In this document: positions 1 to 64,000 of the stretch, piece after piece
How the letters are laid out: every line of letters begins with the position of its first letter
Numbering within the stretch: the stretch's first letter is position 1
DNA from: Sulfuritalea sp.
Lineage (GTDB): Bacteria > Pseudomonadota > Gammaproteobacteria > Burkholderiales > Rhodocyclaceae
Direction of reading: 5' to 3'
Length of the DNA: 64,000 nt
NCBI GenBank assembly: GCA_016712985.1
Contig: JADJQA010000008.1
Location: 15,179 to 79,178, forward strand
Translations under genes and position numbers: made by a program
Notes under the pieces: model-generated
Database searches by the model: none
What the model saw: only the letters and a program-made list of their open reading frames with translations
What the model was told of the DNA's origin: nothing

Positions 1-120
1 CTCGGTCGTGGAAGATCACCCAGCGGCTACGAGATATCGACACACTTGCCGAACGTTTGCGATCGGGATTGATCACTCCCCTGGGCGGGAAGAAGCGGAT
101 CTGACCGAAGACGCTCGGCC

Positions 121-1041
121 ATGGGTAGCATACCGCTAAGATTGCAGCAACCGCGTAAGCTTGTGGCCGATCCTCGACCTGGGATTGCGTCGGCACTCGC
201 CGCCAGCCAGCCTCCAACGCTTGTCACCTTCGACGTGTTCGATACCCTTATCTGGCGCAGGACACTGCTCCCCCAGGATGTCTTTCTATCACTCAGCCAC
301 CACTTTCCCGGCATCGCATCCTGGATGCGACGCGAAGCTGAACGCGTCGCCACGTTTGCGTGTCGTCGCGTGCTGCGCCGCGAGCCCACACTGCGTGACA
401 TCTATTGCCTGCTACCGATGAGTCAGGCGGGCGAAATCGCCGCCGAGCAGCGCGTTTGCGTGGCAAACCCGCATTGCCACAGCGCCATCCAGTCGTTGTC
501 GAGACTCGGCGTGCGTATCGCCGCGATATCCGACATGTACCTCGACGCCCAGGAAATCCGCACGCTGCTCGATGCTTGCGGCTATCCGGAAATGCCGATC
601 TACTCCTCGGCCACCGAAAGCTGCACCAAGGGCGACAACGGCGCGCTGTTTTCCGCAATCTGGAAACGGCTTGGGGTTCGGCCTTCCGAGGTCTTCCATG
701 TTGGCGACAACGCACATTCCGATATCGCCATGGCGAATCGGCTGGGGGCGGGGACTTGTCATGTGTCGACACCGCGGGCCACCCTGTTCGATGCCTGTCC
801 GTCGGTTCCCCGCGCCAGGTCGGCTGCCGAAACCCTGTTCTGGGGCGAACTGGCAATCCGACTGCACCTGCACATTGCTGACCACGGGGAAGCAGCGGCA
901 AGCTACGGCAATGCCATTCGGATGCTGGTGCAGCAAAGGGGAACCATTTCGCAGCTTTCAGTAGATGAGGCCTGGCGCGAAATACAGTATTGCGCGGAAG
1001 CCGTTGGCGATGCCGAAGCGGGGACACGGCGTGCCACCTGA
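121..1041 (+). CDS. HAD-superfamily hydrolase
   Basis: 306-aa ORF. HAD motif I near the N-terminus (TFDVFDTLIWRR) and a motif IV-like block (VGDNAHSDIAMANRLG). The next start lies 4 nt after the stop. Confidence 0.7.
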   Translation: MGSIPLRLQQPRKLVADPRPGIASALAASQPPTLVTFDVFDTLIWRRTLLPQDVFLSLSHHFPGIASWMRREAERVATFACRRVLRREPTLRDIYCLLPMSQAGEIAAEQRVCVANPHCHSAIQSLSRLGVRIAAISDMYLDAQEIRTLLDACGYPEMPIYSSATESCTKGDNGALFSAIWKRLGVRPSEVFHVGDNAHSDIAMANRLGAGTCHVSTPRATLFDACPSVPRARSAAETLFWGELAIRLHLHIADHGEAAASYGNAIRMLVQQRGTISQLSVDEAWREIQYCAEAVGDAEAGTRRAT

Positions 1042-1045
1042 GTCA

Positions 1046-2269
1046 ATGCCTGGCGCAGGCGAAGCCGAACGCCTGGCCGGCCTTGCCGCCGGCCTGCTGG
1101 CACTGGTCTGCCTTACGGCGCGCAGCCAGGCGCAAAGCCGTGGTATCGACCAGGTTCATTTTCTTACTCGGGAGGGGATCGTCTTTCAGCGATTCTTCGA
1201 CCGTTTCGCGCGCGGCGCGCGGTGGCCCGAGCAGTCCGTGCTGTTCCATGCCAGCCGTCTTGCGACCTTCGCCGCGTCGCTGTTCCCGGAAGGATGGCGC
1301 GGACTTGGGCGCTTCTTTTCGGTCTACCACGATGCCAACTGGGTCGAGCTGTCCACGTCGCTGAACGCGCCGACGGCCATCAGGGAGGGGCAGCCGGCGC
1401 CAAGCATTGCGGACAACGTGCGCGGCCAGGCATTGGCCGAGTTCATCGCGGCCGACGAGCAAACCAAGACCTGGATCGCCGAAATCGCGCAGCACAGGCA
1501 CAGGGAATTGGCCGGGTACCTGGCGCGTCATCATCCGTCGATCACGCGCGCCGGAACCGCCGTTCTGGTCGATATCGGCTGGCGTGGCAGCATTCAGGAC
1601 AATCTCGCGCTTGCTCTGCCCGGGATTGAATGGCACGGTGTCTATTGCGGGTTGCTGCCCTACTTCAACACGCAGCCGAAGAATTGCCACAAGTCGGGCA
1701 TTCTTTTCGATCCGGCGCAGACCGGGTATCTCGCCGCCAACGTGATGCCGCTCGAGTTCCTGTTCGACGCGGGCGTTGGCGGCGTGGTCGGCTACCGCGG
1801 CGGGGAGCCTGTCCATGCCCCGCAGGACGACCATGTTCGCGGCAGCGATTTCGTCGCTCGCTTCCAGCGGACGCTCGAAGACCGGGCCACGGATTGCGGC
1901 CAACTCCTTGCCGACGCAAGTACCGACGGAACGGCTGCATCATTGCAGGCCGCGTGGCGCGACGACGCACTGGCATTCTGGGCGGCTACCCAGCACATGT
2001 CCGCCGAGATGTTCGAGCCTTTCAGCGTGTTCCGGCATGACGAAACCTTTGGCATTGCCAGCACCGTGCAGATATCCGATGTCACGTCCTGGCGGTCGAT
2101 GTTGCGCGGTCTGTTCGACTACCGTACGCGCCACCTTTTCTCTCAACACAGCCAAAGCATTCCCATTCACCTGTGGCGCTCATCGCAACTCGGCTGGAGG
2201 ACCCGCGCCTGGATGTTCCTGCTGGCGACCGCGAGCAAGACCCGGAGTTTGATCAAAGGCAGACAATGA
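1046..2269 (+). CDS. conserved hypothetical protein, paralog of 3536..4864
   Basis: Part of ORF 965..2269. ATG 1046 lies 4 nt after the upstream stop. Shares the blocks HFLTREG / VFLARDG and VDIGWRGSIQ / VDIGWRATIQ with 3536..4864. Confidence 0.55.
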   Translation: MPGAGEAERLAGLAAGLLALVCLTARSQAQSRGIDQVHFLTREGIVFQRFFDRFARGARWPEQSVLFHASRLATFAASLFPEGWRGLGRFFSVYHDANWVELSTSLNAPTAIREGQPAPSIADNVRGQALAEFIAADEQTKTWIAEIAQHRHRELAGYLARHHPSITRAGTAVLVDIGWRGSIQDNLALALPGIEWHGVYCGLLPYFNTQPKNCHKSGILFDPAQTGYLAANVMPLEFLFDAGVGGVVGYRGGEPVHAPQDDHVRGSDFVARFQRTLEDRATDCGQLLADASTDGTAASLQAAWRDDALAFWAATQHMSAEMFEPFSVFRHDETFGIASTVQISDVTSWRSMLRGLFDYRTRHLFSQHSQSIPIHLWRSSQLGWRTRAWMFLLATASKTRSLIKGRQ

Positions 2270-3516
2270 AAATTGCAATCATCAGCAAGGCAGACCAGTT
2301 CGGCGGCGGGGCCAGCCGCGTCGCCTCGGATCTGGCGGCCGTGCTCAACGCCGCCGGTCACCCGACCGACCACTGGCTGAGCTGGGCCGGCTCGCCCTGG
2401 ACCCCAAGGATGCGGTCGCTCTACGGACCCTTCCAGCTCCCGGTCCGAGCCGCAAATCTCGCCATGCGGCGCATCGGCTTTCCCGAACTGATACCCTTTG
2501 AACTGGTTGCCCTGCTGCACCGCGGCCGCGCGTGGGAGTACGACCTTTTGCACTTCCACGATATCTCGTCGGCAATCTCGCCACAAACCCTGCTCTGGCT
2601 CTCTCGCCGCAGGCCCGTGGTCTGGACGATACACGACTGCTCACCTTTCACCGGCGGCTGCCTGTATCCCGGCAGTTGCACCCGCTTCACGAGTCGCTGT
2701 GGCGGCTGTCCCCAACTCGGCGGCTGGCCGATCGACAGCTGGCTCGATTTCACCGGCTTCCAGCAGAACAACAAACGGCGCCTGGCGGCGAGCGGTCGCA
2801 TCCATTATTCATGGCCCTCCGCATGGATGGCCAGCACCGGCTACTCGAGCGGAATGTTCAGCACGCCGCCAGAGGTCATCCCCTATGGCATCGACCTCGA
2901 AATCTTTCATCCGCATGACAAGAAGGCCGCCCGAAGCCGACTCGGGCTCCCGTCCGAGCGGACCATCGTCCTGCTCTCGGCAGGTTCACTGATGGATTTG
3001 CGCAAGGGGGTGCGCTTCGCGCTCGACGCCATTCAGGCAAACCGCGCGTTGAACCCCTTCGTCCTGCTGGTGGGCAGTCCGAATCCCGAGATCCGGGAGC
3101 AACTGTCGGGGCTTGACGTTCATGAAGCAGGGTACGTCGGTGACCCGCGCACGCTGGCTTCCCACTATGCGGCGGCCGACGTGTTCTTGTTTACCTCGCT
3201 GGCGGACAACCTGCCGCTCACTGTGCTGGAAACCATGGCCAGCGGAACGCCCATGGTCGGCTACCAGACTGGCGGCATACCCGAGATGGTCATCCAGGAC
3301 GAGACTGGCTTTCTCGTGCCGCAGGGCGATGACAAGGGCCTCGCCGACGCGCTGGCGCGCGCGATCCTGAATCCGGATCTGCGCCAGCGCTGGGCGGCCA
3401 ATGGCATCGAACGGGCGCGGCGCCAATACTCGTATGAGCTTTTCCGCGGCAAGCACCTTGCGCTTTACGAGCGGCTGATCGCGGCCCGGCGGTCGCCTGT
3501 CGCGCCGGCAGGCTGA
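2266..3516 (+). CDS. glycosyltransferase family 4 (GT-B fold)
   Basis: ATG 2266 (MKIAIISKADQFGGGASRV) overlaps the upstream stop as ATGA. The C-terminal nucleotide-sugar binding region LETMASGTPMVGYQTGGIPEMVIQDETGFLV is typical of GT4. Confidence 0.85.
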   Translation: MKIAIISKADQFGGGASRVASDLAAVLNAAGHPTDHWLSWAGSPWTPRMRSLYGPFQLPVRAANLAMRRIGFPELIPFELVALLHRGRAWEYDLLHFHDISSAISPQTLLWLSRRRPVVWTIHDCSPFTGGCLYPGSCTRFTSRCGGCPQLGGWPIDSWLDFTGFQQNNKRRLAASGRIHYSWPSAWMASTGYSSGMFSTPPEVIPYGIDLEIFHPHDKKAARSRLGLPSERTIVLLSAGSLMDLRKGVRFALDAIQANRALNPFVLLVGSPNPEIREQLSGLDVHEAGYVGDPRTLASHYAAADVFLFTSLADNLPLTVLETMASGTPMVGYQTGGIPEMVIQDETGFLVPQGDDKGLADALARAILNPDLRQRWAANGIERARRQYSYELFRGKHLALYERLIAARRSPVAPAG

Positions 3517-3535
3517 CCGTTCGCGCGGGCGGACC

Positions 3536-4864
3536 ATGAGCGCAGCGCAAAGCTCAAGGGACATGGCCTATCGGCTGGGCCATGATGTACTGGGTCCGGT
3601 GTTCGCGTCTTTTGCGCGCATTCTGGTTCACGAGGCCTCACGCCGCGGTATCGCCCGGCTGGTATTCCTCGCACGCGACGGCCATCTGCTTCTACAGGCG
3701 ACGGCCGGTTTGCTTGATGCGGCGAACGAGTGCGCCCGGCCTGAACTGGCCTACGTCCGGGTCTCGCGGCGCGTCGCCGCCCTAGCGGCCTTGCAGGAAC
3801 TCGACGCCAAAGCCCTGGAGGCAGGCGCCTCCGTTCGTTCCGGCGAACCCACGCTACGCAAGAGCCTCGAATATCTCGGCATGGACTGCGCGCCCCTGGC
3901 CCCCTGGCTGGACAGGCATGGCCTGGCGGCCGACCTCGCACCGTCACCCGCGGCGCTCCAGCGCCTGCTTGCCGATCACGGATTCCGGCAGGTGGTCGCA
4001 AACCAGGCGACGGAGCAAAGGATGCTGCTGCACCGCTACCTGGCTCAGGAGGGCGCGTTGTCCGCCACACCGGCGGCGTGGGTGGATATCGGCTGGCGCG
4101 CAACCATACAGCGGCACTTCGATTCGGCCTTCGTCGATTCCAGAAGCATCCGCTCCATGCCATGGTTCTACTTCGCGCTCTGGGACGAGCACGGGCCGCC
4201 GCCGCAACCTCGCGATGCCATTGGGCTGATCGGTGACCAGCGCCGTGGGAATGGCCTTCTGGAAGGCTCACCGCGACATCTTGCCCACCTGCTTGAGGCC
4301 ATCTGTCGAGCCGACGAGGGCACCGCAATCGGCTACGAGCTCAGTGGCGAAACCGTGGTGCCACGCCTGCTCGACGGCAAGGGGCGGCAGGCCGAAGTCG
4401 CCGGGAACGAACTGGCAGAATGCATCCGTGCCGGTATCCTCGATCGGGTTCGGCAGCTTGGGGCCGACCCGAAGTGGCATCGCCAGACCGACGATCGTCT
4501 GCGCGCGGTCGCCCAATCCACACTTTTGCGCCTGGCGTTCTTTCCCAACTCCGAAGAAATTGCCATCGGTCGACAGCTTTCGCATACCGAAGGTCATGCT
4601 TCGGACTGGCACGCGTCGCTGATACTCGCCGGGCAGCATCCGCTGCGCTCACCCCGATCGTGGCTGGCAGGAATGGCTTCCCCCTGGAGGGGTGGATATG
4701 TCGCCGCCAGCGGCGGTCCTGCCCTTGCCGCTGCCTACTTCGCGTTCGAGGCAGTGATGTCGGTCCTGCCCGGATTCGTCAGCGGCTGGCTGGCGGATCT
4801 GGCTCGGCGCATGGCGGGAATTCCGCCGCTCGGTGATCGCGAAACGGGAAAGCCGCCAACCTGA
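3536..4864 (+). CDS. conserved hypothetical protein, paralog of 1046..2269
   Basis: 442-aa ORF. Collinear similarity to 1046..2269 (RLVFLARDGHLL, WVDIGWRATIQRHF). No recognisable catalytic motif. Confidence 0.55.
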   Translation: MSAAQSSRDMAYRLGHDVLGPVFASFARILVHEASRRGIARLVFLARDGHLLLQATAGLLDAANECARPELAYVRVSRRVAALAALQELDAKALEAGASVRSGEPTLRKSLEYLGMDCAPLAPWLDRHGLAADLAPSPAALQRLLADHGFRQVVANQATEQRMLLHRYLAQEGALSATPAAWVDIGWRATIQRHFDSAFVDSRSIRSMPWFYFALWDEHGPPPQPRDAIGLIGDQRRGNGLLEGSPRHLAHLLEAICRADEGTAIGYELSGETVVPRLLDGKGRQAEVAGNELAECIRAGILDRVRQLGADPKWHRQTDDRLRAVAQSTLLRLAFFPNSEEIAIGRQLSHTEGHASDWHASLILAGQHPLRSPRSWLAGMASPWRGGYVAASGGPALAAAYFAFEAVMSVLPGFVSGWLADLARRMAGIPPLGDRETGKPPT

Positions 4865-4902
4865 TCGAATAGCCGATTTTGGCGACATAATGAGCGGCAG
4901 GC

Positions 4903-6267
4903 GTGGCCCTTCCCGTTTACCTATCCTCGCCGTTCATCGGGCGGCCATGGCGTGAGACTATGTCGCCGTGTCGCCGCCAGATCGGCGACTCAATACGACA
5001 GATCGACCGCCCGCCAGAGGAAATCGTGACAGACCCGACGCAGCGCAACGGCAGCTATCCCTGCCCCGCGCCCTTTTCGCAACTCTACATGGTGCCACGC
5101 GCACTGCTCGACCTGCGCTTCTGCAGCTATCACGAGCCGGTCTTCGTCCGCGACCAGGAGGCCTTCTTCAAGGAGGGTCCAGAGGCCTTGCAGCGCTTCT
5201 TCGAAGGCAATCAGGAGTTGCGCCGGCGACGGGACGCCTACCTGAAAGGCGACTACGAAAAGGCCGGATGTCCAAGCGGATGCTTCTGGTTCCAGAAATG
5301 GAAGACCACCGGCAAGGGATTTTCGCGCGAGGAGTTCGAGGACGCGGACCGGCGCCTGCATGTGAAACGGCTCTGGCTTTCCGTCGGGCCGGACTGCAAC
5401 GTTACCTGCCGCTACTGCCTCGAACCAAAGGAATTCCACATCGACTTCAAGACCTGCAGCCCCTCGGTCATGGGTCTGGCCGAAGAGTTCGTAGCCCGCG
5501 GCAACAGCATTCTGCTGACCGGCGGCGAGCCATTCATGTCGAAGTTCAAGCTGTTGCCGACGCTCGAACGACTCGCCGCGCGGTCCCAGGATGGCATGGG
5601 CTATTTCGATATCCACACCAACGGCACCTACCTCGACCAGAATTGCCGCGCGCTCATCCTGCGCGCTCCGGTCAATGTGATCAACGTCTCGATGGATACA
5701 CTCCGTCCCGAGCTGTTCGAGTACCTTCGGCGCGGCTGCAAGTTCGACAAGGTATGGAAGAACGTCAATGCGCTGGTGCGCGAACGCAACGACCTGGGCC
5801 TGAAAAAGCCGGTGGTGATAATTCTCTGTGCCGTGATGCGCGATACCTGGGAACACATCGAGGAAACCGTGCAGACGGTCGTCGACCATGGCATGGGCAT
5901 CAGTCTCAACGCGCTGTTCAAGGGCTACTATTCCCCCGACTTTTGCCGTGAGCAAGCCCTGACCAACCTGAGCCAGGAACAACTGCTGACGCTGGAGCGG
6001 ACAGTGGCTTCGTTCGAGACCCGCTACGGCAAGAGCGGTCCCGTGCATTACCAGGGTTTCCTCGGCCAGGTGCGCGACCTGATCGAGGCCAAACGTGCGG
6101 GAAATACCGGGAAGCAGGTGGCGCTGGGCGATGGCGGGCAAGCCCGGCGCAAGCAAGGCGTCATCGGCCTGGTCCTCAAGGGCAAGCCGCGTCTCGCCGT
6201 TCGCGAGGCGATCAACCTTGGCGCGAAGGCAAAGACGCGGCTGATGGCAACGATACGCGGACTCTAG
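4903..6267 (+). CDS. radical SAM enzyme
   Basis: CNVTCRYC (CxxxCxxC) cluster motif followed by LLTGGEPF. Start uncertain: GTG 4903 or ATG 4960. Confidence 0.8.
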   Translation: MALPVYLSSPFIGRPWRETMSPCRRQIGDSIRQIDRPPEEIVTDPTQRNGSYPCPAPFSQLYMVPRALLDLRFCSYHEPVFVRDQEAFFKEGPEALQRFFEGNQELRRRRDAYLKGDYEKAGCPSGCFWFQKWKTTGKGFSREEFEDADRRLHVKRLWLSVGPDCNVTCRYCLEPKEFHIDFKTCSPSVMGLAEEFVARGNSILLTGGEPFMSKFKLLPTLERLAARSQDGMGYFDIHTNGTYLDQNCRALILRAPVNVINVSMDTLRPELFEYLRRGCKFDKVWKNVNALVRERNDLGLKKPVVIILCAVMRDTWEHIEETVQTVVDHGMGISLNALFKGYYSPDFCREQALTNLSQEQLLTLERTVASFETRYGKSGPVHYQGFLGQVRDLIEAKRAGNTGKQVALGDGGQARRKQGVIGLVLKGKPRLAVREAINLGAKAKTRLMATIRGL

Positions 6268-6430
6268 GGACGACGATGATGGCCATCGATGAAGTTCGAC
6301 GATCGCGGCGCTTGACCATGGAATTGCAACGGAACGCTCGGCAGGAACACGGCGGAGTATCTCGCGGCGCGGAATCGACACCGGAACGGGACGCCCGCCC
6401 GAATGCCACTCAACATCGGACAGCGAGGCA

Positions 6431-7438
<1,008 letters not shown>

Positions 7439-7515
7439 GCGATGTTCGACTACGACAGGCGCGGGGCCCTCAGGCCCGGTCATGAAAAAACGTTAATCCA
7501 GTTCGAAAGACACCT

Positions 7516-8452
7516 ATGAATCGAGTCCTCGTTACCGGCGGCGCCGGCTTCCTCGGGTCCCACCTCTGCGATCGGCTGATCGAACGCGGCGACGACGTCC
7601 TCTGCGTCGACAACTTTTTTACCGGATCGAAGCGGAATGTTGCCCACCTGCTCGATCATCCTTTTCGAGCTGATGCGGCACGACGTCACCTTTCCCCTCT
7701 ACGTGGAAGTCGATCGCATTTTCAACCTGGCCTGCCCGGCCAGCCCCATCCACTACCAGCACGATCCGGTGCAGACCACCAAGACCAGCGTGCATGGCGC
7801 GATCAACATGCTTGGGCTGGCCAAACGGGTCAAGGCGCGCATCCTCCAGGCATCGACCAGCGAGGTCTATGGCGATCCCGAGATTCATCCGCAACCGGAA
7901 AGCTACTGGGGCAAGGTCAACCCGGTCGGCATCCGCAGTTGCTACGACGAAGGCAAGCGCTGCGCGGAAACACTGTTCTTCGATTACCACCGGCAGCACC
8001 GGATGCAAATAAAGGTGGTCCGCATCTTCAACACCTACGGTCCGAGAATGCATCCGGATGACGGGCGCGTGGTGAGCAATTTCATCTGCCAGGCGCTCCA
8101 AGGAAAGGACCTGACGATCTACGGTGACGGAGCGCAGACCCGCAGCTTCTGCTACGTGGATGACCTGGTCGAAGGCATGTTGCGGATGATGGATTCTCCG
8201 CCCGAACTGACCGGGCCGGTCAATATGGGCAACCCCACCGAATTCTCCATGCTGGAACTGGCCGAAAAGATCATCACGATCGCCGGTGGGCGTTCGCAGC
8301 TCTGCTTCAAGCCGCTGCCCGAGGACGATCCGCGACAGCGTCAGCAGGACATCACCCTGGCCGAAAAGGCGCTCGGCTGGTCGCCGAAGGTAAGCCTCGA
8401 AGAAGGACTCAGGGAAACCGTCGCCTATTTTCGCCGGATACTGGCGAAGTGA
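7516..8452 (+). pseudogene. UDP-glucuronate decarboxylase (UXS-type SDR), one frameshift
   Basis: The N-terminus [49 protein letters not shown] is in the 7516 frame. It continues as [32 protein letters not shown] in the 7637 frame. The join lies at the T4 run near 7665-7670. This is either a real pseudogene or a homopolymer assembly error. Confidence 0.85.
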
Positions 8453-8504
8453 TTGCTGCGGCAGGAAGGCTTGCGCTCGCCGCAGCGCCAGCGCCGACTT
8501 TCGG

Positions 8505-10322
8505 ATGACCACCGTCGCCAGCCATCTGGCCCGGTGCCTCGCGTCGCGCGGCGCCCGCCACGTGTTTCTGGTCACCGGCGGCGGCGCCATGTTTCTCAAC
8601 GACGCGCTCTGCCACGAACCAGGATTGAGCGCGGTCTGCTTCCACCACGAACAGGCCGCGGCGATGGCCGCCGAGGCCTATGCCCGCATCGCTGAGCTGC
8701 CACCGGTCCTGAACGTCACCACCGGCCCCGGCGGCATCAATGCGCTGAACGGCGTTTTCGGCGCCTGGACCGACTCGATACCGATGATCGTGGTTTCCGG
8801 TCAGGTCAAGCGCGCTACCTGCCTCGCCACCACGCCGGTGCCGGGGTTGCGCCAACTCGGCGACCAGGAGTGCGAAATCATCGCCATGGTCCGCGGCATC
8901 ACCAAGTACGCCGCCGTCGTGGCGCGGGCCGAAGACATTGCCTGGCACCTCGACCAGGCTTTGCACCACGCGCTCACCGGGCGACCGGGGCCGGTCTGGC
9001 TGGATATTCCGATCGACGTGCAAAGCGCCACGGTCGATCCCGCCACGCTGCGTCGCTGGACCCCGCCGGCCGCCGCTCGACTGCTGCCAGGCTCCGATGT
9101 CGCCGCCGTCGTGGCGCGCCTGCGCGCCGCCGCACGGCCGGTGATACTTGCGGGCAGCGGCGTGCGCGCCGCCCGTGCGGTCACCGAATTCGAGCGCCTC
9201 ATCCGCCGCCTCGGCATACCGGTCACCACGGCCTGGACGCATGATCTTGTCGCCACCGACGACCCGCTGTATTGCGGCCGTCCCGGCAGCATAGGTACGC
9301 GTGCCGGCAACTTCACGGTACAGAACGCCGACCTGCTGCTGGTGCTCGGCAGCCGGCTCAATATCCGCCAGGTCAGCTACAACTGGCAGGCATTCGCCCC
9401 GCATGCCTTCACGATACAGGTCGACATCGACCCGGCCGAGTTGAACAAACCGACGGTCAAGCCCGACATGGCGGTGAGCGCCGACCTGAAGGACTTCCTC
9501 GCTGCGCTTGAGCAGGAACTGGGCGTCTGGGAGCCGCCGGCCGCCCATCCCGACTGGCTGGCCTGGTGCCGCCGGCGCGTGGCGGACTATCCGGCCGTGC
9601 TGCCGCGGCAACGGGTTTTCCGGGGCAAGATCAATCCCTACCATTTCGTCGAAGAACTGTTCGCGCGACTTGACACCGATGACATCGTCGCCTGCGGCAA
9701 TGCCACCGCCACCATCGTCCCGTTTCAAGTCGCCCACATCCGGACCGGTATGCGCCTGTTCTCGAACTCCGGCAGCGCCTCGATGGGCTACGACCTGCCG
9801 GCCGCGATCGGCGCGTACTTTGGCGCCGTGGCCGCGCGGGCAACGCAGCGGCGCATCGTCTGCCTGGCCGGCGACGGCAGCATCATGATGAACCTGCAGG
9901 AATTGCAGACCATCGTCCAGCACCGCATACCCCTCAAGATCTTCGTCCTCAACAACGGTGGCTATCTGTCGATCCGCTCGTCTCAGGCCAACTTCTTCGG
10001 CCGCCTCGCCGGAGAAGGGCCCGACAGCGGGGTCTGCTTTCCCGACTTCGTCGCGGTGGCAAGCGCCTTCAACCTCCCCGCCCGCCGTATCGCCAGCGCC
10101 GACTTTCCGACCCAATTGGCCGAGGTACTGGGAAGCGACGGCCCGTGTTTGTGCGATGTCATCCTGGATGAATCACAGGGCTTCGAGCCGCGCATGACTT
10201 CGCGCAAGCTGGACGATGGAACAATCGTCAGTCCGCCATTGGAAGACATGTTTCCCTTTCTGGACCGCGAGGAGCTGGCACGCAACCGGTGGCCGGTCGA
10301 CGATGTCGACGGCCGCGGCTGA
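8505..10322 (+). CDS. thiamine-pyrophosphate-dependent enzyme (acetolactate synthase large-subunit family)
   Basis: 605 aa with N-terminal, middle and C-terminal TPP-enzyme modules (HVFLVTGGGAMFLNDAL, GDGSIMMNLQELQT, VLNNGGY). Confidence 0.85.
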   Translation: MTTVASHLARCLASRGARHVFLVTGGGAMFLNDALCHEPGLSAVCFHHEQAAAMAAEAYARIAELPPVLNVTTGPGGINALNGVFGAWTDSIPMIVVSGQVKRATCLATTPVPGLRQLGDQECEIIAMVRGITKYAAVVARAEDIAWHLDQALHHALTGRPGPVWLDIPIDVQSATVDPATLRRWTPPAAARLLPGSDVAAVVARLRAAARPVILAGSGVRAARAVTEFERLIRRLGIPVTTAWTHDLVATDDPLYCGRPGSIGTRAGNFTVQNADLLLVLGSRLNIRQVSYNWQAFAPHAFTIQVDIDPAELNKPTVKPDMAVSADLKDFLAALEQELGVWEPPAAHPDWLAWCRRRVADYPAVLPRQRVFRGKINPYHFVEELFARLDTDDIVACGNATATIVPFQVAHIRTGMRLFSNSGSASMGYDLPAAIGAYFGAVAARATQRRIVCLAGDGSIMMNLQELQTIVQHRIPLKIFVLNNGGYLSIRSSQANFFGRLAGEGPDSGVCFPDFVAVASAFNLPARRIASADFPTQLAEVLGSDGPCLCDVILDESQGFEPRMTSRKLDDGTIVSPPLEDMFPFLDREELARNRWPVDDVDGRG

Positions 10323-10737
10323 CGCCTTCGATCATCAGCGGCGTTCGGCAGCCGGCTGCCTGTGCTGCGGAGCGCAGGCCCTTGACGGCGAAACAGCGCT
10401 GGTATCCGCGTTTGTGGCGAAACAGGCCATGCGCAGTGCCCCGGAGCTGACGCGAATCCTGTTCTGCCGCCATTGCGGATTTCGCTTCTTCGATCGGGGC
10501 CTGTCGGAAATCGAAGCAGCGCGCTACTACGACGACTATCGCAGCGATACCTACCTGAGCACGGCATGCCGTATCCTGCTCGGCTTCCTGCCCCCATTTG
10601 GCTTCATTCCGATGCGCGAGCACCTCCAGTATTTCACCGAGCCGGCGCTGGTGGCCATGGCTCGGCGCAGCGGCTTGCGGGTTGTCCGTTCCGGCCGCAA
10701 TGCCGCCGGCCAAATCTACCTCACGGCGACCCATTGA
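10303..10737 (+). pseudogene. class I SAM-methyltransferase remnant (core deleted)
   Basis: ATG 10303 overlaps the end of the TPP gene. It keeps an N-terminal Cys4 ribbon (CLCCG...CRHCGF) and a C-terminal tail (REHLQYFTEPALVAMARRSGLRVV). The SAM-binding core is absent, leaving only 144 aa. Confidence 0.45.
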
Positions 10738-10818
10738 CGGCCGCCGCCCTCGGCCGCGACGCGGCACCGCGAGGCGTCGGCGTGATAAAGTCTCCGTCAT
10801 ACCAAGCTGCTTCAGTCC

Positions 10819-11900
10819 ATGAACCAGAATCGCATCTTTGAAGACCTCTTCGTTCTCGAACTCGCCAACAACCATTGGGGGCGTCTCGAACGCGGCTTGC
10901 GCATCATTACCGACTTTTCGCGGATTGTCCGCTTCAACAATGTGCGGGCCGCGATCAAGATCCAGTTGCGCGACGTGGATGCATTCATCCACAAGGACTT
11001 TCGTCAGCGGGATGACATTCGCTACATCAAGAAGACCTCGATACCCGCCTCGAAAAGACCGACTCCGCCTGCCTGGTGCGCGCCATACGCAAAGCCGGCT
11101 GCATTCCGATGGCGACGCCCTTCGATGAGAAGTCCGTGGCGCTTTGCGACGAACTCGGTGTCGATATCATCAAGCTGGCCAGCTCCGACCTCAACGATTG
11201 GATCCTGATCGAGAAAGTCGCCACGACCAAGAAGCCGGTAATCGTGTCCACCGGCGGATCCGCGCTGAAGGATGCGGACGATCTCGTCAGATTCTTTGCC
11301 AATCGCAACATTCCGCTGGCAATCAATCACTGCGTGTCGCTCTATCCCTGCGAAGATCATGAACTGGAGCTAAACCAGATCGATTTCCTGCGTCAGCGCT
11401 ATCCCGACAACGTCATCGGCTTGTCCACCCACGAGTATCACGACTGGACGACGTCGATTCTGGTCGCCTACGCCAAGGGCGCCCGCACGTTCGAGCGCCA
11501 TATCGACATTGACGCCGAAGGCATCCGGGTCTCGGAGTATTGCAGCCTGCCCGAGCAGATCGACACATGGTTCAAGACATGGAAAAAGGCCGTCGAGATG
11601 TGCGGTGCGCCGGGGACCAGCAAACGACGACCGCAGCAACGCGAAATCGACTACCTGGACCGGCTGGTACGCGGCGTCTATGCCCGTCATGACCTGCCGA
11701 TCGGCCATGCCTTGTCGGACGATGACGTGTATCTCGCCGTGCCCCTGCAGAAGGGCCAGATTTCGTGTCGCGAACTGATGCACGGCGAAGTCCTGCTCAA
11801 GGCAGTCACGGCGGACGCGCCGATCCGCATCGACGACATCGACAGCCCCTACGCGCACAGCGACCAGCTCAAGGCCCTGATTTACTCGCGGGGATTGTGA
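10819..11900 (+). pseudogene. NeuB/SpsE-family sialic-acid-type synthase, one frameshift
   Basis: MNQNRIFEDLFVLELANNHWG...DDIRYIKKT is in the 10819 frame. It continues as LDTRLEKTDSACLVRAIRKAGCIPMATPFDEKSV...STGGS...LSTHE in the 11076 frame. One nucleotide appears to be missing near 11037. Confidence 0.8.
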
Positions 11901-12838
11901 TGGCGGCGCACAAACTGATCTCGGTCGTGACGCCCTGCTACAACGAAGAAGGCAATGTCGGGGAGCTGCACCAGCGCATCGTGGCGCAGATGGAACAGTT
12001 CCCGGACTACGATTTCGAGCACATCTACATCGACAACGCCTCGACCGACGGAACGGTAGCCGCGATTCGCCGTCTCGCCGGCGCCGACTCCCGCGTCAAG
12101 GCGATTGTGAACAACCGCAATTTCGGCATCATCCGATCCTCCAACCATGGCTTGCTGCAGGCGCGTGGCGACGCCGTAATCAACATGGCCTCGGACATGC
12201 AGGAGCCGCCGGAACTCATCGGCGAGTTCATCCGCAAATGGGAGCAAGGCCACAAGGTGGTCGCCGGCGTCAAGCCTGAAAGCCACGAGACCGCACCGAT
12301 GTTCGCCCTGCGCCGGCTGTATTACGCCACTGTCGGCCGCATCGCCGATGTCAAGCTGATCCCGCATTACACCGGATTCGGCCTCTACGACCGCGAAGTC
12401 ATCGAAGCCCTGCGCAGGATCGACGATCCCTATCCTTATTTTCGCAGCCTGATTGCCGACATGGGGTATGCCCACGCCGAGGTTCCCTACGTGCAACCGC
12501 TGCGCAAGCGCGGCATCACCAAGAGCAACTTTTATGCACTTTACGACATGGCCATGCTCGGCATCACCAGCCATTCCAAGGTGCCGCTGCGGCTGGCCAC
12601 CATGGCCGGGTTTGCATTGTCTGCCGTCAGCCTGCTGATAGCCCTGGGCTACCTTGGCTACAAGGTCGCGCGCTGGGAGCAGATGTCGTTCGGCATGGCC
12701 CCGATCCTGATCGGGTTCTTTTTCTACGCCTCCGTGCAATTGTTCTTCATCGGACTGTTGGGCGAGTACATCCTCCAGATTCACACGCAGGTGCAGAAGC
12801 GGCCGCTGGTGGTGGAGCGGGAGCGAATCAATTTCTGA
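11900..12838 (+). CDS. GT2 polyprenyl-phosphate glycosyltransferase (GtrB/ArnC-like)
   Basis: ATG 11900 overlaps the upstream TGA. N-terminal LISVVTPCYNEEGNV and YIDNASTDGT motifs. Two C-terminal TM helices, as in GtrB. Confidence 0.85.
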   Translation: MAAHKLISVVTPCYNEEGNVGELHQRIVAQMEQFPDYDFEHIYIDNASTDGTVAAIRRLAGADSRVKAIVNNRNFGIIRSSNHGLLQARGDAVINMASDMQEPPELIGEFIRKWEQGHKVVAGVKPESHETAPMFALRRLYYATVGRIADVKLIPHYTGFGLYDREVIEALRRIDDPYPYFRSLIADMGYAHAEVPYVQPLRKRGITKSNFYALYDMAMLGITSHSKVPLRLATMAGFALSAVSLLIALGYLGYKVARWEQMSFGMAPILIGFFFYASVQLFFIGLLGEYILQIHTQVQKRPLVVERERINF

Positions 12839-14207
12839 AAACATGCCTCAGTGCGCTGTCGTTGGGTGACGCGAAATAGTGCGGCGGGAAGCTGCGCAAG
12901 GCGGCAGGAGCCGATAGCGAGGTATCCGCGGCCCAAGGGGCACCGGTCAAAGCCCGGTAAATCTCTTGAAACGGTGTTGCCATCCCAAGCAGGAAAAGCA
13001 TTGCCAGCACGCTGCGCATCAGGCTCGACAACGCGCGCTGTGCCGGGCGGGCGGTCAATTCGGCGATCAGCACCAGCCACAGTATGGTCAGCGCGGGAAT
13101 CGAACCACGCATGGCCAGGTCATTGTTCGGACCGAAGCTGAACCAGGGCAGGGCTGCCAGAACGACCAGGCTGGCAATCATCAGCGGAGAACGGTTCCGC
13201 TGCAGAGCCAGCATTCCGAACAGACCAGCCTCCAGCATCAGGAAAACAATGTTCCTCCAGATATCAATACCCAATTCCACTGCCGACTGTGCCGGCGATG
13301 CAGCGCCAATCCCGGCATTGATTGCGCCCACACCCATCAGCAAGTAGGCCGCAACAAGGCCGGCAGCAGGCGCAACCAGTAGCAGCGACTTGAAGCATCC
13401 CGCCCACTGAACCGACCCTCGGCGCCAGTGCACCCACGCTGCCACCATTGCAAGCGGCAGCAGGCCGATCGCCGGCAGCGGCGACCAGAGCATTACCGGC
13501 AGGAACAGGACAGGCAAGCGTGCAACGAAGCGCGGATCATCGCGAAAACGCCACAGCCAGGCAGCGGCAATCCAGCCGGGCAGCGCGTGGTTTGGGACCC
13601 AGAACAGCAAGGTGGTAGTCGATGAATACTGAATGCGTCCCGCCCACCATTCAAGGTGACCGCCCAGCCACGGCGGCCCTCCCGCCAGCCACACGCCAAC
13701 GAGGTCGAGTCCGCTGGCACACACAAACAGCGCTGCGCCAGCGAGATTCCGGACAGCCGTTCCACCGAGGTTGGCCGCAAAAAAAAGCGTGATCCCCAAC
13801 CAGGTCCACACCAATAGAATAGCGTCGGCCCAAGCCAAACCAAGCTTGCGCGCGAGCCATGCCGGCGGCAAGTAGTAGCCAAGGGGCGCGCGGAGAATCA
13901 GGTCTCGACCGCTGGCATCGACATAGCGTGGCGGCCAATCCTGCACGACAAGATCGCGCAGAACCGCAAAGCGGGGGATCCAGTCGAATGCATTCGCATG
14001 AAAGGTATGCCCGGCGCCACCAAGCATGGCCCAGATGGCTGAAAGAATTGCAAGCAGGCAAAGGGAGGCCACCGCATCGCCACGAGCATGGTGCAGGCCG
14101 CGGATCGGAGGGATGCCACGCGGCAACCAGTACACGGCTGCCGCCACGGCCACGAGCGCCGCCGGCACGCCTATCGACGGGATGAAAAACCCAAACAGAA
14201 AGATCAC
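12828..14207 (-). CDS. polytopic membrane protein, GtrC/GT-C-like candidate (paralog of 17339..18844)
   Basis: 459 aa, highly hydrophobic. Shares blocks with 17339..18844 (GGAGHTFHAN / GGTGHLFYAN, FWVPNHALPGWI / FWAPNHALPLWI). The 3' end overlaps the convergent GT2 gene by 11 nt. Confidence 0.65.
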   Translation of the reverse strand: MIFLFGFFIPSIGVPAALVAVAAAVYWLPRGIPPIRGLHHARGDAVASLCLLAILSAIWAMLGGAGHTFHANAFDWIPRFAVLRDLVVQDWPPRYVDASGRDLILRAPLGYYLPPAWLARKLGLAWADAILLVWTWLGITLFFAANLGGTAVRNLAGAALFVCASGLDLVGVWLAGGPPWLGGHLEWWAGRIQYSSTTTLLFWVPNHALPGWIAAAWLWRFRDDPRFVARLPVLFLPVMLWSPLPAIGLLPLAMVAAWVHWRRGSVQWAGCFKSLLLVAPAAGLVAAYLLMGVGAINAGIGAASPAQSAVELGIDIWRNIVFLMLEAGLFGMLALQRNRSPLMIASLVVLAALPWFSFGPNNDLAMRGSIPALTILWLVLIAELTARPAQRALSSLMRSVLAMLFLLGMATPFQEIYRALTGAPWAADTSLSAPAALRSFPPHYFASPNDSALRHVFRN

Positions 14208-14290
14208 TACCGGCAGGAAAGTAGCACCAGAGGGCAGTATCGAGCCTGCGCCAATGGGCTGACTGCCACACTGACGAATCCACCTGCCGA

Positions 14291-15870
14291 TCAGGCTTCG
14301 GCATCGATGGATTCATGATAGTCGTCGTCGATATTCACATCCCATATCTCGGACTTGCCGACCTTGCCGCCGAGAATCGCCTCGACCGCCAGTTTCGCCG
14401 TCAGCATGGAATGATCCTGATTGTTGTAGCGGTGCATGCCGTTGCGGCCCACCGGATAGAGATTCTCGATGCAGTCCAGCCAGGCCCGCACGCGCGGGAA
14501 CTCCGCATAGGCGCCGAAGTAGGCCGGATAGGTCTTTGGCACGCGAATCACTGTGCCATCCAGCACGTCGGCGCGGTCGATCATGCCGATCTGCTCCAGC
14601 TCGCCGGCAGCCAGGTCGATCATCGCCGCGTCCTCCAGCCGCCACAGATCATCGCCTTCCAGACAGAAGTATTCGAGTCCCAGCCAAACCTTGTCGGGAT
14701 CGGCCACCAGATCCAGGCTCCAGTTGTTGAATATCTGCAGGCGGCCGATGCGCACTTCGCGTTCCTGAATGTAGATCCAGTTATCCGGCGGCATGTTGTT
14801 GGCTTGGGTGCTGCGCGCCTGGCGGTTGGCACGCATGCGGGAAACCAGCAGTCCGACGGTGATGAAATCGCGGTAGGGCAAGGCGGCGGCGATCTCGCGC
14901 ACATCCGCCGGCGCCGGAGGCCGCATGCCCGCCACCAGGTCGGCTACCGGCATGGTCGATATCACGTGGTCTGCCGGCAGCTCGACCGCCTGCCCCGCGG
15001 CATCGGCCGTCAGGACCGAGACCGCGCGCGCGCCGTCGCAGCGCACGCCCTGCACCCGCTGGCCGAAGCGAATCTCGCCGCCGCCCGCGACCACGCGACG
15101 CGCAACCTCCTGCCACAACTGGCCCGGGCCAAGACGCGGATAGAGAAGTGTTCGATCAGGCTGGTCTTGGTCGCCGGCTTCCCGGCCGCGTTGCCGAAGC
15201 GCCGGCGCAGCGCATGGCGCAGGGCCTCGAGGACGGAAAGCCCTTGATCCGTTGCGCCCCCATTCCGCGCCGATGCGCTCGCAGGGCACGCCCCAGACCT
15301 TCTCCGTGTAGTCGCGAAAGAAGGTCCGGTACAGCTCGGCGCCGAAGCGATTGACCAGGAAGTCCTCCAGCGAGCGCTCCGTCCGGCGCGGAAACAGCAT
15401 CGACCATGCATAGCTGGCGCCTATGCGCAGCAGGCGCAGCGGACCCAGGTTGGCCAGCGTGCCTGCATTCAGCTTGATCGGATAGTCGAAATACCTGCGC
15501 AGAAAATAGATCCGCGAAAGCCGGTCGCGCACCAGCATCACGCGGCCTGGAGTCCGTCAACGCCAGTGCCGCCGGCGCCGACTCTTTCTGCTTTGCCCTG
15601 ATAGGCAATCTCCACGGTGGGCTCTTCAGCGACGATCGGCAGGATATCCCGCCACCAGTTCATCACCCAGTCGGACTTGGAAAAGAATCGATGTCCGCCG
15701 ATGTCCATGCGGTTGCCCTTGTACTCGACGGTGCGCGCGATGCCACCGACTGTTTCAGACGCCTCCAACACGATCGGCCGCATTCTGCCATCGCGAACAA
15801 GCTCCAGCGCCGCGGTAAGCCCTGCCGGGCCGGCACCGACAATGATGACTGTTGGCTTCATGCGCGACAC
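14291..15870 (-). pseudogene. NAD(P)/FAD-dependent oxidoreductase, about 4 frameshifts
   Basis: N-terminal [17 protein letters not shown] dinucleotide fold (15538..15870). The body is 14291..15541. Conserved pieces AEWG / AQRIKG / LSVLEALRHALRRRFG...LIEHF / LYPRLGPGQLW sit in three different frames between about 15140 and 15260. Confidence 0.75.
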
Positions 15871-15876
15871 CCCGGC

Positions 15877-16239
15877 CTAGAAGAGTGCCCGCTTTTTGAT
15901 TGCATAGTTGAAGAAAAAGGTGATTCCCGCAGCAATCAGTTTGCCCCCGATCAATGACAAGCCCCATTGATCAACGGCGAGAAATATCACCAGATCACTG
16001 ATACCCAAACCGACGAGGCCAATCGAGACGAACGCGGAAAACTCCATGGGTGCGTGCTCGCCCAAGCGGCGGCGGCGAAAGACCCACCGGGTTGCCAGCA
16101 CATAGCTCGAAATCGCGCCGACGACAAAACCCAGGGAAGCCGCGACCAGATAGTGAAGCACCCGTGCGGAGATCTGCAGTACCGCAACATCCAGCACCAG
16201 GGCGATCAAGCTGGCGGAAAAATACCGAGCAAATTCCAT
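15877..16239 (-). CDS. GtrA-family membrane protein
   Basis: About 120 aa from ATG 16239 (MEFARYFSASLIALVLD...) with four hydrophobic segments and the GtrA-like tail FFFNYAIKKRALF. ATG 16284 is an alternative start. Confidence 0.75.
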   Translation of the reverse strand: MEFARYFSASLIALVLDVAVLQISARVLHYLVAASLGFVVGAISSYVLATRWVFRRRRLGEHAPMEFSAFVSIGLVGLGISDLVIFLAVDQWGLSLIGGKLIAAGITFFFNYAIKKRALF

Positions 16240-16391
16240 GCTTGGTTGTCTGACAGACCAGCCGACACGCTGCCCGAACCCCATACTCCCCCGGCCTCCA
16301 AGCCGCTCACATGAACCGGCTCTCGCGATACGGCGATATCGTTCAAATGCGCCGGGAGTATAGATGAATCCCATGCACGAAGCGGACTGCG

Positions 16392-17345
16392 GGCGAATTG
16401 CTGGCGAATGGCTGGCGAGACATAGCCGCTGCCATGGTCGAGCACCCGCAGGATATCGCCTGGCATCTCGACCAGGCGCTGCACCTGGCGACATCAGGCC
16501 GTCCCGATCCAATATGGCTGGGCATCCCCATCGACGCGCAAGGCTGACCGGCGACAGGAACTGATCCTGAGTTGCCAGGTGCTCGAATATATTTCGGAAC
16601 CCGCAACCCACTTGCGAAAAGTCAGCGCCGTGCTCGCCGATTCGGGCTGGCTCTACGTTGAAGTCCCGGCCGAGCACTGGCGCCCGGCAGCGAGGCGCTG
16701 AGGATGCCTGCGGCATCAATCGCTACGGACAATTGCTTGCGGTCGCGCGGAAACTTGCCACTCTCCAACGCCGCAGCGACGACGACAACGCCATTCACGT
16801 GATAAATTCACCGTCACACCAGAACTTTCATACGGCATGAGCCACTCCCGCATCGGCGAAGACCTGTTTGTTCTCGAACTCGCCAACAACCATTGGGGAC
16901 GACCTTCAGGAGCAGTCGAGGATTACTGCGCCCTGCCATTCGCGCAAGCGCTTGCCACCTGCCTTTCACCAATCGAGACCGCCGATGGCAAGCAAAATGC
17001 AAGCTGGTGCAGCAGTGCGATCACTGACGGCGGGCTGTTGACATGGGCAAACGCCGACCGATGTTGGGAATCACCAGAAATTCCAAGGTGCCGCTACGTC
17101 TGGCGACCATGCCCGGATTTGCCCTCCCGGCCTTGAGCCTGCTGATTGCCGTGGACTATCCGGTGCTCAAACATCAATGGGCAGATTCCGGCTGCCGATC
17201 CCGATCGGCTGCTTTTCTTTGCCGCGGGCGTTTTCCTTGTCGGACTGCCGGGCGAACACGTTCTCCAGATTCGTACCCAGGTGCAGCAGCGATCGCCAGT
17301 CATGGCGCACGAGCGCATAAATTTCGACGAACCAGCCGATGAGTC
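16392..17345 (+). pseudogene. collapsed degenerate copy of the TPP enzyme / methyltransferase / NeuB-like / GT2 gene block
   Basis: The fragments are collinear with 8505..12838. TPP piece about 16421-16545 (PQDIAWHLDQALHLATSGRPDPIWLGIPIDAQG). Methyltransferase core about 16564-16677 (ILSCQVLEYISEPATHLRKVSAVLADSGWLYVEVP). NeuB start 16837-16915 (EDLFVLELANNHWG). GT2 tail 17052-17345 (MLGITRNSKVPLRLATMPGFAL ... VLQIRTQVQQR). Confidence 0.8.
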
Positions 17346-18844
17346 GATCCCCTGACCGGATTTCCGTTGCGGCGATCGGTTATCTCGCCGCGCCGGTCCT
17401 GGTTTTTTTCCTGGGTTGGCTGCAGCCGCTGGCAGGGTTTCTCCTGACCGGTCTCCTGGCCTATGCGCTGTACGGCCTATGCCTCCGGTTACCGGAATCG
17501 CCGGCAAAGCATTCCATCGGCGCACTCACCTGGTTGCTCCTGATTGCATTGGCCTGGTCTGCCTTTGGCGGCACCGGCCATCTGTTCTACGCAAATCTTG
17601 ACTGGCGAACGCGGGACGCCGTCTATGCCGATCTGATCCTCGGTGCATGGCCGCCCGCCTACGGCCGGGATGCCGGCGTGGCGCTGATCATGCGCACGGC
17701 GATGGGATTTTTCCTGCCGCCGGCCGCAGCAGCAAAGCTGGTCGGCATTGAATTCGCGCCGGCCTTGTTGCTTGGATGGTGCAGCCTCGGCGTTTTTCTG
17801 TTCCTGCTGCTCCTTCCCTTGCCCAAAAAGCTTGGCGTTCGCCTGATCCTGGGTTCACTGGCAGTGGTTTTCTTCAGCGGGATGGATTACCCGGGAATCA
17901 TGGCCGCGCATGGGCAAACGCCGATCTTTCCCCTGCCACTGGAATGGTGGCTGCCATGGACCTACACCTCGCTTGCGGCGCAACTCTTCTGGGCGCCCAA
18001 TCATGCCCTGCCACTTTGGATCGGCACCGCCTTGCTGCTTCGCCACAAGGATGCCTCCGGTCTTCCCGCCATTGCGCTAGTCGCTCTGCCCGTGCTGCTG
18101 CTATGGACACCGTTCGCGGTGATCGGCCTGGTGCCGTGGTTCGGCTGGGCACTCTGGAGAAACTTCGACTCCCCCTGGGCCGCAATCCGAACTACCGACA
18201 AGTCGCAGTGGCTTGCAGCCGTGTTGACGACCGCGCTACTCGCTGCGGTACTCAGCCGACCGGGCTACGGTTCCATCAATCTGCAACTTGGTGCCGCCGC
18301 CAACCTGAATTCGACCGGCGTCGCAAGCTGGCCGCTGTCCGACCTCGTCATGGCCTACATTCAGTTTGCCGCCTTTGAGTTTGGCCTGCTCGCCCTCCTG
18401 TTGCGCCCCGCCGGACCCGCGGCGCGGCAACTGCTGGCCGGGACACTAGGCCTGCTCCTGATCCTGCCGCTGATGCGATTCGGCCCTTCCAACGACTGGA
18501 TGCTCAGGGTATCGACGCCCTGCCTCGTCATCCTGTTGATTCTGGTTCTCGCGGAGTTCGACCGCCCCTGGGAAAGTATCCGTCGCTCGCTGCGCCTGGC
18601 GAGCCTGGCAGGAGTACTGCTGCTAGGCGCGATTACGCCATTCTTCGAATTCGCCCGGGCCCTGGTCTGGCAGCGAACCCCGCCCAATTACGGTCAGTCG
18701 CTCGCCGTTCTGCAAGGCCGTCCGGCGCCCCACTACGTCGGGCGACTCGACCTGCCCGTGTTGCAGGCCCTGCTCAAGCCGCCCTCGCCGGTGCCTGAGG
18801 GGGCGTTGCGTCAGTCCCTGCTGCGCGGTCCGATGCCTCGCTAG
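17339..18844 (+). CDS. polytopic membrane protein, GtrC/GT-C-like candidate (paralog of 12828..14207)
   Basis: 501 aa, multi-TM. Similar to 12828..14207. The start abuts the GT2 remnant. Confidence 0.65.
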   Translation: MSRSPDRISVAAIGYLAAPVLVFFLGWLQPLAGFLLTGLLAYALYGLCLRLPESPAKHSIGALTWLLLIALAWSAFGGTGHLFYANLDWRTRDAVYADLILGAWPPAYGRDAGVALIMRTAMGFFLPPAAAAKLVGIEFAPALLLGWCSLGVFLFLLLLPLPKKLGVRLILGSLAVVFFSGMDYPGIMAAHGQTPIFPLPLEWWLPWTYTSLAAQLFWAPNHALPLWIGTALLLRHKDASGLPAIALVALPVLLLWTPFAVIGLVPWFGWALWRNFDSPWAAIRTTDKSQWLAAVLTTALLAAVLSRPGYGSINLQLGAAANLNSTGVASWPLSDLVMAYIQFAAFEFGLLALLLRPAGPAARQLLAGTLGLLLILPLMRFGPSNDWMLRVSTPCLVILLILVLAEFDRPWESIRRSLRLASLAGVLLLGAITPFFEFARALVWQRTPPNYGQSLAVLQGRPAPHYVGRLDLPVLQALLKPPSPVPEGALRQSLLRGPMPR

Positions 18845-20714
18845 CCATCTGGTAGTAGAGCCCTTCGAGGTCGCGGGCAAAGCGGTCCATGTCGAACAGG
18901 GGTGCGGTATCCCGGGCGGCCGCCAGCTTTTGCCTCACCCCCGCCAGTCGATCACGATCACGATACAGATCGAGAACCAGTGCCGCGTAACCCGCATCAT
19001 CATCGGCAATCAACTCCGGCAAGCCCGCAGCCATCATCACGCTTGCGCCCACCCTTCCGGGAAAAGTGTCGCCGCGCTTCGTCACCAGCGGCACGCCGGC
19101 GACCAGCGCGTCAACGCCCGTGGAATGCGAGTTGTAGGGGAAGGTATCAAGTGCCAGATCGGCCAGACCGATACGGGCCAGATAATCGGCCGTGCCGGGA
19201 CGCGCGGTGCGAAAACCAGGCGCTCCGCGGCCACGTCGCGCTGCTCTGCTTCGCGACGCAAGTTGCCAATGGCTGTATCGTTGCACTTGAGCAGCCAGAG
19301 CACCGCGCCAGGCATCTGCCGCAACAATGCACACCAGATGTCGAACAGCGGCGGATTGAACTTGTAGTTGTTGTTGAACGAACAGAGTACAAATGCATCT
19401 TCCGCGAGGCCCTGGCTCTCCCGTGCCGGGACGCCGAGCCATGCGGTGACGGGTGTCGACCGGCATGTAGGAATGCGGCATCTGGGCAATGCGCTCGGTG
19501 AACCACGCCTGATCCTCAACCGGGGTCACTTCCAGGTCACCAATCACGTAGTCCGCCAGAAGCGACAAACCCAGGGTACCCGCATACCCCAGCCAACTGA
19601 CCTGCACCGCGCAACGCAGGCGGCGCTCAGCGATTCGCCACCCGCCCGTCCATCCGTTTAAATCGACCAGAATGTCTATTTCATCGGCACGGATTCGGTC
19701 AGCGGTCGCTCGAACCGACAAGTCACCGACATCCACAAAGCGATCAAAGGCGGACTCGAGGCGTTTTCGCTGCTGGCTACCGTCATCTGCAAGCAGGGAA
19801 TAGCCGAACACCTCAACCTTCTGCCGATCATGCCGTTCAATGACTTCAGCAATCACAAAGCCGACCGGGTGCTCGCTAAAATCAGAAGACATGTAAGCAA
19901 CGCGAAGAGTTCGGGCATTGGGTTGCCAGGTAGCCGGCACATCATGCCGGTTCAGACGTACGGACGCGGGAATCATGGCTTCGGCGAACCCCTCCGCCAA
20001 GCGCCGGTAGCCATGCATTCCGATATTCCAGAACTTGAACAGTTCCCATGGATTCGCAACGCAGACCTGCGACTCGACCACGCATTCCAACAGCATGTTG
20101 CTGACCTATTCGCCCAACTGCAACGATGAAGCTCGACCTTGATCAAGCGCTGGAGATGATCGGGCTGTCCGGAAAGGCCTCGTGCATAAGCGCGGCAAAC
20201 CACGATGGCCTCATCCAGGCGACGCGAATGGAACAGGCACTTCGCCAGCACCTCGATAGCATCGACGTAGTCGCCGGGATGCAGTTCAATGGCCTTCAGC
20301 AGCGGCGGAACGGCATCATTCCATCGATGGACCCGAAGCAGCGCCATGCCGAGATTCTTGTGAATCTCAGAGTCATCTGGCATCAGCACCAATGCGCTGC
20401 GGAATTCCGGAATCGCCTCTTCCCAGCACATCAGTTCAGCCAGTCCGATGGCACGATTGTTGTGGATCTCCCCATCGTCGGGCGAAAAACGCAAAGCGAA
20501 GTCGGTGACCTCAACGACTTCCTCGAAGCGTCGCAGTCCGACCAGCGCGAACGACAGGGCTTTCAGCGCCAAGGGTGGCGTTCATTGCGCGCCAGAATCT
20601 CCTCGCCACTCGCTCGACGTCAGCGAAGCGCCGCGCTTCGACGAACCGCATCAGACGGATCGTGTCAGGATCCTCGTGCCGCCGCGAACCCACTTTCCGG
20701 CCGACGACTTTCAT
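18774..20714 (-). pseudogene. TPR + GT41 (SPINDLY/OGT-like) glycosyltransferase, at least 4 frameshifts
   Basis: Conserved pieces lie in ORFs 20511..20714, 19973..20572 (TPR), 18774..20096 and 19082..19519 (FVLCSFNNNYKFNPPLFDIWCALLRQMPGAVLWLL). The reading frame then returns to LDTFPYNSHSTGVDALVAGVPLVT. Confidence 0.7.
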
Positions 20715-20745
20715 GGCATCCGGCCCTGCTTTCTTCCGTTCCCAC

Positions 20746-21369
20746 TCATTTGGTAACTATCAAATTCAGCGAAATCCGTTGACCGGCAAAGACGAACTCG
20801 CTGGTATCGTTGAACAAGCCGAACGATTCGACATGCTCGACGCCGGCGAATCCCACGTCGCGCAGATAATCGACCAGGAAGTCGAAACAGTAGCCGATCT
20901 GGTGGAAATCGTGCGGCGTGGTCTGGCCGCCGAACATCATGCGCATGACATTAAACTTCGCCGCCGAGTCCAGGGCGGGGCTCAGGAAAAGCCAGGAAAG
21001 CATCTCCAGGTCAGGAACCGAGACATAGAGCTTTCCGCCGACACGCAGCATGCGGTGCAACTCATTGAAGACCGGCAGCACCTCCGCCTGTCCGACATGC
21101 TCAAGCACGTGCGACGCGTAGATATCACTGCAACAGCCGTCGCCAAACGCGGAAAGATCGCGAACGTCGCCGACGAAATCGACGCCCTCGCCAGCCTCGA
21201 CATTCAGGATCTTCCAGCCCTCCTTGATCTGCACACCACCTATATGCAGCCGAATGGGTTCCTCTTCCTCCTCGACGGATTGGCCACCGTCAGCGATGGA
21301 CTCGGCCTGGCGCATATCGCAATACCGATTCCACATACCTTTCAAGGCCGTTCCCATCGCCCGCGCCAT
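20746..21369 (-). CDS. class I SAM-dependent methyltransferase
   Basis: ATG 21369 lies 10 nt after the upstream stop. Methyltransferase 11-like block IYASHVLEHV...LHRMLRVGGKLYVSVP. Confidence 0.75.
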   Translation of the reverse strand: MARAMGTALKGMWNRYCDMRQAESIADGGQSVEEEEEPIRLHIGGVQIKEGWKILNVEAGEGVDFVGDVRDLSAFGDGCCSDIYASHVLEHVGQAEVLPVFNELHRMLRVGGKLYVSVPDLEMLSWLFLSPALDSAAKFNVMRMMFGGQTTPHDFHQIGYCFDFLVDYLRDVGFAGVEHVESFGLFNDTSEFVFAGQRISLNLIVTK

Positions 21370-21379
21370 ATCGAGGTGA

Positions 21380-23185
21380 TCACACAGGGCTCGACAACAC
21401 GCGCTGGCGCATGGTCGTGCGCAGTTCCTCTCGTTGCGCCGGATCGGCGGCCAGTGCCGCGGCAATCGCGACGTAGTCATCCACCGAGTCGGAGACGAAC
21501 TCCGTCAACCCGATCGCATCGAGAATACTCGCGCCTACCCTTGACGCATGGCGATTCCCCGCCAGGGCAACCACGGGAACACCCATCCACAGTGCCTCGC
21601 AAGTCGTCGTCGTCCCGTTGTAGGGAAAAGTATCGAGGGCGATATCGATTCGCGAATAGCTTCCCAGGTGTTCGGACTTGTTTTCAATGCGCGCCAATAG
21701 CTCGATGCGATCGGCGGCAATGCCACGAGCGACGAACCATTCGATCAGTTCCGCGCGTCCCTCTTTGTCGCCGTTGCCAACCATCGATTTCAACAGCAGA
21801 CGCGAGCCGGGAACCCGCAGCAGCAGTCTGGCCCAGGCGGAAAGACAGTCATCGGAATACTTGGCTCGGCTGTTGAACGAGCCGAACACGACCGGAACCG
21901 CAGCCTCTGCCCGCAACGCAACCTCCGGCGCTGCGTCCGGCGCCGTGTAACAGAGGAAGCAGCGATCCAGCCGCCATCGCGTCTCGGAATGGAATTCGTC
22001 ATCGATTCCCGGAGGATCGGCAATGGCATCGGTAAGCCGGTAATCCATCGTATCGAGGCCGGTGGTGTTCGGGTAACCGAGATAGCTGACCTGGACCGGC
22101 GCCGGACGCCGGGCAAATACCATCAGGCGGTTGTCGTTGGTATGGCCAGACAAGTCGATCAGGATGTCGATCCGGTCAGTGCGGATCTGCTCGAACAGGG
22201 CCGCATGATCCAGTAAAGCGGCTTCACGCCAGACATTGAACAATGGCCTCAGGCGGGAGGTGATCTCATCCTGGTAGTGGGATACGCTATAGGCGAAAAG
22301 CTGGAACTGAGTGCGGTCCAGGTTGCCCAAGACCCCAGGAATGAAGTAAGCAACCGAGTGAAGTCGCAAATCGCCTGAAACAAACCCTATCCGCAAGCGC
22401 CGGTTACGGTCCGAAGACAGTTCAGAGAAATCGCTTTGGGGCTCTCCAACCAACTCGCGCACCCATTGCCCGAACTCGCGGTGGCGCCGCCACAAGTCCT
22501 GACTGGATATAGGAAGATAGTTCGAAAAATATAAATAGTTCATGCGCGGAAGAAATCCCGTGCCGGCGAGTTCAACCGCCCTCATGTGTGCCTGGTCCGC
22601 CTCGGCATGACGCCCCAATCCCTGGAGGGCCACCGCAAGCGTTGTCCAGTAAGCGCAGTTTTCACTGGACAGGTTTTCGCCTGCCTGCAAATACTCGACG
22701 GCATCCCGCATTCGACCCATGCTGTTGAGGATCGAACCGCCCCGTTCGCAAGCGGCCGACGACGACGGTACAAGCTGAGCCGCCCGGCGCGCATGGTAGA
22801 GGGCTTCGGGCAACCTGCCGAGCTTTTGCAGGAAGCCGGCGAGATTGAGATGAGCCTCGTAGGAGTCAATACGATCCGCCAGACCCCGGCGCAGGTGCGC
22901 TTCGGCTTCCCCCCACTGCGCCTTGGCGCTCAACAGTACAGCGAGATTGTTATTGGCTTCCGGGTATTTCGGATCGATTCTTAGCGCCTCACGGTAGGCA
23001 TGTTCCGCTTCTTCGACCCGGTCGAGGCGGGCCAGCACGGTGGCCAGTTTGTAGTGTCCGATCGCGAGTGACGGAAACTCGCTGACGATTCCCGAAAACA
23101 CGGCGAGCGCCTCGCCGAGATTGTCGCCGTCGCGCAGCTTCTCGCCTGCTGCTATGCTGTTCCGGATCGCTTCGGGTATCGACAT
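21380..23185 (-). CDS. TPR-repeat protein with C-terminal GT41-like (OGT/SPINDLY-type) glycosyltransferase domain
   Basis: 601 aa. The N-terminal half is TPR repeats. The C-terminal half carries VSYLGYPNTTG and LDTFPYNGTTTTCEALWMGVPVV. The start abuts the upstream stop (TAAATG). Confidence 0.8.
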   Translation of the reverse strand: MSIPEAIRNSIAAGEKLRDGDNLGEALAVFSGIVSEFPSLAIGHYKLATVLARLDRVEEAEHAYREALRIDPKYPEANNNLAVLLSAKAQWGEAEAHLRRGLADRIDSYEAHLNLAGFLQKLGRLPEALYHARRAAQLVPSSSAACERGGSILNSMGRMRDAVEYLQAGENLSSENCAYWTTLAVALQGLGRHAEADQAHMRAVELAGTGFLPRMNYLYFSNYLPISSQDLWRRHREFGQWVRELVGEPQSDFSELSSDRNRRLRIGFVSGDLRLHSVAYFIPGVLGNLDRTQFQLFAYSVSHYQDEITSRLRPLFNVWREAALLDHAALFEQIRTDRIDILIDLSGHTNDNRLMVFARRPAPVQVSYLGYPNTTGLDTMDYRLTDAIADPPGIDDEFHSETRWRLDRCFLCYTAPDAAPEVALRAEAAVPVVFGSFNSRAKYSDDCLSAWARLLLRVPGSRLLLKSMVGNGDKEGRAELIEWFVARGIAADRIELLARIENKSEHLGSYSRIDIALDTFPYNGTTTTCEALWMGVPVVALAGNRHASRVGASILDAIGLTEFVSDSVDDYVAIAAALAADPAQREELRTTMRQRVLSSPV

Positions 23186-24112
23186 TTACGAATCCTCGCG
23201 CGGCGCTTCGTCCGCAACCACATGCATGAATGCCGCTTCAAGTGACAACGATGGTTTGACCTCGCGCAACTGGTGATTCAGCATCCGAAGCTGATCGAGC
23301 ACTACCCATAGTTCGGAACGGGGCACCTCGGCCACCCAATTGCCCGCGCTTTCCTCGCGCGCCCGCGGAAATGCGGCGGAGCCGCTGCTGCGAACCATGA
23401 CCAGATCCTCGCTGCCGAGCAGTTCGGCAGGAGAGCGAACCGAACGCAGTTCGCCCTTGTGGATGAGGCCGAACCGATCCGCCAGTCTCTCGACATCGTG
23501 CAGTACGTGGGAGGTGAAGAACAAGGTACCGCCACCGCGCTTGTAGTCGGCCAGTATATCGACGACTTCGCGCCGACCGATCGGGTCCAGACCGCTCAGC
23601 GGTTCATCGAGCACCAGCAGGCGGGGATTGACGGCCATCGCGTTGGCCAGCGTCACGCGCTGGGTCATGCCTTTAGAGAAGGAGCGAACCGGTGCCGAAG
23701 CGACATCCGCGACACCCAACCGTTCCAGCCAGGCCATCGCCTGCCGGCGCGTTCCACCACCTTCCCGGCACTTGTGCAGGCGCAAACTCATCGAAACGAT
23801 CTCGAGCGGCGTAAGGTAATCGTACAGGCAGGGGTTCTCCGGGACATAACCAACCCGGATTCGGGCCTCGGGCAGCGCGGCATCGATGCCAAACAATTTG
23901 CAACTGCCGCGGGTTGCCCGTGCGAGGCCCATCAGGACTCTGATGGTGCTGCTCTTGCCCGCGCCGTTGGGCCCGACGAAGCCGAATGCCTCGCCCTCTG
24001 GAACTTCCATCGAAACGCCCGACACGGCCTTGACCGGTCGGCGCATCACCCCCTCGGCGTAGATTTTTTCCAGATTCTCGATTTGTATCGCCAGCATGGC
24101 TACTTTACCCAA
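23186..24112 (-). CDS. ABC transporter ATP-binding protein
   Basis: Walker A GPNGAGKSST, signature LSGLDP (degenerate LSGG), Walker B LLVLDEP. Confidence 0.9.
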   Translation of the reverse strand: MGKVAMLAIQIENLEKIYAEGVMRRPVKAVSGVSMEVPEGEAFGFVGPNGAGKSSTIRVLMGLARATRGSCKLFGIDAALPEARIRVGYVPENPCLYDYLTPLEIVSMSLRLHKCREGGGTRRQAMAWLERLGVADVASAPVRSFSKGMTQRVTLANAMAVNPRLLVLDEPLSGLDPIGRREVVDILADYKRGGGTLFFTSHVLHDVERLADRFGLIHKGELRSVRSPAELLGSEDLVMVRSSGSAAFPRAREESAGNWVAEVPRSELWVVLDQLRMLNHQLREVKPSLSLEAAFMHVVADEAPREDS

Positions 24113-24131
24113 AACGATTCTTGCGGGAACA

Positions 24132-24929
24132 TCAACGACGGGAGGCGAAAACAGGCTCGCCGTGTTCGTCCAGCGCGTAACCCCGATTGAAAGGGTCCGG
24201 GGGAATCCGCTCGATCAACCCGGCCGCCACGAGTTGATTCAGGTCGGTCAACGGCTGCCCATGGATTTCACGATAGCGCTGAGTCAGGGCTTGCAGCGCT
24301 GCCAGATCGCGCAGTCGCTGTGCCCTGTGGTTCAGATAGCGTTTGAACCTGCCGGGAGACGCATTGTCCGCCATGCGGCCGACGAGCTGTGCCGCATCGC
24401 CGGCACTGTAGCCGCGCTCTATCCAACGCGCCGCAAGGTTCTGCATGGTCCAGCTTTCCGCTTCGTCTCGCATGCGCGGCACGGCCTCGAGCAAGACCTG
24501 CGCCCCGCCAATGGGATCCTTCTCGAAGAAGTACTTGTTGAACCCCAGGTAGAACAGCGGCTGCCAGTCGTTGGGACGGGCATCTGCCGCCCGACGCAGG
24601 ATGTATTGCGCGGCCGGCATCAGTTCCGGTACCGACAGAATGGCCGCCGCGATGTAGTAGTTGTCTTCGTGAGCCGGGTTGAACCAGGAAACGTCGCGCT
24701 GGAGTTGCGCCTGTACCTGCAACTCGTCCGGCCCCATGCGATACGTCTCGGAAACCAGAATTCGGAACCCGCTAAGGTTGGCGGCGAGATACTTGTCGCC
24801 TGCCGCCATGGCGATCTGGAATACCAGCGGCAGACGCACCACGAGTTCGCGGCTGCGCTCATGCAACTGCTCCCGCGAGCCATGAATGTTCGAAAGTCCG
24901 AACATCATCGCGGCGAACACCAGCAGCAT
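24132..24929 (-). CDS. membrane-anchored hypothetical protein (transporter accessory?)
   Basis: One N-terminal hydrophobic anchor (MLLVFAAMMFGL) followed by a soluble helical domain. Lies between the permease and the ATPase. Start uncertain: ATG 24929 or TTG 24971. Confidence 0.45.
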   Translation of the reverse strand: MLLVFAAMMFGLSNIHGSREQLHERSRELVVRLPLVFQIAMAAGDKYLAANLSGFRILVSETYRMGPDELQVQAQLQRDVSWFNPAHEDNYYIAAAILSVPELMPAAQYILRRAADARPNDWQPLFYLGFNKYFFEKDPIGGAQVLLEAVPRMRDEAESWTMQNLAARWIERGYSAGDAAQLVGRMADNASPGRFKRYLNHRAQRLRDLAALQALTQRYREIHGQPLTDLNQLVAAGLIERIPPDPFNRGYALDEHGEPVFASRR

Positions 24930-24967
24930 GCCGCCGCGATAGCGGACGGCCAGCGCGTGAAAATCCC

Positions 24968-25783
24968 TCAAGAAAACTCCCGCTGCTGCAAGGCACGCAC
25001 ACCAAGGCCGACGGCGATTGCCGCGTACGACAGGGCCATGATGACTGCCCAGGTCATGTGCTCTGCGGATGGAGTCGCACCGTACAGCGACCATTGGCGC
25101 CAATCGAGACGGGAAAGATCGGGAATCAGCCAGCGCACGGTATCGACCCACGGGCCCAACTTCCCGACCAACGCCGTATCACCGTCCGCCCCGCTCGACA
25201 GGTAGTCAACCGACGCACCCAGAGCTTTGCCGCTGATCGCAAACGCCGCGCCGAGCGCCAGAGGCAGTACCGGAACGGTGGAAATCATGGCAATTGCCGA
25301 GGCCACAGCCGAAACGACCGCGACATCGAGCACAATGCCGGCAAGCGCGACCAGGAATGGCAAACCCAGGTCAACAGGAAACTCCTGCTCATAGCGCGGA
25401 CTGGCCAGCAACACCGCAAGCAGGAGACAAAAGCCGAGAATGGCTATGGAAATGCCGACAAGGACCACGATCGAAAGGTAGCGCCCGACAAAGAACTCGG
25501 AACGCGATGTCGGCAAGGCCAGGGGATGCAGGATGATCTTGCGGTCGATCTCGCGAGTGAAGAGTTCTTGCACCCAAAACAGCGCCAGGAGGACCATGGT
25601 GAAACGCACGACCGAAAACCCGATGTCCAGCGCGATCGTTTGCGGCTGGCGCGGCGAAAAGCTTCCGGCGAGGTAGGCAAACGCGATCAAGACCAGGCCG
25701 AGAACAAAGGTCACCTGGATGCTGCGGCCACGCAGGCCGGAAAGCATGCCCGACCAAGTGAATTCAAGGGCTCGAAAATGCAT
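24968..25783 (-). CDS. ABC-2 type transporter permease
   Basis: 271 aa with about 6 hydrophobic segments. Same operon as the ABC ATPase. Confidence 0.65.
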   Translation of the reverse strand: MHFRALEFTWSGMLSGLRGRSIQVTFVLGLVLIAFAYLAGSFSPRQPQTIALDIGFSVVRFTMVLLALFWVQELFTREIDRKIILHPLALPTSRSEFFVGRYLSIVVLVGISIAILGFCLLLAVLLASPRYEQEFPVDLGLPFLVALAGIVLDVAVVSAVASAIAMISTVPVLPLALGAAFAISGKALGASVDYLSSGADGDTALVGKLGPWVDTVRWLIPDLSRLDWRQWSLYGATPSAEHMTWAVIMALSYAAIAVGLGVRALQQREFS

Positions 25784-25791
25784 TCACATTG

Positions 25792-25831
25792 CCAAATAAA
25801 AGTGGCGGGCAAACCCGAGGGTTTGCCCGCC
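25792..25831 (-). terminator. rho-independent terminator after the pilin pair
   Basis: Perfect 13-bp stem GGCGGGCAAACCC / GGGTTTGCCCGCC (25804-25831), followed on the minus strand by ACTTTTATTTGG. Confidence 0.75.
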
Positions 25832-25860
25832 AATCTGAACCACTTGAAACTACCCGGTGA

Positions 25861-26241
25861 TCAGCCCGAAGTCGGGTTGTTGGTGCTGGTGAGCGCGCTT
25901 GTGGCGGCAGCGGAATTGCAGGATGTACCGGTACAGGTGGCTTCGCTGGTCACCGAACCGCCGGCGGTGGAACCGCGGAAGGAGCGGCTGCCGGCCGAGG
26001 AAACCGCGCCGACGCGGAAATAGGACTTTTGCTGGTCATAGACCATGTGCACGTTTGCAGAGCACTTTGCCGAAAATGAGTTGACCACCATCTCATTCGT
26101 AGCACTGGTGTCGACAGTGATCGTACCGTTGCCGGCAGACGTCGGCGCAGCGCAGACGACACCGGATGTAGCCGCGTTTGCATCAACCATCGCCGATAGG
26201 GCAACAGTCGTGAGAACGGACGCAAGAATAATTTTCTTCAT
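25861..26241 (-). CDS. secreted Cys-containing Ser/Thr-rich protein, candidate split-pilin globular partner (PilA-C-like)
   Basis: 126 aa. Sec signal peptide MKKIILASVLTTVALSAMVDANA|AT. Four Cys in the mature part and an S/T/G-rich C-terminus. The start is 13 nt after the short pilin stop, with RBS GGGAG. Confidence 0.6.
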   Translation of the reverse strand: MKKIILASVLTTVALSAMVDANAATSGVVCAAPTSAGNGTITVDTSATNEMVVNSFSAKCSANVHMVYDQQKSYFRVGAVSSAGSRSFRGSTAGGSVTSEATCTGTSCNSAAATSALTSTNNPTSG

Positions 26242-26254
26242 TGTAGGCTCCCTA

Positions 26255-26437
26255 TCAGTTGGTTGAATTGGCAGTCGCCTGGGTCAACAGGTTCTTGCCG
26301 TCGGATTGAGCAGCCTTGTCGTTGCCCTTTTTGGTGTACTCACTGAACTGAGGAATGGCGATGGCGGCGAGGATACCGATAATCGCAACAACGATCATTA
26401 ATTCGATCAGCGTAAAACCTTTTTGCAGCTTGGTCAT
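26255..26437 (-). CDS. truncated type IVa pilin (60-aa prepilin, 53-aa mature)
   Basis: MTKLQKG|[24 protein letters not shown] is a canonical class III leader with Gly-1/Phe+1/Glu+5. The ORF stops after only about 30 residues beyond the alpha-1 helix. RBS AGGAGA lies 8 nt upstream. Confidence 0.85.
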
Positions 26438-26486
26438 TTAGATTCTCCTAGTGAAGAAGTGCGACGGTCGTCGCTGAAACTAGTAA

Positions 26487-26502
26487 AGCACGAAGCGTGC
26501 CG
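26487..26502 (-). promoter_or_regulatory. candidate sigma-54 (-24/-12) promoter for the pilin pair
   Basis: The minus strand reads cGGCACGcttcGTGCTt, against the consensus TGGCACG-N4-TTGCW. GG-N10-GC spacing is satisfied. The site lies about 50-65 nt upstream of ATG 26437. Confidence 0.45.
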
Positions 26503-26648
26503 ACAATTGCGGAACCCCATTCCCTTGTACAAGGCTGTCTGCGTGATCCTGGAAAGCGCGAAGTGACGAAAATGGTCAGTTGCGCGCGCAATTTGTCACC
26601 AACGATGCTTTCTCGCACCTGCCCCAACCAACAGACCCCTGTGCGAGA

Positions 26649-28274
26649 TCAATTCCGAAGCAGCGCCGCGACATCCACTTCATCGATCTGCCCCGCGTCA
26701 AGAAACTGCTCGGCGTAACGCCGATAGACGCCCTGTTTGACGAACACATCGAACAGGTCGGGATCGATATGGCCATTCTTCTTGAAATTCGTCATGATGC
26801 CCATGGCCTGTGACAGCTTCATGCCGGGCTTGTAGGGGCGATCGCGCGCTGTCAGCGCCTCGAAGATGTCGGCGATGCCCATCATGCGCGCCTGCCATGA
26901 CATCTGTTCGCGGGTCAGGCCCTTGGGGTAGCCCTTGCCGTCCATGCGCTCGTGATGCCCGCCGGCGTATTCGGGCACCTTGGTCAGGTGCCGCGGCCAC
27001 GGCAGTTGCTCCAGCATCTTGATCGTGGCGACGATGTGATGATTGATGATTTCGCGTTCCTTTTGCGTCAGGGTGCCGGCGCGGATGCCCAGGTTGAGCA
27101 TCTCGTCGGCATCGAGGAACTCGGCCTCGACACCATCGACATTGCGCCATTTGCGCCCGCTGCCGATATCGCGGACGCGCTGCATGTCATCCTCCTTCAT
27201 GGCCTCGCCGCCGACATTGGCCTTGCGCAGAAACTGCCGATCTTCATCCAGCAAACGGAGTTCCTCCTGACAGTCCTTCCAGATCTGCTGGTCCGCCGCG
27301 GGATCGGCGTTTTCGCGCAGAGCGAGTTGCTTGCGCAGCGCCTTGATCTCCGCATCGCGTTTGAGCACTTCGAAACGCGTTTCGACCAGATGGATACGGT
27401 CGAACAGCGTCTGCAGCTTGGTAGCCTTGTCGACCACATGAACCGGGGTGGTGACCTTGCCGCAATCGTGCAGCAAGCCGGCGATCTTGAGTTCGTAGCG
27501 ATCGCGTTCATCCATTCTGAACGAGGCCAGCGGTCCTTCCGTGGTCGCGTCGACCGCCTCCGCCAGCATCATGGTCAAGGCCGGCACGCGCTGGCAATGG
27601 CCGCCCGTGTAGGGCGATTTCTCGTCAATTGCCATGTTGATCAGATTGATGAAGGCCTCGAACAGTTCTTCCAGCTGGCTGATCAGCAGGCGGTTGGTCA
27701 GGGCGATGGCGGCCTGCGAGGCCAGCGACTCGGCGAGGCTCTGGTCGGCCGAGGAAAACGGGGTCACCTGACGCGTCAGGGGATCCTGGGCGTTGATGAG
27801 TTGCAGCACGCCGATGATTTCGCCCTCATGGTTCTTCATCGGCACCGTGAGGAAAGACTGCGAGCGATAGCCGGTGCGCGCATCGAAGCTGCGGGTACCG
27901 GAAAAGTCGAAGCCGGCCTCGGTATAGGCGTCGGCGATATTCACCGTCTTGTCATGGATCGCGGCATGGGCGGCGACCATCGAGTCATTGGACTCGCCCT
28001 TGTCGTTGGTCAGCGGCAGGTTCGGGAAGTTGATGGCAACACCGGTGGTGCCGCCCATCGCGATGTTCAGCGAATCGGTGCGCAGGATCTCGAAGCGCAA
28101 GGCGCGCCGGTCCTCGGTCATCCGATACAGCGTTCCGCCATCGGCATGGGTAATGGTCTTGGCCGCGATCAGGATGGTCTCCAGCAGCCGATTGGTGTCA
28201 CGTTCCTTGGAAAGCGCGGCGCCGATGGCATTGAGTTGCTCAAGGCGGCGAAACAAGTCGGTGGAATTGTCCAT
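26649..28274 (-). CDS. GAF domain / HD-GYP phosphodiesterase
   Basis: 541 aa. N-terminal GAF-like region, HD motif (LLHDCGK) and GYP motif (GGHHERMDGKGYPKG). Confidence 0.85.
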   Translation of the reverse strand: MDNSTDLFRRLEQLNAIGAALSKERDTNRLLETILIAAKTITHADGGTLYRMTEDRRALRFEILRTDSLNIAMGGTTGVAINFPNLPLTNDKGESNDSMVAAHAAIHDKTVNIADAYTEAGFDFSGTRSFDARTGYRSQSFLTVPMKNHEGEIIGVLQLINAQDPLTRQVTPFSSADQSLAESLASQAAIALTNRLLISQLEELFEAFINLINMAIDEKSPYTGGHCQRVPALTMMLAEAVDATTEGPLASFRMDERDRYELKIAGLLHDCGKVTTPVHVVDKATKLQTLFDRIHLVETRFEVLKRDAEIKALRKQLALRENADPAADQQIWKDCQEELRLLDEDRQFLRKANVGGEAMKEDDMQRVRDIGSGRKWRNVDGVEAEFLDADEMLNLGIRAGTLTQKEREIINHHIVATIKMLEQLPWPRHLTKVPEYAGGHHERMDGKGYPKGLTREQMSWQARMMGIADIFEALTARDRPYKPGMKLSQAMGIMTNFKKNGHIDPDLFDVFVKQGVYRRYAEQFLDAGQIDEVDVAALLRN

Positions 28275-28283
28275 GTACCTTCC

Positions 28284-30659
28284 CTACTTGATGCAGACCG
28301 CCCGCACCTGCTTCAGATCGGTGACGCCCTGCAGGGCCTTTTCGAGGCCATCCATCTTCAGGGTCAGCATGCCGTCCTCGAGCGCCTGGGAGAACAACTG
28401 CGCCACCCGGGCGTGCTCCTGGATCAGCTTCTTCAGCGGCTCGGTGCCGATCATCAACTCGTGCAAGCCGACGCGACCCTTGTAGCCGCTGCCGCCACAG
28501 GTGTCGCAACCCTTGGCGCGGGTGAACACCAGATGGCCATCCTTGCCGTAATCATTGATCAGGCGCTCGAGCGTCGCGGCGTAAGCCGCATCCTTGTCCT
28601 TCTGGAAAGGCGCGGTATTGTCCAGTTCGCTGCAATACTCTTTCATGAACAGCCTGACTTCATCGGCGTCGGGCGTATAGCTCTCCTTGCACTTGCACAA
28701 CCGCTTGGCCAGCCGCTGGGCCAGGATGCCAAGCAGGGCATCCGAGAAGTTGAAGGGGTCCATGCCCATGTCGAGAAGACGAATGATTGATTCAGGCGCG
28801 CTGTTGGTGTGCAGGGTGGCGAACACCAGGTGGCCGGTGAGCGACGCCTCGATACCGATGCCGGTGGTTTCGGCATCGCGCATTTCGCCCACCATGATGA
28901 TGTCCGGATCAGCGCGCAGGAAGGCTTTCATCACCATCGGAAAGTCCATCACCTTCTTGTTGACCTGAACCTGGCGCAAGCCCTTCTGGGTAATTTCGAC
29001 GGGATCTTCGGCGGTCCATATCTTGGTATCCACGGTATTCAAGTAACCCAGCACCGAATGCAGCGTGGTGGTCTTGCCCGAGCCTGTCGGGCCGCAGACG
29101 AAGAACAGTCCGTAGGGCTTGGAGATGGTGGCCTTGAGCTTGGCCAGATTGGTCGGCAGCACGCCGAGCTTGTCGAGCGGGATGGGCTCGCCACCGGCCA
29201 GGATGCGCATCACGACATCCTCGACCCCGCCGGTGGAGGGAATCGTCGCCACCCGCAGCTCAATGTCCAGCGGGCCGTATTTCTTGAACTTGATCTTGCC
29301 GTCCTGGGGCTTGCGCCGCTCGGCAATGTCCAGGTCGCACATGATCTTGAGGCGTGCCACCATGGCGTTGCGGTAGCTCGCCGGCACTTCGATGTACTTC
29401 GCCAGCGAACCATCGCGACGGAAGCGGATCAACACCTTGTCCTTGCCCAGGCCCGGCTCGATGTGAATATCCGAAGCCCCCTGCTGATAGGCATCGATGA
29501 TGATCTTGTTGACCAGCTTGACCAGTTCGTTGTCCGACGCCGCCGAGATATCGTCACCGACACCGCCTTCCCCCTCCATGTCACCCTCATCGAGGGTTGA
29601 CAGCAGATCGCCGACGGAACTGTCGTCCATGAAACCGGGCACGCCCGAAGCTCCAAACAGGTAGTCGAGCGTCTGCACGAACTCATGGTTGGTGGTAACC
29701 CGATAGACAACCTTCGCCCGCGGAAACACATTGTTGACGACACGCGAGCCCTTGACCTGCTCGGGGTCCATGCAGACTACCGTCAAGCCTTCAGCCCCCT
29801 CGTCGACCGGAGCCCATCTGGCCTGTTCCAGAAAATCCCGCTTGAGGTTTTTCAGCAGGTCGGCCGGTTTCACGCGGTCGGACCTGAACGGCTCGTAAGG
29901 CACATTGAAGAACTTCCCCAAGGCGGCGCCCAGGGCCTCGTGCTTGACTTGAAACTCGTTGACCAGAACTTGTTCTATGTCGAGATTCTTGCGTCGCGCG
30001 GTGCGCGTCGCCAGCTCCAGTTCCTGTGCCGAAATGACGGCGTCGGAAACCAGAGAATCGTACTTGGACTTGGCCTTGACGGCATGTACCGGCTTGCTGC
30101 GCTGGTTAAAGGCAATCGCCAGCGTTTCGCACAGGCCCTTGATACCCTCCTCTGCAACGGTTGCAAAGGGAGCGCCCGCCTTGTTGTTGATGATCTGCAC
30201 GACGCCCATCAACTCGCCGCTTTGCGCATCGACGATCGGGCCCACCAGGACCTGCTTGGTGCGATATCCAGTCCGCTTGTCAACTTCCTGCAGGAAGCGC
30301 AGCGAAGGATTGATCTCCTTGAGTTCCGCTTCGTCATAGACGTCGCGGATATTCACTATCTTCTTGGCCAGCGCGACATGGCCGGCGATACTCTGGTCGG
30401 CGATCGGCAGGCGCAGATCCTTGAACGAATTCAGGCCTGTCTTGACTTTGGAGACAATGGAAGCCTTGTCGTCGCCGACGGAATAGATTGTCAGGCGGTC
30501 GGCATTGAACAGGCTGCAGATCTCGGCGGACAGCTCCAGCATGATTTCATCGATGTTGGACGTCGCATGAATCTTGTTGGTGACAAGCTGAAGGTTCTTG
30601 AAGAAAGTCAGACGGCTGTCCACGTCGGACGCGGAGGTGGCAACAGGCACGGCGTTCAT
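28284..30659 (-). CDS. GspE/PilB-family secretion ATPase with N-terminal GAF domain
   Basis: 791 aa. GAF-like N-terminus, a T2SSE_N-like linker, Walker A GPTGSGKTTT and Walker B DPDIIMVGEMRD. Tetracysteine motif CKCK...CDTCGGSGYKGR. Confidence 0.9.
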   Translation of the reverse strand: MNAVPVATSASDVDSRLTFFKNLQLVTNKIHATSNIDEIMLELSAEICSLFNADRLTIYSVGDDKASIVSKVKTGLNSFKDLRLPIADQSIAGHVALAKKIVNIRDVYDEAELKEINPSLRFLQEVDKRTGYRTKQVLVGPIVDAQSGELMGVVQIINNKAGAPFATVAEEGIKGLCETLAIAFNQRSKPVHAVKAKSKYDSLVSDAVISAQELELATRTARRKNLDIEQVLVNEFQVKHEALGAALGKFFNVPYEPFRSDRVKPADLLKNLKRDFLEQARWAPVDEGAEGLTVVCMDPEQVKGSRVVNNVFPRAKVVYRVTTNHEFVQTLDYLFGASGVPGFMDDSSVGDLLSTLDEGDMEGEGGVGDDISAASDNELVKLVNKIIIDAYQQGASDIHIEPGLGKDKVLIRFRRDGSLAKYIEVPASYRNAMVARLKIMCDLDIAERRKPQDGKIKFKKYGPLDIELRVATIPSTGGVEDVVMRILAGGEPIPLDKLGVLPTNLAKLKATISKPYGLFFVCGPTGSGKTTTLHSVLGYLNTVDTKIWTAEDPVEITQKGLRQVQVNKKVMDFPMVMKAFLRADPDIIMVGEMRDAETTGIGIEASLTGHLVFATLHTNSAPESIIRLLDMGMDPFNFSDALLGILAQRLAKRLCKCKESYTPDADEVRLFMKEYCSELDNTAPFQKDKDAAYAATLERLINDYGKDGHLVFTRAKGCDTCGGSGYKGRVGLHELMIGTEPLKKLIQEHARVAQLFSQALEDGMLTLKMDGLEKALQGVTDLKQVRAVCIK

Positions 30660-31732
30660 TCGACTGCCTCCTTGGCGCCAGCATGCGCCCTCATGCCGCC
30701 GTCAAGCAGTGCCGCGTGAAGTCCGCGCTGCGACAGCAAGAACGCGGCGGCGGAACTGCGACGTCCCGTCTGGCAATAGACAATGTAGTTCCTTGCCGGA
30801 TCCAGCGCAGCCGAGGCCTGACGAATGTCGTTGAGCGGAATGTTGATGGCACCCGGATAGCCGTCACTCTGATACTCGGCGGGGAAGCGCACATCGATCC
30901 AGATCGCCCCGGCGGCAACCCGCCGTTCGCCCTCGACGCCGGTGACTCTCTGCAGCAGCGGCGCGAGCAGCAACTGGTTGAAATCCTGCTTCGACAAGCA
31001 CAGCAGCATGCCATCCGTATTCATCGTCACGCTTGCATTGCGCACCGTATCGGCGACCAGCGCCTCTTCGCCAAAAGCATCGCCTTCCTTGAGTTCCGCC
31101 AACTGCACCGGAGATCCGGCAACCAGTCGGGAAACCTTGCAGCGCCCGCGTTCGATCAGATAGTAGTAATCGCCCGGATCACCCTGCTTGACTATTATCT
31201 GACCGCGTTTCACGGGAACGCGCCTGAACTTCGCCAGCAGCGACTGAATATTGGCCGGGGGCAGGGAAGCAAAGCTGCCCACGGTAAGGTTCTCCAGGGC
31301 GAGCATGCCGGACATCATGCTCCAGTCTGTTTGATCGGCGCTACGATGCTCGCCCTCGCTGGAGGTGACGAGCTGGTTCCAGGTGACGACGATGTCCAGG
31401 CTGTCCTCCTCGAGGCTGAGCAGTTCGACGTCCGTAATGGCCTTGCCTGCTGACGGGACTTTCCCCCCGCGCGCCAGGGGAGCGGTAGCAAGATCATGGC
31501 CTCCCACCAGCACACGCGCAGCGCCGTCCGGCATTTTCACCCAGAGCTGCCCGCGCAGCAGGTATACCACTTGAGTGCTCCAGTTGTTGGTGGCACGAAA
31601 CGGGTCGGTGGCGCGTGCGAAGGCATGCGTGCGACAGAGCGGCAGCAACAGCCGCAAGCCTTCGCTGCCCAGTGATTTCAGGGGTTGCAGGCGGGCCAGC
31701 AGGTCAACGTCCACCGTGTCAGCCACGATCAA
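30656..31732 (-). CDS. tandem cyclic-nucleotide-binding domains fused to a rhodanese domain
   Basis: 358 aa with two CAP-type cNMP folds (second: GDPGDYYYLIERGRCKV...GDAFGEEAL). C-terminal rhodanese with active-site loop CQTGRRS. ATGA overlaps at both ends. Confidence 0.8.
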   Translation of the reverse strand: MIVADTVDVDLLARLQPLKSLGSEGLRLLLPLCRTHAFARATDPFRATNNWSTQVVYLLRGQLWVKMPDGAARVLVGGHDLATAPLARGGKVPSAGKAITDVELLSLEEDSLDIVVTWNQLVTSSEGEHRSADQTDWSMMSGMLALENLTVGSFASLPPANIQSLLAKFRRVPVKRGQIIVKQGDPGDYYYLIERGRCKVSRLVAGSPVQLAELKEGDAFGEEALVADTVRNASVTMNTDGMLLCLSKQDFNQLLLAPLLQRVTGVEGERRVAAGAIWIDVRFPAEYQSDGYPGAINIPLNDIRQASAALDPARNYIVYCQTGRRSSAAAFLLSQRGLHAALLDGGMRAHAGAKEAVE

Positions 31733-32496
31733 ATCTCGAACAACTGGTTGTTTTGCAGCATCCGGGGGCAGAATTCACCGATGCGGTCTTCGATCTCTTG
31801 CATGGTCAATTCGACCTGTCCGGGTTTCAGATGGGTGATGAAAACCTCCGCATCGCGCTGCAGACTTGCCAGTTCTTCCAGCAGCATACTCGGGCACAAA
31901 TGCAGGGACGCCACGGCCAGAGCCTTTTCCCGGTCCGAGAACGCACACTCGATGATCAGGTAGCGCAGATTGAGAATGCTGTTGACGTGCGTCCAGAGAC
32001 CGGGGCATGGCCCGGTATCACCGGTAAACACCAGACTGGCATCTCCGGAATCAAGCTGGTATCCGACCGCGGGGACGGTGTGATTCGCCGGCAGCGGAAT
32101 TATCTTGCGGCCATCAAGGATCACGGACTGCCCAACGTGTATGGTTTCAAAGCGCAGAAAGGGTTTCTCCGCCTTCGGTATCTCGCTGAAATCGGGCCAT
32201 ATTGCCCAGTTGAAAATATGCGAACGGATAATTTCAAGCGTCGCATCGGTCGCATGCACTATCAGCGGGCGATTGCGCATGTCCCCCACCGTATCGATCA
32301 TGAACGGCAGGCAGGCCAGATGGTCCAGATGCGAGTGGGTAATGAAGACATGATCAATCTGGGCCAGCTCGGCGATCGCCAGGTCGCCGACTCCGGTTCC
32401 GGCATCGATCAGAATGTCGTTGTCGACCAGAAGCGAGGTGGTACGCAGATGGCGCCCGCCAATTCCGCCGCTACAACCGAGAATGCGTACCTTCAT
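31729..32496 (-). CDS. class II 3',5'-cyclic-nucleotide phosphodiesterase (MBL fold)
   Basis: 255 aa. MKVRILGCSGG... followed by the THSHLDH signature typical of class II cAMP phosphodiesterases. Confidence 0.8.
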   Translation of the reverse strand: MKVRILGCSGGIGGRHLRTTSLLVDNDILIDAGTGVGDLAIAELAQIDHVFITHSHLDHLACLPFMIDTVGDMRNRPLIVHATDATLEIIRSHIFNWAIWPDFSEIPKAEKPFLRFETIHVGQSVILDGRKIIPLPANHTVPAVGYQLDSGDASLVFTGDTGPCPGLWTHVNSILNLRYLIIECAFSDREKALAVASLHLCPSMLLEELASLQRDAEVFITHLKPGQVELTMQEIEDRIGEFCPRMLQNNQLFEI

Positions 32497-32623
32497 CGTT
32501 CCGCCACCTGTGCTGCGCCGCTCCCCGCAGACGGCAATCCAGCGCCCGGAAACCGCCGCAATGGCTGAACCGGGATCGCCCGCTTGTCCGACAAGGAAAA
32601 TGGGGGGTAAGTTCTCATTTCGT

Positions 32624-34839
32624 CTAGAATATGGTCACGCCATCCCAGTTTTCTCCTGGGGATTCCTTGCGCAGGTGTTCAACGCGTTTGACGTACAGAT
32701 CGTAAAGATAGCGCGGCTTGATGCGTTGCAGATTCATCAGCGTCACTTCCGCCTTGTCCCAGTCCTGGGCGCGGTAGCTGCGCAAAGCCTGATTCCAGAG
32801 CTTGATCTCTTCCAGGTCCTCACGAGAGACCTGGCCCTCCTCGCCGACCGGCTCGTAAATGGCCACGGGATCTTCCTTGCCCTTGACCCGCACGCGATCC
32901 AGTTCGCGGAAGACAAATTCCTTCTTCAGCAGTTCGCGCGTGCTCTCGCCAGCGATCATGCCCACCCCGTACTGCTTGGTGATACCTTCCAGGCGCGATC
33001 CAAGGTTGACCGCGTCGCCCATGACGGTGTAAGACTGCCGCACCGGCGATCCCATGTCGCCAACGGTCATCGTACCGGTATTCACCCCAACACCGATCTT
33101 CAGTTCCGGCCAGCCGCGCGCAAGAAGACCCTTGTTCAGCTCGTCGAGTGCGACATGCATTTCCAGCCCTGTACGAACCGCGTTCTTCGCATGCCCGGAT
33201 CATCGACCGGCGCACCCCAGAAGGCCATGATTGCGTCGCCGATGTATTTGTCGAGCGTTCCGCGATGTTTGCGCACCACCACGGTCATCGCGCCGAGGTA
33301 TTCGTTCATCAAGCTTGCCAACTGGTCCGGCTCCAGCCCTTCGGAAATCGTCGTGAATCCGCGCACATCGGAAAACAGCACGGTCAGTTCTGCCTTGCGC
33401 CCGGCCATGCTGTAGTTCTCCGGATCGCGGCTCATCTCCTCGACCAGTTCCGGCGGCACATACTGGCCGAACAGGCCGGTCAACTGACGCTTGGTCCGCG
33501 ACTCGACAAAGTATCCCCACGACATGTTCGTGGCATAGAGCAGCACGATCGCGATAATGCCATTCGCCAGCGGCAACACGACATTCGACACATGCCAAAA
33601 ACTGAAATTCACGATGAGCGCCAGCAGCAGGAGCAGGACCCCGACCAAGGTGGCCCGCAATGGTGACAACATCGGCAGCAGGAAAGCCATCACTGCCCCC
33701 GAGATCAGCACCAGCAACACATCGGCACCGAGAATATAGGGTGCCTTGTGCTTGATCGCTCCGTCCAGCATGCCCGCGATCAGGTTGGCGTGGATCTCGA
33801 CCCCCGGATACGCCGCGCCCACCGGGGTGGCACGCAAGTCCATGAGCCCCGGCGCCGTGGTGCCAACCACAATCACGCGCCCCGCGAGTTGGTCCTTGGG
33901 AACCCGATCGTTGAGCACGTCGGTTATCGAGATGTAGGGGAAGCTTCCCTGAAAGCCCCGATATGGAATCAATGTCGCCGCATTTTCGTCCACCGGAATG
34001 CGCATCACACCGCCCCCAGCGGCTTGCAGATCCAGCCACTCCATGGCCGCATAAGATGCCGGCGAACTTCCGGGATAGCCAGGGGTAATCGGCGGACCGC
34101 CGAGCAGATTGCGCACCATCGCCAGTGCCAGAGACTCGTAGTACTGACCTTTGTACTCGACCAGCAAGGGAACCCTCCGCGAGGTGCCATCCTGATCCAC
34201 CAGTGGATTGAAATGCCCGGCGCCAGCTGCGGCCTTCTGGAACTCGGGCAGGTTGCCGCCGTAGCTGACCCACTGTGTAAAGGCGATACGGCGGCCACTG
34301 AAGGTGCCGGCCGGGAATACGGAGTCCGGAGCAGCGCCGGAACTGGCGCCGCCCTCCTTGCTTGAGAAGTAGTAGCCGAGAATCACTGGCCGGTTCTTCA
34401 GCGCTGCGGCGAAGCGCGCATCGTTATCCAACAGCGGACGCAAGTCCCGCAGCGCCGTTTGGAAGCCTGGAATGTCCTTGAGTTCATTCTTCGCCAGGGA
34501 CTCCAGTGACTTGAGGCCCGAACTTTCGTCGGGCTCGGCGAAGACCACGTCGAAACCGACCAGCCTGACTCCGTACTGATCAAACAGCTTGTTCATCAAG
34601 GTCGCCAGTTTGTCCCGACCCCACGGCCAACGTCCCTGTTCGGCGAGCGACTTCTCGTCGATGTCGAGAATCACCACTCGCTGATCAATACTCCGTGGCA
34701 TGGTCAAGCGCACTTTCGCGTCGTAAATCAGCGCGTCCATGTGATTGATGAACGGAATCTGGTAAAACCGGGCCGAATGGCCGAGCAGCACCAGAATAAT
34801 CAGGAGTCCCAGCCCGTAGCGGGGAAGATACTGCTTCAA
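32624..34839 (-). pseudogene. CHASE2-sensor class III adenylate cyclase, one frameshift
   Basis: CHASE2 block (VVILDIDEKSLAEQGRWPWGRD) and TM segments. The cyclase domain is split at about 33185: ...KYIGDAIMAFWGAPVDDPG then HAKNAVRTGLEMHVA... in the next frame, with one G apparently missing in CCGGGC. Probable TTG start at 34839 (MKQYLPRYGLGLL). Confidence 0.85.
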
Positions 34840-34870
34840 AGGATCTCCGGCGCTTGCTTCATCCTCGAGG

Positions 34871-35620
34871 TTAGTTCTTGAGGAAAAATTCCATCTTGGT
34901 TCCCGCCAGTTCGACGACATCATGGTCGGCAAGTGGATGCGCCTGGGCGTCGAGCGCCTTGCCGTTGACCACCGGGAAGTTGGCGCCCTCGACGTGCGTA
35001 ATGAAGTAGCCATGGGGGCGACGCGCGATGACCGCAACCTGCACACCCGGCCTGCCCAGCGTGGTCAGGCTCTTGGTTAACTCCATTTCCTTGCCGGCGT
35101 TGGCGCCCGAAAGTATCTGGATCGCGCCCAATGGCAGCACAGGCGCTGCCGCGGGGCGAGCCAATGGCGGCTGCGCAGCCATTCCCGGCGAGGTCGCGGA
35201 GTGAGCCGGAACGGCGGGCGCCGGAGCAGCCGCCGCGGCAGGAGCCATAGGAGCAGCAGGAGCCGGCTGATGCGCCGCTCCGGGACGCAGGATCATGGTC
35301 TTTTCGAAATCCGCGCTTGAGGTCTGCTGTGGAACCTCGCCGACATACTTCAGGCGGTACTTGCCAAGCTCGATGACGTCGCCATTCTGCAGGAAGTGCT
35401 TCTTGACCGACTGGCCATTGATGAAAGTGCCGTTGGTGCTGCCCAAATCTTCCAGAAAGGAATCATTGAGAATGGTGATCACCACGGCGTGCTCGCCGGA
35501 AATAGCCAGATTGTCGATCTGGATATCGTTGTGCGGCTTGCGACCAATCGTGGTGCGCTCCTTGGTCAAGGGGATTTCCTTGAGCATCGTGGTTTCCATG
35601 CTGAGTATGAGCTTAGCCAT
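34871..35620 (-). CDS. double FHA-domain protein
   Basis: 249 aa. N-terminal FHA (TIGRKPHNDIQIDNLAISGEHAVV...GSTNGTFING), an Ala/Pro-rich linker, then a second FHA-like domain (TLGRPGVQVAVIARRPHGYFITHVEG). Confidence 0.85.
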   Translation of the reverse strand: MAKLILSMETTMLKEIPLTKERTTIGRKPHNDIQIDNLAISGEHAVVITILNDSFLEDLGSTNGTFINGQSVKKHFLQNGDVIELGKYRLKYVGEVPQQTSSADFEKTMILRPGAAHQPAPAAPMAPAAAAAPAPAVPAHSATSPGMAAQPPLARPAAAPVLPLGAIQILSGANAGKEMELTKSLTTLGRPGVQVAVIARRPHGYFITHVEGANFPVVNGKALDAQAHPLADHDVVELAGTKMEFFLKN

Positions 35621-35662
35621 TGTCTTCGTCCTCGGAGGTCACTGAGCGTACATTAAAGACTC

Positions 35663-36484
35663 TTACTTGAACCAGGCCAGGAAGCGAGCCCACCAGCCGC
35701 GCGCCGCCGGATATTCGCCCTTCACCCTGACCAGGATTACCGAAACATTGTCACGGCCACCGTTGTCGTTGGCCATCTGAATCAACTGCGTCGCGCACAA
35801 GTCGAGATTGGCTGACAAGGCGCCAACAGTCATGGCAAGTTCCTCGTCGTCCACCATGTCGTTGAGGCCGTCGGAACAAAACAGGTAGACGTCGCCCGGC
35901 AAGACGTCATGGTCGTGTATCTCGGCCTGCACCTCGGGATCGATGCCGACGGCTCGCGTGACCAGATTCTTGTTCTGCGAAAAGCGTGCCTGCTCCGAAG
36001 TGATCAGACCGCTGTCGATCTGCTCCTGCAGCAGCGAATGATCGCGCGTTATCTGGGAGAACTCGTCACCACGCCAACGGTACAGCCGCGAGTCACCAAT
36101 GTGGCCGACAGTCACCTTGTTGTCGTGAAACACAGCGACCACCAGCGTTGTTCCCATCCCGGCATATTGCGGCTGGCTCAGTGCCGCCTGATAGATGGTG
36201 GCATTGACCCGAGCCATTTCCTTCTCCAGGGAGACTTGCGCCCAGGACTTGCCGGAAGCGTCCATGCTGCTGGGCTCGCGTGCAATGAAGGCTTTCTCAA
36301 GTTCGGTGCCGAGCAGCGCCGTTGCCATGCCGCTGGCGACCTCGCCAGCGTTGTAGCCGCCCATGCCATCGGCCAGCACGGCGAACCCGCGCTGCGGATT
36401 GGCCATGACCGCGTCCTCATTGTTGGTGCGCACCGAGCCGGGATCGCTGCGAGTGACAATTTCGAGAACGGCATTCATGTCCAT
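35663..36484 (-). CDS. PP2C-family Ser/Thr phosphatase
   Basis: 273 aa. RTNNEDA, LADGMGG and CSDGL...DN motifs. Confidence 0.9.
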   Translation of the reverse strand: MDMNAVLEIVTRSDPGSVRTNNEDAVMANPQRGFAVLADGMGGYNAGEVASGMATALLGTELEKAFIAREPSSMDASGKSWAQVSLEKEMARVNATIYQAALSQPQYAGMGTTLVVAVFHDNKVTVGHIGDSRLYRWRGDEFSQITRDHSLLQEQIDSGLITSEQARFSQNKNLVTRAVGIDPEVQAEIHDHDVLPGDVYLFCSDGLNDMVDDEELAMTVGALSANLDLCATQLIQMANDNGGRDNVSVILVRVKGEYPAARGWWARFLAWFK

Positions 36485-36494
36485 TGTGCGCCCC

Positions 36495-39071
36495 TCAAAG
36501 GCTGATATCGACGCCGGAATCGGCGGCGGCAGGGGCGGTTCCGCCGCCAGTCATGCAGGTGCGAACGTCTTGCGCGAACTCCGCGCCTGTCTGGTAGCGC
36601 GCGTCCGGATCCTTGGTCATCGCCTTGTCGATGACCGCCACGACGCAGTCAGGCAGATCGGGGTTGAAGCCGCGTATGTCGGGATGCGGCTCGTTGGCGA
36701 TCTTGAACATCAGTTGCGCCATCGAATCGCCCTCGAAGGGCAGCTTGCCGCACGACATCTGGTACAGCATCACGCCCAGGGAGAACAGGTCGGAACGACC
36801 ATCGATCTTCTTGCCGGCGAGTTGCTCCGGCGACATGTAGCTCGGCGTGCCGAGCACCATGCCGGTCTTGGTCTTCGACGAATCGGTAATGCGCGCAATG
36901 CCGAAGTCGGTCACCTTTACCTGGTCGGCATCGGGCTCGTACATGATGTTCGCCGGCTTGATGTCACGATGCACGACATTGTTTTCGTGCGCATAGGACA
37001 GCGCATCGGCCACCCGCGCGACAATGCTCAGGACGCGTGGCAACGGCATCAGATTGCCCTGCTTGGTGTAGGGCGCCAGATCCTTGCCCTTGAGGAACTC
37101 CATCGCGATGTAGGCGAGATCGTGCTCCTCGCCGGCATCGAACATCGTGACGATATTGGCGTGGTTGAGGCGCCCCGCGGTTTCGGCCTCGCGGAAGAAA
37201 CGTTCCTTGACCTCGACCAGTTCGTCCGCCTCGAACTCCTGCGCGAGCGCCATGGTCTTGATCGCCACCACGCGATTGATCTTCGGATCGCGTCCAAGGT
37301 AGACCACGCCCATCGCCCCCTTGCCCAGCTCCTTCTCGATTTCGTAACGACCGAGCATCGGCTTTTCGACATTCCCCGCGGTATCGATCAGGCTGGCATT
37401 GCTGCGCCCCCCTCCACCGCCACCAAGAATCACCGTTTCCGAAAGCTGCTTGGCGCGGTTCAGGCGAGTTTCAATGTCGCGGAATTTCGGGTTGAAATCG
37501 AATATGTAGCGGAATGCCGCCTCCGCCTTGTTGAACTGGCGCTTGCGTTCGAAGTCTAGCGCCAGGTTGTACAGGTTCTCCATCAAGGCGTCATCCATCG
37601 GGCACTTGCGGAACTTGTCGAAGGCCATGTCAAGCTGTCCCTGGCCCTGGAAGGCCAACCCCAGCATGCGGTTCGACTCGGCCGAATCGGCATCGGACTT
37701 TTCCTTGCCGCGCTCGGAAACCAGGAAGCGTTTGGTGGTCAGCAGGAGATGGCCGACCAGCAGCAGAGTCGCCGGCACCATCAACTGCAGCCACATCAAC
37801 TGCGTCGTCATCAGCGTGAAATGAACGACGATCAATGCCACCAGCAGTCCCGCAGTGATGCCCGCCGCCATGCCGGCCTTGATCTTCGGCAACAACCCGA
37901 TCAGGTAGGCAGCGATCAGCAGGAACACCAGCTTTTCGACCCAGAAGCCCCAGGTCGGGGCGACGAAGAAATGCTCGGAAAGCAGGCTGGATACCGCATG
38001 CGCCTGCATCAGCACGGCCGGCATGGTCGGGCTGATCGGAGTGACAAACACACTGCCCACCGAAGATGACGTCGGCCCGATCAGGACGATCTTGTCGCGG
38101 TACTTGTCGTAGGGAATCTTGCCGCTCTTGACGTCGAAGAACGAATCCACCGGGAAGGCCGGGTGGCCATCACGGTCCTTGTAGTAGAAGGTCAGCATAC
38201 GCGTGTCGAGGTCGGTACCTATCTTGAGCTTGCCCAGCTTGACCGAGTCGCCGGCTGTTACCTGTATGTCCGCCACGGTCAGGTTGTCGCTCCTGGCCGC
38301 CACCAGCAGCGACAGCGAGGGATAGGCCTGATCGAAGTAGGACAGCACCAGTGGTTCGGTGCGAATCGCACCATCCACATCGGGAGTCACATTGAGATGG
38401 CCGATTGAGGCGGCCACCAGACCGAGCGGCTCGATCACGCCGGCATCGACCCCGAGGGTCGGATAGGGCGGCGCATCCGCGGCGCCAAGCAGCTTGACTG
38501 CGTTCTTCTTCACGTAATCGGGCAGTTCCTTGTCCGGCCGTCCGCGCGGCTCACCGAGCACGAAAAGCATGGGCAGCGCCACGTTCCCCGCCTTGGCGAA
38601 CGCATCGGCCAGGCGGCGGTCGGTGTTCAGCTTCTGGTCCGCCTCGAGCAGGATCGACTCGATCTGCGGGCAGGAGGATGCAGCGGTGGAAGCCTCGCCT
38701 GCCGCAGGCCTTGTGGCAACGCCGCAGGTCTGCATCAGCTTGCTGATATACACCAAGCCTTGATCGCGCTGCGGCTCGGAGTAGAACACGGTGGTGGCGA
38801 TCACCTTGGCTTTTGCCGCGGCAAGCTTGTCCACCATGTCGGCCATAACCTCGCGCGACCAGGGCCAGCGGCCAATGTTGTCGAGACTCGGCTTGTCGAT
38901 CGCAATCACGGCGACCTTGTCCGACGGAGTGCGCGAAGCAGCCGCCACACCCATGTCGTAAGCCTTGCGCTCCAGCCCCTGCAGTAGCTCGCCATTACCC
39001 AGAATCAGTACGACGACGCTGACGACAACACCGAAGAACCAGTCACTTTTCCAGAAGTCTGCCTTCTTCAT
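36495..39071 (-). CDS. CHASE2-sensor Ser/Thr protein kinase (kinase domain C-terminal)
   Basis: 858 aa. N-terminal CHASE2 (VAVIAIDKPSLDNIGRWPWSRE), TM block and a TPR-like linker. Hanks kinase motifs: GKGAMGVVY, VAIK, HRDIKPANIM, DFGIA, SPEQ. Confidence 0.9.
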   Translation of the reverse strand: MKKADFWKSDWFFGVVVSVVVLILGNGELLQGLERKAYDMGVAAASRTPSDKVAVIAIDKPSLDNIGRWPWSREVMADMVDKLAAAKAKVIATTVFYSEPQRDQGLVYISKLMQTCGVATRPAAGEASTAASSCPQIESILLEADQKLNTDRRLADAFAKAGNVALPMLFVLGEPRGRPDKELPDYVKKNAVKLLGAADAPPYPTLGVDAGVIEPLGLVAASIGHLNVTPDVDGAIRTEPLVLSYFDQAYPSLSLLVAARSDNLTVADIQVTAGDSVKLGKLKIGTDLDTRMLTFYYKDRDGHPAFPVDSFFDVKSGKIPYDKYRDKIVLIGPTSSSVGSVFVTPISPTMPAVLMQAHAVSSLLSEHFFVAPTWGFWVEKLVFLLIAAYLIGLLPKIKAGMAAGITAGLLVALIVVHFTLMTTQLMWLQLMVPATLLLVGHLLLTTKRFLVSERGKEKSDADSAESNRMLGLAFQGQGQLDMAFDKFRKCPMDDALMENLYNLALDFERKRQFNKAEAAFRYIFDFNPKFRDIETRLNRAKQLSETVILGGGGGGRSNASLIDTAGNVEKPMLGRYEIEKELGKGAMGVVYLGRDPKINRVVAIKTMALAQEFEADELVEVKERFFREAETAGRLNHANIVTMFDAGEEHDLAYIAMEFLKGKDLAPYTKQGNLMPLPRVLSIVARVADALSYAHENNVVHRDIKPANIMYEPDADQVKVTDFGIARITDSSKTKTGMVLGTPSYMSPEQLAGKKIDGRSDLFSLGVMLYQMSCGKLPFEGDSMAQLMFKIANEPHPDIRGFNPDLPDCVVAVIDKAMTKDPDARYQTGAEFAQDVRTCMTGGGTAPAAADSGVDISL

Positions 39072-39204
39072 CGGTCGCTACCTTGTGTGAGAGCCCTCAT
39101 TAAAACAGGACAATAAACGCAATTCTTACAGTCCTGCATCAACTCCGTCAATCAATTTCATGACATTTCGCCGGTTGGTGAAGCAATCTGCGGATTTTAT
39201 GCGC

Positions 39205-39242
39205 AAAAAAGCCGCACCGGCTTGCGCCGGCGCGGCTTTTGG
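39205..39242 (-). terminator. rho-independent terminator downstream of sucD
   Basis: Minus strand: AAAAGCCGCGCCGG-CGCAAG-CCGGTGCGGCTTTTTT. A 10-bp stem with one G-U pair, then a U-run. Confidence 0.7.
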
Positions 39243-39290
39243 TTTCGGCACAGAGCACCGTCTGTCGCCGTCGAGCCGGCGCCGACCCTT

Positions 39291-40187
39291 CTACTTCAGC
39301 AGCCCCTTGAGCAGCTTGGCCATTTCCGAAGGGTTGCGCGTCACCGTAAAGCCGCATTCCTCCATGATCGCCAGCTTGGCATTGGCCGTGTCGGCGCCAC
39401 CGGAAATCAGCGCACCGGCATGGCCCATGCGCTTGCCGGCCGGTGCGGTAACCCCGGCGATGAAGCCGACGATCGGCTTCTTCATGTTGGCTTTGCACCA
39501 CACTGCGGCGTCCGCTTCATCCGGGCCACCGATTTCGCCGATCATGATCACCGCGTCGGTATCTGGATCGTCGTTGAAGGCTTGCATGATGTCGATATGC
39601 TTGAGGCCATTGATCGGATCGCCTCCGGTACCCACGGCGGTCGACTGGCCCAGCCCGATCTCGGTGAGTTGCGCCACGGCTTCATAGGTCAGGGTGCCGG
39701 AGCGCGAAACCACGCCGATGCGGCCCTTGCGGTGAATGTGGCCGGGCATGATGCCGATCTTGACCTCCTCCGGAGTGATAACCCCCGGACAATTCGGGCC
39801 AAGCAACAGGGTCTTCTTGCCGCCGGCGGCTTCCTTGGCCTTCATCTTGTTGCGCACCAGAAGCATATCCCGCACGGGGATGCCCTCGGTAATGCAGATC
39901 ACCAGATCGAGGTCGGCCTCGCAGGCTTCCCAGATGGCGGCGGCGGCGCCAGGGGGCGGCACGTAGATCACCGAAACGGTGGCGCCGGTTTGCGCCTTGG
40001 CTTCCTTGACCGAGCCGAAGATGGGAATGTCAAAAATCTTCTCGCCGGCCTTTTTCGGATTCACGCCGGCGACGAAGCAGTTCTTGCCGTTGGCATATTC
40101 CTGGCACTTTTCAGTGTGGAACTGGCCCGTCTTCCCGGTGATGCCCTGGGTGATGATTTTGGAATTTTTGTTGATCAGAATGGACAT
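39291..40187 (-). CDS. sucD: succinyl-CoA synthetase alpha subunit
   Basis: 298 aa. [21 protein letters not shown]..., SRSGTLTYE and the GHAGA active-site His block. Confidence 0.95.
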
Positions 40188-40208
40188 GTCTGTTCCTTGC
40201 TCTAAGGC

Positions 40209-41369
40209 TTATTTGACGGCGGCGACGATTTTGGTCGCTGCGTCGGCCATGGTGTCTGCTGCAATGATCGGCAGGCCGGAGTCCTTGAGGATCTGCTTGC
40301 CGAGGTCTTCGTTGGTGCCCTTCATGCGCACCACCAAGGGTACGCTGAGATGCGTTTCCCGTGCCGCGGCGACGATGCCGGTGGCAATCGTGTCGCATTT
40401 CATGATGCCACCGAAAATGTTGACCAGGATCCCATTCACCTTGGGATTCTTCAGCATGATCTTGAAGGCTTCGGTGACCTTCTCGGTGGTGGCGCCGCCG
40501 CCCACGTCGAGAAAGTTGGCCGGCTCGGCGCCGAACAGCTTGATGGTATCCATGGTCGCCATGGCCAAGCCTGCGCCATTCACCAGGCAGCCGATGTTGC
40601 CATCGAGCGAAATGTAGGACAGGTCGTACTTCGAGGCCTCAATTTCATCGGCATCTTCCTCGTCCAGGTCGCGGTAGGCGACGATCTCCGGCTGACGGTA
40701 AAGCGCGTTGGAATCGAAGTTGAACTTGGCGTCGAGCGCCTTGATGTTGCCATTGCCTTCAAGAATCAGCGGATTGATCTCCGCCAGGCTGGCATCGGTT
40801 TCCATGTAACAGGTGTAGAGCTTCTTGAAGGTATCCACGGCCTGCGCCAGGGAACCCTCCGGCACGCCGATGCCCCTCGCCAGTTCATTCGCCTGCGCGT
40901 CGGTGAGGCCTGTTGCCGGATCGACAAAAACCTTGATGATTTTCTCCGGTGTGTCGTGCGCTACTTTCTCGATATCCATGCCGCCTTCGCTGGACGCCAT
41001 CATGGCGACCCTCTGGGTGACGCGGTCGGTCAAAGCCGCAAGATAGTATTCGTGTTTGATGTCGGCGCCCTCCTCGATAAGCAGGCGGCGCACCTTCTGC
41101 CCAGCGGGGCCGGTCTGGTGCGTCGTGAGCTGCATGCCGAGAATTGCTTTCGCATACATCTTGAGTTCGTCGGGATTCTTGGCGACTTTCACGCCGCCCC
41201 CCTTGCCGCGTCCGCCGGCATGGATCTGGGCCTTGACCACCCAAACTTTGCCACCGAGGGTCTCGCCGGCCTTCACCGCGTCCTCAACGGAAAAGCAGGG
41301 AATGCCTCGCGGCGTGCTAATGCCGAATTTTTTCAGGATTTCCTTGCCCTGATATTCGTGGATCTTCAT
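40209..41369 (-). CDS. sucC: succinyl-CoA synthetase beta subunit
   Basis: 386 aa. [17 protein letters not shown]... ATP-grasp N-terminus. Immediately upstream of sucD. Confidence 0.95.
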
Positions 41370-41737
41370 TCGTCTTCCTTGTCGTGTGTCATGCGTTGAT
41401 CGGGGGCCGACATTTCTTTGTGGAACGGGGTGCCGGTCTTGTTGCTACGGAACTGGCACGGGTAATAACGCCAGACTGCCTCCGAAGTGGCTGCCGGAGC
41501 ATGATCCTGTCCAAGCCGGAAAGGCTTGACGCCCTGCGTGCGGCCGTCAGTATCACACATCTCATTGGCAGTGGTCTGGGTCGTCGCCGCAAGAGCAGGC
41601 AAACACGTTTCTGCGCCATTGTTGCGGTGCGAAATATTAACATAGCAGTGCTTGAGCGACGCTTGCCGGCGCAACTCATCATTGCCGGCTTCCCGGTCAC
41701 TCCGATTCGCCCCCGTTAATGTATCCAGGAGGTCTCG

Positions 41738-43231
41738 ATGAACCATTCCCGCTTTTTGTTGGCTCTGGATCAAGGCACTTCGAGTTCGCGCAGCATCGTG
41801 TTCGACACGCAGGGCCGCATTGTGTCGATGGCACAGCGTGAAATCCGCCAGATCTTTCCGCAACCCGGATGGGTTGAGCACGACCCGCGGGAAATCTGGG
41901 CCAGCCAGTTGGCAACCGCCCGCGAAGCTCTGGGCAAGGCCGGTATCGGCGGCGGCGACCTAGCCGGGCTGGGCATCACCAACCAGCGCGAAACCACTCT
42001 GGTATGGAACCGCGCCAGCGGCGAGCCCCTGTGCAATGCCATCGTCTGGCAGGATCGGCGCACCGAGCCCACCTGCGCCGCGTTGCGGCAACGTGGCTTT
42101 GAAGCGCTGGTGCGCGAAAGAACCGGCCTGATCATCGATGCGTACTTTTCCGGCACCAAGCTCAAGTGGATACTCGACAACTGTGGCGGCGCGCGCGACG
42201 CGGCAGGCCGTGGTGAGCTGGCCTTCGGCACCGTTGACTCGTGGCTGACCTGGCATCTGACCGGCGGCGCTGTGCACGCCACGGATGTCAGCAACGCTTC
42301 GCGCACCATGCTCTTCGACATTCACCGCAACCAGTGGGACGAAGACTTGCTGGCGTTGCTAGACATTCCGCGTGAAGTCCTGCCCGAGGTGCATGCTTCG
42401 AGCCACATCTATGGCCATGCGCGTGCCGATCTGTTCGGCGCGGCGGTCACTATCGGCGGCATCGCCGGCGACCAGCAAAGCGCGCTGTTCGGCCAGGCCT
42501 GCTTTGCCTCCGGCCTGGCCAAGAACACCTATGGCACCGGCTGCTTCCTGCTGATGCATACCGGTCAGCATTGCCTGACCAGCAGCAACGGGCTGATCAG
42601 CACCAGCGTCGCGCAAGTCACCGCGACGCCCGAGTTCGCCCTCGAAGGCAGCGTGTTCGTGGGCGGCGCCGTCGTACAGTGGCTGCGCGACGGCTTGCAG
42701 GCCATCAAGGGCAGCGCCGCCGTGCAGGATCTGGCCGAAAGCGTGCCCGACAGCGGCGGCGTGATCGTCGTACCGGCCTTCACCGGCCTCGGCGCACCGT
42801 ACTGGAAGCCCGATGCACGCGGCGCCATCCTGGGCCTGAGCCGCGGCACGACGCTGGCGCACATCGCCCGTGCCGCGCTGGAAAGCATCGCCTTCCAGAG
42901 CACGGCCCTGTTGCAGGCCATGAGCCGCGACCTGGCGGAAAGTGGCGGCGTCACGGAGCTGCGCGTCGATGGCGGCGCCTGCGTGAACAACCTGCTGATG
43001 CAGTTTCAGGCCGACCTGCTTGGCATCCCCGTGGTGCGGCCCCGAGTCATCGAAACCACCTCGCTGGGCGCAGCGTATCTGGCCGGCTTGTCCTGCGGAG
43101 TCTATGCGGGGCTCGCCGAACTCGCCGCGCAATGGCAGGCGGAGCGGACCTTCCAGCCGACCATGTCACGCAGCGGCGCTGACGATCTGATGCAGCGCTG
43201 GGAGCACGCGGTGGCGCAGACAGCGCTTTGA
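41738..43231 (+). CDS. glpK: glycerol kinase
   Basis: 497 aa. [28 protein letters not shown] and other FGGY kinase blocks. Confidence 0.95.
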
Positions 43232-43252
43232 ACCCGGCTTACATCCCGCGTC

Positions 43253-44533
43253 TCAGATTATGTAGGTCCGCAGCGACCCAAACCCCTTGACATCGATGTG
43301 GCCCCGTTCTACCGCTTTGACTGTCCCGCGCACCTTGTTGTAGGTTTGCTCGGATAGCTGAATCTTTCCTGGCACCCCGCTTGATTCCAACCTGCTCGCC
43401 AAGTTGACCGTGGTACCCCACAGATCATAGGCGTAACGACTTGTCCCGATTACCCCGGAAATCAGATCGCCAGAATGGACTCCAATCCGGATGGACAAAG
43501 GCAGGTGGTGTTTTTCGCCAATTTCCCTCGTCAGCTCGACCATCCTGATGGCAAGCAAGACCACCGACAACGGCCCCCCGACTTCGTTTCCGGACACACT
43601 TGCTGCCATGTACCCGTCGCCAATCGTCTTGATCCGATCGACATTCAATTCCTTCGCCGCGACATCGAAAGCGCTAAAGAGATCGTTTAGCACCGTCACC
43701 AGGCCTCTGGGCGGTAGTGATGCCGTTATCGCCGTAAAGCCGACAAGATCCGAAAAGAGAACTGAAACTTCCCCATGGTAATCCGCGATTGGAAACTGGT
43801 TCTTCGCGATTCGTCTGGCGATGTGTTCGGGCACCATTGTGTAGAGCAGTTCCTGGTATCGGAGATTCTGTTCTGCGAGCTTCCGTTTGGCCATGAACTG
43901 ACCTCGCCTTGTCCGTTCAGTCTGATAACACGCCGTTGCGCCCAAAACCAAGGCATACAGATCATTGGAAAAATACCCGAACAGGAACTCGAAGAACTCG
44001 CCGCTACCCCAAAGCGCCGCAGCCAGCGAGTGGATTGCGATAACGCCGCTCGCTACAAGCAGCGCGTTCGTCAAGGGAAGGCAGGTCAAGGTGCAGACGG
44101 CAACGATAATCAGCAGGAAATTCGCGGCCCCGAGACCGCCGGTTATTCCCAGCGGTCCGGGCTCAAAGGCAACCGCGATTGCCGCTGTGACCGCCGAAAA
44201 CAGCAAGATGAATACCGCAGCCACCGAGTTGATGTGGTCTTGAGCGTTCGCTCGTCGCGCAAGGTACCATCCACCAAGGCATACCGGTATCCCCAACACT
44301 ATCCGGATGCCCGAAGCGAGATCGCCATACCCCTCGTGGTTCTGATCATCCCAGATGAAAGCCAGGAGGAGGAAGAGCGCCACCAGGGACAGCCACTTCA
44401 AGAATACGCATGCATCAGAGCGGTACTCCCGCAAAAAGGCCTGTTCTTGCTCTGGATCCTGGAACTTGAGCGACGGCAACCTCGATTCCAGCGCCGATGC
44501 GGTAAACCATCGCGAGACGTTGAAAAATCCCAC
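43253..44533 (-). CDS. membrane-anchored class III adenylate/guanylate cyclase
   Basis: 426 aa. About 6 N-terminal TM segments, then VSVLFSDLVGFTA...IKTIGDGYMA...GTTVNLASRLES. Confidence 0.85.
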   Translation of the reverse strand: MGFFNVSRWFTASALESRLPSLKFQDPEQEQAFLREYRSDACVFLKWLSLVALFLLLAFIWDDQNHEGYGDLASGIRIVLGIPVCLGGWYLARRANAQDHINSVAAVFILLFSAVTAAIAVAFEPGPLGITGGLGAANFLLIIVAVCTLTCLPLTNALLVASGVIAIHSLAAALWGSGEFFEFLFGYFSNDLYALVLGATACYQTERTRRGQFMAKRKLAEQNLRYQELLYTMVPEHIARRIAKNQFPIADYHGEVSVLFSDLVGFTAITASLPPRGLVTVLNDLFSAFDVAAKELNVDRIKTIGDGYMAASVSGNEVGGPLSVVLLAIRMVELTREIGEKHHLPLSIRIGVHSGDLISGVIGTSRYAYDLWGTTVNLASRLESSGVPGKIQLSEQTYNKVRGTVKAVERGHIDVKGFGSLRTYII

Positions 44534-44854
44534 AGTCAGAAGGCCTGTCTGCCGGTTGCCGGGAATGTCTTGCCGCTGGTAGCCACCACGAATCGATCCA
44601 TTGACCGTTCACGCTCGTCCGCATCCCCGAGCCTGGTCTGGAAGAATTCCGTCTTGAAATGCAACATCAATCGCCAGTTCCTTCGTCGCACTGATTCTCA
44701 AACCAATTGCCAAACCGGTCCCCGTAGAGCGTTCCCTGCTGTTCCGCCCCCTTCAATGAAGACCAGGTGGAATCGAATCATCGATACCGAAAAACAATTT
44801 CGGGGAGTACTTCCGTTACTCCTGACCTTGGCTCCGCAGGTCGGCAATCAATGT

Positions 44855-45475
44855 TCAACTCCCGCGGCGGGTTTCCTGCAGGGTTTTCAGTTCAGGCAGC
44901 TTGAGCCGCTTGCGCCCCGGTTCGACCGCCGTCAGGGCCTCGACCTGCTTCATCGTCGCGTTGCAGCGCCTTGCCAGATCCAGATAGACGCCGGTGCCTT
45001 CCACCTTCCACGCCATCTCGATCTCGGTGAGCTCGCGCATCACCTTGGCCGGGACCCCGCCGGCCAGCATCCGCGGGGGAATTTCCATGCCGGCCCTGAC
45101 GAAACTTTGTGCCGCGACAATCGCCGATTCGCCAACCACGGCGTTATCCATCACCACGGCATTCATGCCGACCATGCCGTTGCGCCGCACGATGCAACCG
45201 TGCAGGATGGCGCCGTGGCCGACGTGGCCGTGCTCCTCGACGATGGTGTCGCTCCCCGGGAACCCATGCATCACGCAGCAATCCTGGACATTGGCGCCGG
45301 CGCCGATGTGCAGGCGACCGAAGTCGCCACGCAAACTGGCGCAGGGCCCGATGTAGGCGCCGGGACCGACGACGATGTCGCCAATCAGGACTGCCGATGG
45401 ATGCACGTAGGCGGTCGGGTCCACCACCGGGACGATCCCGTCAATCGCGTAGACTTTCAAGCCGCATCCCTCCAT
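44855..45475 (-). CDS. paaY: hexapeptide-repeat (gamma-carbonic-anhydrase-like) protein, PaaY-like
   Basis: [32 protein letters not shown]... left-handed beta-helix repeats in a paa context. Start is ATG 45475 or TTG 45460 (GGAGGG upstream). Confidence 0.75.
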
Positions 45476-45500
45476 TCCACGCCTCGCGGCCGAACGCTCA

Positions 45501-47159
45501 TCAGACGTGCCGCCGGCTCTGGACCACGAAGAAGCGACTGGCGACAAAGGCACTGTCGGTCAGGCAGGCGTTCGCCGCCGGGTTGGCGCCGGTGGCGTGG
45601 AAGTCCGAGAAACCCGCCGACTGGTTGACGAATACGGCACCGGTGAGATTGATCGACAGTGCCACGCCGACGCGCAAGGCCGCCTCTTCCGCACGCTCCA
45701 CCAGCAGCGGATTGGTGGAATACAGTGCGAAGGTGATCGCCCCCTGCTCGCGAATCACACGCTCGGCCGTGGCGAGGCTTTCCGCCGCGGTCGCGGTTTC
45801 GACCACGAGGCTGATCGGACCGAAGCGCTCTTTCGCGTAGGCGTCCTGCTCTGTAGCAGCCACCTTGAGGATCAGCGGGCTGCGTATGTTGGCTTCCGGC
45901 CATTGCGGGTGCGCAATCGCGCTGGATGCGCGCAGCACCTCGCCGAGTTCCTGGGCAGCATCGAGACGCGCCAGCGTAGCCGGCGACTGGATGGCCCCCA
46001 GCACTTCGACTGCGCGCACCGGGTCCTCGAGCAATCTGGATACCGCGTTGGCCAGGTCCCGCCCAAACTGCTCCGCCGAAACCACTCCCTCCGGTGTTTT
46101 TACCCCCTCGCGCGACACAAAGATGCTCTGCGGCGTGGTGCACATCTGGCCCGAATACAGCGACAGCGTGAAGGCAAGGTTCTTCAGCATCGCCTTGTAG
46201 TCGTCGATCGAATCCACCACGATGCAGTTCACTCCGGCCTTCTCCGTGTACACGATCGCATGACGGCAATTCTGTTCGAGCCAGTTGCCGAAATCGGGGC
46301 CGCCGGTGTAGTCGATCAGGCGCACCTCGGGTCTCATCGCGACCTCCTTCGCGACGGGCGCCTCCGGGTCGTCAATCAGCAGGCTCACCAGATTCGGGTC
46401 GAAGCCGGCTTCCTTGAGCCCCACGCGCGCCACCGAGACAGCGAGCGCAAGCGGCAGGATCACCGCGGGATGCGCCTTGACGATCACCGGGTTGCCGGTG
46501 ACCAGGCTGGCAAAAATTCCGGGGTAGCCATTCCAGGTCGGAAAGGTCGAGCAGGCGATGACCAGCGCCACGCCACGCGGCACGATCGTGAACCTCTTCT
46601 CCATCTTCAGCGGCGGATTCTTGCCCTGCGGCTTTTCCCAGAGAGCCAACGCCGGCACATGATTCATTTCCCGCCAGGCATAGGCAACGGCTTCGAGACC
46701 GCGATCCTGGGCATGCGGCCCGGCTGCCTGAAAGGCCATCATCAACGCCTGACCCGTGGTGTGCATCACCGCATGCGCCATCTCGAAACTGCCGGCGTTG
46801 AGGCGGGCAAGGATTTCGAGACAGACCCCCGCCCGGGTATCCGCTCCGGCCTTGATCCAGCCCGGCATGGCCGCCTTGCCGGCGTCGATCAGGGCGTCGG
46901 CCCTGCACCGCGGGTAGGAGATGTTCAGGGGCAGGCCGTAGGGCGACACTTCCGCGCCGCCGCGATCGATGACACCCGGCTGATCCAGGTAGAACTGCGC
47001 GCCGCGATAGGCCTCGAAGGCCTTGTGCCCGTCCGCGATGGCGGACTCGCCGTAGGCGCGCGGCCCTTCGGCATAGGGACTCCAGTAACCGCGCGATTCA
47101 ATTGCCGCAACCGCGCGCTGCAACAGGGCCTGGTGCTTTTCGAACATTGCATGGGGCAT
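45501..47159 (-). CDS. paaN: PaaN-type aldehyde dehydrogenase (phenylacetate ring-opening branch)
   Basis: About 552 aa from [13 protein letters not shown]. Aldehyde-dehydrogenase-fold blocks in a paa neighbourhood. Confidence 0.75.
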
Positions 47160-47231
47160 TCGGGTTCTCCTGGGAAATCGCCACTTCTCGGGTCGATCGG
47201 CGGTGTGTTGCGGGTGCAACGATAGCAGGTA

Positions 47232-47681
47232 TCACAACAGGGTAACCCACTCCTGAGCCCAGTTAAGCGCCTCCTCGTCGGGCAGCGGCTGCGTGCAGGC
47301 ATCGATCTCGAGCCGCTCGCCCAACCTGCGTGCCCCGCAGTCCGAAAACAGGGCGTCCATATCCTTGCCGGCCTTGCAGAAGGTTGCCTTGTAGGTCTGG
47401 TCGCCGAGCGCAATCACGCCGTAGCGCAGATGCGAAAGGTCAGGCGCTTCTGCGCGCAGGCGTTCGGCCAGCGGAATGATGTTGTCCGGCAGTTCGCCAT
47501 CGCCGTGCGTCGAGGTACACACCAGCACCACGTCGCGATCCGCAAGATCGACGCTGCCGGCATCGGCGTCGCCGGCGACCTCGACTTCATGGCCGAGGCC
47601 GGGCAGGTTGTCCGACAGATGGTCGGCACACATCTGGGCGTTGCCCGACTCGGTGCCGACGATGATCAGTATCCTGGCCAT
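47232..47681 (-). CDS. flavodoxin
   Basis: 149 aa. MARILIIVGTESGNAQ FMN-phosphate loop and an acidic composition. Confidence 0.8.
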   Translation of the reverse strand: MARILIIVGTESGNAQMCADHLSDNLPGLGHEVEVAGDADAGSVDLADRDVVLVCTSTHGDGELPDNIIPLAERLRAEAPDLSHLRYGVIALGDQTYKATFCKAGKDMDALFSDCGARRLGERLEIDACTQPLPDEEALNWAQEWVTLL

Positions 47682-47876
47682 TGCGTTCTCTCATGTCCTC
47701 CTGGCGCCAAGGGTTGGCGACGTGATACATTTTTATTGTACCCTGCGAACGCATTCTGTGTCATAATTGATTTGATACTATGTGAATATTTCGTATTGCT
47801 GATATTGTATCTCGTCGCCGCGCGGCGATTTGCTTCTTTAGGCTGCGGGGCATGGGCACACACTCTGGAGCGAGAC
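47682..47876. promoter_or_regulatory. AT-rich divergent promoter region with GATAC/GTATC-type repeats
   Basis: Locally AT-rich. GATACAtttttatTGTACC, TTGATACTATG and GATATTGTATC lie between the divergent flavodoxin and PaaA/C-like genes. Confidence 0.3.
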
Positions 47877-48671
47877 ATGCAGAAGACGGATCAGGACTTT
47901 CTGCGGCGCATCGCCGCGGGTCATACAGTCGGTGCCCCCCAGGGCGATTTCCTGCGCTGCGCGGGAGAACCGGTGCCGAGCGGCTATCGCAACGAACTGA
48001 TGCGCCTGGTGGTGGTCTTTGCCGATTCCGAGCTGGCGGGCGCCGCCGGCTTCTGCCCCTTCATCAACCGCGGGCCGGGGCTGCCGGAGCGCATCGTCGC
48101 GGCGAAGATCGTTACCGAGAAGTATGTACACGCCGAGATGGCGCTCAAACTCTTGCAACCCTTCGGCGTGAACCCGATGCTCTATGTGCGTTCCCACGCC
48201 TGGGATTCGCGCCTTGACCGCAATCTCGATCTGGGTACCCGGCGCATCGGCGGCGACAAGCGGCTGAACGTCTTCCACTATCCGCTGGAAGGCTGGGAAG
48301 ACGCCATTGTCTTCAATATGCTGATGGGCGCGGCCACCGCGATCCAGTTGGCCGAAATGGCGCAGAGCTCCTACACGCCGCTGGCCGAGGCCATCACGCA
48401 GATCCTGCCGCGCGAAAAGGAACATGCGGAGCTGGGCGAAAGCGGCGTCAGGCAGGCAATCGAGCGTAGCGGCAGCAAGACCGCGGCGCAAGCCGCCGCC
48501 GCCTACTGGCATCCGCGCGTCGCCGCCACCTTCGGCCGCGTCGATTCGGATCATGCCGCAATCTACATCCAGTACGGCCTGCGCCGCCGCAACAGCGCTG
48601 AAATGCTGGACGACTGGAACGCGCACTCGGCCGAGGCGCTGACGCGGCTCGGCCTCGCGATCCCAGACTGA
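47877..48671 (+). CDS. PaaA/PaaC-family ferritin-like protein
   Basis: 264 aa from ATG 47877. By eye it is collinear with PaaA-type subunits (YRNELMRLVVVFADSELAG, ILPREKEHAELG). The metal-ligand set appears incomplete. Confidence 0.55.
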   Translation: MQKTDQDFLRRIAAGHTVGAPQGDFLRCAGEPVPSGYRNELMRLVVVFADSELAGAAGFCPFINRGPGLPERIVAAKIVTEKYVHAEMALKLLQPFGVNPMLYVRSHAWDSRLDRNLDLGTRRIGGDKRLNVFHYPLEGWEDAIVFNMLMGAATAIQLAEMAQSSYTPLAEAITQILPREKEHAELGESGVRQAIERSGSKTAAQAAAAYWHPRVAATFGRVDSDHAAIYIQYGLRRRNSAEMLDDWNAHSAEALTRLGLAIPD

Positions 48672-48692
48672 TCGACCTCCGGAGCCCAGGAA

Positions 48693-49481
48693 ATGGACTA
48701 CCAGAACATCATTTTTTCGCTCGCGGATGGCATCGCCCGCCTCACCCTGAACCGTCCGGACCGGCTTAACTGCTTCAACGGCGAGATGCATCTGGAACTG
48801 CGCGATGCATTGACCCGGACGCGCGACGGGCGTGCCCGCGTGCTGCTGCTGACCGGAGCGGGGCGCGGCTTCTGTGCCGGGCAGGACTTGTCCGACCGCA
48901 ATGTCGCCGCAGGCGGCGAGCCGGTCGATCTCGGCCATACCATCGAGACCCTCTACAAGCCGCTGGTGTTGACCCTGCGCGCCCTTGAAATGCCGGTGAT
49001 CTGCGCCGTGAACGGCATCGCCGCCGGGGCCGGGGCGAGCATTGCCCTGGCCTGCGACCTGGTGCTGGCGGCGCGCTCGGCAGCGTTCATACAGGCCTTT
49101 TGCAAGATTGGTCTGGTGCCCGACACCGGCGCCACCTGGGCGCTACCGCGCCTGGTCGGATCCGCCCGCGCCATGGGTCTGGCGATGCTGGGCGACAAAC
49201 TCGGCGCCGAGCAAGCCGAAGCCTGGGGACTGATCTGGAAATGCGTCGATGACGACAAGCTGATGGCCGAAGCCAACAGGCTCGCCATCCACTTCAGCAC
49301 CGCGCCGACCAGGGGACTGGCCCGCACCAAGCAGGCGCTCTACGCCAGCAGCGGCAACAGCCTGGAGCAGCAACTCGAACTGGAACGCAGTTGCCAACGC
49401 GAGCTCGGCTTCGGTCACGACTACCGCGAGGGCGTCGCCGCCTTCATGGAAAAGCGCAGCCCAAAGTTTACGGGCGAATGA
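48693..49481 (+). CDS. paaG: enoyl-CoA hydratase/isomerase, PaaG-like
   Basis: 262 aa. Crotonase fold (LTLNRPDRLNCF, GAGRGFCAGQDL) in a paa context. Confidence 0.8.
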   Translation: MDYQNIIFSLADGIARLTLNRPDRLNCFNGEMHLELRDALTRTRDGRARVLLLTGAGRGFCAGQDLSDRNVAAGGEPVDLGHTIETLYKPLVLTLRALEMPVICAVNGIAAGAGASIALACDLVLAARSAAFIQAFCKIGLVPDTGATWALPRLVGSARAMGLAMLGDKLGAEQAEAWGLIWKCVDDDKLMAEANRLAIHFSTAPTRGLARTKQALYASSGNSLEQQLELERSCQRELGFGHDYREGVAAFMEKRSPKFTGE

Positions 49482-49924
49482 TGACGCTCACACCACAGCA
49501 GATCGCCGAACGCTGCACCGAAATCATGTGGCCGGACGACCACGCCGCGCGAGGTCTTGGCATCACCATTGCCAGCATGTCGCCGGGCGGCGCCACGGTA
49601 ACCATGCCGGTGCGCCAGGACATGGTGAACGGGCACGGCATCTGCCATGGCGGCTTCATTTTCGCGCTGGCCGACACCACCTTCGCCTATGCCTGCAACA
49701 GCTTCAACCACCGCGCGGTGGCCGCCGGCGTGGACATCAACTTTGTCGCCCCGGCTCATCTTGGAGACACACTCACGGCTGCAGGCGGCGCCCGCCATCA
49801 GGGTGGGCGCACCGGCATCTACGACATCGAGGTCAAAAACCAGAACGGCAAGACCATTGCCGTGTTCCGCGGCCGTTCGACCCGCATCAAGGGCCACTTC
49901 TTTGACGAAAGCATAATTCCATGA
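49478..49924 (+). CDS. paaI: hotdog-fold acyl-CoA thioesterase, PaaI-like
   Basis: ATG 49478 overlaps the paaG stop. NGHGICHGGFIFALADTTFAYA is a PaaI-type motif. Confidence 0.85.
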   Translation: MMTLTPQQIAERCTEIMWPDDHAARGLGITIASMSPGGATVTMPVRQDMVNGHGICHGGFIFALADTTFAYACNSFNHRAVAAGVDINFVAPAHLGDTLTAAGGARHQGGRTGIYDIEVKNQNGKTIAVFRGRSTRIKGHFFDESIIP

Positions 49925-51129
49925 CCCAACAGGCATTCATCTGCGACGCGGTACGCACACCGATCGGCCGCTACGGCGGCACACTGTCCGGCATTCGCAC
50001 CGACGACCTGGCCGCGCTGCCGATCAGGGCCCTGATGGCGCGCAATGGCAGCGTCGATTGGCAACAGATCGAGGATGTGATCTACGGCTGCGCCAACCAG
50101 GCGGGCGAAGACAACCGCAACGTGGCGCGCATGGCGGGGCTGCTGGCCGGCCTGCCGACAGCGGTGCCGGGAGCGACCATGAACCGGCTGTGCGGCTCCG
50201 GCATGGATGCCGTCGGCACGGCGGCGCGCGCGATCAAGGCCGGCGAAGCGGCGCTGATGATCGCCGGCGGCGTCGAAAGCATGAGCCGCGCGCCCTTCGT
50301 CATGCCGAAGGCCGACAGCGCCTTCTCGCGCAGCAACGCGGTGTATGACACGACCATCGGCTGGCGTTTCATCAACAAGCTGATGAAGCAGCGCTACGGC
50401 GTGGATTCCATGCCCGAAACCGCCGACAACGTCGCCGCCGAATTCGGCATCGGCCGTGCCGACCAGGATGCCTTCGCCCTGCGTTCGCAGCAGCGCTGGG
50501 GTATCGCCCAGGCCGCGGGACGCTTCAAGGACGAGATTGTCCCGGTCGAAATCGCGCAGAAGAAAGGTGACCCGAAGATTTTCGACACCGACGAGCACCC
50601 TCGCCCCGACACCACGCTGGAGCAACTGGCCAAGCTCAAGGGCATCAACGGCCCCGAACTCTCGGTCACGGCGGGAAATGCCTCGGGCGTGAATGACGGC
50701 GCCTGCGCCCTGCTCCTGGCATCGGAAGCCGCCGCCAAGGCCCACGGCCTGACGCCGAAGGCCCGCGTCGTGGCCATGGCCACCGCCGGCGTGGCGCCGC
50801 GCATCATGGGTTTCGGCCCGGCCCCGGCGGTGAAGAAGCTGCTGGCGCAGACCGGACTGCGGCTCGACCAGATGGATGTCATCGAACTCAACGAAGCCTT
50901 CGCCGCGCAAGGCCTGGCGGTCACCCGCGATCTCGGGCTGGCCGACGACGATCCGCGTATCAATCCCCAGGGCGGCGCCATCGCCATCGGCCATCCGCTG
51001 GGCATGAGCGGCGCGCGCCTGGTCGCCACGGCGATGTATCAGTTGCAGCGCGGCGGCGGCCGCTACGCCCTTTGCACGATGTGCATCGGCGTCGGCCAGG
51101 GGATCGCGCTGATCATTGAACGGGTCTGA
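49921..51129 (+). CDS. paaJ: 3-oxoadipyl-CoA thiolase
   Basis: 402 aa. Thiolase blocks (NRLCGSGMDAV, NEAFAAQ, GGAIAIGHPLGMSG, CIGVGQG). ATGA overlap with paaI. Confidence 0.9.
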   Translation: MTQQAFICDAVRTPIGRYGGTLSGIRTDDLAALPIRALMARNGSVDWQQIEDVIYGCANQAGEDNRNVARMAGLLAGLPTAVPGATMNRLCGSGMDAVGTAARAIKAGEAALMIAGGVESMSRAPFVMPKADSAFSRSNAVYDTTIGWRFINKLMKQRYGVDSMPETADNVAAEFGIGRADQDAFALRSQQRWGIAQAAGRFKDEIVPVEIAQKKGDPKIFDTDEHPRPDTTLEQLAKLKGINGPELSVTAGNASGVNDGACALLLASEAAAKAHGLTPKARVVAMATAGVAPRIMGFGPAPAVKKLLAQTGLRLDQMDVIELNEAFAAQGLAVTRDLGLADDDPRINPQGGAIAIGHPLGMSGARLVATAMYQLQRGGGRYALCTMCIGVGQGIALIIERV

Positions 51130-51166
51130 CTGGCAGGTAGTCACGTTGAAGGCAATCGATAGGTTT

Positions 51167-51231
51167 GTCATTCCGGCGAAAGCCGGAATCCAGCGGTACG
51201 CCACTGGATTCCGGGTCAAGCCCGGAATGAC
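51167..51231. repeat. pair of inverted REP-like palindromic units
   Basis: gtcattccggcGAAAgccggaatccag (51167-51193) and ctggattccgggTCAAgcccggaatgac (51204-51231). Confidence 0.85.
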
Positions 51232-51284
51232 GGGCCAGGGGGACCGCGCTCGTTTCACCTTGATTAGCCCCTAGCACCGGGCCG

Positions 51285-51515
51285 ATGATTCGCTCCATGC
51301 GCCACTGGCCTGTTTCTTTCGTCATCCTCACCCTGCTTGGCGGCGTTTGTCTGCTGGTCGGTCTGTTCGCCCTGGGCGGGATGATGCGCGGCAGCCACCC
51401 GCTGTTCAACGACGACATGGCCGGCTGGGCCTTGATCGTCTCGGCGATCGCGCTGCTGCTGTCGGGCGCCTTTCCGCTGGTGCTGCGCCGCCTGCAGGAA
51501 AGGGACAGACCCTGA
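51285..51515 (+). CDS. small two-TM membrane protein (hypothetical)
   Basis: 76-aa ORF with two clear hydrophobic helices. No homology recognised. Confidence 0.35.
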   Translation: MIRSMRHWPVSFVILTLLGGVCLLVGLFALGGMMRGSHPLFNDDMAGWALIVSAIALLLSGAFPLVLRRLQERDRP

Positions 51516-52258
51516 GCGCGACTGACCACTTCTCGGCTCACGCCGCCGACTACGCCAAGGCCAGGCCTTCCTATCCGCCCGAGCTATTCACCTGGCTCGC
51601 GCAACAATGCCCGACGCACGATCTGGCGTGGGACTGCGCCACCGGCAACGGGCAGGCGGCACTGGCGCTGACGAAACATTTCAAACAGGTTCACGCGACG
51701 GATCTTTCCGCCGAGCAGTTGGCCCAGACGAAACCGCATCCCCGCATCGACTACCGTGCCGCGCCGGCCGAAGCCAGCGGCCTGGCGGACAACAGTTGCG
51801 ATCTGGTGACGGTGGCCCAGGCCCTGCACTGGTTCTGCAGCGACAGCTTCTACACCGAGGTCAAGCGGGTGCTCAAGCCGGACGGTGTGTTCGCCGCCTG
51901 GACCTATGGCCTCCTGCGCGGCGAACCGGAACTCGATGCCATGGTGCAGGACTTCCACACCAACCTCGTCGGGCGCTACTGGCCGGCCGAGCGGCACTGG
52001 GTCGATCGTGGCTACCAGGGCATGCCATTTCCCTTCAAGGACATCGCCACGCCAGGTTTCGAGATCCGGCTGGAATGGACGCCAGCCGACCTGCTTGCCT
52101 ATCTGCGCACCTGGTCGGCGACACAGCGCTGCATCAAGGAGACCGGAAGCGACCCGTGCATTGCGCTGGGCGAACGACTGCGCAAGATCTGGCCGGATCC
52201 GGCAACGAGAAGGATTATCATCTGGCCCATTGCCATGCGTTGCGGGAGCATCGAATGA
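51512..52258 (+). CDS. class I SAM-dependent methyltransferase (start unresolved)
   Basis: Conserved sequence starts at LSATDHFSAHAADYAKARPSYP, then DCATGNGQAA and VAQALHWF. The only in-frame ATG (51347) gives an Arg-rich, implausible extension. The CTG at 51512 overlaps the upstream TGA. Confidence 0.7.
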   Translation: MSATDHFSAHAADYAKARPSYPPELFTWLAQQCPTHDLAWDCATGNGQAALALTKHFKQVHATDLSAEQLAQTKPHPRIDYRAAPAEASGLADNSCDLVTVAQALHWFCSDSFYTEVKRVLKPDGVFAAWTYGLLRGEPELDAMVQDFHTNLVGRYWPAERHWVDRGYQGMPFPFKDIATPGFEIRLEWTPADLLAYLRTWSATQRCIKETGSDPCIALGERLRKIWPDPATRRIIIWPIAMRCGSIE

Positions 52259-52266
52259 ACAGCTAA

Positions 52267-52836
52267 CACGGAACCAAAACCGCGACCGAAGTTGCCACCG
52301 GGCTTGCCACCGAACTTGCCACACTGGGCGGCGGCTGCTTCTGGTGCCTCGAAGCTGCCTTTGTGCAACTCATCGGCGTCGAATCGGTGGTCTCCGGCTA
52401 CGCCGGCGGGCGCATGCCGAATCCGGATTACCGCAGCGTCTGCGGCGGCGACACCGGCCATGCCGAAGTGGTCGAAGTACGCTTCGATTCGTCCGTCATC
52501 GACTACCGCACGCTGCTGCAAGCCTTCTTCGCCATCCACGACCCGACCACGCCCAATCGCCAGGGCAACGATGTCGGTACCCAATACCGCTCGGTGATCT
52601 TCACCCATGGCCCTGAGCAGGAAAATACCGCCCGCGCCATGATCGCGGAACTCGCGGCGGCGAAGATATGGCCCGCCCCCATCGTCACCGCCGTGTTGCC
52701 GGCGCCGACCTTCTGGCCGGCCGAAGGCCATCACCAGAACTACTTCGCCAACAATCCCGACCAGTCCTACTGCCAGTTCGTCGTCGCGCCGAAAGCGGCC
52801 AAACTGCGCAAGGTCTTCGCCGGGCGGATCAGATGA
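52267..52836 (+). CDS. msrA: peptide methionine-S-sulfoxide reductase (start problem)
   Basis: GGGCFWCLEAAF catalytic motif and HAEVVEVRFD, DPTTPNRQGNDVGTQYRS blocks. No ATG/GTG/TTG lies between the in-frame TAA (52264) and the catalytic Cys. Confidence 0.8.
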   Translation, partial: HGTKTATEVATGLATELATLGGGCFWCLEAAFVQLIGVESVVSGYAGGRMPNPDYRSVCGGDTGHAEVVEVRFDSSVIDYRTLLQAFFAIHDPTTPNRQGNDVGTQYRSVIFTHGPEQENTARAMIAELAAAKIWPAPIVTAVLPAPTFWPAEGHHQNYFANNPDQSYCQFVVAPKAAKLRKVFAGRIR

Positions 52837-53171
52837 GACGTGCTTTTTCGGCCACCGGGCGGGGACCAGAAGGCTGGCACGCGATGACATCGACCATGAC
52901 GGAAGCCCCTCCCGACGCGACCACCGCGCCAGGACCCGCCCAACCGCGAGATGCTCATCCGCAACGGCGCGTTGCAACTCTCGGTGCCGGAACAGCCACG
53001 CGAGCAGCGCATGCCGATCGACGGCTTTCTGCGCTGCTGGCCGAAGATCAGGCCGAGCGCGCCATCGGCATCGGGTACCTGCCGCCGTTCCCGACGTCGA
53101 CTGACCGTCGACTTCGGGAGGACGGCAAAGTGGTCTGTTCTCGCCCGCGGCATTCCCATCCGAAAGAATTC

Positions 53172-53852
53172 GTGAACAAGGACAACCCCAGCCACCGCAC
53201 GGCACCCGTTGCCGGGCGTCCCATCGGCGTATTGCTGGCGGATGACCATCCGGCCTTGCGCACCGGCTTGCGCAGCCTGCTGTCGACCGAGCCCGACATG
53301 GACGTCGTCGGCGAGTCGGGCAGTGGCGAAGAGGCCTACGCCTGGTACCGCGCCCATCAACCCGACGTGGTGGTGATGGACCTGTCGATGGAGGGCATGG
53401 GCGGCATGGAAGCGCTGGGCCGCATCGTCAAGCACGATTCCGCCGCGCGCATCCTGGTGTATTCGGTGTTTTCCACCGAGGTGATGCTCAATCGCGCGCT
53501 GTCGCTCGGCGCGCTTGGCTACGTGACCAAGGGCAACGACACCGAAGTCCTGATCGACGGTATCCGCGAGGTGGCCAGAGGGCGCGGCTTCGTCAGCCCG
53601 GACCTGATCAGCGTCATGGTCCGGCGCCGTGCCAGCCGTGAACGTTCGCTGCTCGAGCAATTGAGCGACAGGGAATTCCAGATCCTGGTCCTCACCGCGC
53701 AGGGACTCCATGCCGAGGCCTGCGGGCAGGCTCTCAGCCTGAGCGAGAAGACCGTGCGCAACCACCTGACGAAGATCAAGGCCAAGCTGGGCGTGGTCGA
53801 CACTGCCGGCCTGGTCCTCCTGGCGGTTGGCGCAGGACTGGTCGAGCCCTGA
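53172..53852 (+). CDS. NarL/FixJ-family response regulator
   Basis: Receiver domain (VLLADDHPALRTGL...VVVMDLSM) plus LuxR-type HTH (LSDREFQILVLTAQGL...SEKTVRNHLTKIKAKLG). GTG 53172 is the proposed start. Confidence 0.8.
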   Translation: MNKDNPSHRTAPVAGRPIGVLLADDHPALRTGLRSLLSTEPDMDVVGESGSGEEAYAWYRAHQPDVVVMDLSMEGMGGMEALGRIVKHDSAARILVYSVFSTEVMLNRALSLGALGYVTKGNDTEVLIDGIREVARGRGFVSPDLISVMVRRRASRERSLLEQLSDREFQILVLTAQGLHAEACGQALSLSEKTVRNHLTKIKAKLGVVDTAGLVLLAVGAGLVEP

Positions 53853-53858
53853 AGCGGC

Positions 53859-55727
53859 TCAGGCGGGCAGGGGGATCTCCACGGCCACGCGCGTGCCCCG
53901 GCCCGGCCGGCTGCGCAGATCGAGGCGGCCCCCGAGGTTGCGCGCGCGTTCGCGCATGATGATCAGGCCGTAGCCGGTCCGCGGCGCATCCAGCGCCATG
54001 CCGATGCCGTCGTCGCGGACGACGATGCTCAGCCAGCGCCGCGTGCCGCTGCGCCGTTCGCCGACGAAGATCCGGATGCGCTGAATCCGGCCATGCTGGA
54101 AGGCGTTGGCGAGGCATTCCTGCACGATGCGGAACAGGTTGCTGCGCAGTTCGTCGCCGTAGGGCCCGACCGTGGCAGCACGCAGGCGCACTCGTACGTC
54201 CGGGCGGGACTGCAACCGCTGGCTCGCCAGGCTCGCGATCGCACCGATCAGGCCGGCGTTGTCGAGCGCCTGCGGGCGCAGCCCCTCCATCAGGCGGTGC
54301 GAGATGGCGTAGATGTCGCGCGCGGCATTGCCGATGGCCTGCGCATCGAGATGGGTCCGGTCCAGCGGGTCGGTCGTGCGATGCGCGATCGCCCCGGCGT
54401 GGGCACGGATCGCCACCAGTTGCTGGCTCAGCTCGTCGTGCAGTTCCTTCGCCAGCCCCGCACGTTCTTTCTCCTGCTGGCGTATCAGTCCGCTGGCCAG
54501 CCGCTTGTTTTCGTCGAGCAACCGGCGCAGCCCGGCCTCGAGTTCGTGCCGTTCCGTGACGTCGCGCCCCACCACCTGGATTTCCTTCAGGCGGCCGGAG
54601 CCGTCGAAGCGGCCGCGGTTGACGAACTGCATCCAGCGCCACGAGCCGTCGCCCGCACAGACCCGGTTCTCGATGACCACCACTGGTCGGTTCACGGCCA
54701 GCTCCGCCAGTCGGGCCTCGATCATCGGCAGGTCATCCGGGTGGGCCACCGGGTGCCATGTGCTGCCGACGACTTCTTCCACCGTCTTGCCGAAAAAACG
54801 GAGGTACACCTCGTTGACGAAGAGGATGGTGCCGTCGACGCCCATGCGGCAGATGATCTCGGTCTGGTCTTCGACCACAGTGCGGTAGCGTACTTCGCTA
54901 TCGTGCAGCGCACGCTCGACCCGCTTGCGCGCGGTAATGTCGGTGACCAGACCGAGCATGCGTACCGGAGCGCCTGCGGCGTCCCGCTCGACAACCCGGC
55001 CGCGACCGCGGATCCAGCGGATCTCGCCGCTCGCCGTTGTCATCCGGTATTCGATGTCGCTGACGGGCGTATCGCCGCGCAAGTGGGCCTCGATCGTCGC
55101 CATCACATGCGGCCAGTCGTCCGGATGCACGAGGCGCCGGAAGAAATCAAGGCTGCCGGGTTCGTCCTCCGGTCGATAGCCGGTCATCGCGTAATAGCTG
55201 GGCGACAGGTAGCCCTGTCCGGTCGACGGATCCCAGTCCCAGATGCCGTCGAGCGTCGTATCGAGCGCCAACTGCAGGCGTATCTCGCTCTCGCGCCGCC
55301 GCAGTCGCTCCAGCACGCGTGCGGTGACATCCGTATGAATAACCATGCCCGCCACATCGGCCTGATCAAGCGCGACTACCGTCATCAGGAACCAGCGCTG
55401 CCGGTCCGGGGAATCACAGGAGTACTCGCGCCTGAACTCCGTCTGTTGCCGGCCCAGCACCGCACGAATGCCGGCGGCCGCTTCTGCCGCGCCTTCCGCC
55501 GAGGCCCCTTGCACGGCATCGCACAGGGCCGGGTAGTCGACGCCGACGCCGGTGCAGGCAGGCGCATTGGCGCCGCCAACGCCGTTTTCCAGCGCAAAGC
55601 GTCGCCAGGCGGCATTCACGGCGACGATCACGCCCTGGGCGTCGAGCAGGGCAATCTGGTAGGGCACGGCATCCAGTACGGCCAGATCCCATCCCGCAGG
55701 CGCGATGCGTCGGAGAAGATTTTCCAT
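53859..55727 (-). CDS. multi-PAS sensor histidine kinase (HisKA_3 type)
   Basis: 622 aa with three PAS-like modules. H-box LAKELHDELSQQLVAIR and HATPase block VRDDGIGM...GYGLIIMRERA. Confidence 0.85.
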   Translation of the reverse strand: MENLLRRIAPAGWDLAVLDAVPYQIALLDAQGVIVAVNAAWRRFALENGVGGANAPACTGVGVDYPALCDAVQGASAEGAAEAAAGIRAVLGRQQTEFRREYSCDSPDRQRWFLMTVVALDQADVAGMVIHTDVTARVLERLRRRESEIRLQLALDTTLDGIWDWDPSTGQGYLSPSYYAMTGYRPEDEPGSLDFFRRLVHPDDWPHVMATIEAHLRGDTPVSDIEYRMTTASGEIRWIRGRGRVVERDAAGAPVRMLGLVTDITARKRVERALHDSEVRYRTVVEDQTEIICRMGVDGTILFVNEVYLRFFGKTVEEVVGSTWHPVAHPDDLPMIEARLAELAVNRPVVVIENRVCAGDGSWRWMQFVNRGRFDGSGRLKEIQVVGRDVTERHELEAGLRRLLDENKRLASGLIRQQEKERAGLAKELHDELSQQLVAIRAHAGAIAHRTTDPLDRTHLDAQAIGNAARDIYAISHRLMEGLRPQALDNAGLIGAIASLASQRLQSRPDVRVRLRAATVGPYGDELRSNLFRIVQECLANAFQHGRIQRIRIFVGERRSGTRRWLSIVVRDDGIGMALDAPRTGYGLIIMRERARNLGGRLDLRSRPGRGTRVAVEIPLPA

Positions 55728-56162
55728 GGGCCGATGTTACGCCAGCGACCCGGGGCCGTGGCCTTACTGCTCCAACCACCCATCGGGAACAATTCCCGTA
55801 AACGACGGGACGCAGCGCAACCGTAAGCCGTTCGCCGCCGGGGATAATCGGCCCCAAGTACCGCGCCGCAACTGGCATGCCTGTGAGCCCACATCGTCCC
55901 ACGCAACGTAATCAAGGACGGGCTGCACCCGGCCCCTCGCCGACGCTCCCCTTGAAGGCGCGGGAGTTTGAGCTTCACGCTGGCCGTCGCCAAACCAGCA
56001 TCGCCAACGGCGCAAAACACGGGCGGAAAGGAACCATGAGCGTGCCCAAGGAAAGCCAAGGCAAACGCCTCGGCCCGGCGCAACCAGGCCGAGGCCGCTC
56101 TCGCCCGGCATCCGCCCGCCGCCGCAGCGCGCCCGGCAGAAGATCTGCTGCACGAACTGCAA

Positions 56163-58433
56163 GTGCATCAGATCGAGCTGGAGACGCAGAACGAGGCCTT
56201 GCGCGAGGCACAGATCGCGCTCGAAGCCTCTTGCGACCGCTACGTCGAGTTGTACGAGTTCGCGCCGGTGGGCTATCTGACCCTCAGCCGCGGCATGATC
56301 GCGGAGATCAACCGCACCGGCGCCAGGCTGCTGAGGGCGGATCGCGCGAGCCTGCTCAACAAACGCTTCAGTACCCTCGTCGCCGCCGACGACGCCGACC
56401 GCTGGCACCGGCATTTGTCGCTGATCAGCAGGGGCGGTGCGCCCGGCCCCGTGGAACTGCTGATGCGGCGCGGCGACGGCACGGCGTTTCATGCACAGAT
56501 CGACGCCGTGCTCCCGGAAGGCCCGGCAAGCGATGCGACGGTCCGGCTGGTCGTGAGCGACATCAGCCACCGGAAAGCCGCCGAGGCCGCGCTGCGCGAT
56601 AGCGAGGCCTTCAGCCGCGCCATTCTCGATTCGGTAGCCGCCGAAGTTGCGGTGCTGGACCGTAACGGAGTGATCATTGCGGTGAATCAGCCCTGGCGCG
56701 CGTTTGCGCTGGAAAACGGCATCGTGCCGGGCCAGCCGGTGCCAAATACCCGCATCGGTGACAACTACCTGGCGGTTTGCCGCAGCAGCACCGGGCCGGC
56801 ACCGGACGAGGCGGACAGCGCCGCAAAGGGCATACGGGCAGTGCTCGACGGCCGCCTGCCGGCTTTTCGGCTGGAGTACCCCTGCCACTCGCCGCAGCAG
56901 CAGCGCTGGTTCAGCATGAGCGTCACCCCGCTGGAAGGCGGAGGCGGCGTGGTGGTGGCGCATACCGACATCAGCGAGCGCAAGGCCGCCGAGGCGAAGC
57001 TGCGACAGCTCTCGCTCGCCGTCGAGCAGACCTCCAACAGCGTGATCATTACCGACCTCGAGGGCAACATCGAATACATCAATGCCGCCTTCGCGACCAC
57101 CTCCGGTTACAGCGTCGAGGAGGTGCTCGGCCGCAATCCGAAGCTCCTGCAGTCCGGGCTGACGCCGAAGGAGACCTTCGAGGATATGTGGCGGACGCTG
57201 GGCAAAGGCGAGATCTGGCGCGGTGAGTTCATCAACCGGCGCAAGAACGGGGAAACCTACTCCGAGTCCGAGATCATTTCGCCGGTGCGCCAGGCCGACG
57301 GCCGCGTGACCCACTACATCGGCATACGGGCAGACCTCACCGAGAGCAAACAGAACGAGCTGTTGCAGCAGCAGGCCCTGCGGCGCTGGTCGCTGGCCGC
57401 CGATTCGGCCGGCATCGGGGTTTGGGAGTGGGACATGGTTGCCGACAGAGTCAAGCGCGACGACCGTGTTTGCCGGATCTTCGGGCTTGAGCCAGGACGT
57501 TTTGAAGGCGGTTTCGAGGCATGGCGAGAGCGCGTGCATCCGGACGACGTCGAAGCGGTCAGCAGGGACCTGGCGGAGGCAATCCAGAGGGGAGGTGCTT
57601 TTGAAGCCGAGTTCCGCGTGGTCTGGCCCGACGGGACGGTGCGCATTCTCAAGGATAGCGGCATCATCGTGCGGAACGCCGAAGGCAAGCCGGTCGAGAT
57701 GATCGGCATCAGCCAGGACATCACCCGGCGCAGGCGAGCCGAGGACGCCTTTCACCGGACGACGCAGCGGGTGAAGAGGCTTTCCGGGCGCGTGCTGGAA
57801 GTACAGGAAGCCGAGCGCCGACGCATCGCCAATGAACTGCACGACGAACTCGGCCAGACACTGACCGCCATCAAGCTCAGCCTGCTATCGCCCACGCGGC
57901 ATGCGGACGGGTCGGCCGCGGCGAGCAACGCCGAGACCGTTGCCATCGTCGAAGAGGCGCTGCAGCAAGTGCGGCGCCTGACGCGGGCGCTGCGGCCGGC
58001 GGTGCTGGATGACCTCGGGCTGGCGCCGGCGCTGCGCTGGCTTGCTGAACAGGCCGAGGCGCGCGGCGATCTAGTGGTGACATTTCAGGCACCGGAACTT
58101 CAATCGCGACTAGCGCCGGAGATCGAAACCGCGTGTTTCCGTATCGTCCAAGAGGCCCTTACCAACGTCGCGCGCCATGCCCGGGCACATCTCGTGGAGA
58201 TTGATCTACATGTGGAAGCCGGCGCTTGGATCCTCCGGGTGCGGGACGATGGTTGCGGCTTCGACCCGGCCGGCATGCGCGAGCGCGCCATGGCCGGCAA
58301 CAGCATGGGGCTGCTTGGCATGGAGGAACGTGCCGCGCTGATTGGCGGGCAACTTGCCATCGAGTCGGCGCCGGGACAAGGCAGCACGGTGACCCTGCGC
58401 TTTCTGTCGCACCCTCCGGAGGAGACGACATGA
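56163..58433 (+). CDS. multi-PAS sensor histidine kinase (HisKA_3 type)
   Basis: PAS modules, H-box IANELHDELGQTLTAIK and HATPase block VRDDGCGF...MGLLGMEERA. The conserved LHELQVHQIELETQNEAL begins upstream of GTG 56163. ATG 56036 has an RBS (GGAAAGGAA) but is in another frame, so the start is unresolved and a frameshift is possible. Confidence 0.8.
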   Translation: MHQIELETQNEALREAQIALEASCDRYVELYEFAPVGYLTLSRGMIAEINRTGARLLRADRASLLNKRFSTLVAADDADRWHRHLSLISRGGAPGPVELLMRRGDGTAFHAQIDAVLPEGPASDATVRLVVSDISHRKAAEAALRDSEAFSRAILDSVAAEVAVLDRNGVIIAVNQPWRAFALENGIVPGQPVPNTRIGDNYLAVCRSSTGPAPDEADSAAKGIRAVLDGRLPAFRLEYPCHSPQQQRWFSMSVTPLEGGGGVVVAHTDISERKAAEAKLRQLSLAVEQTSNSVIITDLEGNIEYINAAFATTSGYSVEEVLGRNPKLLQSGLTPKETFEDMWRTLGKGEIWRGEFINRRKNGETYSESEIISPVRQADGRVTHYIGIRADLTESKQNELLQQQALRRWSLAADSAGIGVWEWDMVADRVKRDDRVCRIFGLEPGRFEGGFEAWRERVHPDDVEAVSRDLAEAIQRGGAFEAEFRVVWPDGTVRILKDSGIIVRNAEGKPVEMIGISQDITRRRRAEDAFHRTTQRVKRLSGRVLEVQEAERRRIANELHDELGQTLTAIKLSLLSPTRHADGSAAASNAETVAIVEEALQQVRRLTRALRPAVLDDLGLAPALRWLAEQAEARGDLVVTFQAPELQSRLAPEIETACFRIVQEALTNVARHARAHLVEIDLHVEAGAWILRVRDDGCGFDPAGMRERAMAGNSMGLLGMEERAALIGGQLAIESAPGQGSTVTLRFLSHPPEETT

Positions 58434-59083
58434 AACCCCTGCGCGTGGTGCTGGCCGACGACCACACCCTGGTGCGTGCCGGCCTGAAGATGCTGCTCGA
58501 GTCGATGCCGGAAATCGAGGTCGTGGGCGAGGCCAGCAGCGGCATGGGCGTTCTTGCGCTGGCGGAGCAGTTGCAGCCCGACCTGGTGCTGATGGACATC
58601 GCCATGCCGACGCTGAATGGGCTGGAAGCAACGGCCCGCCCGCTCAAGGCATGGCCGGAAATACGGGTACTGATGCTTTCGATGCACCAGAACGAGGAGT
58701 ACGTGCGTCAAGCCCTGCGCCATGGCGCGTCCGGTTACCTGCTGAAGGACGCCGCGCCGGCAGAACTCGATCTGGCGATCCAGGCGATCCGTCGCGGCGA
58801 AATCTGGCTCAGCCCGGCCTTGACCAAGGGCATGCTGACCGACTACGTTCGGCACTTGCGCGGCGACGAGCCGCCGCAGGGACGCCTCACGGCACGCCAG
58901 CGCGAAGTCTTGCAGCTTGTTGCCGAAGGGCGGAGTACCAAGGAAATCGCGCGCCACCTTGATCGTTCGGTGAAGACGGTTGACACGCACCGCAGCCAGT
59001 TGATGAAACAGTTGGACATCCACGACGTGGCGGGCCTGGTGCGTTACGCAGTGCGCGAAGGCCTGATTTCGACCAATTCCTGA
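58430..59083 (+). CDS. NarL/FixJ-family response regulator
   Basis: ATGA overlap with the kinase stop. Receiver domain (VVLADDHTLVRAGL...LVLMDIAMP) plus LuxR HTH (LTARQREVLQLVAEGRSTKEIARHL). Confidence 0.9.
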   Translation: MKPLRVVLADDHTLVRAGLKMLLESMPEIEVVGEASSGMGVLALAEQLQPDLVLMDIAMPTLNGLEATARPLKAWPEIRVLMLSMHQNEEYVRQALRHGASGYLLKDAAPAELDLAIQAIRRGEIWLSPALTKGMLTDYVRHLRGDEPPQGRLTARQREVLQLVAEGRSTKEIARHLDRSVKTVDTHRSQLMKQLDIHDVAGLVRYAVREGLISTNS

Positions 59084-59250
59084 GGGAACACCCCGCCTCC
59101 TTGTGGGGCGAGCGGGGGTTTCGGGGAGCATGCTCCCCGCCCGCGTAGCCGGTCGGCAATGCAGTGCCGACCGTGGGGCGCGGAGGCGAGGCTTGGGGAG
59201 AGGGGAGAAGTTGCTCGCGGGAATTGCTACGAACATATCAGCGGTACGCA

Positions 59251-59277
59251 CTGGATTCCGGCTTGCGCCGGAATGAC
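59251..59277. repeat. REP-like palindromic unit
   Basis: ctggattccggcTTGCgccggaatgac. It shares the flank gcggtacgc(c)a with the 51204 copy. Confidence 0.85.
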
Positions 59278-59284
59278 GGACAGG

Positions 59285-59400
59285 GTGGCGACGGCAAACC
59301 GCCGCATCCCGAGGACTCCCTCGGGTAGTTCCCCCTCCCCACTCGGGAATCGACCTGATACCCCTGCCGCCGGGGATGCCCCACTATGCCACTGTCACTC
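59285..59400 (+). repeat. copy 1 of an approximately 115-nt repeated leader/promoter segment
   Basis: By eye it aligns with 59698..59812 at about three quarters of positions. Shared blocks: atcccg, ctcgggta, cccact, ggaatcgacc, gatacc, ccgcc, ggatgccc, gtcactc. Confidence 0.7.
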
Positions 59401-59435
59401 GGACAACAGGCTGGGACACTTCACAGGAGGCCATC

Positions 59436-59663
59436 ATGCCCATCGACACAGCAGGTTCATCATTGAGTACCGCGGCACAGGCGGTGCCGCAGCGCAAGCC
59501 AGCAGAGATCCAGGCGCAGAAGCCACGGGACTCCAAGTCCACCGACGCGGCCGCCGGGGTCGCCGTGGCACGACAAACGGCGGCGCAAGAGCCCGGGCAG
59601 CCCAAGCCGGTGGCGAATGCGGAAGGGCAGAAGATCGGACAGCTCATCAGCGTCACGGCCTGA
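59436..59663 (+). CDS. small low-complexity hypothetical protein (75 aa)
   Basis: Strong RBS (AGGAGG, 6 nt) before ATG 59436. The product is Ala/Gln/Pro-rich with no Cys and is probably disordered. Confidence 0.4.
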   Translation: MPIDTAGSSLSTAAQAVPQRKPAEIQAQKPRDSKSTDAAAGVAVARQTAAQEPGQPKPVANAEGQKIGQLISVTA

Positions 59664-59697
59664 CGCCTGGTTGTTTTCCCGATTCCTGACGCTTGCC

Positions 59698-59812
59698 GTG
59701 GCGGTGGCAAGCCGCGGTATCCCGGAATCTCTCTCGGGTATTTCGCCGTTCCCACTGCGGAATCGACCCGATACCACTACCGCCCCGGATGCCCGACCAT
59801 CCGGTTGTCACT
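59698..59812 (+). repeat. copy 2 of the repeated leader/promoter segment
   Basis: See 59285..59400. It lies immediately upstream of the PAS/CheY/MCP/STAS/CheA operon. Confidence 0.7.
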
Positions 59813-59832
59813 CCAGCGAAGGGGCGCAATTC

Positions 59833-60237
59833 ATGGCGACACAAGCCGCACCAGCCCAGGAATCAGCAGACGCGAGCCGCAAGGAAGAGTCAGGCGCCGC
59901 CAATCTGACCGACGGCAACGACCGCGGCGTCCTGATCCTGGATGAGCAAGGCAGGATCTGCGCTTACGAGCTTGCCGCGGTGACCCTGTTCGGGAATACC
60001 GAGGGCCAACTGCTTGGGCGGCGGATTTCGGAGCTTGTCGTTGGCATTCTGGTCGATGGCGATTCTCCGGACGACGACGCCAAACGCCTGCGCCGTCTTT
60101 GCGCGGCCAACGAATGGCGGCAATACGAGGGGCTTGATTGGTACGGACGGCTGTTTGCGGTCGCAATTCACTTGTCGAGCATGGTGGTAGATGACCGAGA
60201 GGTTTTTATTCTTGATTTCCAGGGAAAAACGCAATGA
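59833..60237 (+). CDS. single-domain PAS-like protein
   Basis: 134 aa from ATG 59833. PAS-like core GVLILDEQGRICAYELAAVTLFGNTEGQLLGRRISELV. The stop overlaps the cheY start. Confidence 0.55.
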   Translation: MATQAAPAQESADASRKEESGAANLTDGNDRGVLILDEQGRICAYELAAVTLFGNTEGQLLGRRISELVVGILVDGDSPDDDAKRLRRLCAANEWRQYEGLDWYGRLFAVAIHLSSMVVDDREVFILDFQGKTQ

Positions 60238-60599
60238 GCACAATCATGCTGGTGGACGATTCCGCGACGATCCTGCTGTCGATTTCCAACATTCTCAGCA
60301 AGGCGGGCTACGCCGTCGAAAAGGCCAGCAACGCCGCCGAGGGCCTGGCCAAGTTCAAGGGCGGGGTCAAGGTGGATCTGCTGATCACCGACCTCAACAT
60401 GCCGGGCATGAACGGCATCGAGTTCATCAAGGCGGTGCGCATGCTGCCGAACTACAAGTTCATGCCCATCCTGTTTCTTACCACCGAATCGCAGCAATCC
60501 AAGCGCTTGGAAGCCAAGGCCGCCGGCGCGTCCGGCTGGCTGGTCAAGCCGGCCACCGCCGACGAACTGCTCGCCACCATCAAGCTCGTGATCCGCTGA
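60234..60599 (+). CDS. cheY: CheY-like single-domain response regulator
   Basis: 121 aa. IMLVDDSATI, DLLITDLNMPGMNG and SGWLVKP (conserved Lys). Confidence 0.9.
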   Translation: MSTIMLVDDSATILLSISNILSKAGYAVEKASNAAEGLAKFKGGVKVDLLITDLNMPGMNGIEFIKAVRMLPNYKFMPILFLTTESQQSKRLEAKAAGASGWLVKPATADELLATIKLVIR

Positions 60600-60624
60600 G
60601 GAAATGCTGATCAAGTCCAAATCC

Positions 60625-60651
60625 GTCATTCCGGCGGATGCCGGAATCCAG
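60625..60651. repeat. REP-like palindromic unit
   Basis: gtcattccggcGGATgccggaatccag, 26 nt after the cheY stop. Confidence 0.85.
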
Positions 60652-60712
60652 AGTCTTCAAAGATCTGGACACCGGCGTTCGCCGGTGTGACGAACCTATT
60701 CGGGGGTACCCA

Positions 60713-61993
60713 ATGATCTTGGATCTCATCGCGCGGCGCACCCTGCTCACCGCGGGGGCCGTCGGGCTGGGCGCGGCCCTGGCCGTGTATGCCGGCAACG
60801 ACTGGTTTCACGCCAGCCTGCTGCCTGCCGTGGGGCTGTCCAACGCCCTGGGCGATGCACTGGGCAGCCTGTTCATCGTGATGGCCGCCTTCCTTTGCCA
60901 GCGCTTGGTCGCCGCGGGCCTCTACCGCGACTGGCAATTCGGCATGGTCAAAACGCAGGCGGATGCCGCCGGCCGCAGCGAAACCCTGGTCACCGGCGCC
61001 GCCCAGGTGGCCGGCGAACTGCGCGGCGTGCAAGGCTTCAACGACGTGGTGCGCGGCCAGTTGAACGGCGTGGTGGCCGAAACCGAAAAGGCTGCCTTCG
61101 ACATCGCCAGCCGCCTGCAGGGCATCGACGAAATCATCACGCGGCTGGGCGCCTACGTGCAATCGACCGCCGCCGAATCGAACAAGGCGCTGAGCGCCTC
61201 GGAAGAGCGCATCGAGCGCAACCGCAGCTTGATCGCCACGCTGGAGCGCTACATCCAGGAACGCGTCACCGCGGCGCGTGAAGACAAGGAACGCATCACC
61301 CAGGTAGTCAAGGAGGCGCGCTCACTCGGCACCCTGGTCGAACTGATCAAGCACATTTCCGGGCAGACCAACCTGCTGGCGCTGAACGCCGCGATCGAAG
61401 CCGCGCGTGCCGGCGAGGCCGGTCGCGGCTTTGCCGTGGTCGCAGACGAAGTGCGCAAGCTCTCTCGCGAGACCGACAAGGCCGTGGGCCAGATCAGCGA
61501 GGGCATCCAGACCGTCGCCAATTCCATCGAGAGGCAATTCGAGGACAAGCTGTCGCACGACAAGGCCGCGGAAGAAAGCCAGGCGCTGCAGAGCTTCGCC
61601 GTGCAGCTTGACGATCTGGGCAAGAGCTACCGGGAAGTCACCGAACACGAAGCCGCGGTGATGGGCACCATTACCGACAGCAGCCAGCAACTGGCCGGCA
61701 TGTTCATGTCTGCCCTGGCCAGCGTGCAGTTCCAGGATGTCACGCGGCAGCAGATCGAGCAGGTGATCGATGCGCTCAATCGGCTCGACGCCCACAGCAC
61801 GATGCTCGCCGGCCGCCTCGGCCAGCTTGAAGACCCGCATTTCACTTTGCAGCCGCTGTCGGAGCACCTCGAGCAGATCTACAGCAGCTATGTCATGGAT
61901 TCACAGCGCAACGTCCATGACAGCACGCGGCAAGGCGCCACAAAAAACGGTGCGGCCGCGTCCAAGGCCGGACCGAAGATCGAACTGTTCTAA
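60713..61993 (+). CDS. methyl-accepting chemotaxis protein
   Basis: ATG 60713 ([12 protein letters not shown]). Two TM segments. Highly conserved signalling hairpin [37 protein letters not shown]. Confidence 0.9.
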
Positions 61994-62007
61994 CCGGGAG
62001 ACCCTGA

Positions 62008-62349
62008 ATGGAATTTTCCACCCAAACCGCCGCCGATGGCGCGACCTGCCTTAGCGTCCAGGGCGACCTGACCATCTACCACGCGGCCGAGCTCAAGCAG
62101 CGCCTGGTCGACGGCGTGCGCGCCAGTGCCGTGCTCGAACTCGACCTCTCGCAGGTCGGTGAAATCGACACCGCGGGCTTGCAGTTGCTGGCGTTGGCCA
62201 AGCGAGAAGCCCTGAAGCCCGGCCATGCCCTGCGCATCGTCGGGCATAGCCCGGCGGTGCGCGAAGTGATCGAATTTTTCAACATGGCGGGCTTCTTCGG
62301 CGATCCGCTCGTGATTCCAGCCAATGAGCGTGCCTTGATCAGGAGCTGA
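62008..62349 (+). CDS. STAS-domain protein (anti-sigma-antagonist fold)
   Basis: 113 aa. LSVQGDLTIYHAAELKQRL...LDLSQVGEIDTAGLQLL. Confidence 0.75.
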   Translation: MEFSTQTAADGATCLSVQGDLTIYHAAELKQRLVDGVRASAVLELDLSQVGEIDTAGLQLLALAKREALKPGHALRIVGHSPAVREVIEFFNMAGFFGDPLVIPANERALIRS

Positions 62350-62351
62350 AA

Positions 62352-64000
62352 ATGGACGAAATCCTCAGCGTCTTTACCGTCGAGGCCAGGGAGCAGATTG
62401 AGGCCATGGAAGCCGGGCTGATGCAGCTCGAACAGGGCGACCGCGACCCCGAAACCATCAATGCCGTGTTCCGCGCCGCGCACACCATCAAGGGCGGCGC
62501 CGGCGTGGTGGAAATCCACTCTGTCGAGAAGTTCACCCATGTTCTGGAGAACGTCCTCGACCGCTTGAGGAATGGCGAGATCGACGTCAGCGGCGAGATG
62601 ATTTCCGCCCTGCTGCTCGGTTGTGATCACATCGGCGCATTGCTCGGCGTGGTTCAGGCCGGCGAGATGGAACCCGGCGTAGATCTCAAACAAGCCGGCG
62701 AGGTAATTGCCGCTACCTTGCGTCCCTTCCTCGGCGACAAGGCCCCGTCAGGCGCCGCGAAGGCCGGCCAGGAAGTCTCCGCCAACGCCGATGGCAACAT
62801 CGAACGCGACGCCCGCGAGAGCGCCACCCGCGACTGCTGGCACATCTCGATCCGCTTCGGCCCGAACGTGCTGAAGAACGGCATGGACCCGCTGGCTTTC
62901 CTGCGCTACCTGCTCAACCTGGGCGAAATCGCCCACCTGACGACGCTGACCGACGCCATGCCCGAGGCCGATGCGATGGACCCGGAGCTGTGTTACCTCG
63001 GCTTCGAGATCAGCCTCCGCAGCCACGCCACCAAGGACGCCATCGAGAAGGTGTTCGATTTCTGCCGCGACGATTGCGATCTGTTCATCCTGCCGCCGCA
63101 CAGCAAGGTCGCCGATTTCCTGCAATTGATCGAGGGCCTGCCCGAGGAGACCATGCGCCTGGGCGAGATTCTGGTGAAAAGCGGCGCGCTGACCCAGGAA
63201 GAGCTCGACGCCGGCCTGCGCCAGCAGTCCGGCGCACGCGGCGGCGACGAAGCGGCAACGCCCGCGCCCCAACTGGGCGAAATCCTGGTCCAGCAGAACA
63301 ACGTGCAGCCCGAGCTGGTGGAAGCCGCCGTCGCCAAGCAGAAGACCGTTTCGGAAAAGAAGGCCGCCGAAGCCAGCCTGATCCGGGTCCATGCCGACAA
63401 GCTGGACCAGTTGATCGACCTGGTCGGCGAACTGGTGATCGCCGGCGCATCGGCCAACCTGCTGGCCAGGAAGAGCGGCGAAGGCACGCTGATCGAGGCC
63501 ACCTCGGTGCTCACCCGGCTGGTCGAGAGCATTCGCGATTCCGCGCTACAACTGCGCATGGTGCAGATCGGCGAGACCTTCAACCGCTTCCACCGGGTCG
63601 CGCGGGATGTCTCGAAGGAACTGGGCAAGGACATCGAGCTGGTGATCAACGGTGCCGAAACCGAGCTGGACACGTCGGTGGTCGAGAAGATCGGCGATCC
63701 GCTGATGCACCTGGTTCGCAACGCCATGGACCACGGAATCGAGTCCGCCGCCGCGCGGGCCGCCGCCGGCAAGCCCGCCAAGGGCCGCGTCGAGCTCAAT
63801 GCCTTTCATGATTCGGGCAGCATAGTGATCGAAGTGGTGGACGATGGTGGCGGTCTGAACAAGGACCGCATCGAGGCCAAGGCCCGCGAGAAAGGCCTGC
63901 TGCAACCGGGCGAGACGCTGTCCGACCAGGAAGTCATCAACCTGATCTTCGAGCCGGGTTTCTCCACGGTGGAGAAGGTCACCAACCTGTCCGGGCGCGG
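62352..64000 (+). CDS. cheA: chemotaxis histidine kinase CheA (3' end beyond the window)
   Basis: I translated this by hand because it is open to the window edge and absent from the ORF track. HPt FRAAHTIKGGAG, dimerisation IRVHADKLDQLIDLVGELVI, N-box DPLMHLVRNAMDHGIE, and DDGGGL, GFST...SGRG. Confidence 0.9.
   Translation, partial: MDEILSVFTVEAREQIEAMEAGLMQLEQGDRDPETINAVFRAAHTIKGGAGVVEIHSVEKFTHVLENVLDRLRNGEIDVSGEMISALLLGCDHIGALLGVVQAGEMEPGVDLKQAGEVIAATLRPFLGDKAPSGAAKAGQEVSANADGNIERDARESATRDCWHISIRFGPNVLKNGMDPLAFLRYLLNLGEIAHLTTLTDAMPEADAMDPELCYLGFEISLRSHATKDAIEKVFDFCRDDCDLFILPPHSKVADFLQLIEGLPEETMRLGEILVKSGALTQEELDAGLRQQSGARGGDEAATPAPQLGEILVQQNNVQPELVEAAVAKQKTVSEKKAAEASLIRVHADKLDQLIDLVGELVIAGASANLLARKSGEGTLIEATSVLTRLVESIRDSALQLRMVQIGETFNRFHRVARDVSKELGKDIELVINGAETELDTSVVEKIGDPLMHLVRNAMDHGIESAAARAAAGKPAKGRVELNAFHDSGSIVIEVVDDGGGLNKDRIEAKAREKGLLQPGETLSDQEVINLIFEPGFSTVEKVTNLSGR

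Follow-up and report, generated by a model that had tools for sequence, protein, structure and literature searches.

An operon beside the pilin gene of Sulfuritalea-like betaproteobacteria as a candidate cyclic-nucleotide switch for type IVa pilus assembly

In this study, a 64-kb stretch of Sulfuritalea DNA (hereafter the window) was found to carry eight densely packed, co-directional genes on the minus strand at 26649-39071. The gaps along the block are 10, 42, 31, 127, -4, -4 and 9 nt, in agreement with the first-pass annotation of the region. The start and stop codons of the phosphodiesterase (PDE) and cNMP-rhodanese genes overlap, likewise those of the cNMP-rhodanese and ATPase genes, and no strong or convincing terminator was found inside the block. 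A pilin gene and a second small gene, both anticipated in that annotation, follow directly. The features are listed from 5' to 3' on the coding strand.

39122..39151, minus strand: sigma-70-like promoter candidate (TTGACG, 18 nt, AAGAAT with TG), a pattern match only, from a consensus scan
36495..39071, minus strand: CHASE2-transmembrane-Hanks Ser/Thr kinase, 858 aa (Pfam CHASE2 3e-54, Pkinase 7e-55)
35663..36484, minus strand: PP2C-type Ser/Thr phosphatase, 273 aa (Pfam PP2C_2, NCBIfam Stp1_PP2C_phos)
34871..35620, minus strand: FHA adaptor, 249 aa (Pfam FHA 3e-22)
32624..34839, minus strand: CHASE2-transmembrane-class III nucleotide cyclase (Pfam matches on both ORF pieces)
31729..32496, minus strand: metallo-beta-lactamase (MBL)-fold phosphodiesterase, 255 aa (Pfam Lactamase_B_2 1e-15, PDEase_II 3e-10)
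30656..31732, minus strand: CNB-like, cNMP-binding and rhodanese protein (Pfam cNMP_binding 5e-22, Rhodanese 2e-13)
28284..30659, minus strand: GAF-(degenerate MshEN)-PilB/GspE-class ATPase, 791 aa (Pfam T2SSE 3e-107, GAF, MshEN)
26649..28274, minus strand: GAF-HD-GYP phosphodiesterase, 541 aa (Pfam HD_5 2e-43, GAF 6e-14)
26487..26502, minus strand: sigma-54-type -24/-12 element, read from the sequence as cGGCACgcttcGTGCT
26255..26437, minus strand: type IV prepilin, 60 aa (Pfam N_methyl 1e-10)
25861..26241, minus strand: signal-peptide partner protein of the short pilin, 126 aa
25803..25832, minus strand: strong intrinsic terminator (13-bp stem, 9 GC pairs, T tract)

The domain content confirms that a writer, an eraser and readers of a cyclic mononucleotide lie in one cluster with a Hanks kinase/PP2C/FHA set, an HD-GYP protein and a single PilB/GspE-class ATPase. 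The domains first named were recovered by Pfam, but a second FHA and a first cNMP domain had been overstated, and a frameshift in the cyclase gene had been missed. The sigma-70-like candidate lies 5' of the kinase gene, within the 219-nt gap after sucD. The HRD, DFG and VAIK motifs were all found in the kinase translation, and the PP2C protein scores 244 bits against Stp1_PP2C_phos (cut-off 230). The FHA adaptor joins a canonical N-terminal FHA domain through an Ala/Pro-rich linker to a C-terminal domain of FHA-like type. Its description as a double-FHA protein holds for the N-terminal domain, the only one seen by Pfam; the second is FHA-like by profile-profile comparison only (hhalign of the two halves, 88.6 % probability, E 2.6e-6) and lacks the pThr-binding S-x-x-H loop. 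The catalytic motifs of the cyclase (FSD, DKYIGD, YTVMGD, VNLGSR) point to a Lys/Thr-type adenylate cyclase. The phosphodiesterase matches PDEase_II above the gathering score and contains an HSHLDH motif, its orthologues match PF23023 Apyc1, and it is assigned on its sequence to the class II cNMP-PDE/Apyc1 type. In the next protein, a canonical cNMP-binding domain (FGEEAL...RNAS) and a rhodanese domain with its active-site Cys (CQTGRRS) are present as first described, but the supposed additional cNMP domain is a divergent CNB-like fold only: Pfam sees a single cNMP domain, and the N-terminal 150 aa gave weak profile matches in PDB, eight of nine to CNB-fold proteins. No DNA-binding domain was detected in this protein by Pfam. 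The ATPase contains a Walker A motif (GPTGSGKT), Walker B, a His box and CxC...CxxC cysteines, with an insertion of ~27 aa separating the cysteine pairs. It falls below both the PilB and the GspE cut-offs of NCBIfam; its nearest solved structures in PDB are the PilB and PilF extension motors, and it is best classed as a divergent PilB paralogue. Even the relaxed MshEN c-di-GMP motif is missing from this protein and from 120/120 close homologues. Its N-terminal GAF best matches cAMP/cGMP-binding GAFs. In the HD-GYP protein, the HD and HHERMDGKGYP motifs are intact, and the GAF matches those of PDE5, CyaB2 and PmGH (4mcw). The best matches of the two GAFs, from the ATPase and the HD-GYP protein, are CyaB2 (7e-26), PDE2, PDE5 and PDE10.

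The conservation of this neighbourhood was checked in 60 species-level genomes with enough flank (66 for HD-GYP). The gene order is complete in 45/60 and partial in all 60, an arrangement far beyond chance. The cluster is a genuine conserved unit, and the chance adjacency raised in the first-pass annotation can therefore be set aside. The best-conserved proteins are the ATPase, the PDE (59/60 genomes) and the HD-GYP protein (65/66), with a median identity of ~75 %; PP2C and FHA each occur in 60/60. The kinase (46/60) is found only in genomes that also carry the cyclase (50/60), and the cNMP-rhodanese protein occurs in 52/60. These three genes, missing from 14, 10 and 8 genomes, respectively, are dispensable add-ons; because of their absence from 10 to 14 genomes, the kinase and cyclase are inessential to the core. 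In a distant relative (L087, 44 % GC), only PDE, ATPase and HD-GYP of the operon are found, in a different upstream context. One explanation of this pattern is that at least two independent modules were kept together by descent with no functional convergence on the ATPase, namely an envelope-stress set (CHASE2 kinase, PP2C, FHA and CHASE2 cyclase) and a pilus set (PDE, ATPase and HD-GYP). The plainly unrelated sucCD genes are equally syntenic, lying 5' of the operon in most loci, and thus part of the operon conservation is simple vertical inheritance. Separate modules are also consistent with the joint loss of kinase and cyclase in 10/60 genomes, with the bare trio of the low-GC L087, and with the 127-nt gap between cyclase and PDE, where there is room for an internal promoter. 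However, PP2C and FHA still adjoin PDE and ATPase in 60/60 genomes, including those without kinase and cyclase, and the co-directional genes are separated by gaps of 10 to 42 nt or overlap, with no convincing terminator between them. The predicted product of the cyclase is, moreover, of the ligand class expected for the CNB and GAF readers further along. Merely co-inherited modules are therefore regarded as possible but unlikely.

The operon is bordered at its 3' end by the pilin gene. The GC dinucleotide of the sigma-54-type element lies 50 nt 5' of the pilin ATG, and TGGCAC-N5-TTGC is found 5' of the pilin in 31/52 related loci by strict pattern, most of the others being near-consensus. The 60-aa prepilin comprises the N-methylation motif and the alpha-1 helix, nothing more; its best PDB matches are to Geobacter PilA-N 'geopilin domain 1' (1e-15). 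The 126-aa partner has no match in Pfam, NCBIfam or PDB, and its 79 homologues occur in Sulfuritalea, Accumulibacter and Azonexus. The terminator at 25803..25832 ends the pilin/partner unit. The pilin gene 3' of HD-GYP is short in 25 species, nearly all with a partner-type protein 3' of it, and full-length in 26; the operon thus tracks the pilin locus and no single pilin type. This site appears to be the major type IVa pilin locus. Past the trio, L087 has a sigma-54 promoter, a pair of full-length PF00114 pilins and an enzyme of the PglL type, and the pilin gene is the sole neighbour that accompanies the trio there. The ATPase had been called an orphan; since in every relative it lies directly 5' of a pilin gene with a promoter of sigma-54 type and L087 retains PDE, ATPase and HD-GYP together with pilin, it is probably not an orphan serving some other machine.

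It is conceivable that the ATPase does not power pili and instead signals as a nucleotide-gated ATPase or drives a different export process, for instance in control of the downstream ABC-2 exporter and glycan genes, comparable to the action of Myxococcus PilB on exopolysaccharide. As originally noted, the ~50 ORFs scanned across the window include no T2SSF/PilC, prepilin peptidase or secretin domain; genes for PilC, PilD, PilM-Q or PilT are likewise absent from the window and, in annotated relatives, from the 10 kb around the ATPase. The lack of a platform gene nearby speaks for this reading. Downstream in the window come a trio of ABC-2 exporter genes and ~20 kb of glycan genes. For the more distant GAF-ATPases (28-41 % identity), the annotated contig portions lack a pilin and the contexts are non-pilus ones, and M. 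xanthus PilB is reported as a signalling protein for EPS (PMC5544727). However, the ABC-2 trio tracks the short pilin rather than the ATPase operon, being found in 16/17 short-pilin loci and 0/20 long-pilin loci that retain the operon, and only pilin goes with the core trio into the distant relative. A role apart from pili is considered rather improbable.

In the window, a 1-nt deletion at 33194 leaves the cyclase gene as a pair of ORFs (33136-35046 and 32624-33160), as determined by frame analysis with the indel mapped against L089-L091. If this frameshift were real, the module could be decaying and the operon could be a pseudogenised remnant in this genome. Indels also hit the adjoining glycosyltransferase genes. 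On the other hand, the intact 741-aa gene is found in three independent short-read (Illumina) assemblies of a 98.8 % identical strain (L089-L091), the Sulfurisoma orthologue is intact, and the catalytic motifs are otherwise all preserved. Over the ~9.4 kb of operon compared (FHA gene end to HD-GYP stop), the deletion at 33194 is the sole indel; the full 16-kb comparison shows thirty gapped positions. The exact match to the partner protein comes from a Sulfuritalea MAG contig, and the indels may be assembly errors. Decay of the module is thus very unlikely. Anti-phage signalling of the Pycsar or CBASS kind (cyclase, cNMP-binding effector and kinase) is extremely improbable. PADLOC gives matches to PD-T4-6 and mad6 for the kinase, to PycC for the cyclase fragment and to the N-terminus of the Pycsar effector for the CNB domain, and the PDE resembles Apyc1, but these PADLOC matches are limited to generic catalytic domains, the ATPase, FHA, PDE and HD-GYP have none, and no toxic effector domain is present. 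The cluster also keeps a fixed chromosomal site beside sucCD in ~60 species and diverges with the host, quite contrary to the behaviour of a mobile defence island.

The operon is most likely a cyclic-nucleotide switch for pilus assembly rather than a free-standing new secretion system. With moderate confidence, we read it as a regulatory operon at the pilin locus of Sulfuritalea-like betaproteobacteria, through which cAMP and phosphothreonine would gate a regulator or motor for type IVa pili. Its core is the MBL-fold cyclic-nucleotide phosphodiesterase, the divergent PilB-type hexameric ATPase and the GAF-HD-GYP phosphodiesterase; in the ATPase, the MshEN c-di-GMP pocket is dead, with the N-terminal cNMP-type GAF in its place. 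In most species, PP2C and FHA (constant within the clade), the CNB-rhodanese protein, the CHASE2 adenylate cyclase and the CHASE2 Hanks kinase are added to this core. Whereas domain content, intact motifs, conservation and the link to the pilin gene are observed, for ligand, direction of control, phospho-target and partner machine we infer the following. Both CHASE2 sensors may respond to an envelope or periplasmic cue, upon which the cyclase would raise cAMP, and the kinase would make pThr marks that are read by the FHA protein and erased by PP2C. Binding of cAMP to the GAF of the ATPase would switch its activity at a pilus platform encoded elsewhere; in parallel, binding to the GAF of the HD-GYP protein would lower c-di-GMP. 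The MBL phosphodiesterase would then reset cAMP. The output may be type IVa pilus assembly and surface behaviour, via the downstream pilin with its own sigma-54 promoter.

Several known systems resemble parts of this operon. In Pseudomonas aeruginosa, type IV pili are under cAMP control via CyaB, CpdA, Vfr and FimL/Pil-Chp, and cAMP works through a transcription factor. There, too, an adenylate cyclase is tied to pilus biogenesis along with a cAMP phosphodiesterase and a CNB-domain reader, whereas the predicted readers of the window are a motor-fused GAF, a GAF-HD-GYP protein and a CNB-rhodanese protein. As in the threonine phosphorylation pathway of the T6SS (PpkA/PppA/Fha1), a Hanks kinase, a PP2C and an FHA reader are encoded together beside a machine ATPase. 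However, T6SS genes are absent from the window, the FHA protein reaches 43 bits, with the TagH cut-off at 120, and the kinase, unlike PpkA, has a CHASE2 sensor and is not universal (lacking in 14/60). The ATPase is similar to the MshE/PilB-type ATPases (V. cholerae MshE, M. xanthus PilB, Xanthomonas PilB-PilZ-FimX) in being a PilB/GspE-class hexameric ATPase whose N-terminal regulatory region includes an MshEN fold, and for it, as for them, gating of filament assembly by a nucleotide second messenger is expected (PMC5013675). It differs from them in the missing 24-residue c-di-GMP motifs, the cNMP-type GAF fused in front, the sub-threshold PilB and GspE scores, the insertion between the cysteine pairs, and a coding site apart from pilC/pilD. 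The GAF-HD-GYP proteins PmGH (PDB 4MCW) and Tlr0485 (Thermosynechococcus) share the architecture of the window protein, with HD and HHExxDGxGYP intact; in Tlr0485, c-di-GMP hydrolysis reportedly requires cAMP at the GAF (10.1101/2021.11.05.467447). The putative HD-GYP enzyme of the window, in contrast, has a fixed operon place next to a pilin gene, together with a GAF-ATPase and a cNMP phosphodiesterase. Cross-talk from cAMP to cyclic dinucleotides is reported for Bd1971 (cNMP-binding-EAL) and GacB (cAMP-GAF-GGDEF) (PMC6717892; 10.1101/600031). A cyclic mononucleotide sensor domain controls a cyclic-dinucleotide enzyme there, as predicted here, but the output in the window is an HD-GYP paired with a motor ATPase bearing the same kind of sensor. 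A pilin of ~60 aa followed by a small exported protein is also found in Azoarcus sp. BH72 (pilAB) and Geobacter (PilA-N/PilA-C); a sigma-54 promoter drives the Azoarcus pair, which is required for type IV pili (PMC3262810). The short pilin is preceded by pilSR in Azoarcus and by the signalling/ATPase operon in the window. In Geobacter, pilB-pilT-pilC-pilSR lies upstream. The partner protein of the window showed no sequence or fold match to PilA-C.

In sum, no published description of this operon was found in the literature searched, in line with the initial statement that no characterised system has such a composition. A categorically new kind of system is not supported, as every signalling link has a described precedent; the operon would thus represent a novel form of type IV pilus control by second messengers.

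The eight co-directional genes at 26649-39071 that the first-pass annotation had described were reproduced together with their intergenic spacing, all on the minus strand. Its domain assignments were also confirmed in the main by Pfam and NCBIfam, the domain counts of the FHA and cNMP-binding proteins excepted.

Genes of the operon, from kinase to HD-GYP
36495-39071, minus strand: CHASE2 and Hanks kinase (Pfam/NCBIfam; HRD and DFG intact in the translation)
35663-36484, minus strand: PP2C phosphatase (scores above the Stp1 family cut-off, NCBIfam)
34871-35620, minus strand: FHA protein (Pfam/NCBIfam)
32624-34839, minus strand: CHASE2 and class III cyclase (Pfam/NCBIfam; frame broken at 33194)
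31729-32496, minus strand: MBL-fold enzyme with a class II phosphodiesterase match (HSHLDH in the translation)
30656-31732, minus strand: cNMP-binding and rhodanese protein (FGEEAL...RNAS in the CNB domain and CQTGRRS in the rhodanese domain of the translation)
28284-30659, minus strand: GAF, MshEN and T2SSE ATPase (Walker A, Walker B and His box intact)
26649-28274, minus strand: GAF and HD-GYP protein (HD...HHERMDGKGYP intact)

A sigma-70-like site lies upstream of the kinase gene, and no convincing terminator was found inside the eight-gene block. A search of 20000-42000 gave no Rfam match to a riboswitch or leader RNA at E <= 0.1.

Judged by its sequence, the ATPase appears to be a PilB paralogue in which the c-di-GMP pocket is lost and a cNMP-type GAF domain has been added. 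Its T2SSE core (Pfam, 2.6e-107) carries the Walker A, Walker B, Asp-box, His-box and cysteine motifs of an extension ATPase (GPTGSGKTTT, DPDIIMVGEMRD, TGHLVFATLHTN and CKCK...CDTC), and its closest solved relative is PilB of M. xanthus (3jc8, E 8.7e-100), followed by Thermus PilF and Geobacter PilB, with GspE after these. It shares this core with PilB, which works with the PilC platform and PilM-Q and is needed to extend pili, but falls below the PilB equivalog cut-off (TIGR02538, 452.4 bits against 675.65); it is likewise below the GspE cut-off (TIGR02533, 402 bits against 630.25), and no T2SS genes (gspC-M or gspD linkage) were seen in the window. In the C-terminal subdomain, the stretch between the two cysteine pairs (residues ~668-710) is about 41 residues long, compared with about 14 in M. 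xanthus PilB, and the ~27 extra residues are a family-specific insertion. MshE-type c-di-GMP receptors contain two tandem 24-residue motifs, RLGxx(L/V/I)(L/V/I)xxG(L/V/I)(L/V/I)xxxxLxxxLxxQ. The operon ATPase has an MshEN match in Pfam (30.3 bits) but lacks these motifs: the relaxed published pattern, which matched a positive control, found nothing in the window ATPase or in any of the 120 close homologues and 26 distant representatives. The N-terminal GAF domain was best matched by GAFs that bind cyclic mononucleotides, namely those of CyaB2 (cAMP-binding, 7e-26) and of PDE2 and PDE10 (cNMP-binding).

Proteins with the GAF-MshEN-ATPase architecture are widespread and form 261 clusters at 50 % identity (E <= 1e-30). 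Family members with 28-41 % identity include one at a contig end in a Nitrospinota MAG, two tandem double-GAF copies adjoining topoisomerase IV genes, and one adjoining a GAF-PAS histidine kinase and a receiver (the latter two cases from JGI sample 3300072015 and locus L088). No pilus genes were found near the tandem copies or near the member with the histidine-kinase neighbor; thus, the wider family may have roles beyond pili.

Close homologues of the ATPase (more than 120, with 82-100 % identity) were found in Sulfuritalea, Sulfurisoma, Rugosibacter and other Rhodocyclales. Among the complete genomes with the cluster are those of Rugosibacter aromaticivorans (CP010554), Ca. Desulfobacillus denitrificans (AP021857) and Sulfuritalea hydrogenivorans. 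A scan of species-representative genomes with the N-terminal region of the ATPase recovered at least 575 relatives, and the best 80 loci, which are 65-89 % identical, were studied. By tblastn of the window proteins against these 80 loci, the gene order is sucCD, kinase, PP2C, FHA, cyclase, phosphodiesterase, cNMP-rhodanese, ATPase, HD-GYP and pilin. The genes were counted at the 60 loci with enough upstream sequence (66 loci for HD-GYP).

Occurrence of the operon genes at related loci
PP2C: 60/60 loci
FHA: 60/60 loci
Phosphodiesterase: 59/60 loci
cNMP-rhodanese: 52/60 loci
Cyclase: 50/60 loci
Kinase: 46/60 loci
HD-GYP: 65/66 loci

The complete six-gene upstream set occurs at 45 of the 60 loci. 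The kinase is dispensable, being missing in 14 of these 60 genomes, and was never found without the cyclase. Median identity is about 75 % for the ATPase, HD-GYP protein, phosphodiesterase and kinase, 55 % for the cNMP-rhodanese protein and 89 % for SucD. The first-pass annotation had named an unconserved gene order as grounds against its proposal, and the synteny across 60 loci clearly shows the opposite. Conservation at this depth alone is no proof of function, because sucCD is equally syntenic, and the genes could be independent modules held together by descent alone. We consider such independence unlikely. A distant relative, L087 (a 2.43-Mb contig with 44 % GC), has wholly different upstream genes (TerC, Usp), and the kinase, PP2C, FHA, cyclase and sucCD genes are absent at its locus. 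It keeps the phosphodiesterase (60 % identical), the ATPase (60-68 %) and the GAF-HD-GYP protein (64 %); downstream lie a TGGCAT-N5-TTGC element, a pair of ordinary full-length pilins (PF00114) and an enzyme of the PglL type. Together with the survey of pilin types, this locus indicates that the invariant linkage is that of phosphodiesterase, ATPase and HD-GYP with a pilin locus; the remaining operon genes are a lineage-specific elaboration on it.

Within the 80 loci, HD-GYP is followed in 25 species by genes for a 59-60-aa pilin and its signal-peptide partner; in 26 species the next gene encodes a type IVa pilin of normal length (134-174 aa). Upstream of the pilin, a strict pattern for the sigma-54-type -24/-12 element matched at 31 of 52 loci, and most of the remaining loci have a near-consensus version. 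With the terminator after the partner gene, this arrangement is the signature of a major pilin gene. In Azoarcus sp. BH72, the comparable pair pilAB is under a sigma-54 promoter and type IV pili require it (PMC3262810).

Features around the pilin genes of the window
26487-26502, minus strand: sigma-54-type -24/-12 element upstream of the pilin
25803-25832, minus strand: strong terminator after the partner gene
24968-25783, minus strand: ABC-2 membrane protein of an exporter trio
24132-24971, minus strand: unassigned 279-aa protein of the same trio
23186-24112, minus strand: ABC ATPase of the same trio

The short pilin resembles Geobacter PilA-N, and its top three PDB matches are all "geopilin domain 1" (9egp, 1e-15; 7tgg, 1.8e-15; 2m7g/6vk9, 1.6e-13). 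The 126-aa partner was considered as a homologue of PilA-C (geopilin domain 2) and rejected, as phmmer gave no PDB match. Its AlphaFold model (41 sequences), whose pLDDT of 71 limits comparison, had no significant Foldseek match; 6vk9_1 ranked 30th (E 7.7, TM 0.19-0.21). The Geobacter likeness of the split pilin is therefore confined to the arrangement and the PilA-N match.

The ABC-2 trio follows the pilin at 16 of 17 short-pilin loci and at none of the 20 full-length-pilin loci that retain the operon. Short pilin, partner and exporter trio thus co-vary as one module (window 23186-26437; loci L002-L070), and the exporter was rejected as part of the ATPase operon. The module resembles the arrangement in Geobacter, in which exopolysaccharide exporter genes (GSU1501) lie a short way downstream of pilA-N and pilA-C. 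A published study implicates GSU1501 in making exopolysaccharide. A role of the ATPase outside pili, for example in polysaccharide control, is weakened because the exporter follows the short pilin and not the operon, and we regard such a role as unlikely. Downstream of the pilin and ABC-2 genes, a glycan-biosynthesis region of about 20 kb (window 1-20000) encodes GT4, radical SAM, epimerase, TPP enzyme, NeuB-like, GT2, GtrA and amine-oxidase-like proteins, a methyltransferase and two TPR-GT41 proteins; its role may lie in glycosylating the pilin or in making a polysaccharide.

The cyclase is split into two ORFs in the window by a 1-nt deletion at 33194, which the first-pass annotation had missed. 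The domains (CHASE2 and Guanylate_cyc) and catalytic motifs of a class III cyclase (metal-binding Asp residues, substrate Lys and transition-state Asn/Arg) are present, but the reading frame is broken; with the missing base restored, the protein reads ...WGAPVDDPGHAKNAV..., resembling the intact Sulfurisoma orthologue. Three independent short-read wastewater assemblies (L089-L091), 98.8 % identical to the window over 16 kb, carry an intact 741-aa gene. In an alignment with L089, an independent Illumina assembly, about 30 positions of the window are gapped, among them 25797, 23364-23367, 21387 and 19432-20602; most fall in glycosyltransferase genes at 19.4-21.4 kb. Several of these disrupt reading frames: the TPR-GT41 gene at 21380-23185 encodes 601 aa in the window and 813 aa in L089, and a second GT41 gene is split in the window at 18774-20572. 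These gaps suggest an error-prone assembly rather than real pseudogenes. The exact match to the partner protein comes from a Sulfuritalea MAG contig of 186,691 bp. Because of this source, the intact gene in L089-L091 and the gaps elsewhere, an assembly error at 33194 is judged likelier than a pseudogene, and true decay of the module in the window genome is very unlikely. A defense system is hardly credible and was rejected, since the PADLOC matches are at the domain level only.

Bacterial adenylate cyclases typically pair a Lys with a Thr, and both residues occur in the operon cyclase (DKYIGD and YTVMGD). From this pair, a preference for ATP over GTP is predicted, and cAMP is the likely messenger. 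The putative class II phosphodiesterase contains the metal motif HSHLDH and scores 40.2 bits against PF02112 (cut-off 23.7), but the match spans just 60 residues; its score against NCBIfam cyc_nuc_deg_phdiest is 36.6 (cut-off 400). The HD-GYP protein combines GAF (5.9e-14) with HD_5 (1.8e-43) in Pfam, and its HDCGK and HHERMDGKGYP motifs are intact. Its GAF domain is best matched by the GAFs of PDE5 and CyaB2, with PmGH (4mcw), which has the same GAF and HD-GYP architecture, also among the PDB matches. This architecture is shared by Tlr0485, whose c-di-GMP hydrolysis depends on cAMP binding (10.1101/2021.11.05.467447). From this precedent and the similarity to cNMP-binding GAFs, c-di-GMP hydrolysis by the operon HD-GYP protein may be cAMP-dependent.

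Two proteins had been credited with duplicated domains. The FHA protein has a canonical N-terminal FHA domain, and its C-terminal half aligns to the N-terminal half in a profile-profile comparison (88.6 % probability, E 2.6e-6) but lacks the segment bearing the Ser/His pThr contacts. For the cNMP-rhodanese protein, Pfam recognized one cNMP-binding domain and no second one. Its single-sequence AlphaFold model was unusable (pLDDT 35), and a profile search of the PDB was used instead: the N-terminal 150 residues gave nine weak matches, eight of them CNB-fold proteins. This CNB-like region has no phosphate-binding cassette, and an internal CNB duplication was not supported by hhalign (1.1 % probability).

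Other signaling genes occur in the window. A second class III nucleotide cyclase (43253-44533, minus strand; 426 aa, Guanylate_cyc 1.3e-47) lies about 4 kb upstream of the operon, past sucCD and a divergently oriented 497-aa gene, and could be a cAMP source independent of the CHASE2 cyclase. A LuxR-type response regulator (52668-53852) adjoins two PAS-rich HisKA_3 histidine kinases (53859-55727, minus strand; 56163-58433, plus strand). A chemosensory cluster (60234-64000, plus strand), running past the window end, encodes a CheY-like receiver, an MCP, a STAS protein and a CheA-like kinase (Hpt, H-kinase_dim and HATPase_c).

Type IV pilus motors are gated by c-di-GMP via MshEN or FimX/PilZ partners, and cAMP acts on pili through transcription. 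The literature searched contained no description of the cluster, nor of a GAF-fused PilB-like ATPase with these partners. Each of its components, and each link between two of them, has precedent. The kinase, PP2C and FHA domain types are those of the T6SS PpkA/PppA/Fha1-TagH set; the operon FHA protein, however, scores 43.4 bits against TagH (TIGR03354), below the cut-off of 120.25, and no T6SS genes were seen in the window. Cross-talk from cAMP to cyclic dinucleotides is described for Bd1971 and GacB (PMC6717892; 10.1101/600031). Platform, peptidase and secretin genes were found neither in the window nor within the 10-kb flanks of annotated relatives. In place of the free-standing undescribed secretion system proposed at first, the evidence favors an accessory to an ordinary pilus.

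We favor control of type IVa pilus assembly as the output, exerted by the PilB paralogue on a platform encoded elsewhere. The presence of two CHASE2 proteins points to a common extracytoplasmic cue. The CHASE2 cyclase would make cAMP, to be read by the GAF domains of the ATPase and HD-GYP protein and by the CNB-rhodanese protein and cleared by the MBL enzyme. Reversible pThr signaling by the kinase, PP2C and FHA proteins would form an additional switch, resembling the control of T6SS. A more specific joint reading, offered tentatively as possible rather than probable, is that the type IVa pilus machine has the GAF-ATPase as a second extension motor, one that a cyclic mononucleotide gates directly. 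Here, cAMP from the CHASE2 envelope sensor would bind the GAF domain fused to the motor, and the motor would then engage the PilC platform, either replacing the canonical PilB or working together with it. The sister GAF-HD-GYP protein would simultaneously strip c-di-GMP, with the pThr/FHA switch setting the threshold.

In sum, this lead suits specialists in pili and second messengers and carries less weight as a new secretion system. The carriers are a whole clade of environmentally abundant betaproteobacteria (Sulfuritalea, Sulfurisoma, Rugosibacter and Sterolibacterium), which also includes many wastewater and groundwater MAGs; cultured carriers exist, and the idea is therefore directly testable. 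In these bacteria, a PilB paralogue travels with its own phosphodiesterase and a GAF-HD-GYP protein that could turn a cAMP signal into depletion of c-di-GMP. If true, cAMP would have a direct, post-translational way to control pilus assembly, and the operon would be a compact, testable example of how three signaling currencies (pThr, cAMP and c-di-GMP) converge on one machine. If the ATPase is indeed a second motor, it would be the first pilus ATPase under direct control by cAMP, not c-di-GMP, and the pilin locus would encode the writer, eraser and readers dedicated to this control.

Follow-up and report, generated by a model that had tools for sequence, protein, structure and literature searches.

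To which second messenger might this assembly ATPase respond? Pilus motors are known to be controlled by c-di-GMP, through the N1/MshEN domain or through PilZ and FimX adaptors, and by cAMP only through transcription (Vfr/CRP). In a 64,000-nt stretch of Sulfuritalea sp. DNA (hereafter, the window), we examined a GspE/PilB-family ATPase gene that lies within an operon of cyclic-nucleotide genes (Table 1). On balance, we consider it probable that its product is a PilB-like assembly ATPase, hexameric and bearing an N-terminally fused GAF domain of the cyclic-nucleotide type, that the c-di-GMP site of its N1 domain has been lost, and that its role would be cAMP-gated pilus assembly. No study of the GAF-PilB/GspE architecture was found in the open-access literature, and GAF goes unmentioned in a 2024 review of PilB regulation.

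Table 1. Genes, domains and signals of the locus, in window coordinates
Feature	Position	Strand	Description
Terminator-like hairpin	25803..25832	-	13 pairs, then T-run; closes pilin unit
Secreted protein gene, no family match	25861..26241	-	126 aa; signal-peptide-like N-terminus; 13 nt past pilin gene
Short type IV prepilin gene	26255..26437	-	60 aa; TIGR02532 41.9 bits (cut-off 16.3); PF07963 41 bits
GAF-HD-GYP gene (PmGH family), putative cNMP-regulated c-di-GMP phosphodiesterase	26649..28274	-	Pfam GAF + HD_5
GAF-N1-ATPase gene (GspE/PilB family)	28284..30659	-	intact ORF, 791 aa; Pfam GAF + MshEN + T2SSE
ATPase core (N2 + C-terminal domain)	28305..29540	-	aa 374-785; T2SSE; Walker A/B, Asp box, His box, four Cys
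N1 / MshEN-like domain	29646..30065	-	aa 199-338; four-helix bundle + alpha/beta subdomain; c-di-GMP motifs lost by alignment
GAF domain, cyclic-nucleotide subtype	30096..30632	-	aa 10-188; CyaB2 1ykd, model, Foldseek, pocket conservation
CAP-type cNMP-binding + rhodanese gene	30656..31732	-	Pfam cNMP_binding 78 bits, Rhodanese 51 bits
MBL-fold hydrolase, class II cNMP phosphodiesterase similarity	31729..32496	-	Lactamase_B_2 58 bits, PDEase_II 40 bits
CHASE2 class III adenylyl-cyclase gene	32624..34839	-	TTG start at 34839; broken by 1-nt deletion ~33194/33195
FHA-domain protein gene	34871..35620	-	Pfam FHA 79 bits
PP2C Ser/Thr phosphatase gene	35663..36484	-	Pfam PP2C_2/PP2C
CHASE2 Ser/Thr protein kinase gene	36495..39071	-	Pfam CHASE2 185 bits, Pkinase 187 bits

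The catalytic half of the protein is canonical, as an earlier sequence-only reading of this DNA had claimed. The minus-strand open reading frame begins with an ATG that overlaps the stop codon of the upstream gene (ATGA), and a database protein (P0001) is 100% identical to its product. The T2SSE profile (PF00437, Pfam) matched aa 374-785 with 359 bits against a cut-off of 24.9, and in a PDB sequence comparison the core matched PilB (3jc8) with an E-value of 8.7e-100, as well as PilF, EpsE and Geobacter PilB. Walker A (GPTGSGKTTT, 523-532), the Asp box (EDPVE, 551-555), Walker B (DPDIIMVGEMRD, 584-595) and the His box (THLVFATLHTN, 609-619) were all located and are invariant across 63 homologues; the four cysteines of the zinc site (C655, C657, C718 and C721) are likewise all invariant. 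The first cysteine pair is CxC, not CxxC, in the clade of Sulfuritalea, Rugosibacter and Sulfurisoma, with CxxC in the other members. By its profile match, its motifs and its zinc site, all of which are present, the protein is assigned to the GspE/PilB/T2SSE secretion ATPase superfamily. The three peptides quoted in the earlier reading lie at aa 56-72, 129-158 and 202-224, and the domain HMM search that it proposed returned GAF, MshEN and T2SSE from Pfam, all above cut-off.

Could c-di-GMP act on this motor through its N1 domain? The c-di-GMP motif of MshEN domains consists of two tandem 24-residue copies of RLGxx(L/V/I)(L/V/I)xxG(L/V/I)(L/V/I)xxxxLxxxLxxQ (PMC5013675), and our comparison rests on this published motif together with an alignment to PilB of M. 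xanthus. At motif I, the RLG triplet is replaced by S198-K199-Y200. At motif II, D227-I228-E229 stands for R/I/G, F236 for the turn Gly and F250 for the final Gln. The relaxed form of the motif given in the same paper is likewise unmatched by this N1 domain. The RLGxxLVxxG signature, earlier said to be missing, is absent from both copies by alignment, and both c-di-GMP motifs are, by the same comparison, destroyed; the invariant residues K-Y-D...E229 replace them in the GAF-ATPase family. The AlphaFold2 model has four helices at 201-251, and the MshEN profile (PF05157, Pfam) matched with 30.3 bits against a cut-off of 23.1, covering only aa 252-338, the C-terminal subdomain. The NCBIfam model NF053729 did not match the ATPase, and the same model scored 33 bits on the CheA protein of the window. 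When aa 190-345 were compared with the PDB, only a weak match to PilB (15.6 bits) and no MshE chain were found.

Might the N-terminal region supply another input? The first ~190 residues had been read as a GAF domain, and four kinds of evidence agree on this. First, the GAF profile (PF01590, Pfam) matched aa 36-183 with an E-value of 6.8e-8 (33.6 bits against a cut-off of 22.4). Second, the assignment is much firmer against solved structures than against this profile: the leading PDB sequence match of aa 1-250 is the tandem GAF of Anabaena CyaB2 (1ykd; E 1.2e-25), PDE10A GAF-B was also matched, and 20 of the 21 PDB sequence matches are cNMP-type GAF domains, the weakest one being the PtsP GAF. 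Third, an AlphaFold2 model of aa 1-345 has a mean pLDDT of 87.3, with aa 10-188 at about 90 and in GAF topology. This segment was modelled separately after a weak full-length model (mean pLDDT 66), in which the ATPase half was poor from a shallow alignment and which was kept for secondary structure only. Fourth, the best Foldseek matches were 4mcw, 1ykd, 3ibj, 2zmf, 3mf0 and 5w10 (E-values from 2e-12 to 4e-7), with PmGH (4mcw) at the top. By sequence and fold together, the closest GAF relatives are CyaB2, PDE10A, PDE2A, PmGH and Lcd1, and the Lcd1 structure (5w10) is cAMP-bound. From these sequence and model comparisons, we assign the N-terminus to the GAF fold of the cyclic-nucleotide subtype. 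Tandem-GAF versions of the architecture occur in other clades.

The ligand contacts of PDE2A GAF-B, which we take to be I458/A459, V484, D485, T488 and T492, all have retained equivalents in the alignment, namely I91/A92 within ADQSIAGHVA, a segment nearly identical to that of PDE2A, and V126, D127, T130 and T134 within EVDKRTGYRT. Q155 matches the Gln found at the corresponding position of CyaB2, PDE10A and PmGH. Across 63 homologues (65-94% identity), the pocket positions are invariant or nearly so, with I91 varying conservatively. The NKFDE motif reads N159-K160...F165...A169-E170, its Asp position being Ala, and Ala or another non-acidic residue is found there in all 63 betaproteobacterial homologues aligned. 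The comparison with cAMP/cGMP-binding GAF domains that the sequence-only reading had suggested holds for the fold, the subtype and the contact residues, with a difference at this Asp. This substitution counts against ligand binding: PDE2 GAF-B and PDE11A4 no longer bind cGMP once the Asp is mutated to Ala (PMC11977230, where the role of NKFDE is described). We considered that the GAF domain might bind no cyclic mononucleotide at all, serving as a dimerisation or scaffolding module or as a sensor of some other small molecule, in which case the CAP-domain protein and the HD-GYP enzyme would provide the sole link to the cyclase operon. For the PmGH GAF, which is the top fold match, no ligand has ever been identified, and a Nitrospirota clade keeps the GAF domain without a neighbouring cyclase, both of which would fit such a module; yet its neighbours in sequence and in fold are cNMP-type GAFs, the motif for ribose-phosphate contact (V/D...T-G-Y-R-T) does not vary among the homologues, the complete NK..F...DE motif is present in more distant family members, and the gene is co-inherited with the cyclase and the phosphodiesterase in more than 60 species, so that we regard a non-binding GAF as unlikely. 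We infer that the GAF domain of the ATPase binds cAMP. The earlier reading, in which this GAF is a candidate cNMP sensor gating filament assembly or secretion, is thus supported by the domain, motif and neighbourhood results.

What surrounds the gene? The flanking cyclase, phosphodiesterase and CAP-domain genes claimed earlier were all three identified by Pfam. They belong to an operon of overlapping or abutting genes, in the order CHASE2 Ser/Thr kinase, PP2C, FHA, CHASE2 cyclase, MBL phosphodiesterase, CAP-domain/rhodanese protein, GAF-ATPase and GAF-HD-GYP, and this operon recurs as a conserved unit in the genomes of at least 80 betaproteobacterial species; the carrier genera include Sulfuritalea, Dechloromonas, Propionivibrio, Azospira, Denitratisoma, Noviherbaspirillum, Gallionella and Nitrotoga. 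Cultured carriers include Azospira oryzae, Denitratisoma oestradiolicum, Sulfurisoma sediminicola, Rugosibacter aromaticivorans and Noviherbaspirillum sp. Root189. The GAF-HD-GYP gene lies downstream of the ATPase gene in 74 of 80 loci, and the other partners were found in 69 (MBL-fold phosphodiesterase), 62-65 (cyclase), 54 (PP2C), 42 (CAP-type/rhodanese) and 39 (kinase) of the 80; the FHA-domain protein (cluster 5) was found in 42 loci. The MBL-fold hydrolase also gave a weak match to the NCBIfam model cyc_nuc_deg_phdiest. The GAF-HD-GYP protein matched 4mcw with an E-value of 1e-29 and retains the HD and HHE..DG.GYP motifs, and its GAF domain is 32% identical to that of the ATPase. Polysaccharide and glycosyltransferase genes also occur near the ATPase gene in the window.

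The architecture is not confined to this operon. It is also found, very highly conserved, in Nitrospira, and a metagenome scan with distant family members recovered a Nitrospirota clade only. There the context is one of housekeeping genes (uppS-cdsA-dxr-rseP-proS-ATPase, PilZ genes being encoded on the other strand), and neither a cyclase nor a pilin gene was found near the GAF-ATPase in these loci. This context bears neither for nor against the cAMP and pilus reading.

Which machine would the motor drive? Among the NCBIfam models, PilB (TIGR02538) scored best, at 452 bits, below its equivalog cut-off of 675.65; GspE (TIGR02533) scored 402 bits, below 630.25, and the TfpB model 365 bits, far under its cut-off of 850. 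The N1 region aligns with the PilB N-terminus and not with the N1E domain of GspE. Searches found no gsp genes in the window or the loci, and no pilC/gspF, pilD or pilMNOPQ in the window or any of the 80 loci. A search of the window together with 160 related loci likewise turned up no genes for pilC, pilD, gspF or further components of the machinery. A canonical PilB may be encoded elsewhere in the carrier genomes. A prepilin gene follows the HD-GYP gene on the same strand in 42 of 59 informative loci (within 600 nt in 21), and no prepilin gene was found upstream of the operon in 1.45 Mb of loci. With the gene for the 126-aa secreted protein, the prepilin gene of the window forms a pilAB-like pair; the secreted protein has no Pfam or NCBIfam match, and its homologues occur in loci L001, L002 and L006. 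Upstream of the pilin gene, a candidate sigma-54 promoter (GGCACG-N4-TGC at 26487-26502) was set aside as only suggestive, since matches to such a pattern are no commoner than chance. Azoarcus pilAB is a precedent for the sigma-54 idea.

Since the operon is followed by a prepilin gene in the window as well as in these 42 of 59 loci, we judge from gene content and sequence that the motor most likely serves a type IV pilus and not type II secretion. An alternative is that the ATPase does not extend pili and instead drives another type IV filament system, or one resembling type II secretion, with its genes located elsewhere, or that it is mainly a signalling ATPase. We give this little credence: the same-strand type IVa prepilin gene stands immediately downstream in most loci, the N1 alignment is to PilB, and PilB and PilF are the best matches among solved structures, even though the PilB score is sub-cut-off with that of GspE close behind, platform, peptidase and secretin genes are absent from every locus examined, the gene is an orphan in Nitrospirota, polysaccharide-related genes lie nearby in the window, and a signalling role in exopolysaccharide control has been proposed for M. 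xanthus PilB (PMC5544727).

Is cAMP the nucleotide of the operon? A choice between cAMP and cGMP cannot be read from a GAF sequence alone (PMC4411481); an attempt to make it from the GAF residues was dropped as unreliable, and the specificity residues of the cyclase were used instead. These are a Lys in GTLDKYIGD and a Thr in SYTVMGDAVN, a pair common to P. aeruginosa CyaB and Spirulina CyaC, whereas the guanylyl cyclase Cya2 has Glu/Gly. Because the cyclase has this Lys/Thr pair, cAMP is most likely the nucleotide made. That the system uses cGMP or another cyclic nucleotide seems very improbable, since, although the best PDB match of the cyclase overall is Cya2 (2w01) and the cGMP-binding GAFs of PDE2A, PDE5 and PDE6 are also close, 6fht, a Cya2 variant with this Glu changed to Lys, carries the annotation of an adenylate cyclase fusion, and the cGMP determinant Asp439 of PDE2A aligns with Thr74 and its Glu512 with Gln155, as in cAMP binders. 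The cyclase orthologues are single open reading frames of 740-770 aa, an intact one being that of locus L001. In the window, the gene encodes CHASE2 and a split Guanylate_cyc domain (profile 5-68 and 99-175), and this apparent 1-nt frameshift is a point against the proposed circuit.

The comparison with known systems shows where the protein departs from each of them. MshE and PilB proteins with a c-di-GMP-binding MshEN (V. cholerae MshE, M. xanthus PilB and C. perfringens PilB2) share its ATPase core and N1 fold position, and in them too the motor's own N-terminal module reads a second messenger; in contrast, the GAF-ATPase has both 24-residue motifs destroyed and its own residues in their stead, an extra N-terminal GAF, and cAMP rather than c-di-GMP as its predicted ligand. 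Its closest GAF relatives, those of Anabaena CyaB1/CyaB2, PDE2A, PDE5, PDE6 and PDE10A, share the ligand-contact motif, but they come as tandem pairs, whereas the GAF-ATPase has a single GAF, a secretion-type ATPase as its output, a flexible linker without a continuous signalling helix, and Ala for the NKFDE Asp. A gene of the PmGH (GAF-HD-GYP) family lies immediately downstream, and Tlr0485 of Thermosynechococcus, a cAMP-activated GAF-HD-GYP protein, shows that a GAF of this kind can mediate a response to cAMP, although the output there is HD-GYP and not an ATPase. Lcd1 of Leptospira (GAF-GGDEF, a cAMP-activated diguanylate cyclase) is a bacterial single GAF that binds cAMP, is fused to its output and matches structurally, but its output differs and its sequence similarity is weaker (E 7.8e-5). 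In the Pil-Chp/CyaB/Vfr/CpdA system of P. aeruginosa, cAMP from a class IIIb Lys/Thr cyclase is tied to pilus production, and the operon cyclase is closely related to CyaB (3r5g); there, however, cAMP acts on transcription via Vfr, whereas a motor-fused cAMP-type sensor would imply post-translational control. Finally, Acinetobacter baylyi TfpB offers a precedent for an additional PilB paralogue in a pilus system (PMC8213720), but it has no GAF domain, and the GAF-ATPase scores far under the TfpB cut-off.

How might such a circuit work? We propose that the CHASE2 adenylyl cyclase would make cAMP, probably as directed by a module made up of the CHASE2 Ser/Thr kinase, PP2C and FHA, and that the MBL-fold phosphodiesterase would remove it. 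Three operon-encoded receptors, the CAP-domain/rhodanese protein, the GAF of the HD-GYP enzyme and the GAF of the ATPase, would read cAMP in parallel. The model predicts a flexible linker between GAF and N1 and shows no evident mechanical coupling; binding of cAMP may reposition the flexibly tethered GAF and N1 module on the motor, and this shift would switch either ATPase activity or engagement of the pilus platform, thereby gating polymerisation of the pilin encoded downstream. The scheme draws on the observed domain identities, c-di-GMP motif loss, operon conservation, pilin adjacency and cyclase specificity residues; the sign of the cAMP effect on the ATPase, and a type IV pilus as the filament, are what we infer. 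A bolder form of this proposal, which we put forward only tentatively, is that cAMP directly gates the protein as an extension motor of type IV pili, this lineage having given up the ancestral c-di-GMP pocket of the PilB N1 domain in favour of an N-terminal cAMP-GAF. The operon would then be self-contained, comprising two CHASE2 extracytoplasmic sensors (the kinase and the cyclase), a phosphodiesterase, the motor, a cAMP-driven c-di-GMP phosphodiesterase and a pilin gene, and it might turn an outside cue into pilus extension without transcription, lowering c-di-GMP as well.

If this is true, a motor-fused cAMP-type sensor would be a third and direct route for the control of pilus motors, and would provide a natural case in which one nucleotide input has been swapped for another on the same machine. 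Some of the bacterial groups that carry the operon matter in wastewater, groundwater and soil, and the GAF-ATPase may be a candidate handle on their attachment and biofilm behaviour.

The GspE/PilB-family ATPase at 28284-30659 is encoded by one intact ORF of 791 codons on the minus strand (a strand that the sequence-only reading had left unstated), with a GC3 of 0.80 that is typical of genes in the window (about 62% G+C), and the peptides quoted in that reading lie at residues 56-72, 129-158 and 202-224 of the product. The domain search it had proposed, run with Pfam, returned GAF with a score that exceeds the gathering threshold (residues 36-183, E 6.8e-8), MshEN (252-338, 30.3 bits) and T2SSE (374-785, 359 bits), in agreement with its family assignment; the observation of a GAF-bearing ATPase ORF is confirmed far beyond chance. 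The catalytic half is canonical, as had been claimed, with Walker A and B, Asp and His boxes and four cysteines all present; the first cysteine pair is CxC in the Sulfuritalea/Rugosibacter/Sulfurisoma clade versus CxxC in other family members. The top NCBIfam models, PilB (452 bits), GspE (402) and TfpB (365), all score below their equivalog cut-offs, and the nearest solved structures are M. xanthus PilB, Thermus PilF and Geobacter PilB, then V. cholerae EpsE. Because these sub-threshold scores are led by PilB and the best solved relatives are PilB/PilF proteins, the ATPase is, judged from its sequence, a divergent superfamily member leaning towards PilB.

In a search of PDB chain sequences with residues 1-250, all matches were GAF domains of the cNMP type except the weakest (the PtsP GAF, 3trc). 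The matches comprised the two GAFs of CyaB2, an Anabaena adenylyl cyclase (1ykd, E 1.2e-25), GAF-B of PDE10A and of PDE2A, the PmGH GAF (from an HD-GYP enzyme), PDE5 and PDE6. An AlphaFold2 model of residues 1-345, built from 63 homologues (59-90% identical over that region), has a mean pLDDT of 87.3, with about 90 or more across most of residues 10-188, and displays the GAF order of helices and strands, a low-confidence linker (189-197), a four-helix bundle and then an alpha/beta subdomain. Foldseek against the PDB placed 4mcw, 1ykd, 3ibj, 2zmf and 3mf0 in the top ranks (E 2e-12 to 1e-9) and also recovered the cAMP-bound GAF of Lcd1 (5w10). Together with the Pfam match, these results bear out the proposed N-terminal GAF domain and its suggested comparison with cAMP/cGMP-binding structures.

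How might this domain recognise a ligand? We aligned it with PDE2A GAF-B, whose numbering was verified against the alignment, at its cGMP contacts (I458/A459, V484, D485, T488, T492, Asp439, which favours cGMP, and Glu512). I91/A92 (in ADQSIAGHVA) are the equivalents of I458/A459, and V126, D127, T130 and T134 (in EVDKRTGYRT) those of V484, D485, T488 and T492; T74 aligns with Asp439, and Q155 with Glu512, where PmGH and the two cAMP binders, CyaB2 and PDE10A, likewise have Gln. The 63 homologues show no variation at A92, V126, D127, T130, T134 and Q155, nor at R55, T57, Y59, K73, R133, Q136, N158 and F165, and only slight variation at I91 and T74. The NKFDE motif is the mark of cNMP-binding GAFs and makes no ligand contact. 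In the ATPase it reads N159-K160...F165...A169-E170, and the Asp position is taken by Ala or some other non-acidic residue in 63/63 aligned betaproteobacterial homologues; a complete NK..F...DE is found in distant family members. D-to-A mutants of PDE2 GAF-B and PDE11A4 lost cGMP binding (PMC11977230). A GAF domain that binds no cyclic nucleotide would fit this substitution; the invariant contact positions and the cNMP-type matches argue against it, and we regard it as rather unlikely.

When the N1 segment that follows is aligned to M. xanthus PilB, RLG of c-di-GMP motif I is replaced by S198-K199-Y200 and R-I-G of motif II by D227-I228-E229, with F236 at the turn glycine and F250 at the closing Gln. 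Neither register of the ATPase matches the relaxed motif pattern of PMC5013675, and NCBIfam NF053729, a 53-residue model of the motif, gives no match to the ATPase. The same model scores 33 bits (cut-off 38) on a CheA-type kinase of this window, in which an MshE-type motif lies at residues 269-293, and is therefore able to detect the motif here. Because both motifs are altered, the relaxed pattern fails and NF053729 is silent, the earlier claim that the RLGxxLVxxG signature is missing is correct. Residues invariant in this family occupy the segment instead (K199, Y200, D201, L203, E229 and L232), and its four-helix fold is kept in the AlphaFold2 model.

The operon genes are all on the minus strand, with several junctions overlapping or abutting: the ATPase start codon and the stop of the upstream gene share an ATGA overlap, and the HD-GYP gene starts 9 nt past the ATPase stop. 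The flanking cyclase, phosphodiesterase and CAP-domain genes named earlier were all identified. The GAF-HD-GYP protein is of the PmGH family (4mcw, E 1e-29), with its HD and HHE..DG.GYP motifs intact; over the core, its GAF and that of the ATPase share 32% identity. In Tlr0485, a GAF-HD-GYP enzyme, c-di-GMP hydrolysis requires cAMP. The operon is bordered by sucCD on one side and by ABC-2 transporter and glycosyltransferase genes on the other.

Features of the window (nt) and of the ATPase (aa); locus counts give tblastn detection of the neighbour in 80 related loci, where many missing cases are contig ends
Feature	Position	Strand	Remark
TPR + GT41 glycosyltransferases	18774-23185	-	O-GlcNAc-transferase-like
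ABC-2 transporter trio	23186-25783	-	ATPase, 339-aa protein of unknown family, membrane protein
Terminator-like hairpin, strong	25803-25832	-	after 126-aa protein gene
126-aa protein	25861-26241	-	signal-peptide-like N-terminus, no family match; 13 nt after prepilin
Prepilin	26255-26437	-	60 codons (53 aa mature); TIGR02532, PF07963
Sigma-54-like site	26487-26502		GGCACG-N4-TGC, by prepilin pair
GAF-HD-GYP	26649-28274	-	74/80 loci
ATPase	28284-30659	-	
CAP-type cNMP-binding + rhodanese protein	30656-31732	-	42/80 loci
MBL-fold/class II-like phosphodiesterase	31729-32496	-	69/80 loci
CHASE2 class III cyclase	32624-34839	-	62-65/80 loci
FHA protein	34871-35620	-	
PP2C phosphatase	35663-36484	-	54/80 loci
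CHASE2 Ser/Thr kinase	36495-39071	-	39/80 loci
Second class III nucleotide cyclase	43253-44533	-	Guanylate_cyc, 162 bits; 4 kb past sucCD; N-terminal region probably membrane-embedded
Multi-PAS HisKA_3 histidine kinase	53859-55727	-	
Multi-PAS HisKA_3 histidine kinase	56163-58433	+	
NarL/MctR-type response regulator	58226-59083		
CheY-like receiver	60234-60599		chemosensory cluster
MCP	60638-61993		chemosensory cluster
STAS protein	62008-62349		chemosensory cluster
CheA-type kinase	62352-63998	+	runs past window end
ATPase Walker A	aa 523-532		invariant in family
ATPase Asp box	aa 551-555		invariant in family
ATPase Walker B	aa 584-595		invariant in family
ATPase His box	aa 609-619		invariant in family
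ATPase four Cys	C655, C657, C718, C721		

Relatives of the ATPase number in the thousands in the protein database, and the 120 closest are proteins of about 790 aa with 82-100% identity and with precomputed Pfam annotation for these three domains; their sources are Sulfuritalea, other Rhodocyclales, Rugosibacter and Sulfurisoma, which marks the window as DNA of a Sulfuritalea-like betaproteobacterium. When one genome per species was scanned, 594 candidate relatives emerged; the best 80 of these, which were analysed, are full length, 66-92% identical and all betaproteobacterial, with Azospira, Dechloromonas, Propionivibrio, Methyloversatilis, Noviherbaspirillum, Herminiimonas, Gallionella and Nitrotoga among their genera. 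In the Noviherbaspirillum/Paucimonas subgroup the phosphodiesterase, HD-GYP and cyclase genes lie divergently upstream. Three divergent loci of this type (L035, L037 and L049; 12.3-21.6 kb) have a conserved opposite-strand trio (about 290-340, 1200-2260 and 520-555 aa) after the ATPase gene, in place of the HD-GYP and pilin genes.

About 210 nt past the HD-GYP stop lies a prepilin gene, whose product scores 41.9 bits on the cleavage/methylation model TIGR02532 (cut-off 16.3) and also matches PF07963. We noted that this gene and the 126-aa gene after it resemble in gene layout pilAB of Azoarcus sp. BH72, a short prepilin gene with a co-transcribed second gene essential for type IV pili (PMC3262810); the PilA-N/PilA-C split of Geobacter is a looser likeness. 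A co-directional HD-GYP gene followed by 600 nt or more of sequence is available in 59 loci; in 42 of them a prepilin gene lies downstream on the same strand (21 within 600 nt, 40 within 5 kb), and the 1.45 Mb of loci contain no prepilin motif on the upstream side of the ATPase. Pilins are 57-61 aa long in Rhodocyclales-type loci and about 135-170 aa, with PF00114 matches, in most others (chiefly Burkholderiales-type). Retention of the ABC-2 trio coincides exactly with the short pilin: ten related loci have both (L001-L003, L005-L007, L010, L011, L053 and L068), and loci with full-length pilins lack the trio. The TPR and GT41 glycosyltransferases, which may have a role in pilin glycosylation, recur past the pilin region in about 18 loci, and a second TPR-containing ORF cluster recurs in 13. 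None of the 80 loci contains pilC, pilD, pilM-Q or gsp genes. This last result, like the sub-threshold model scores, would suit an ATPase that works for another filament, a secretion system or a signalling role; the recurrent downstream pilin and the leaning towards PilB favour the adjacent pilin, and we give this alternative an equally small chance as a GAF domain that binds no cyclic nucleotide.

Which nucleotide would the operon use? Its cyclase, as read from the intact orthologue in locus L001 and with identical residues in the window, has the specificity pair Lys (GTLDKYIGD) and Thr (SYTVMGDAVN), shared with P. aeruginosa CyaB and Spirulina CyaC; the corresponding residues of the guanylyl cyclase Cya2 are Glu and Gly. 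Because of this Lys/Thr pair, cAMP is the predicted product. Signalling by cGMP, to which the PDE2A-like contacts might be fitted, is made very improbable by the same pair and by T74 at the position of Asp439. The window cyclase itself is split into two ORFs by a 1-base deletion at about 33194/33195 (CCGG-GCAT, versus CCGGAGCAT in L001), and all orthologues inspected are single ORFs of 740-770 aa; either the gene is a true pseudogene or the assembly is in error here.

A wide search with residues 1-370 against 1.84 billion representative proteins (E 1e-30 or better, contiguous GAF and N1 match) yielded 261 clusters, among them 770-810 aa proteins of the same architecture and 940-1020 aa proteins with tandem GAFs. 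A Nitrospira/Nitrospirota clade, about 34% identical to the ATPase in the N-terminal half and 95-98% identical internally, comprises more than 100 database clusters. On Nitrospira-type contigs (L081-L160) the gene comes after uppS-cdsA-dxr-rseP-proS, and 41 loci have one or two opposite-strand PilZ-domain genes past it; no cyclase or pilin gene is near it. Given this spread and the Nitrospirota context, the fused GAF-N1-ATPase architecture is old and widespread, and the cAMP/pilin operon is restricted to the lineage of the Betaproteobacteria. Some distant members (P0128, P0184, P0232, P0242 and P0254) have a degenerate Walker A (e.g., APPASGTTSA, GHAGAGKTVT, GPKCCGKTTT and GPPKSGRTTT) and may be catalytically dead paralogues.

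We consider it moderately probable that cAMP from the CHASE2 cyclase gates the ATPase via its GAF domain, and hence polymerisation of the adjacent pilin. An extracytoplasmic cue would lead the cyclase to make cAMP, the module of CHASE2 kinase, PP2C and FHA protein would modulate the cyclase, and the MBL hydrolase would reset the signal. Of the three operon-encoded receptors that would bind cAMP, the ATPase would respond by repositioning its flexibly tethered GAF-N1 module, which would switch hexamer activity or pilus-platform docking and so gate pilin polymerisation; in parallel, the GAF-HD-GYP enzyme would lower c-di-GMP. The domains, motifs, synteny and specificity residues are observed; ligand binding, the direction of its effect and the kind of filament are presumed.

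The closest known systems include the c-di-GMP-binding MshE/PilB proteins, the cAMP-GAF-regulated CyaB1/2, Lcd1 and Tlr0485, the cAMP-Vfr pilus control of P. aeruginosa, which is transcriptional, and TfpB, a second extension motor. Database annotations already show the domain combination ("GspE/PulE family protein"); we found no study of it in the open-access literature, and a 2024 review of PilB regulation nowhere mentions GAF and treats cAMP solely as a transcriptional signal. With its N1 c-di-GMP pocket lost and a cAMP-type GAF domain gained, the ATPase reads as the same motor with one input exchanged for another.
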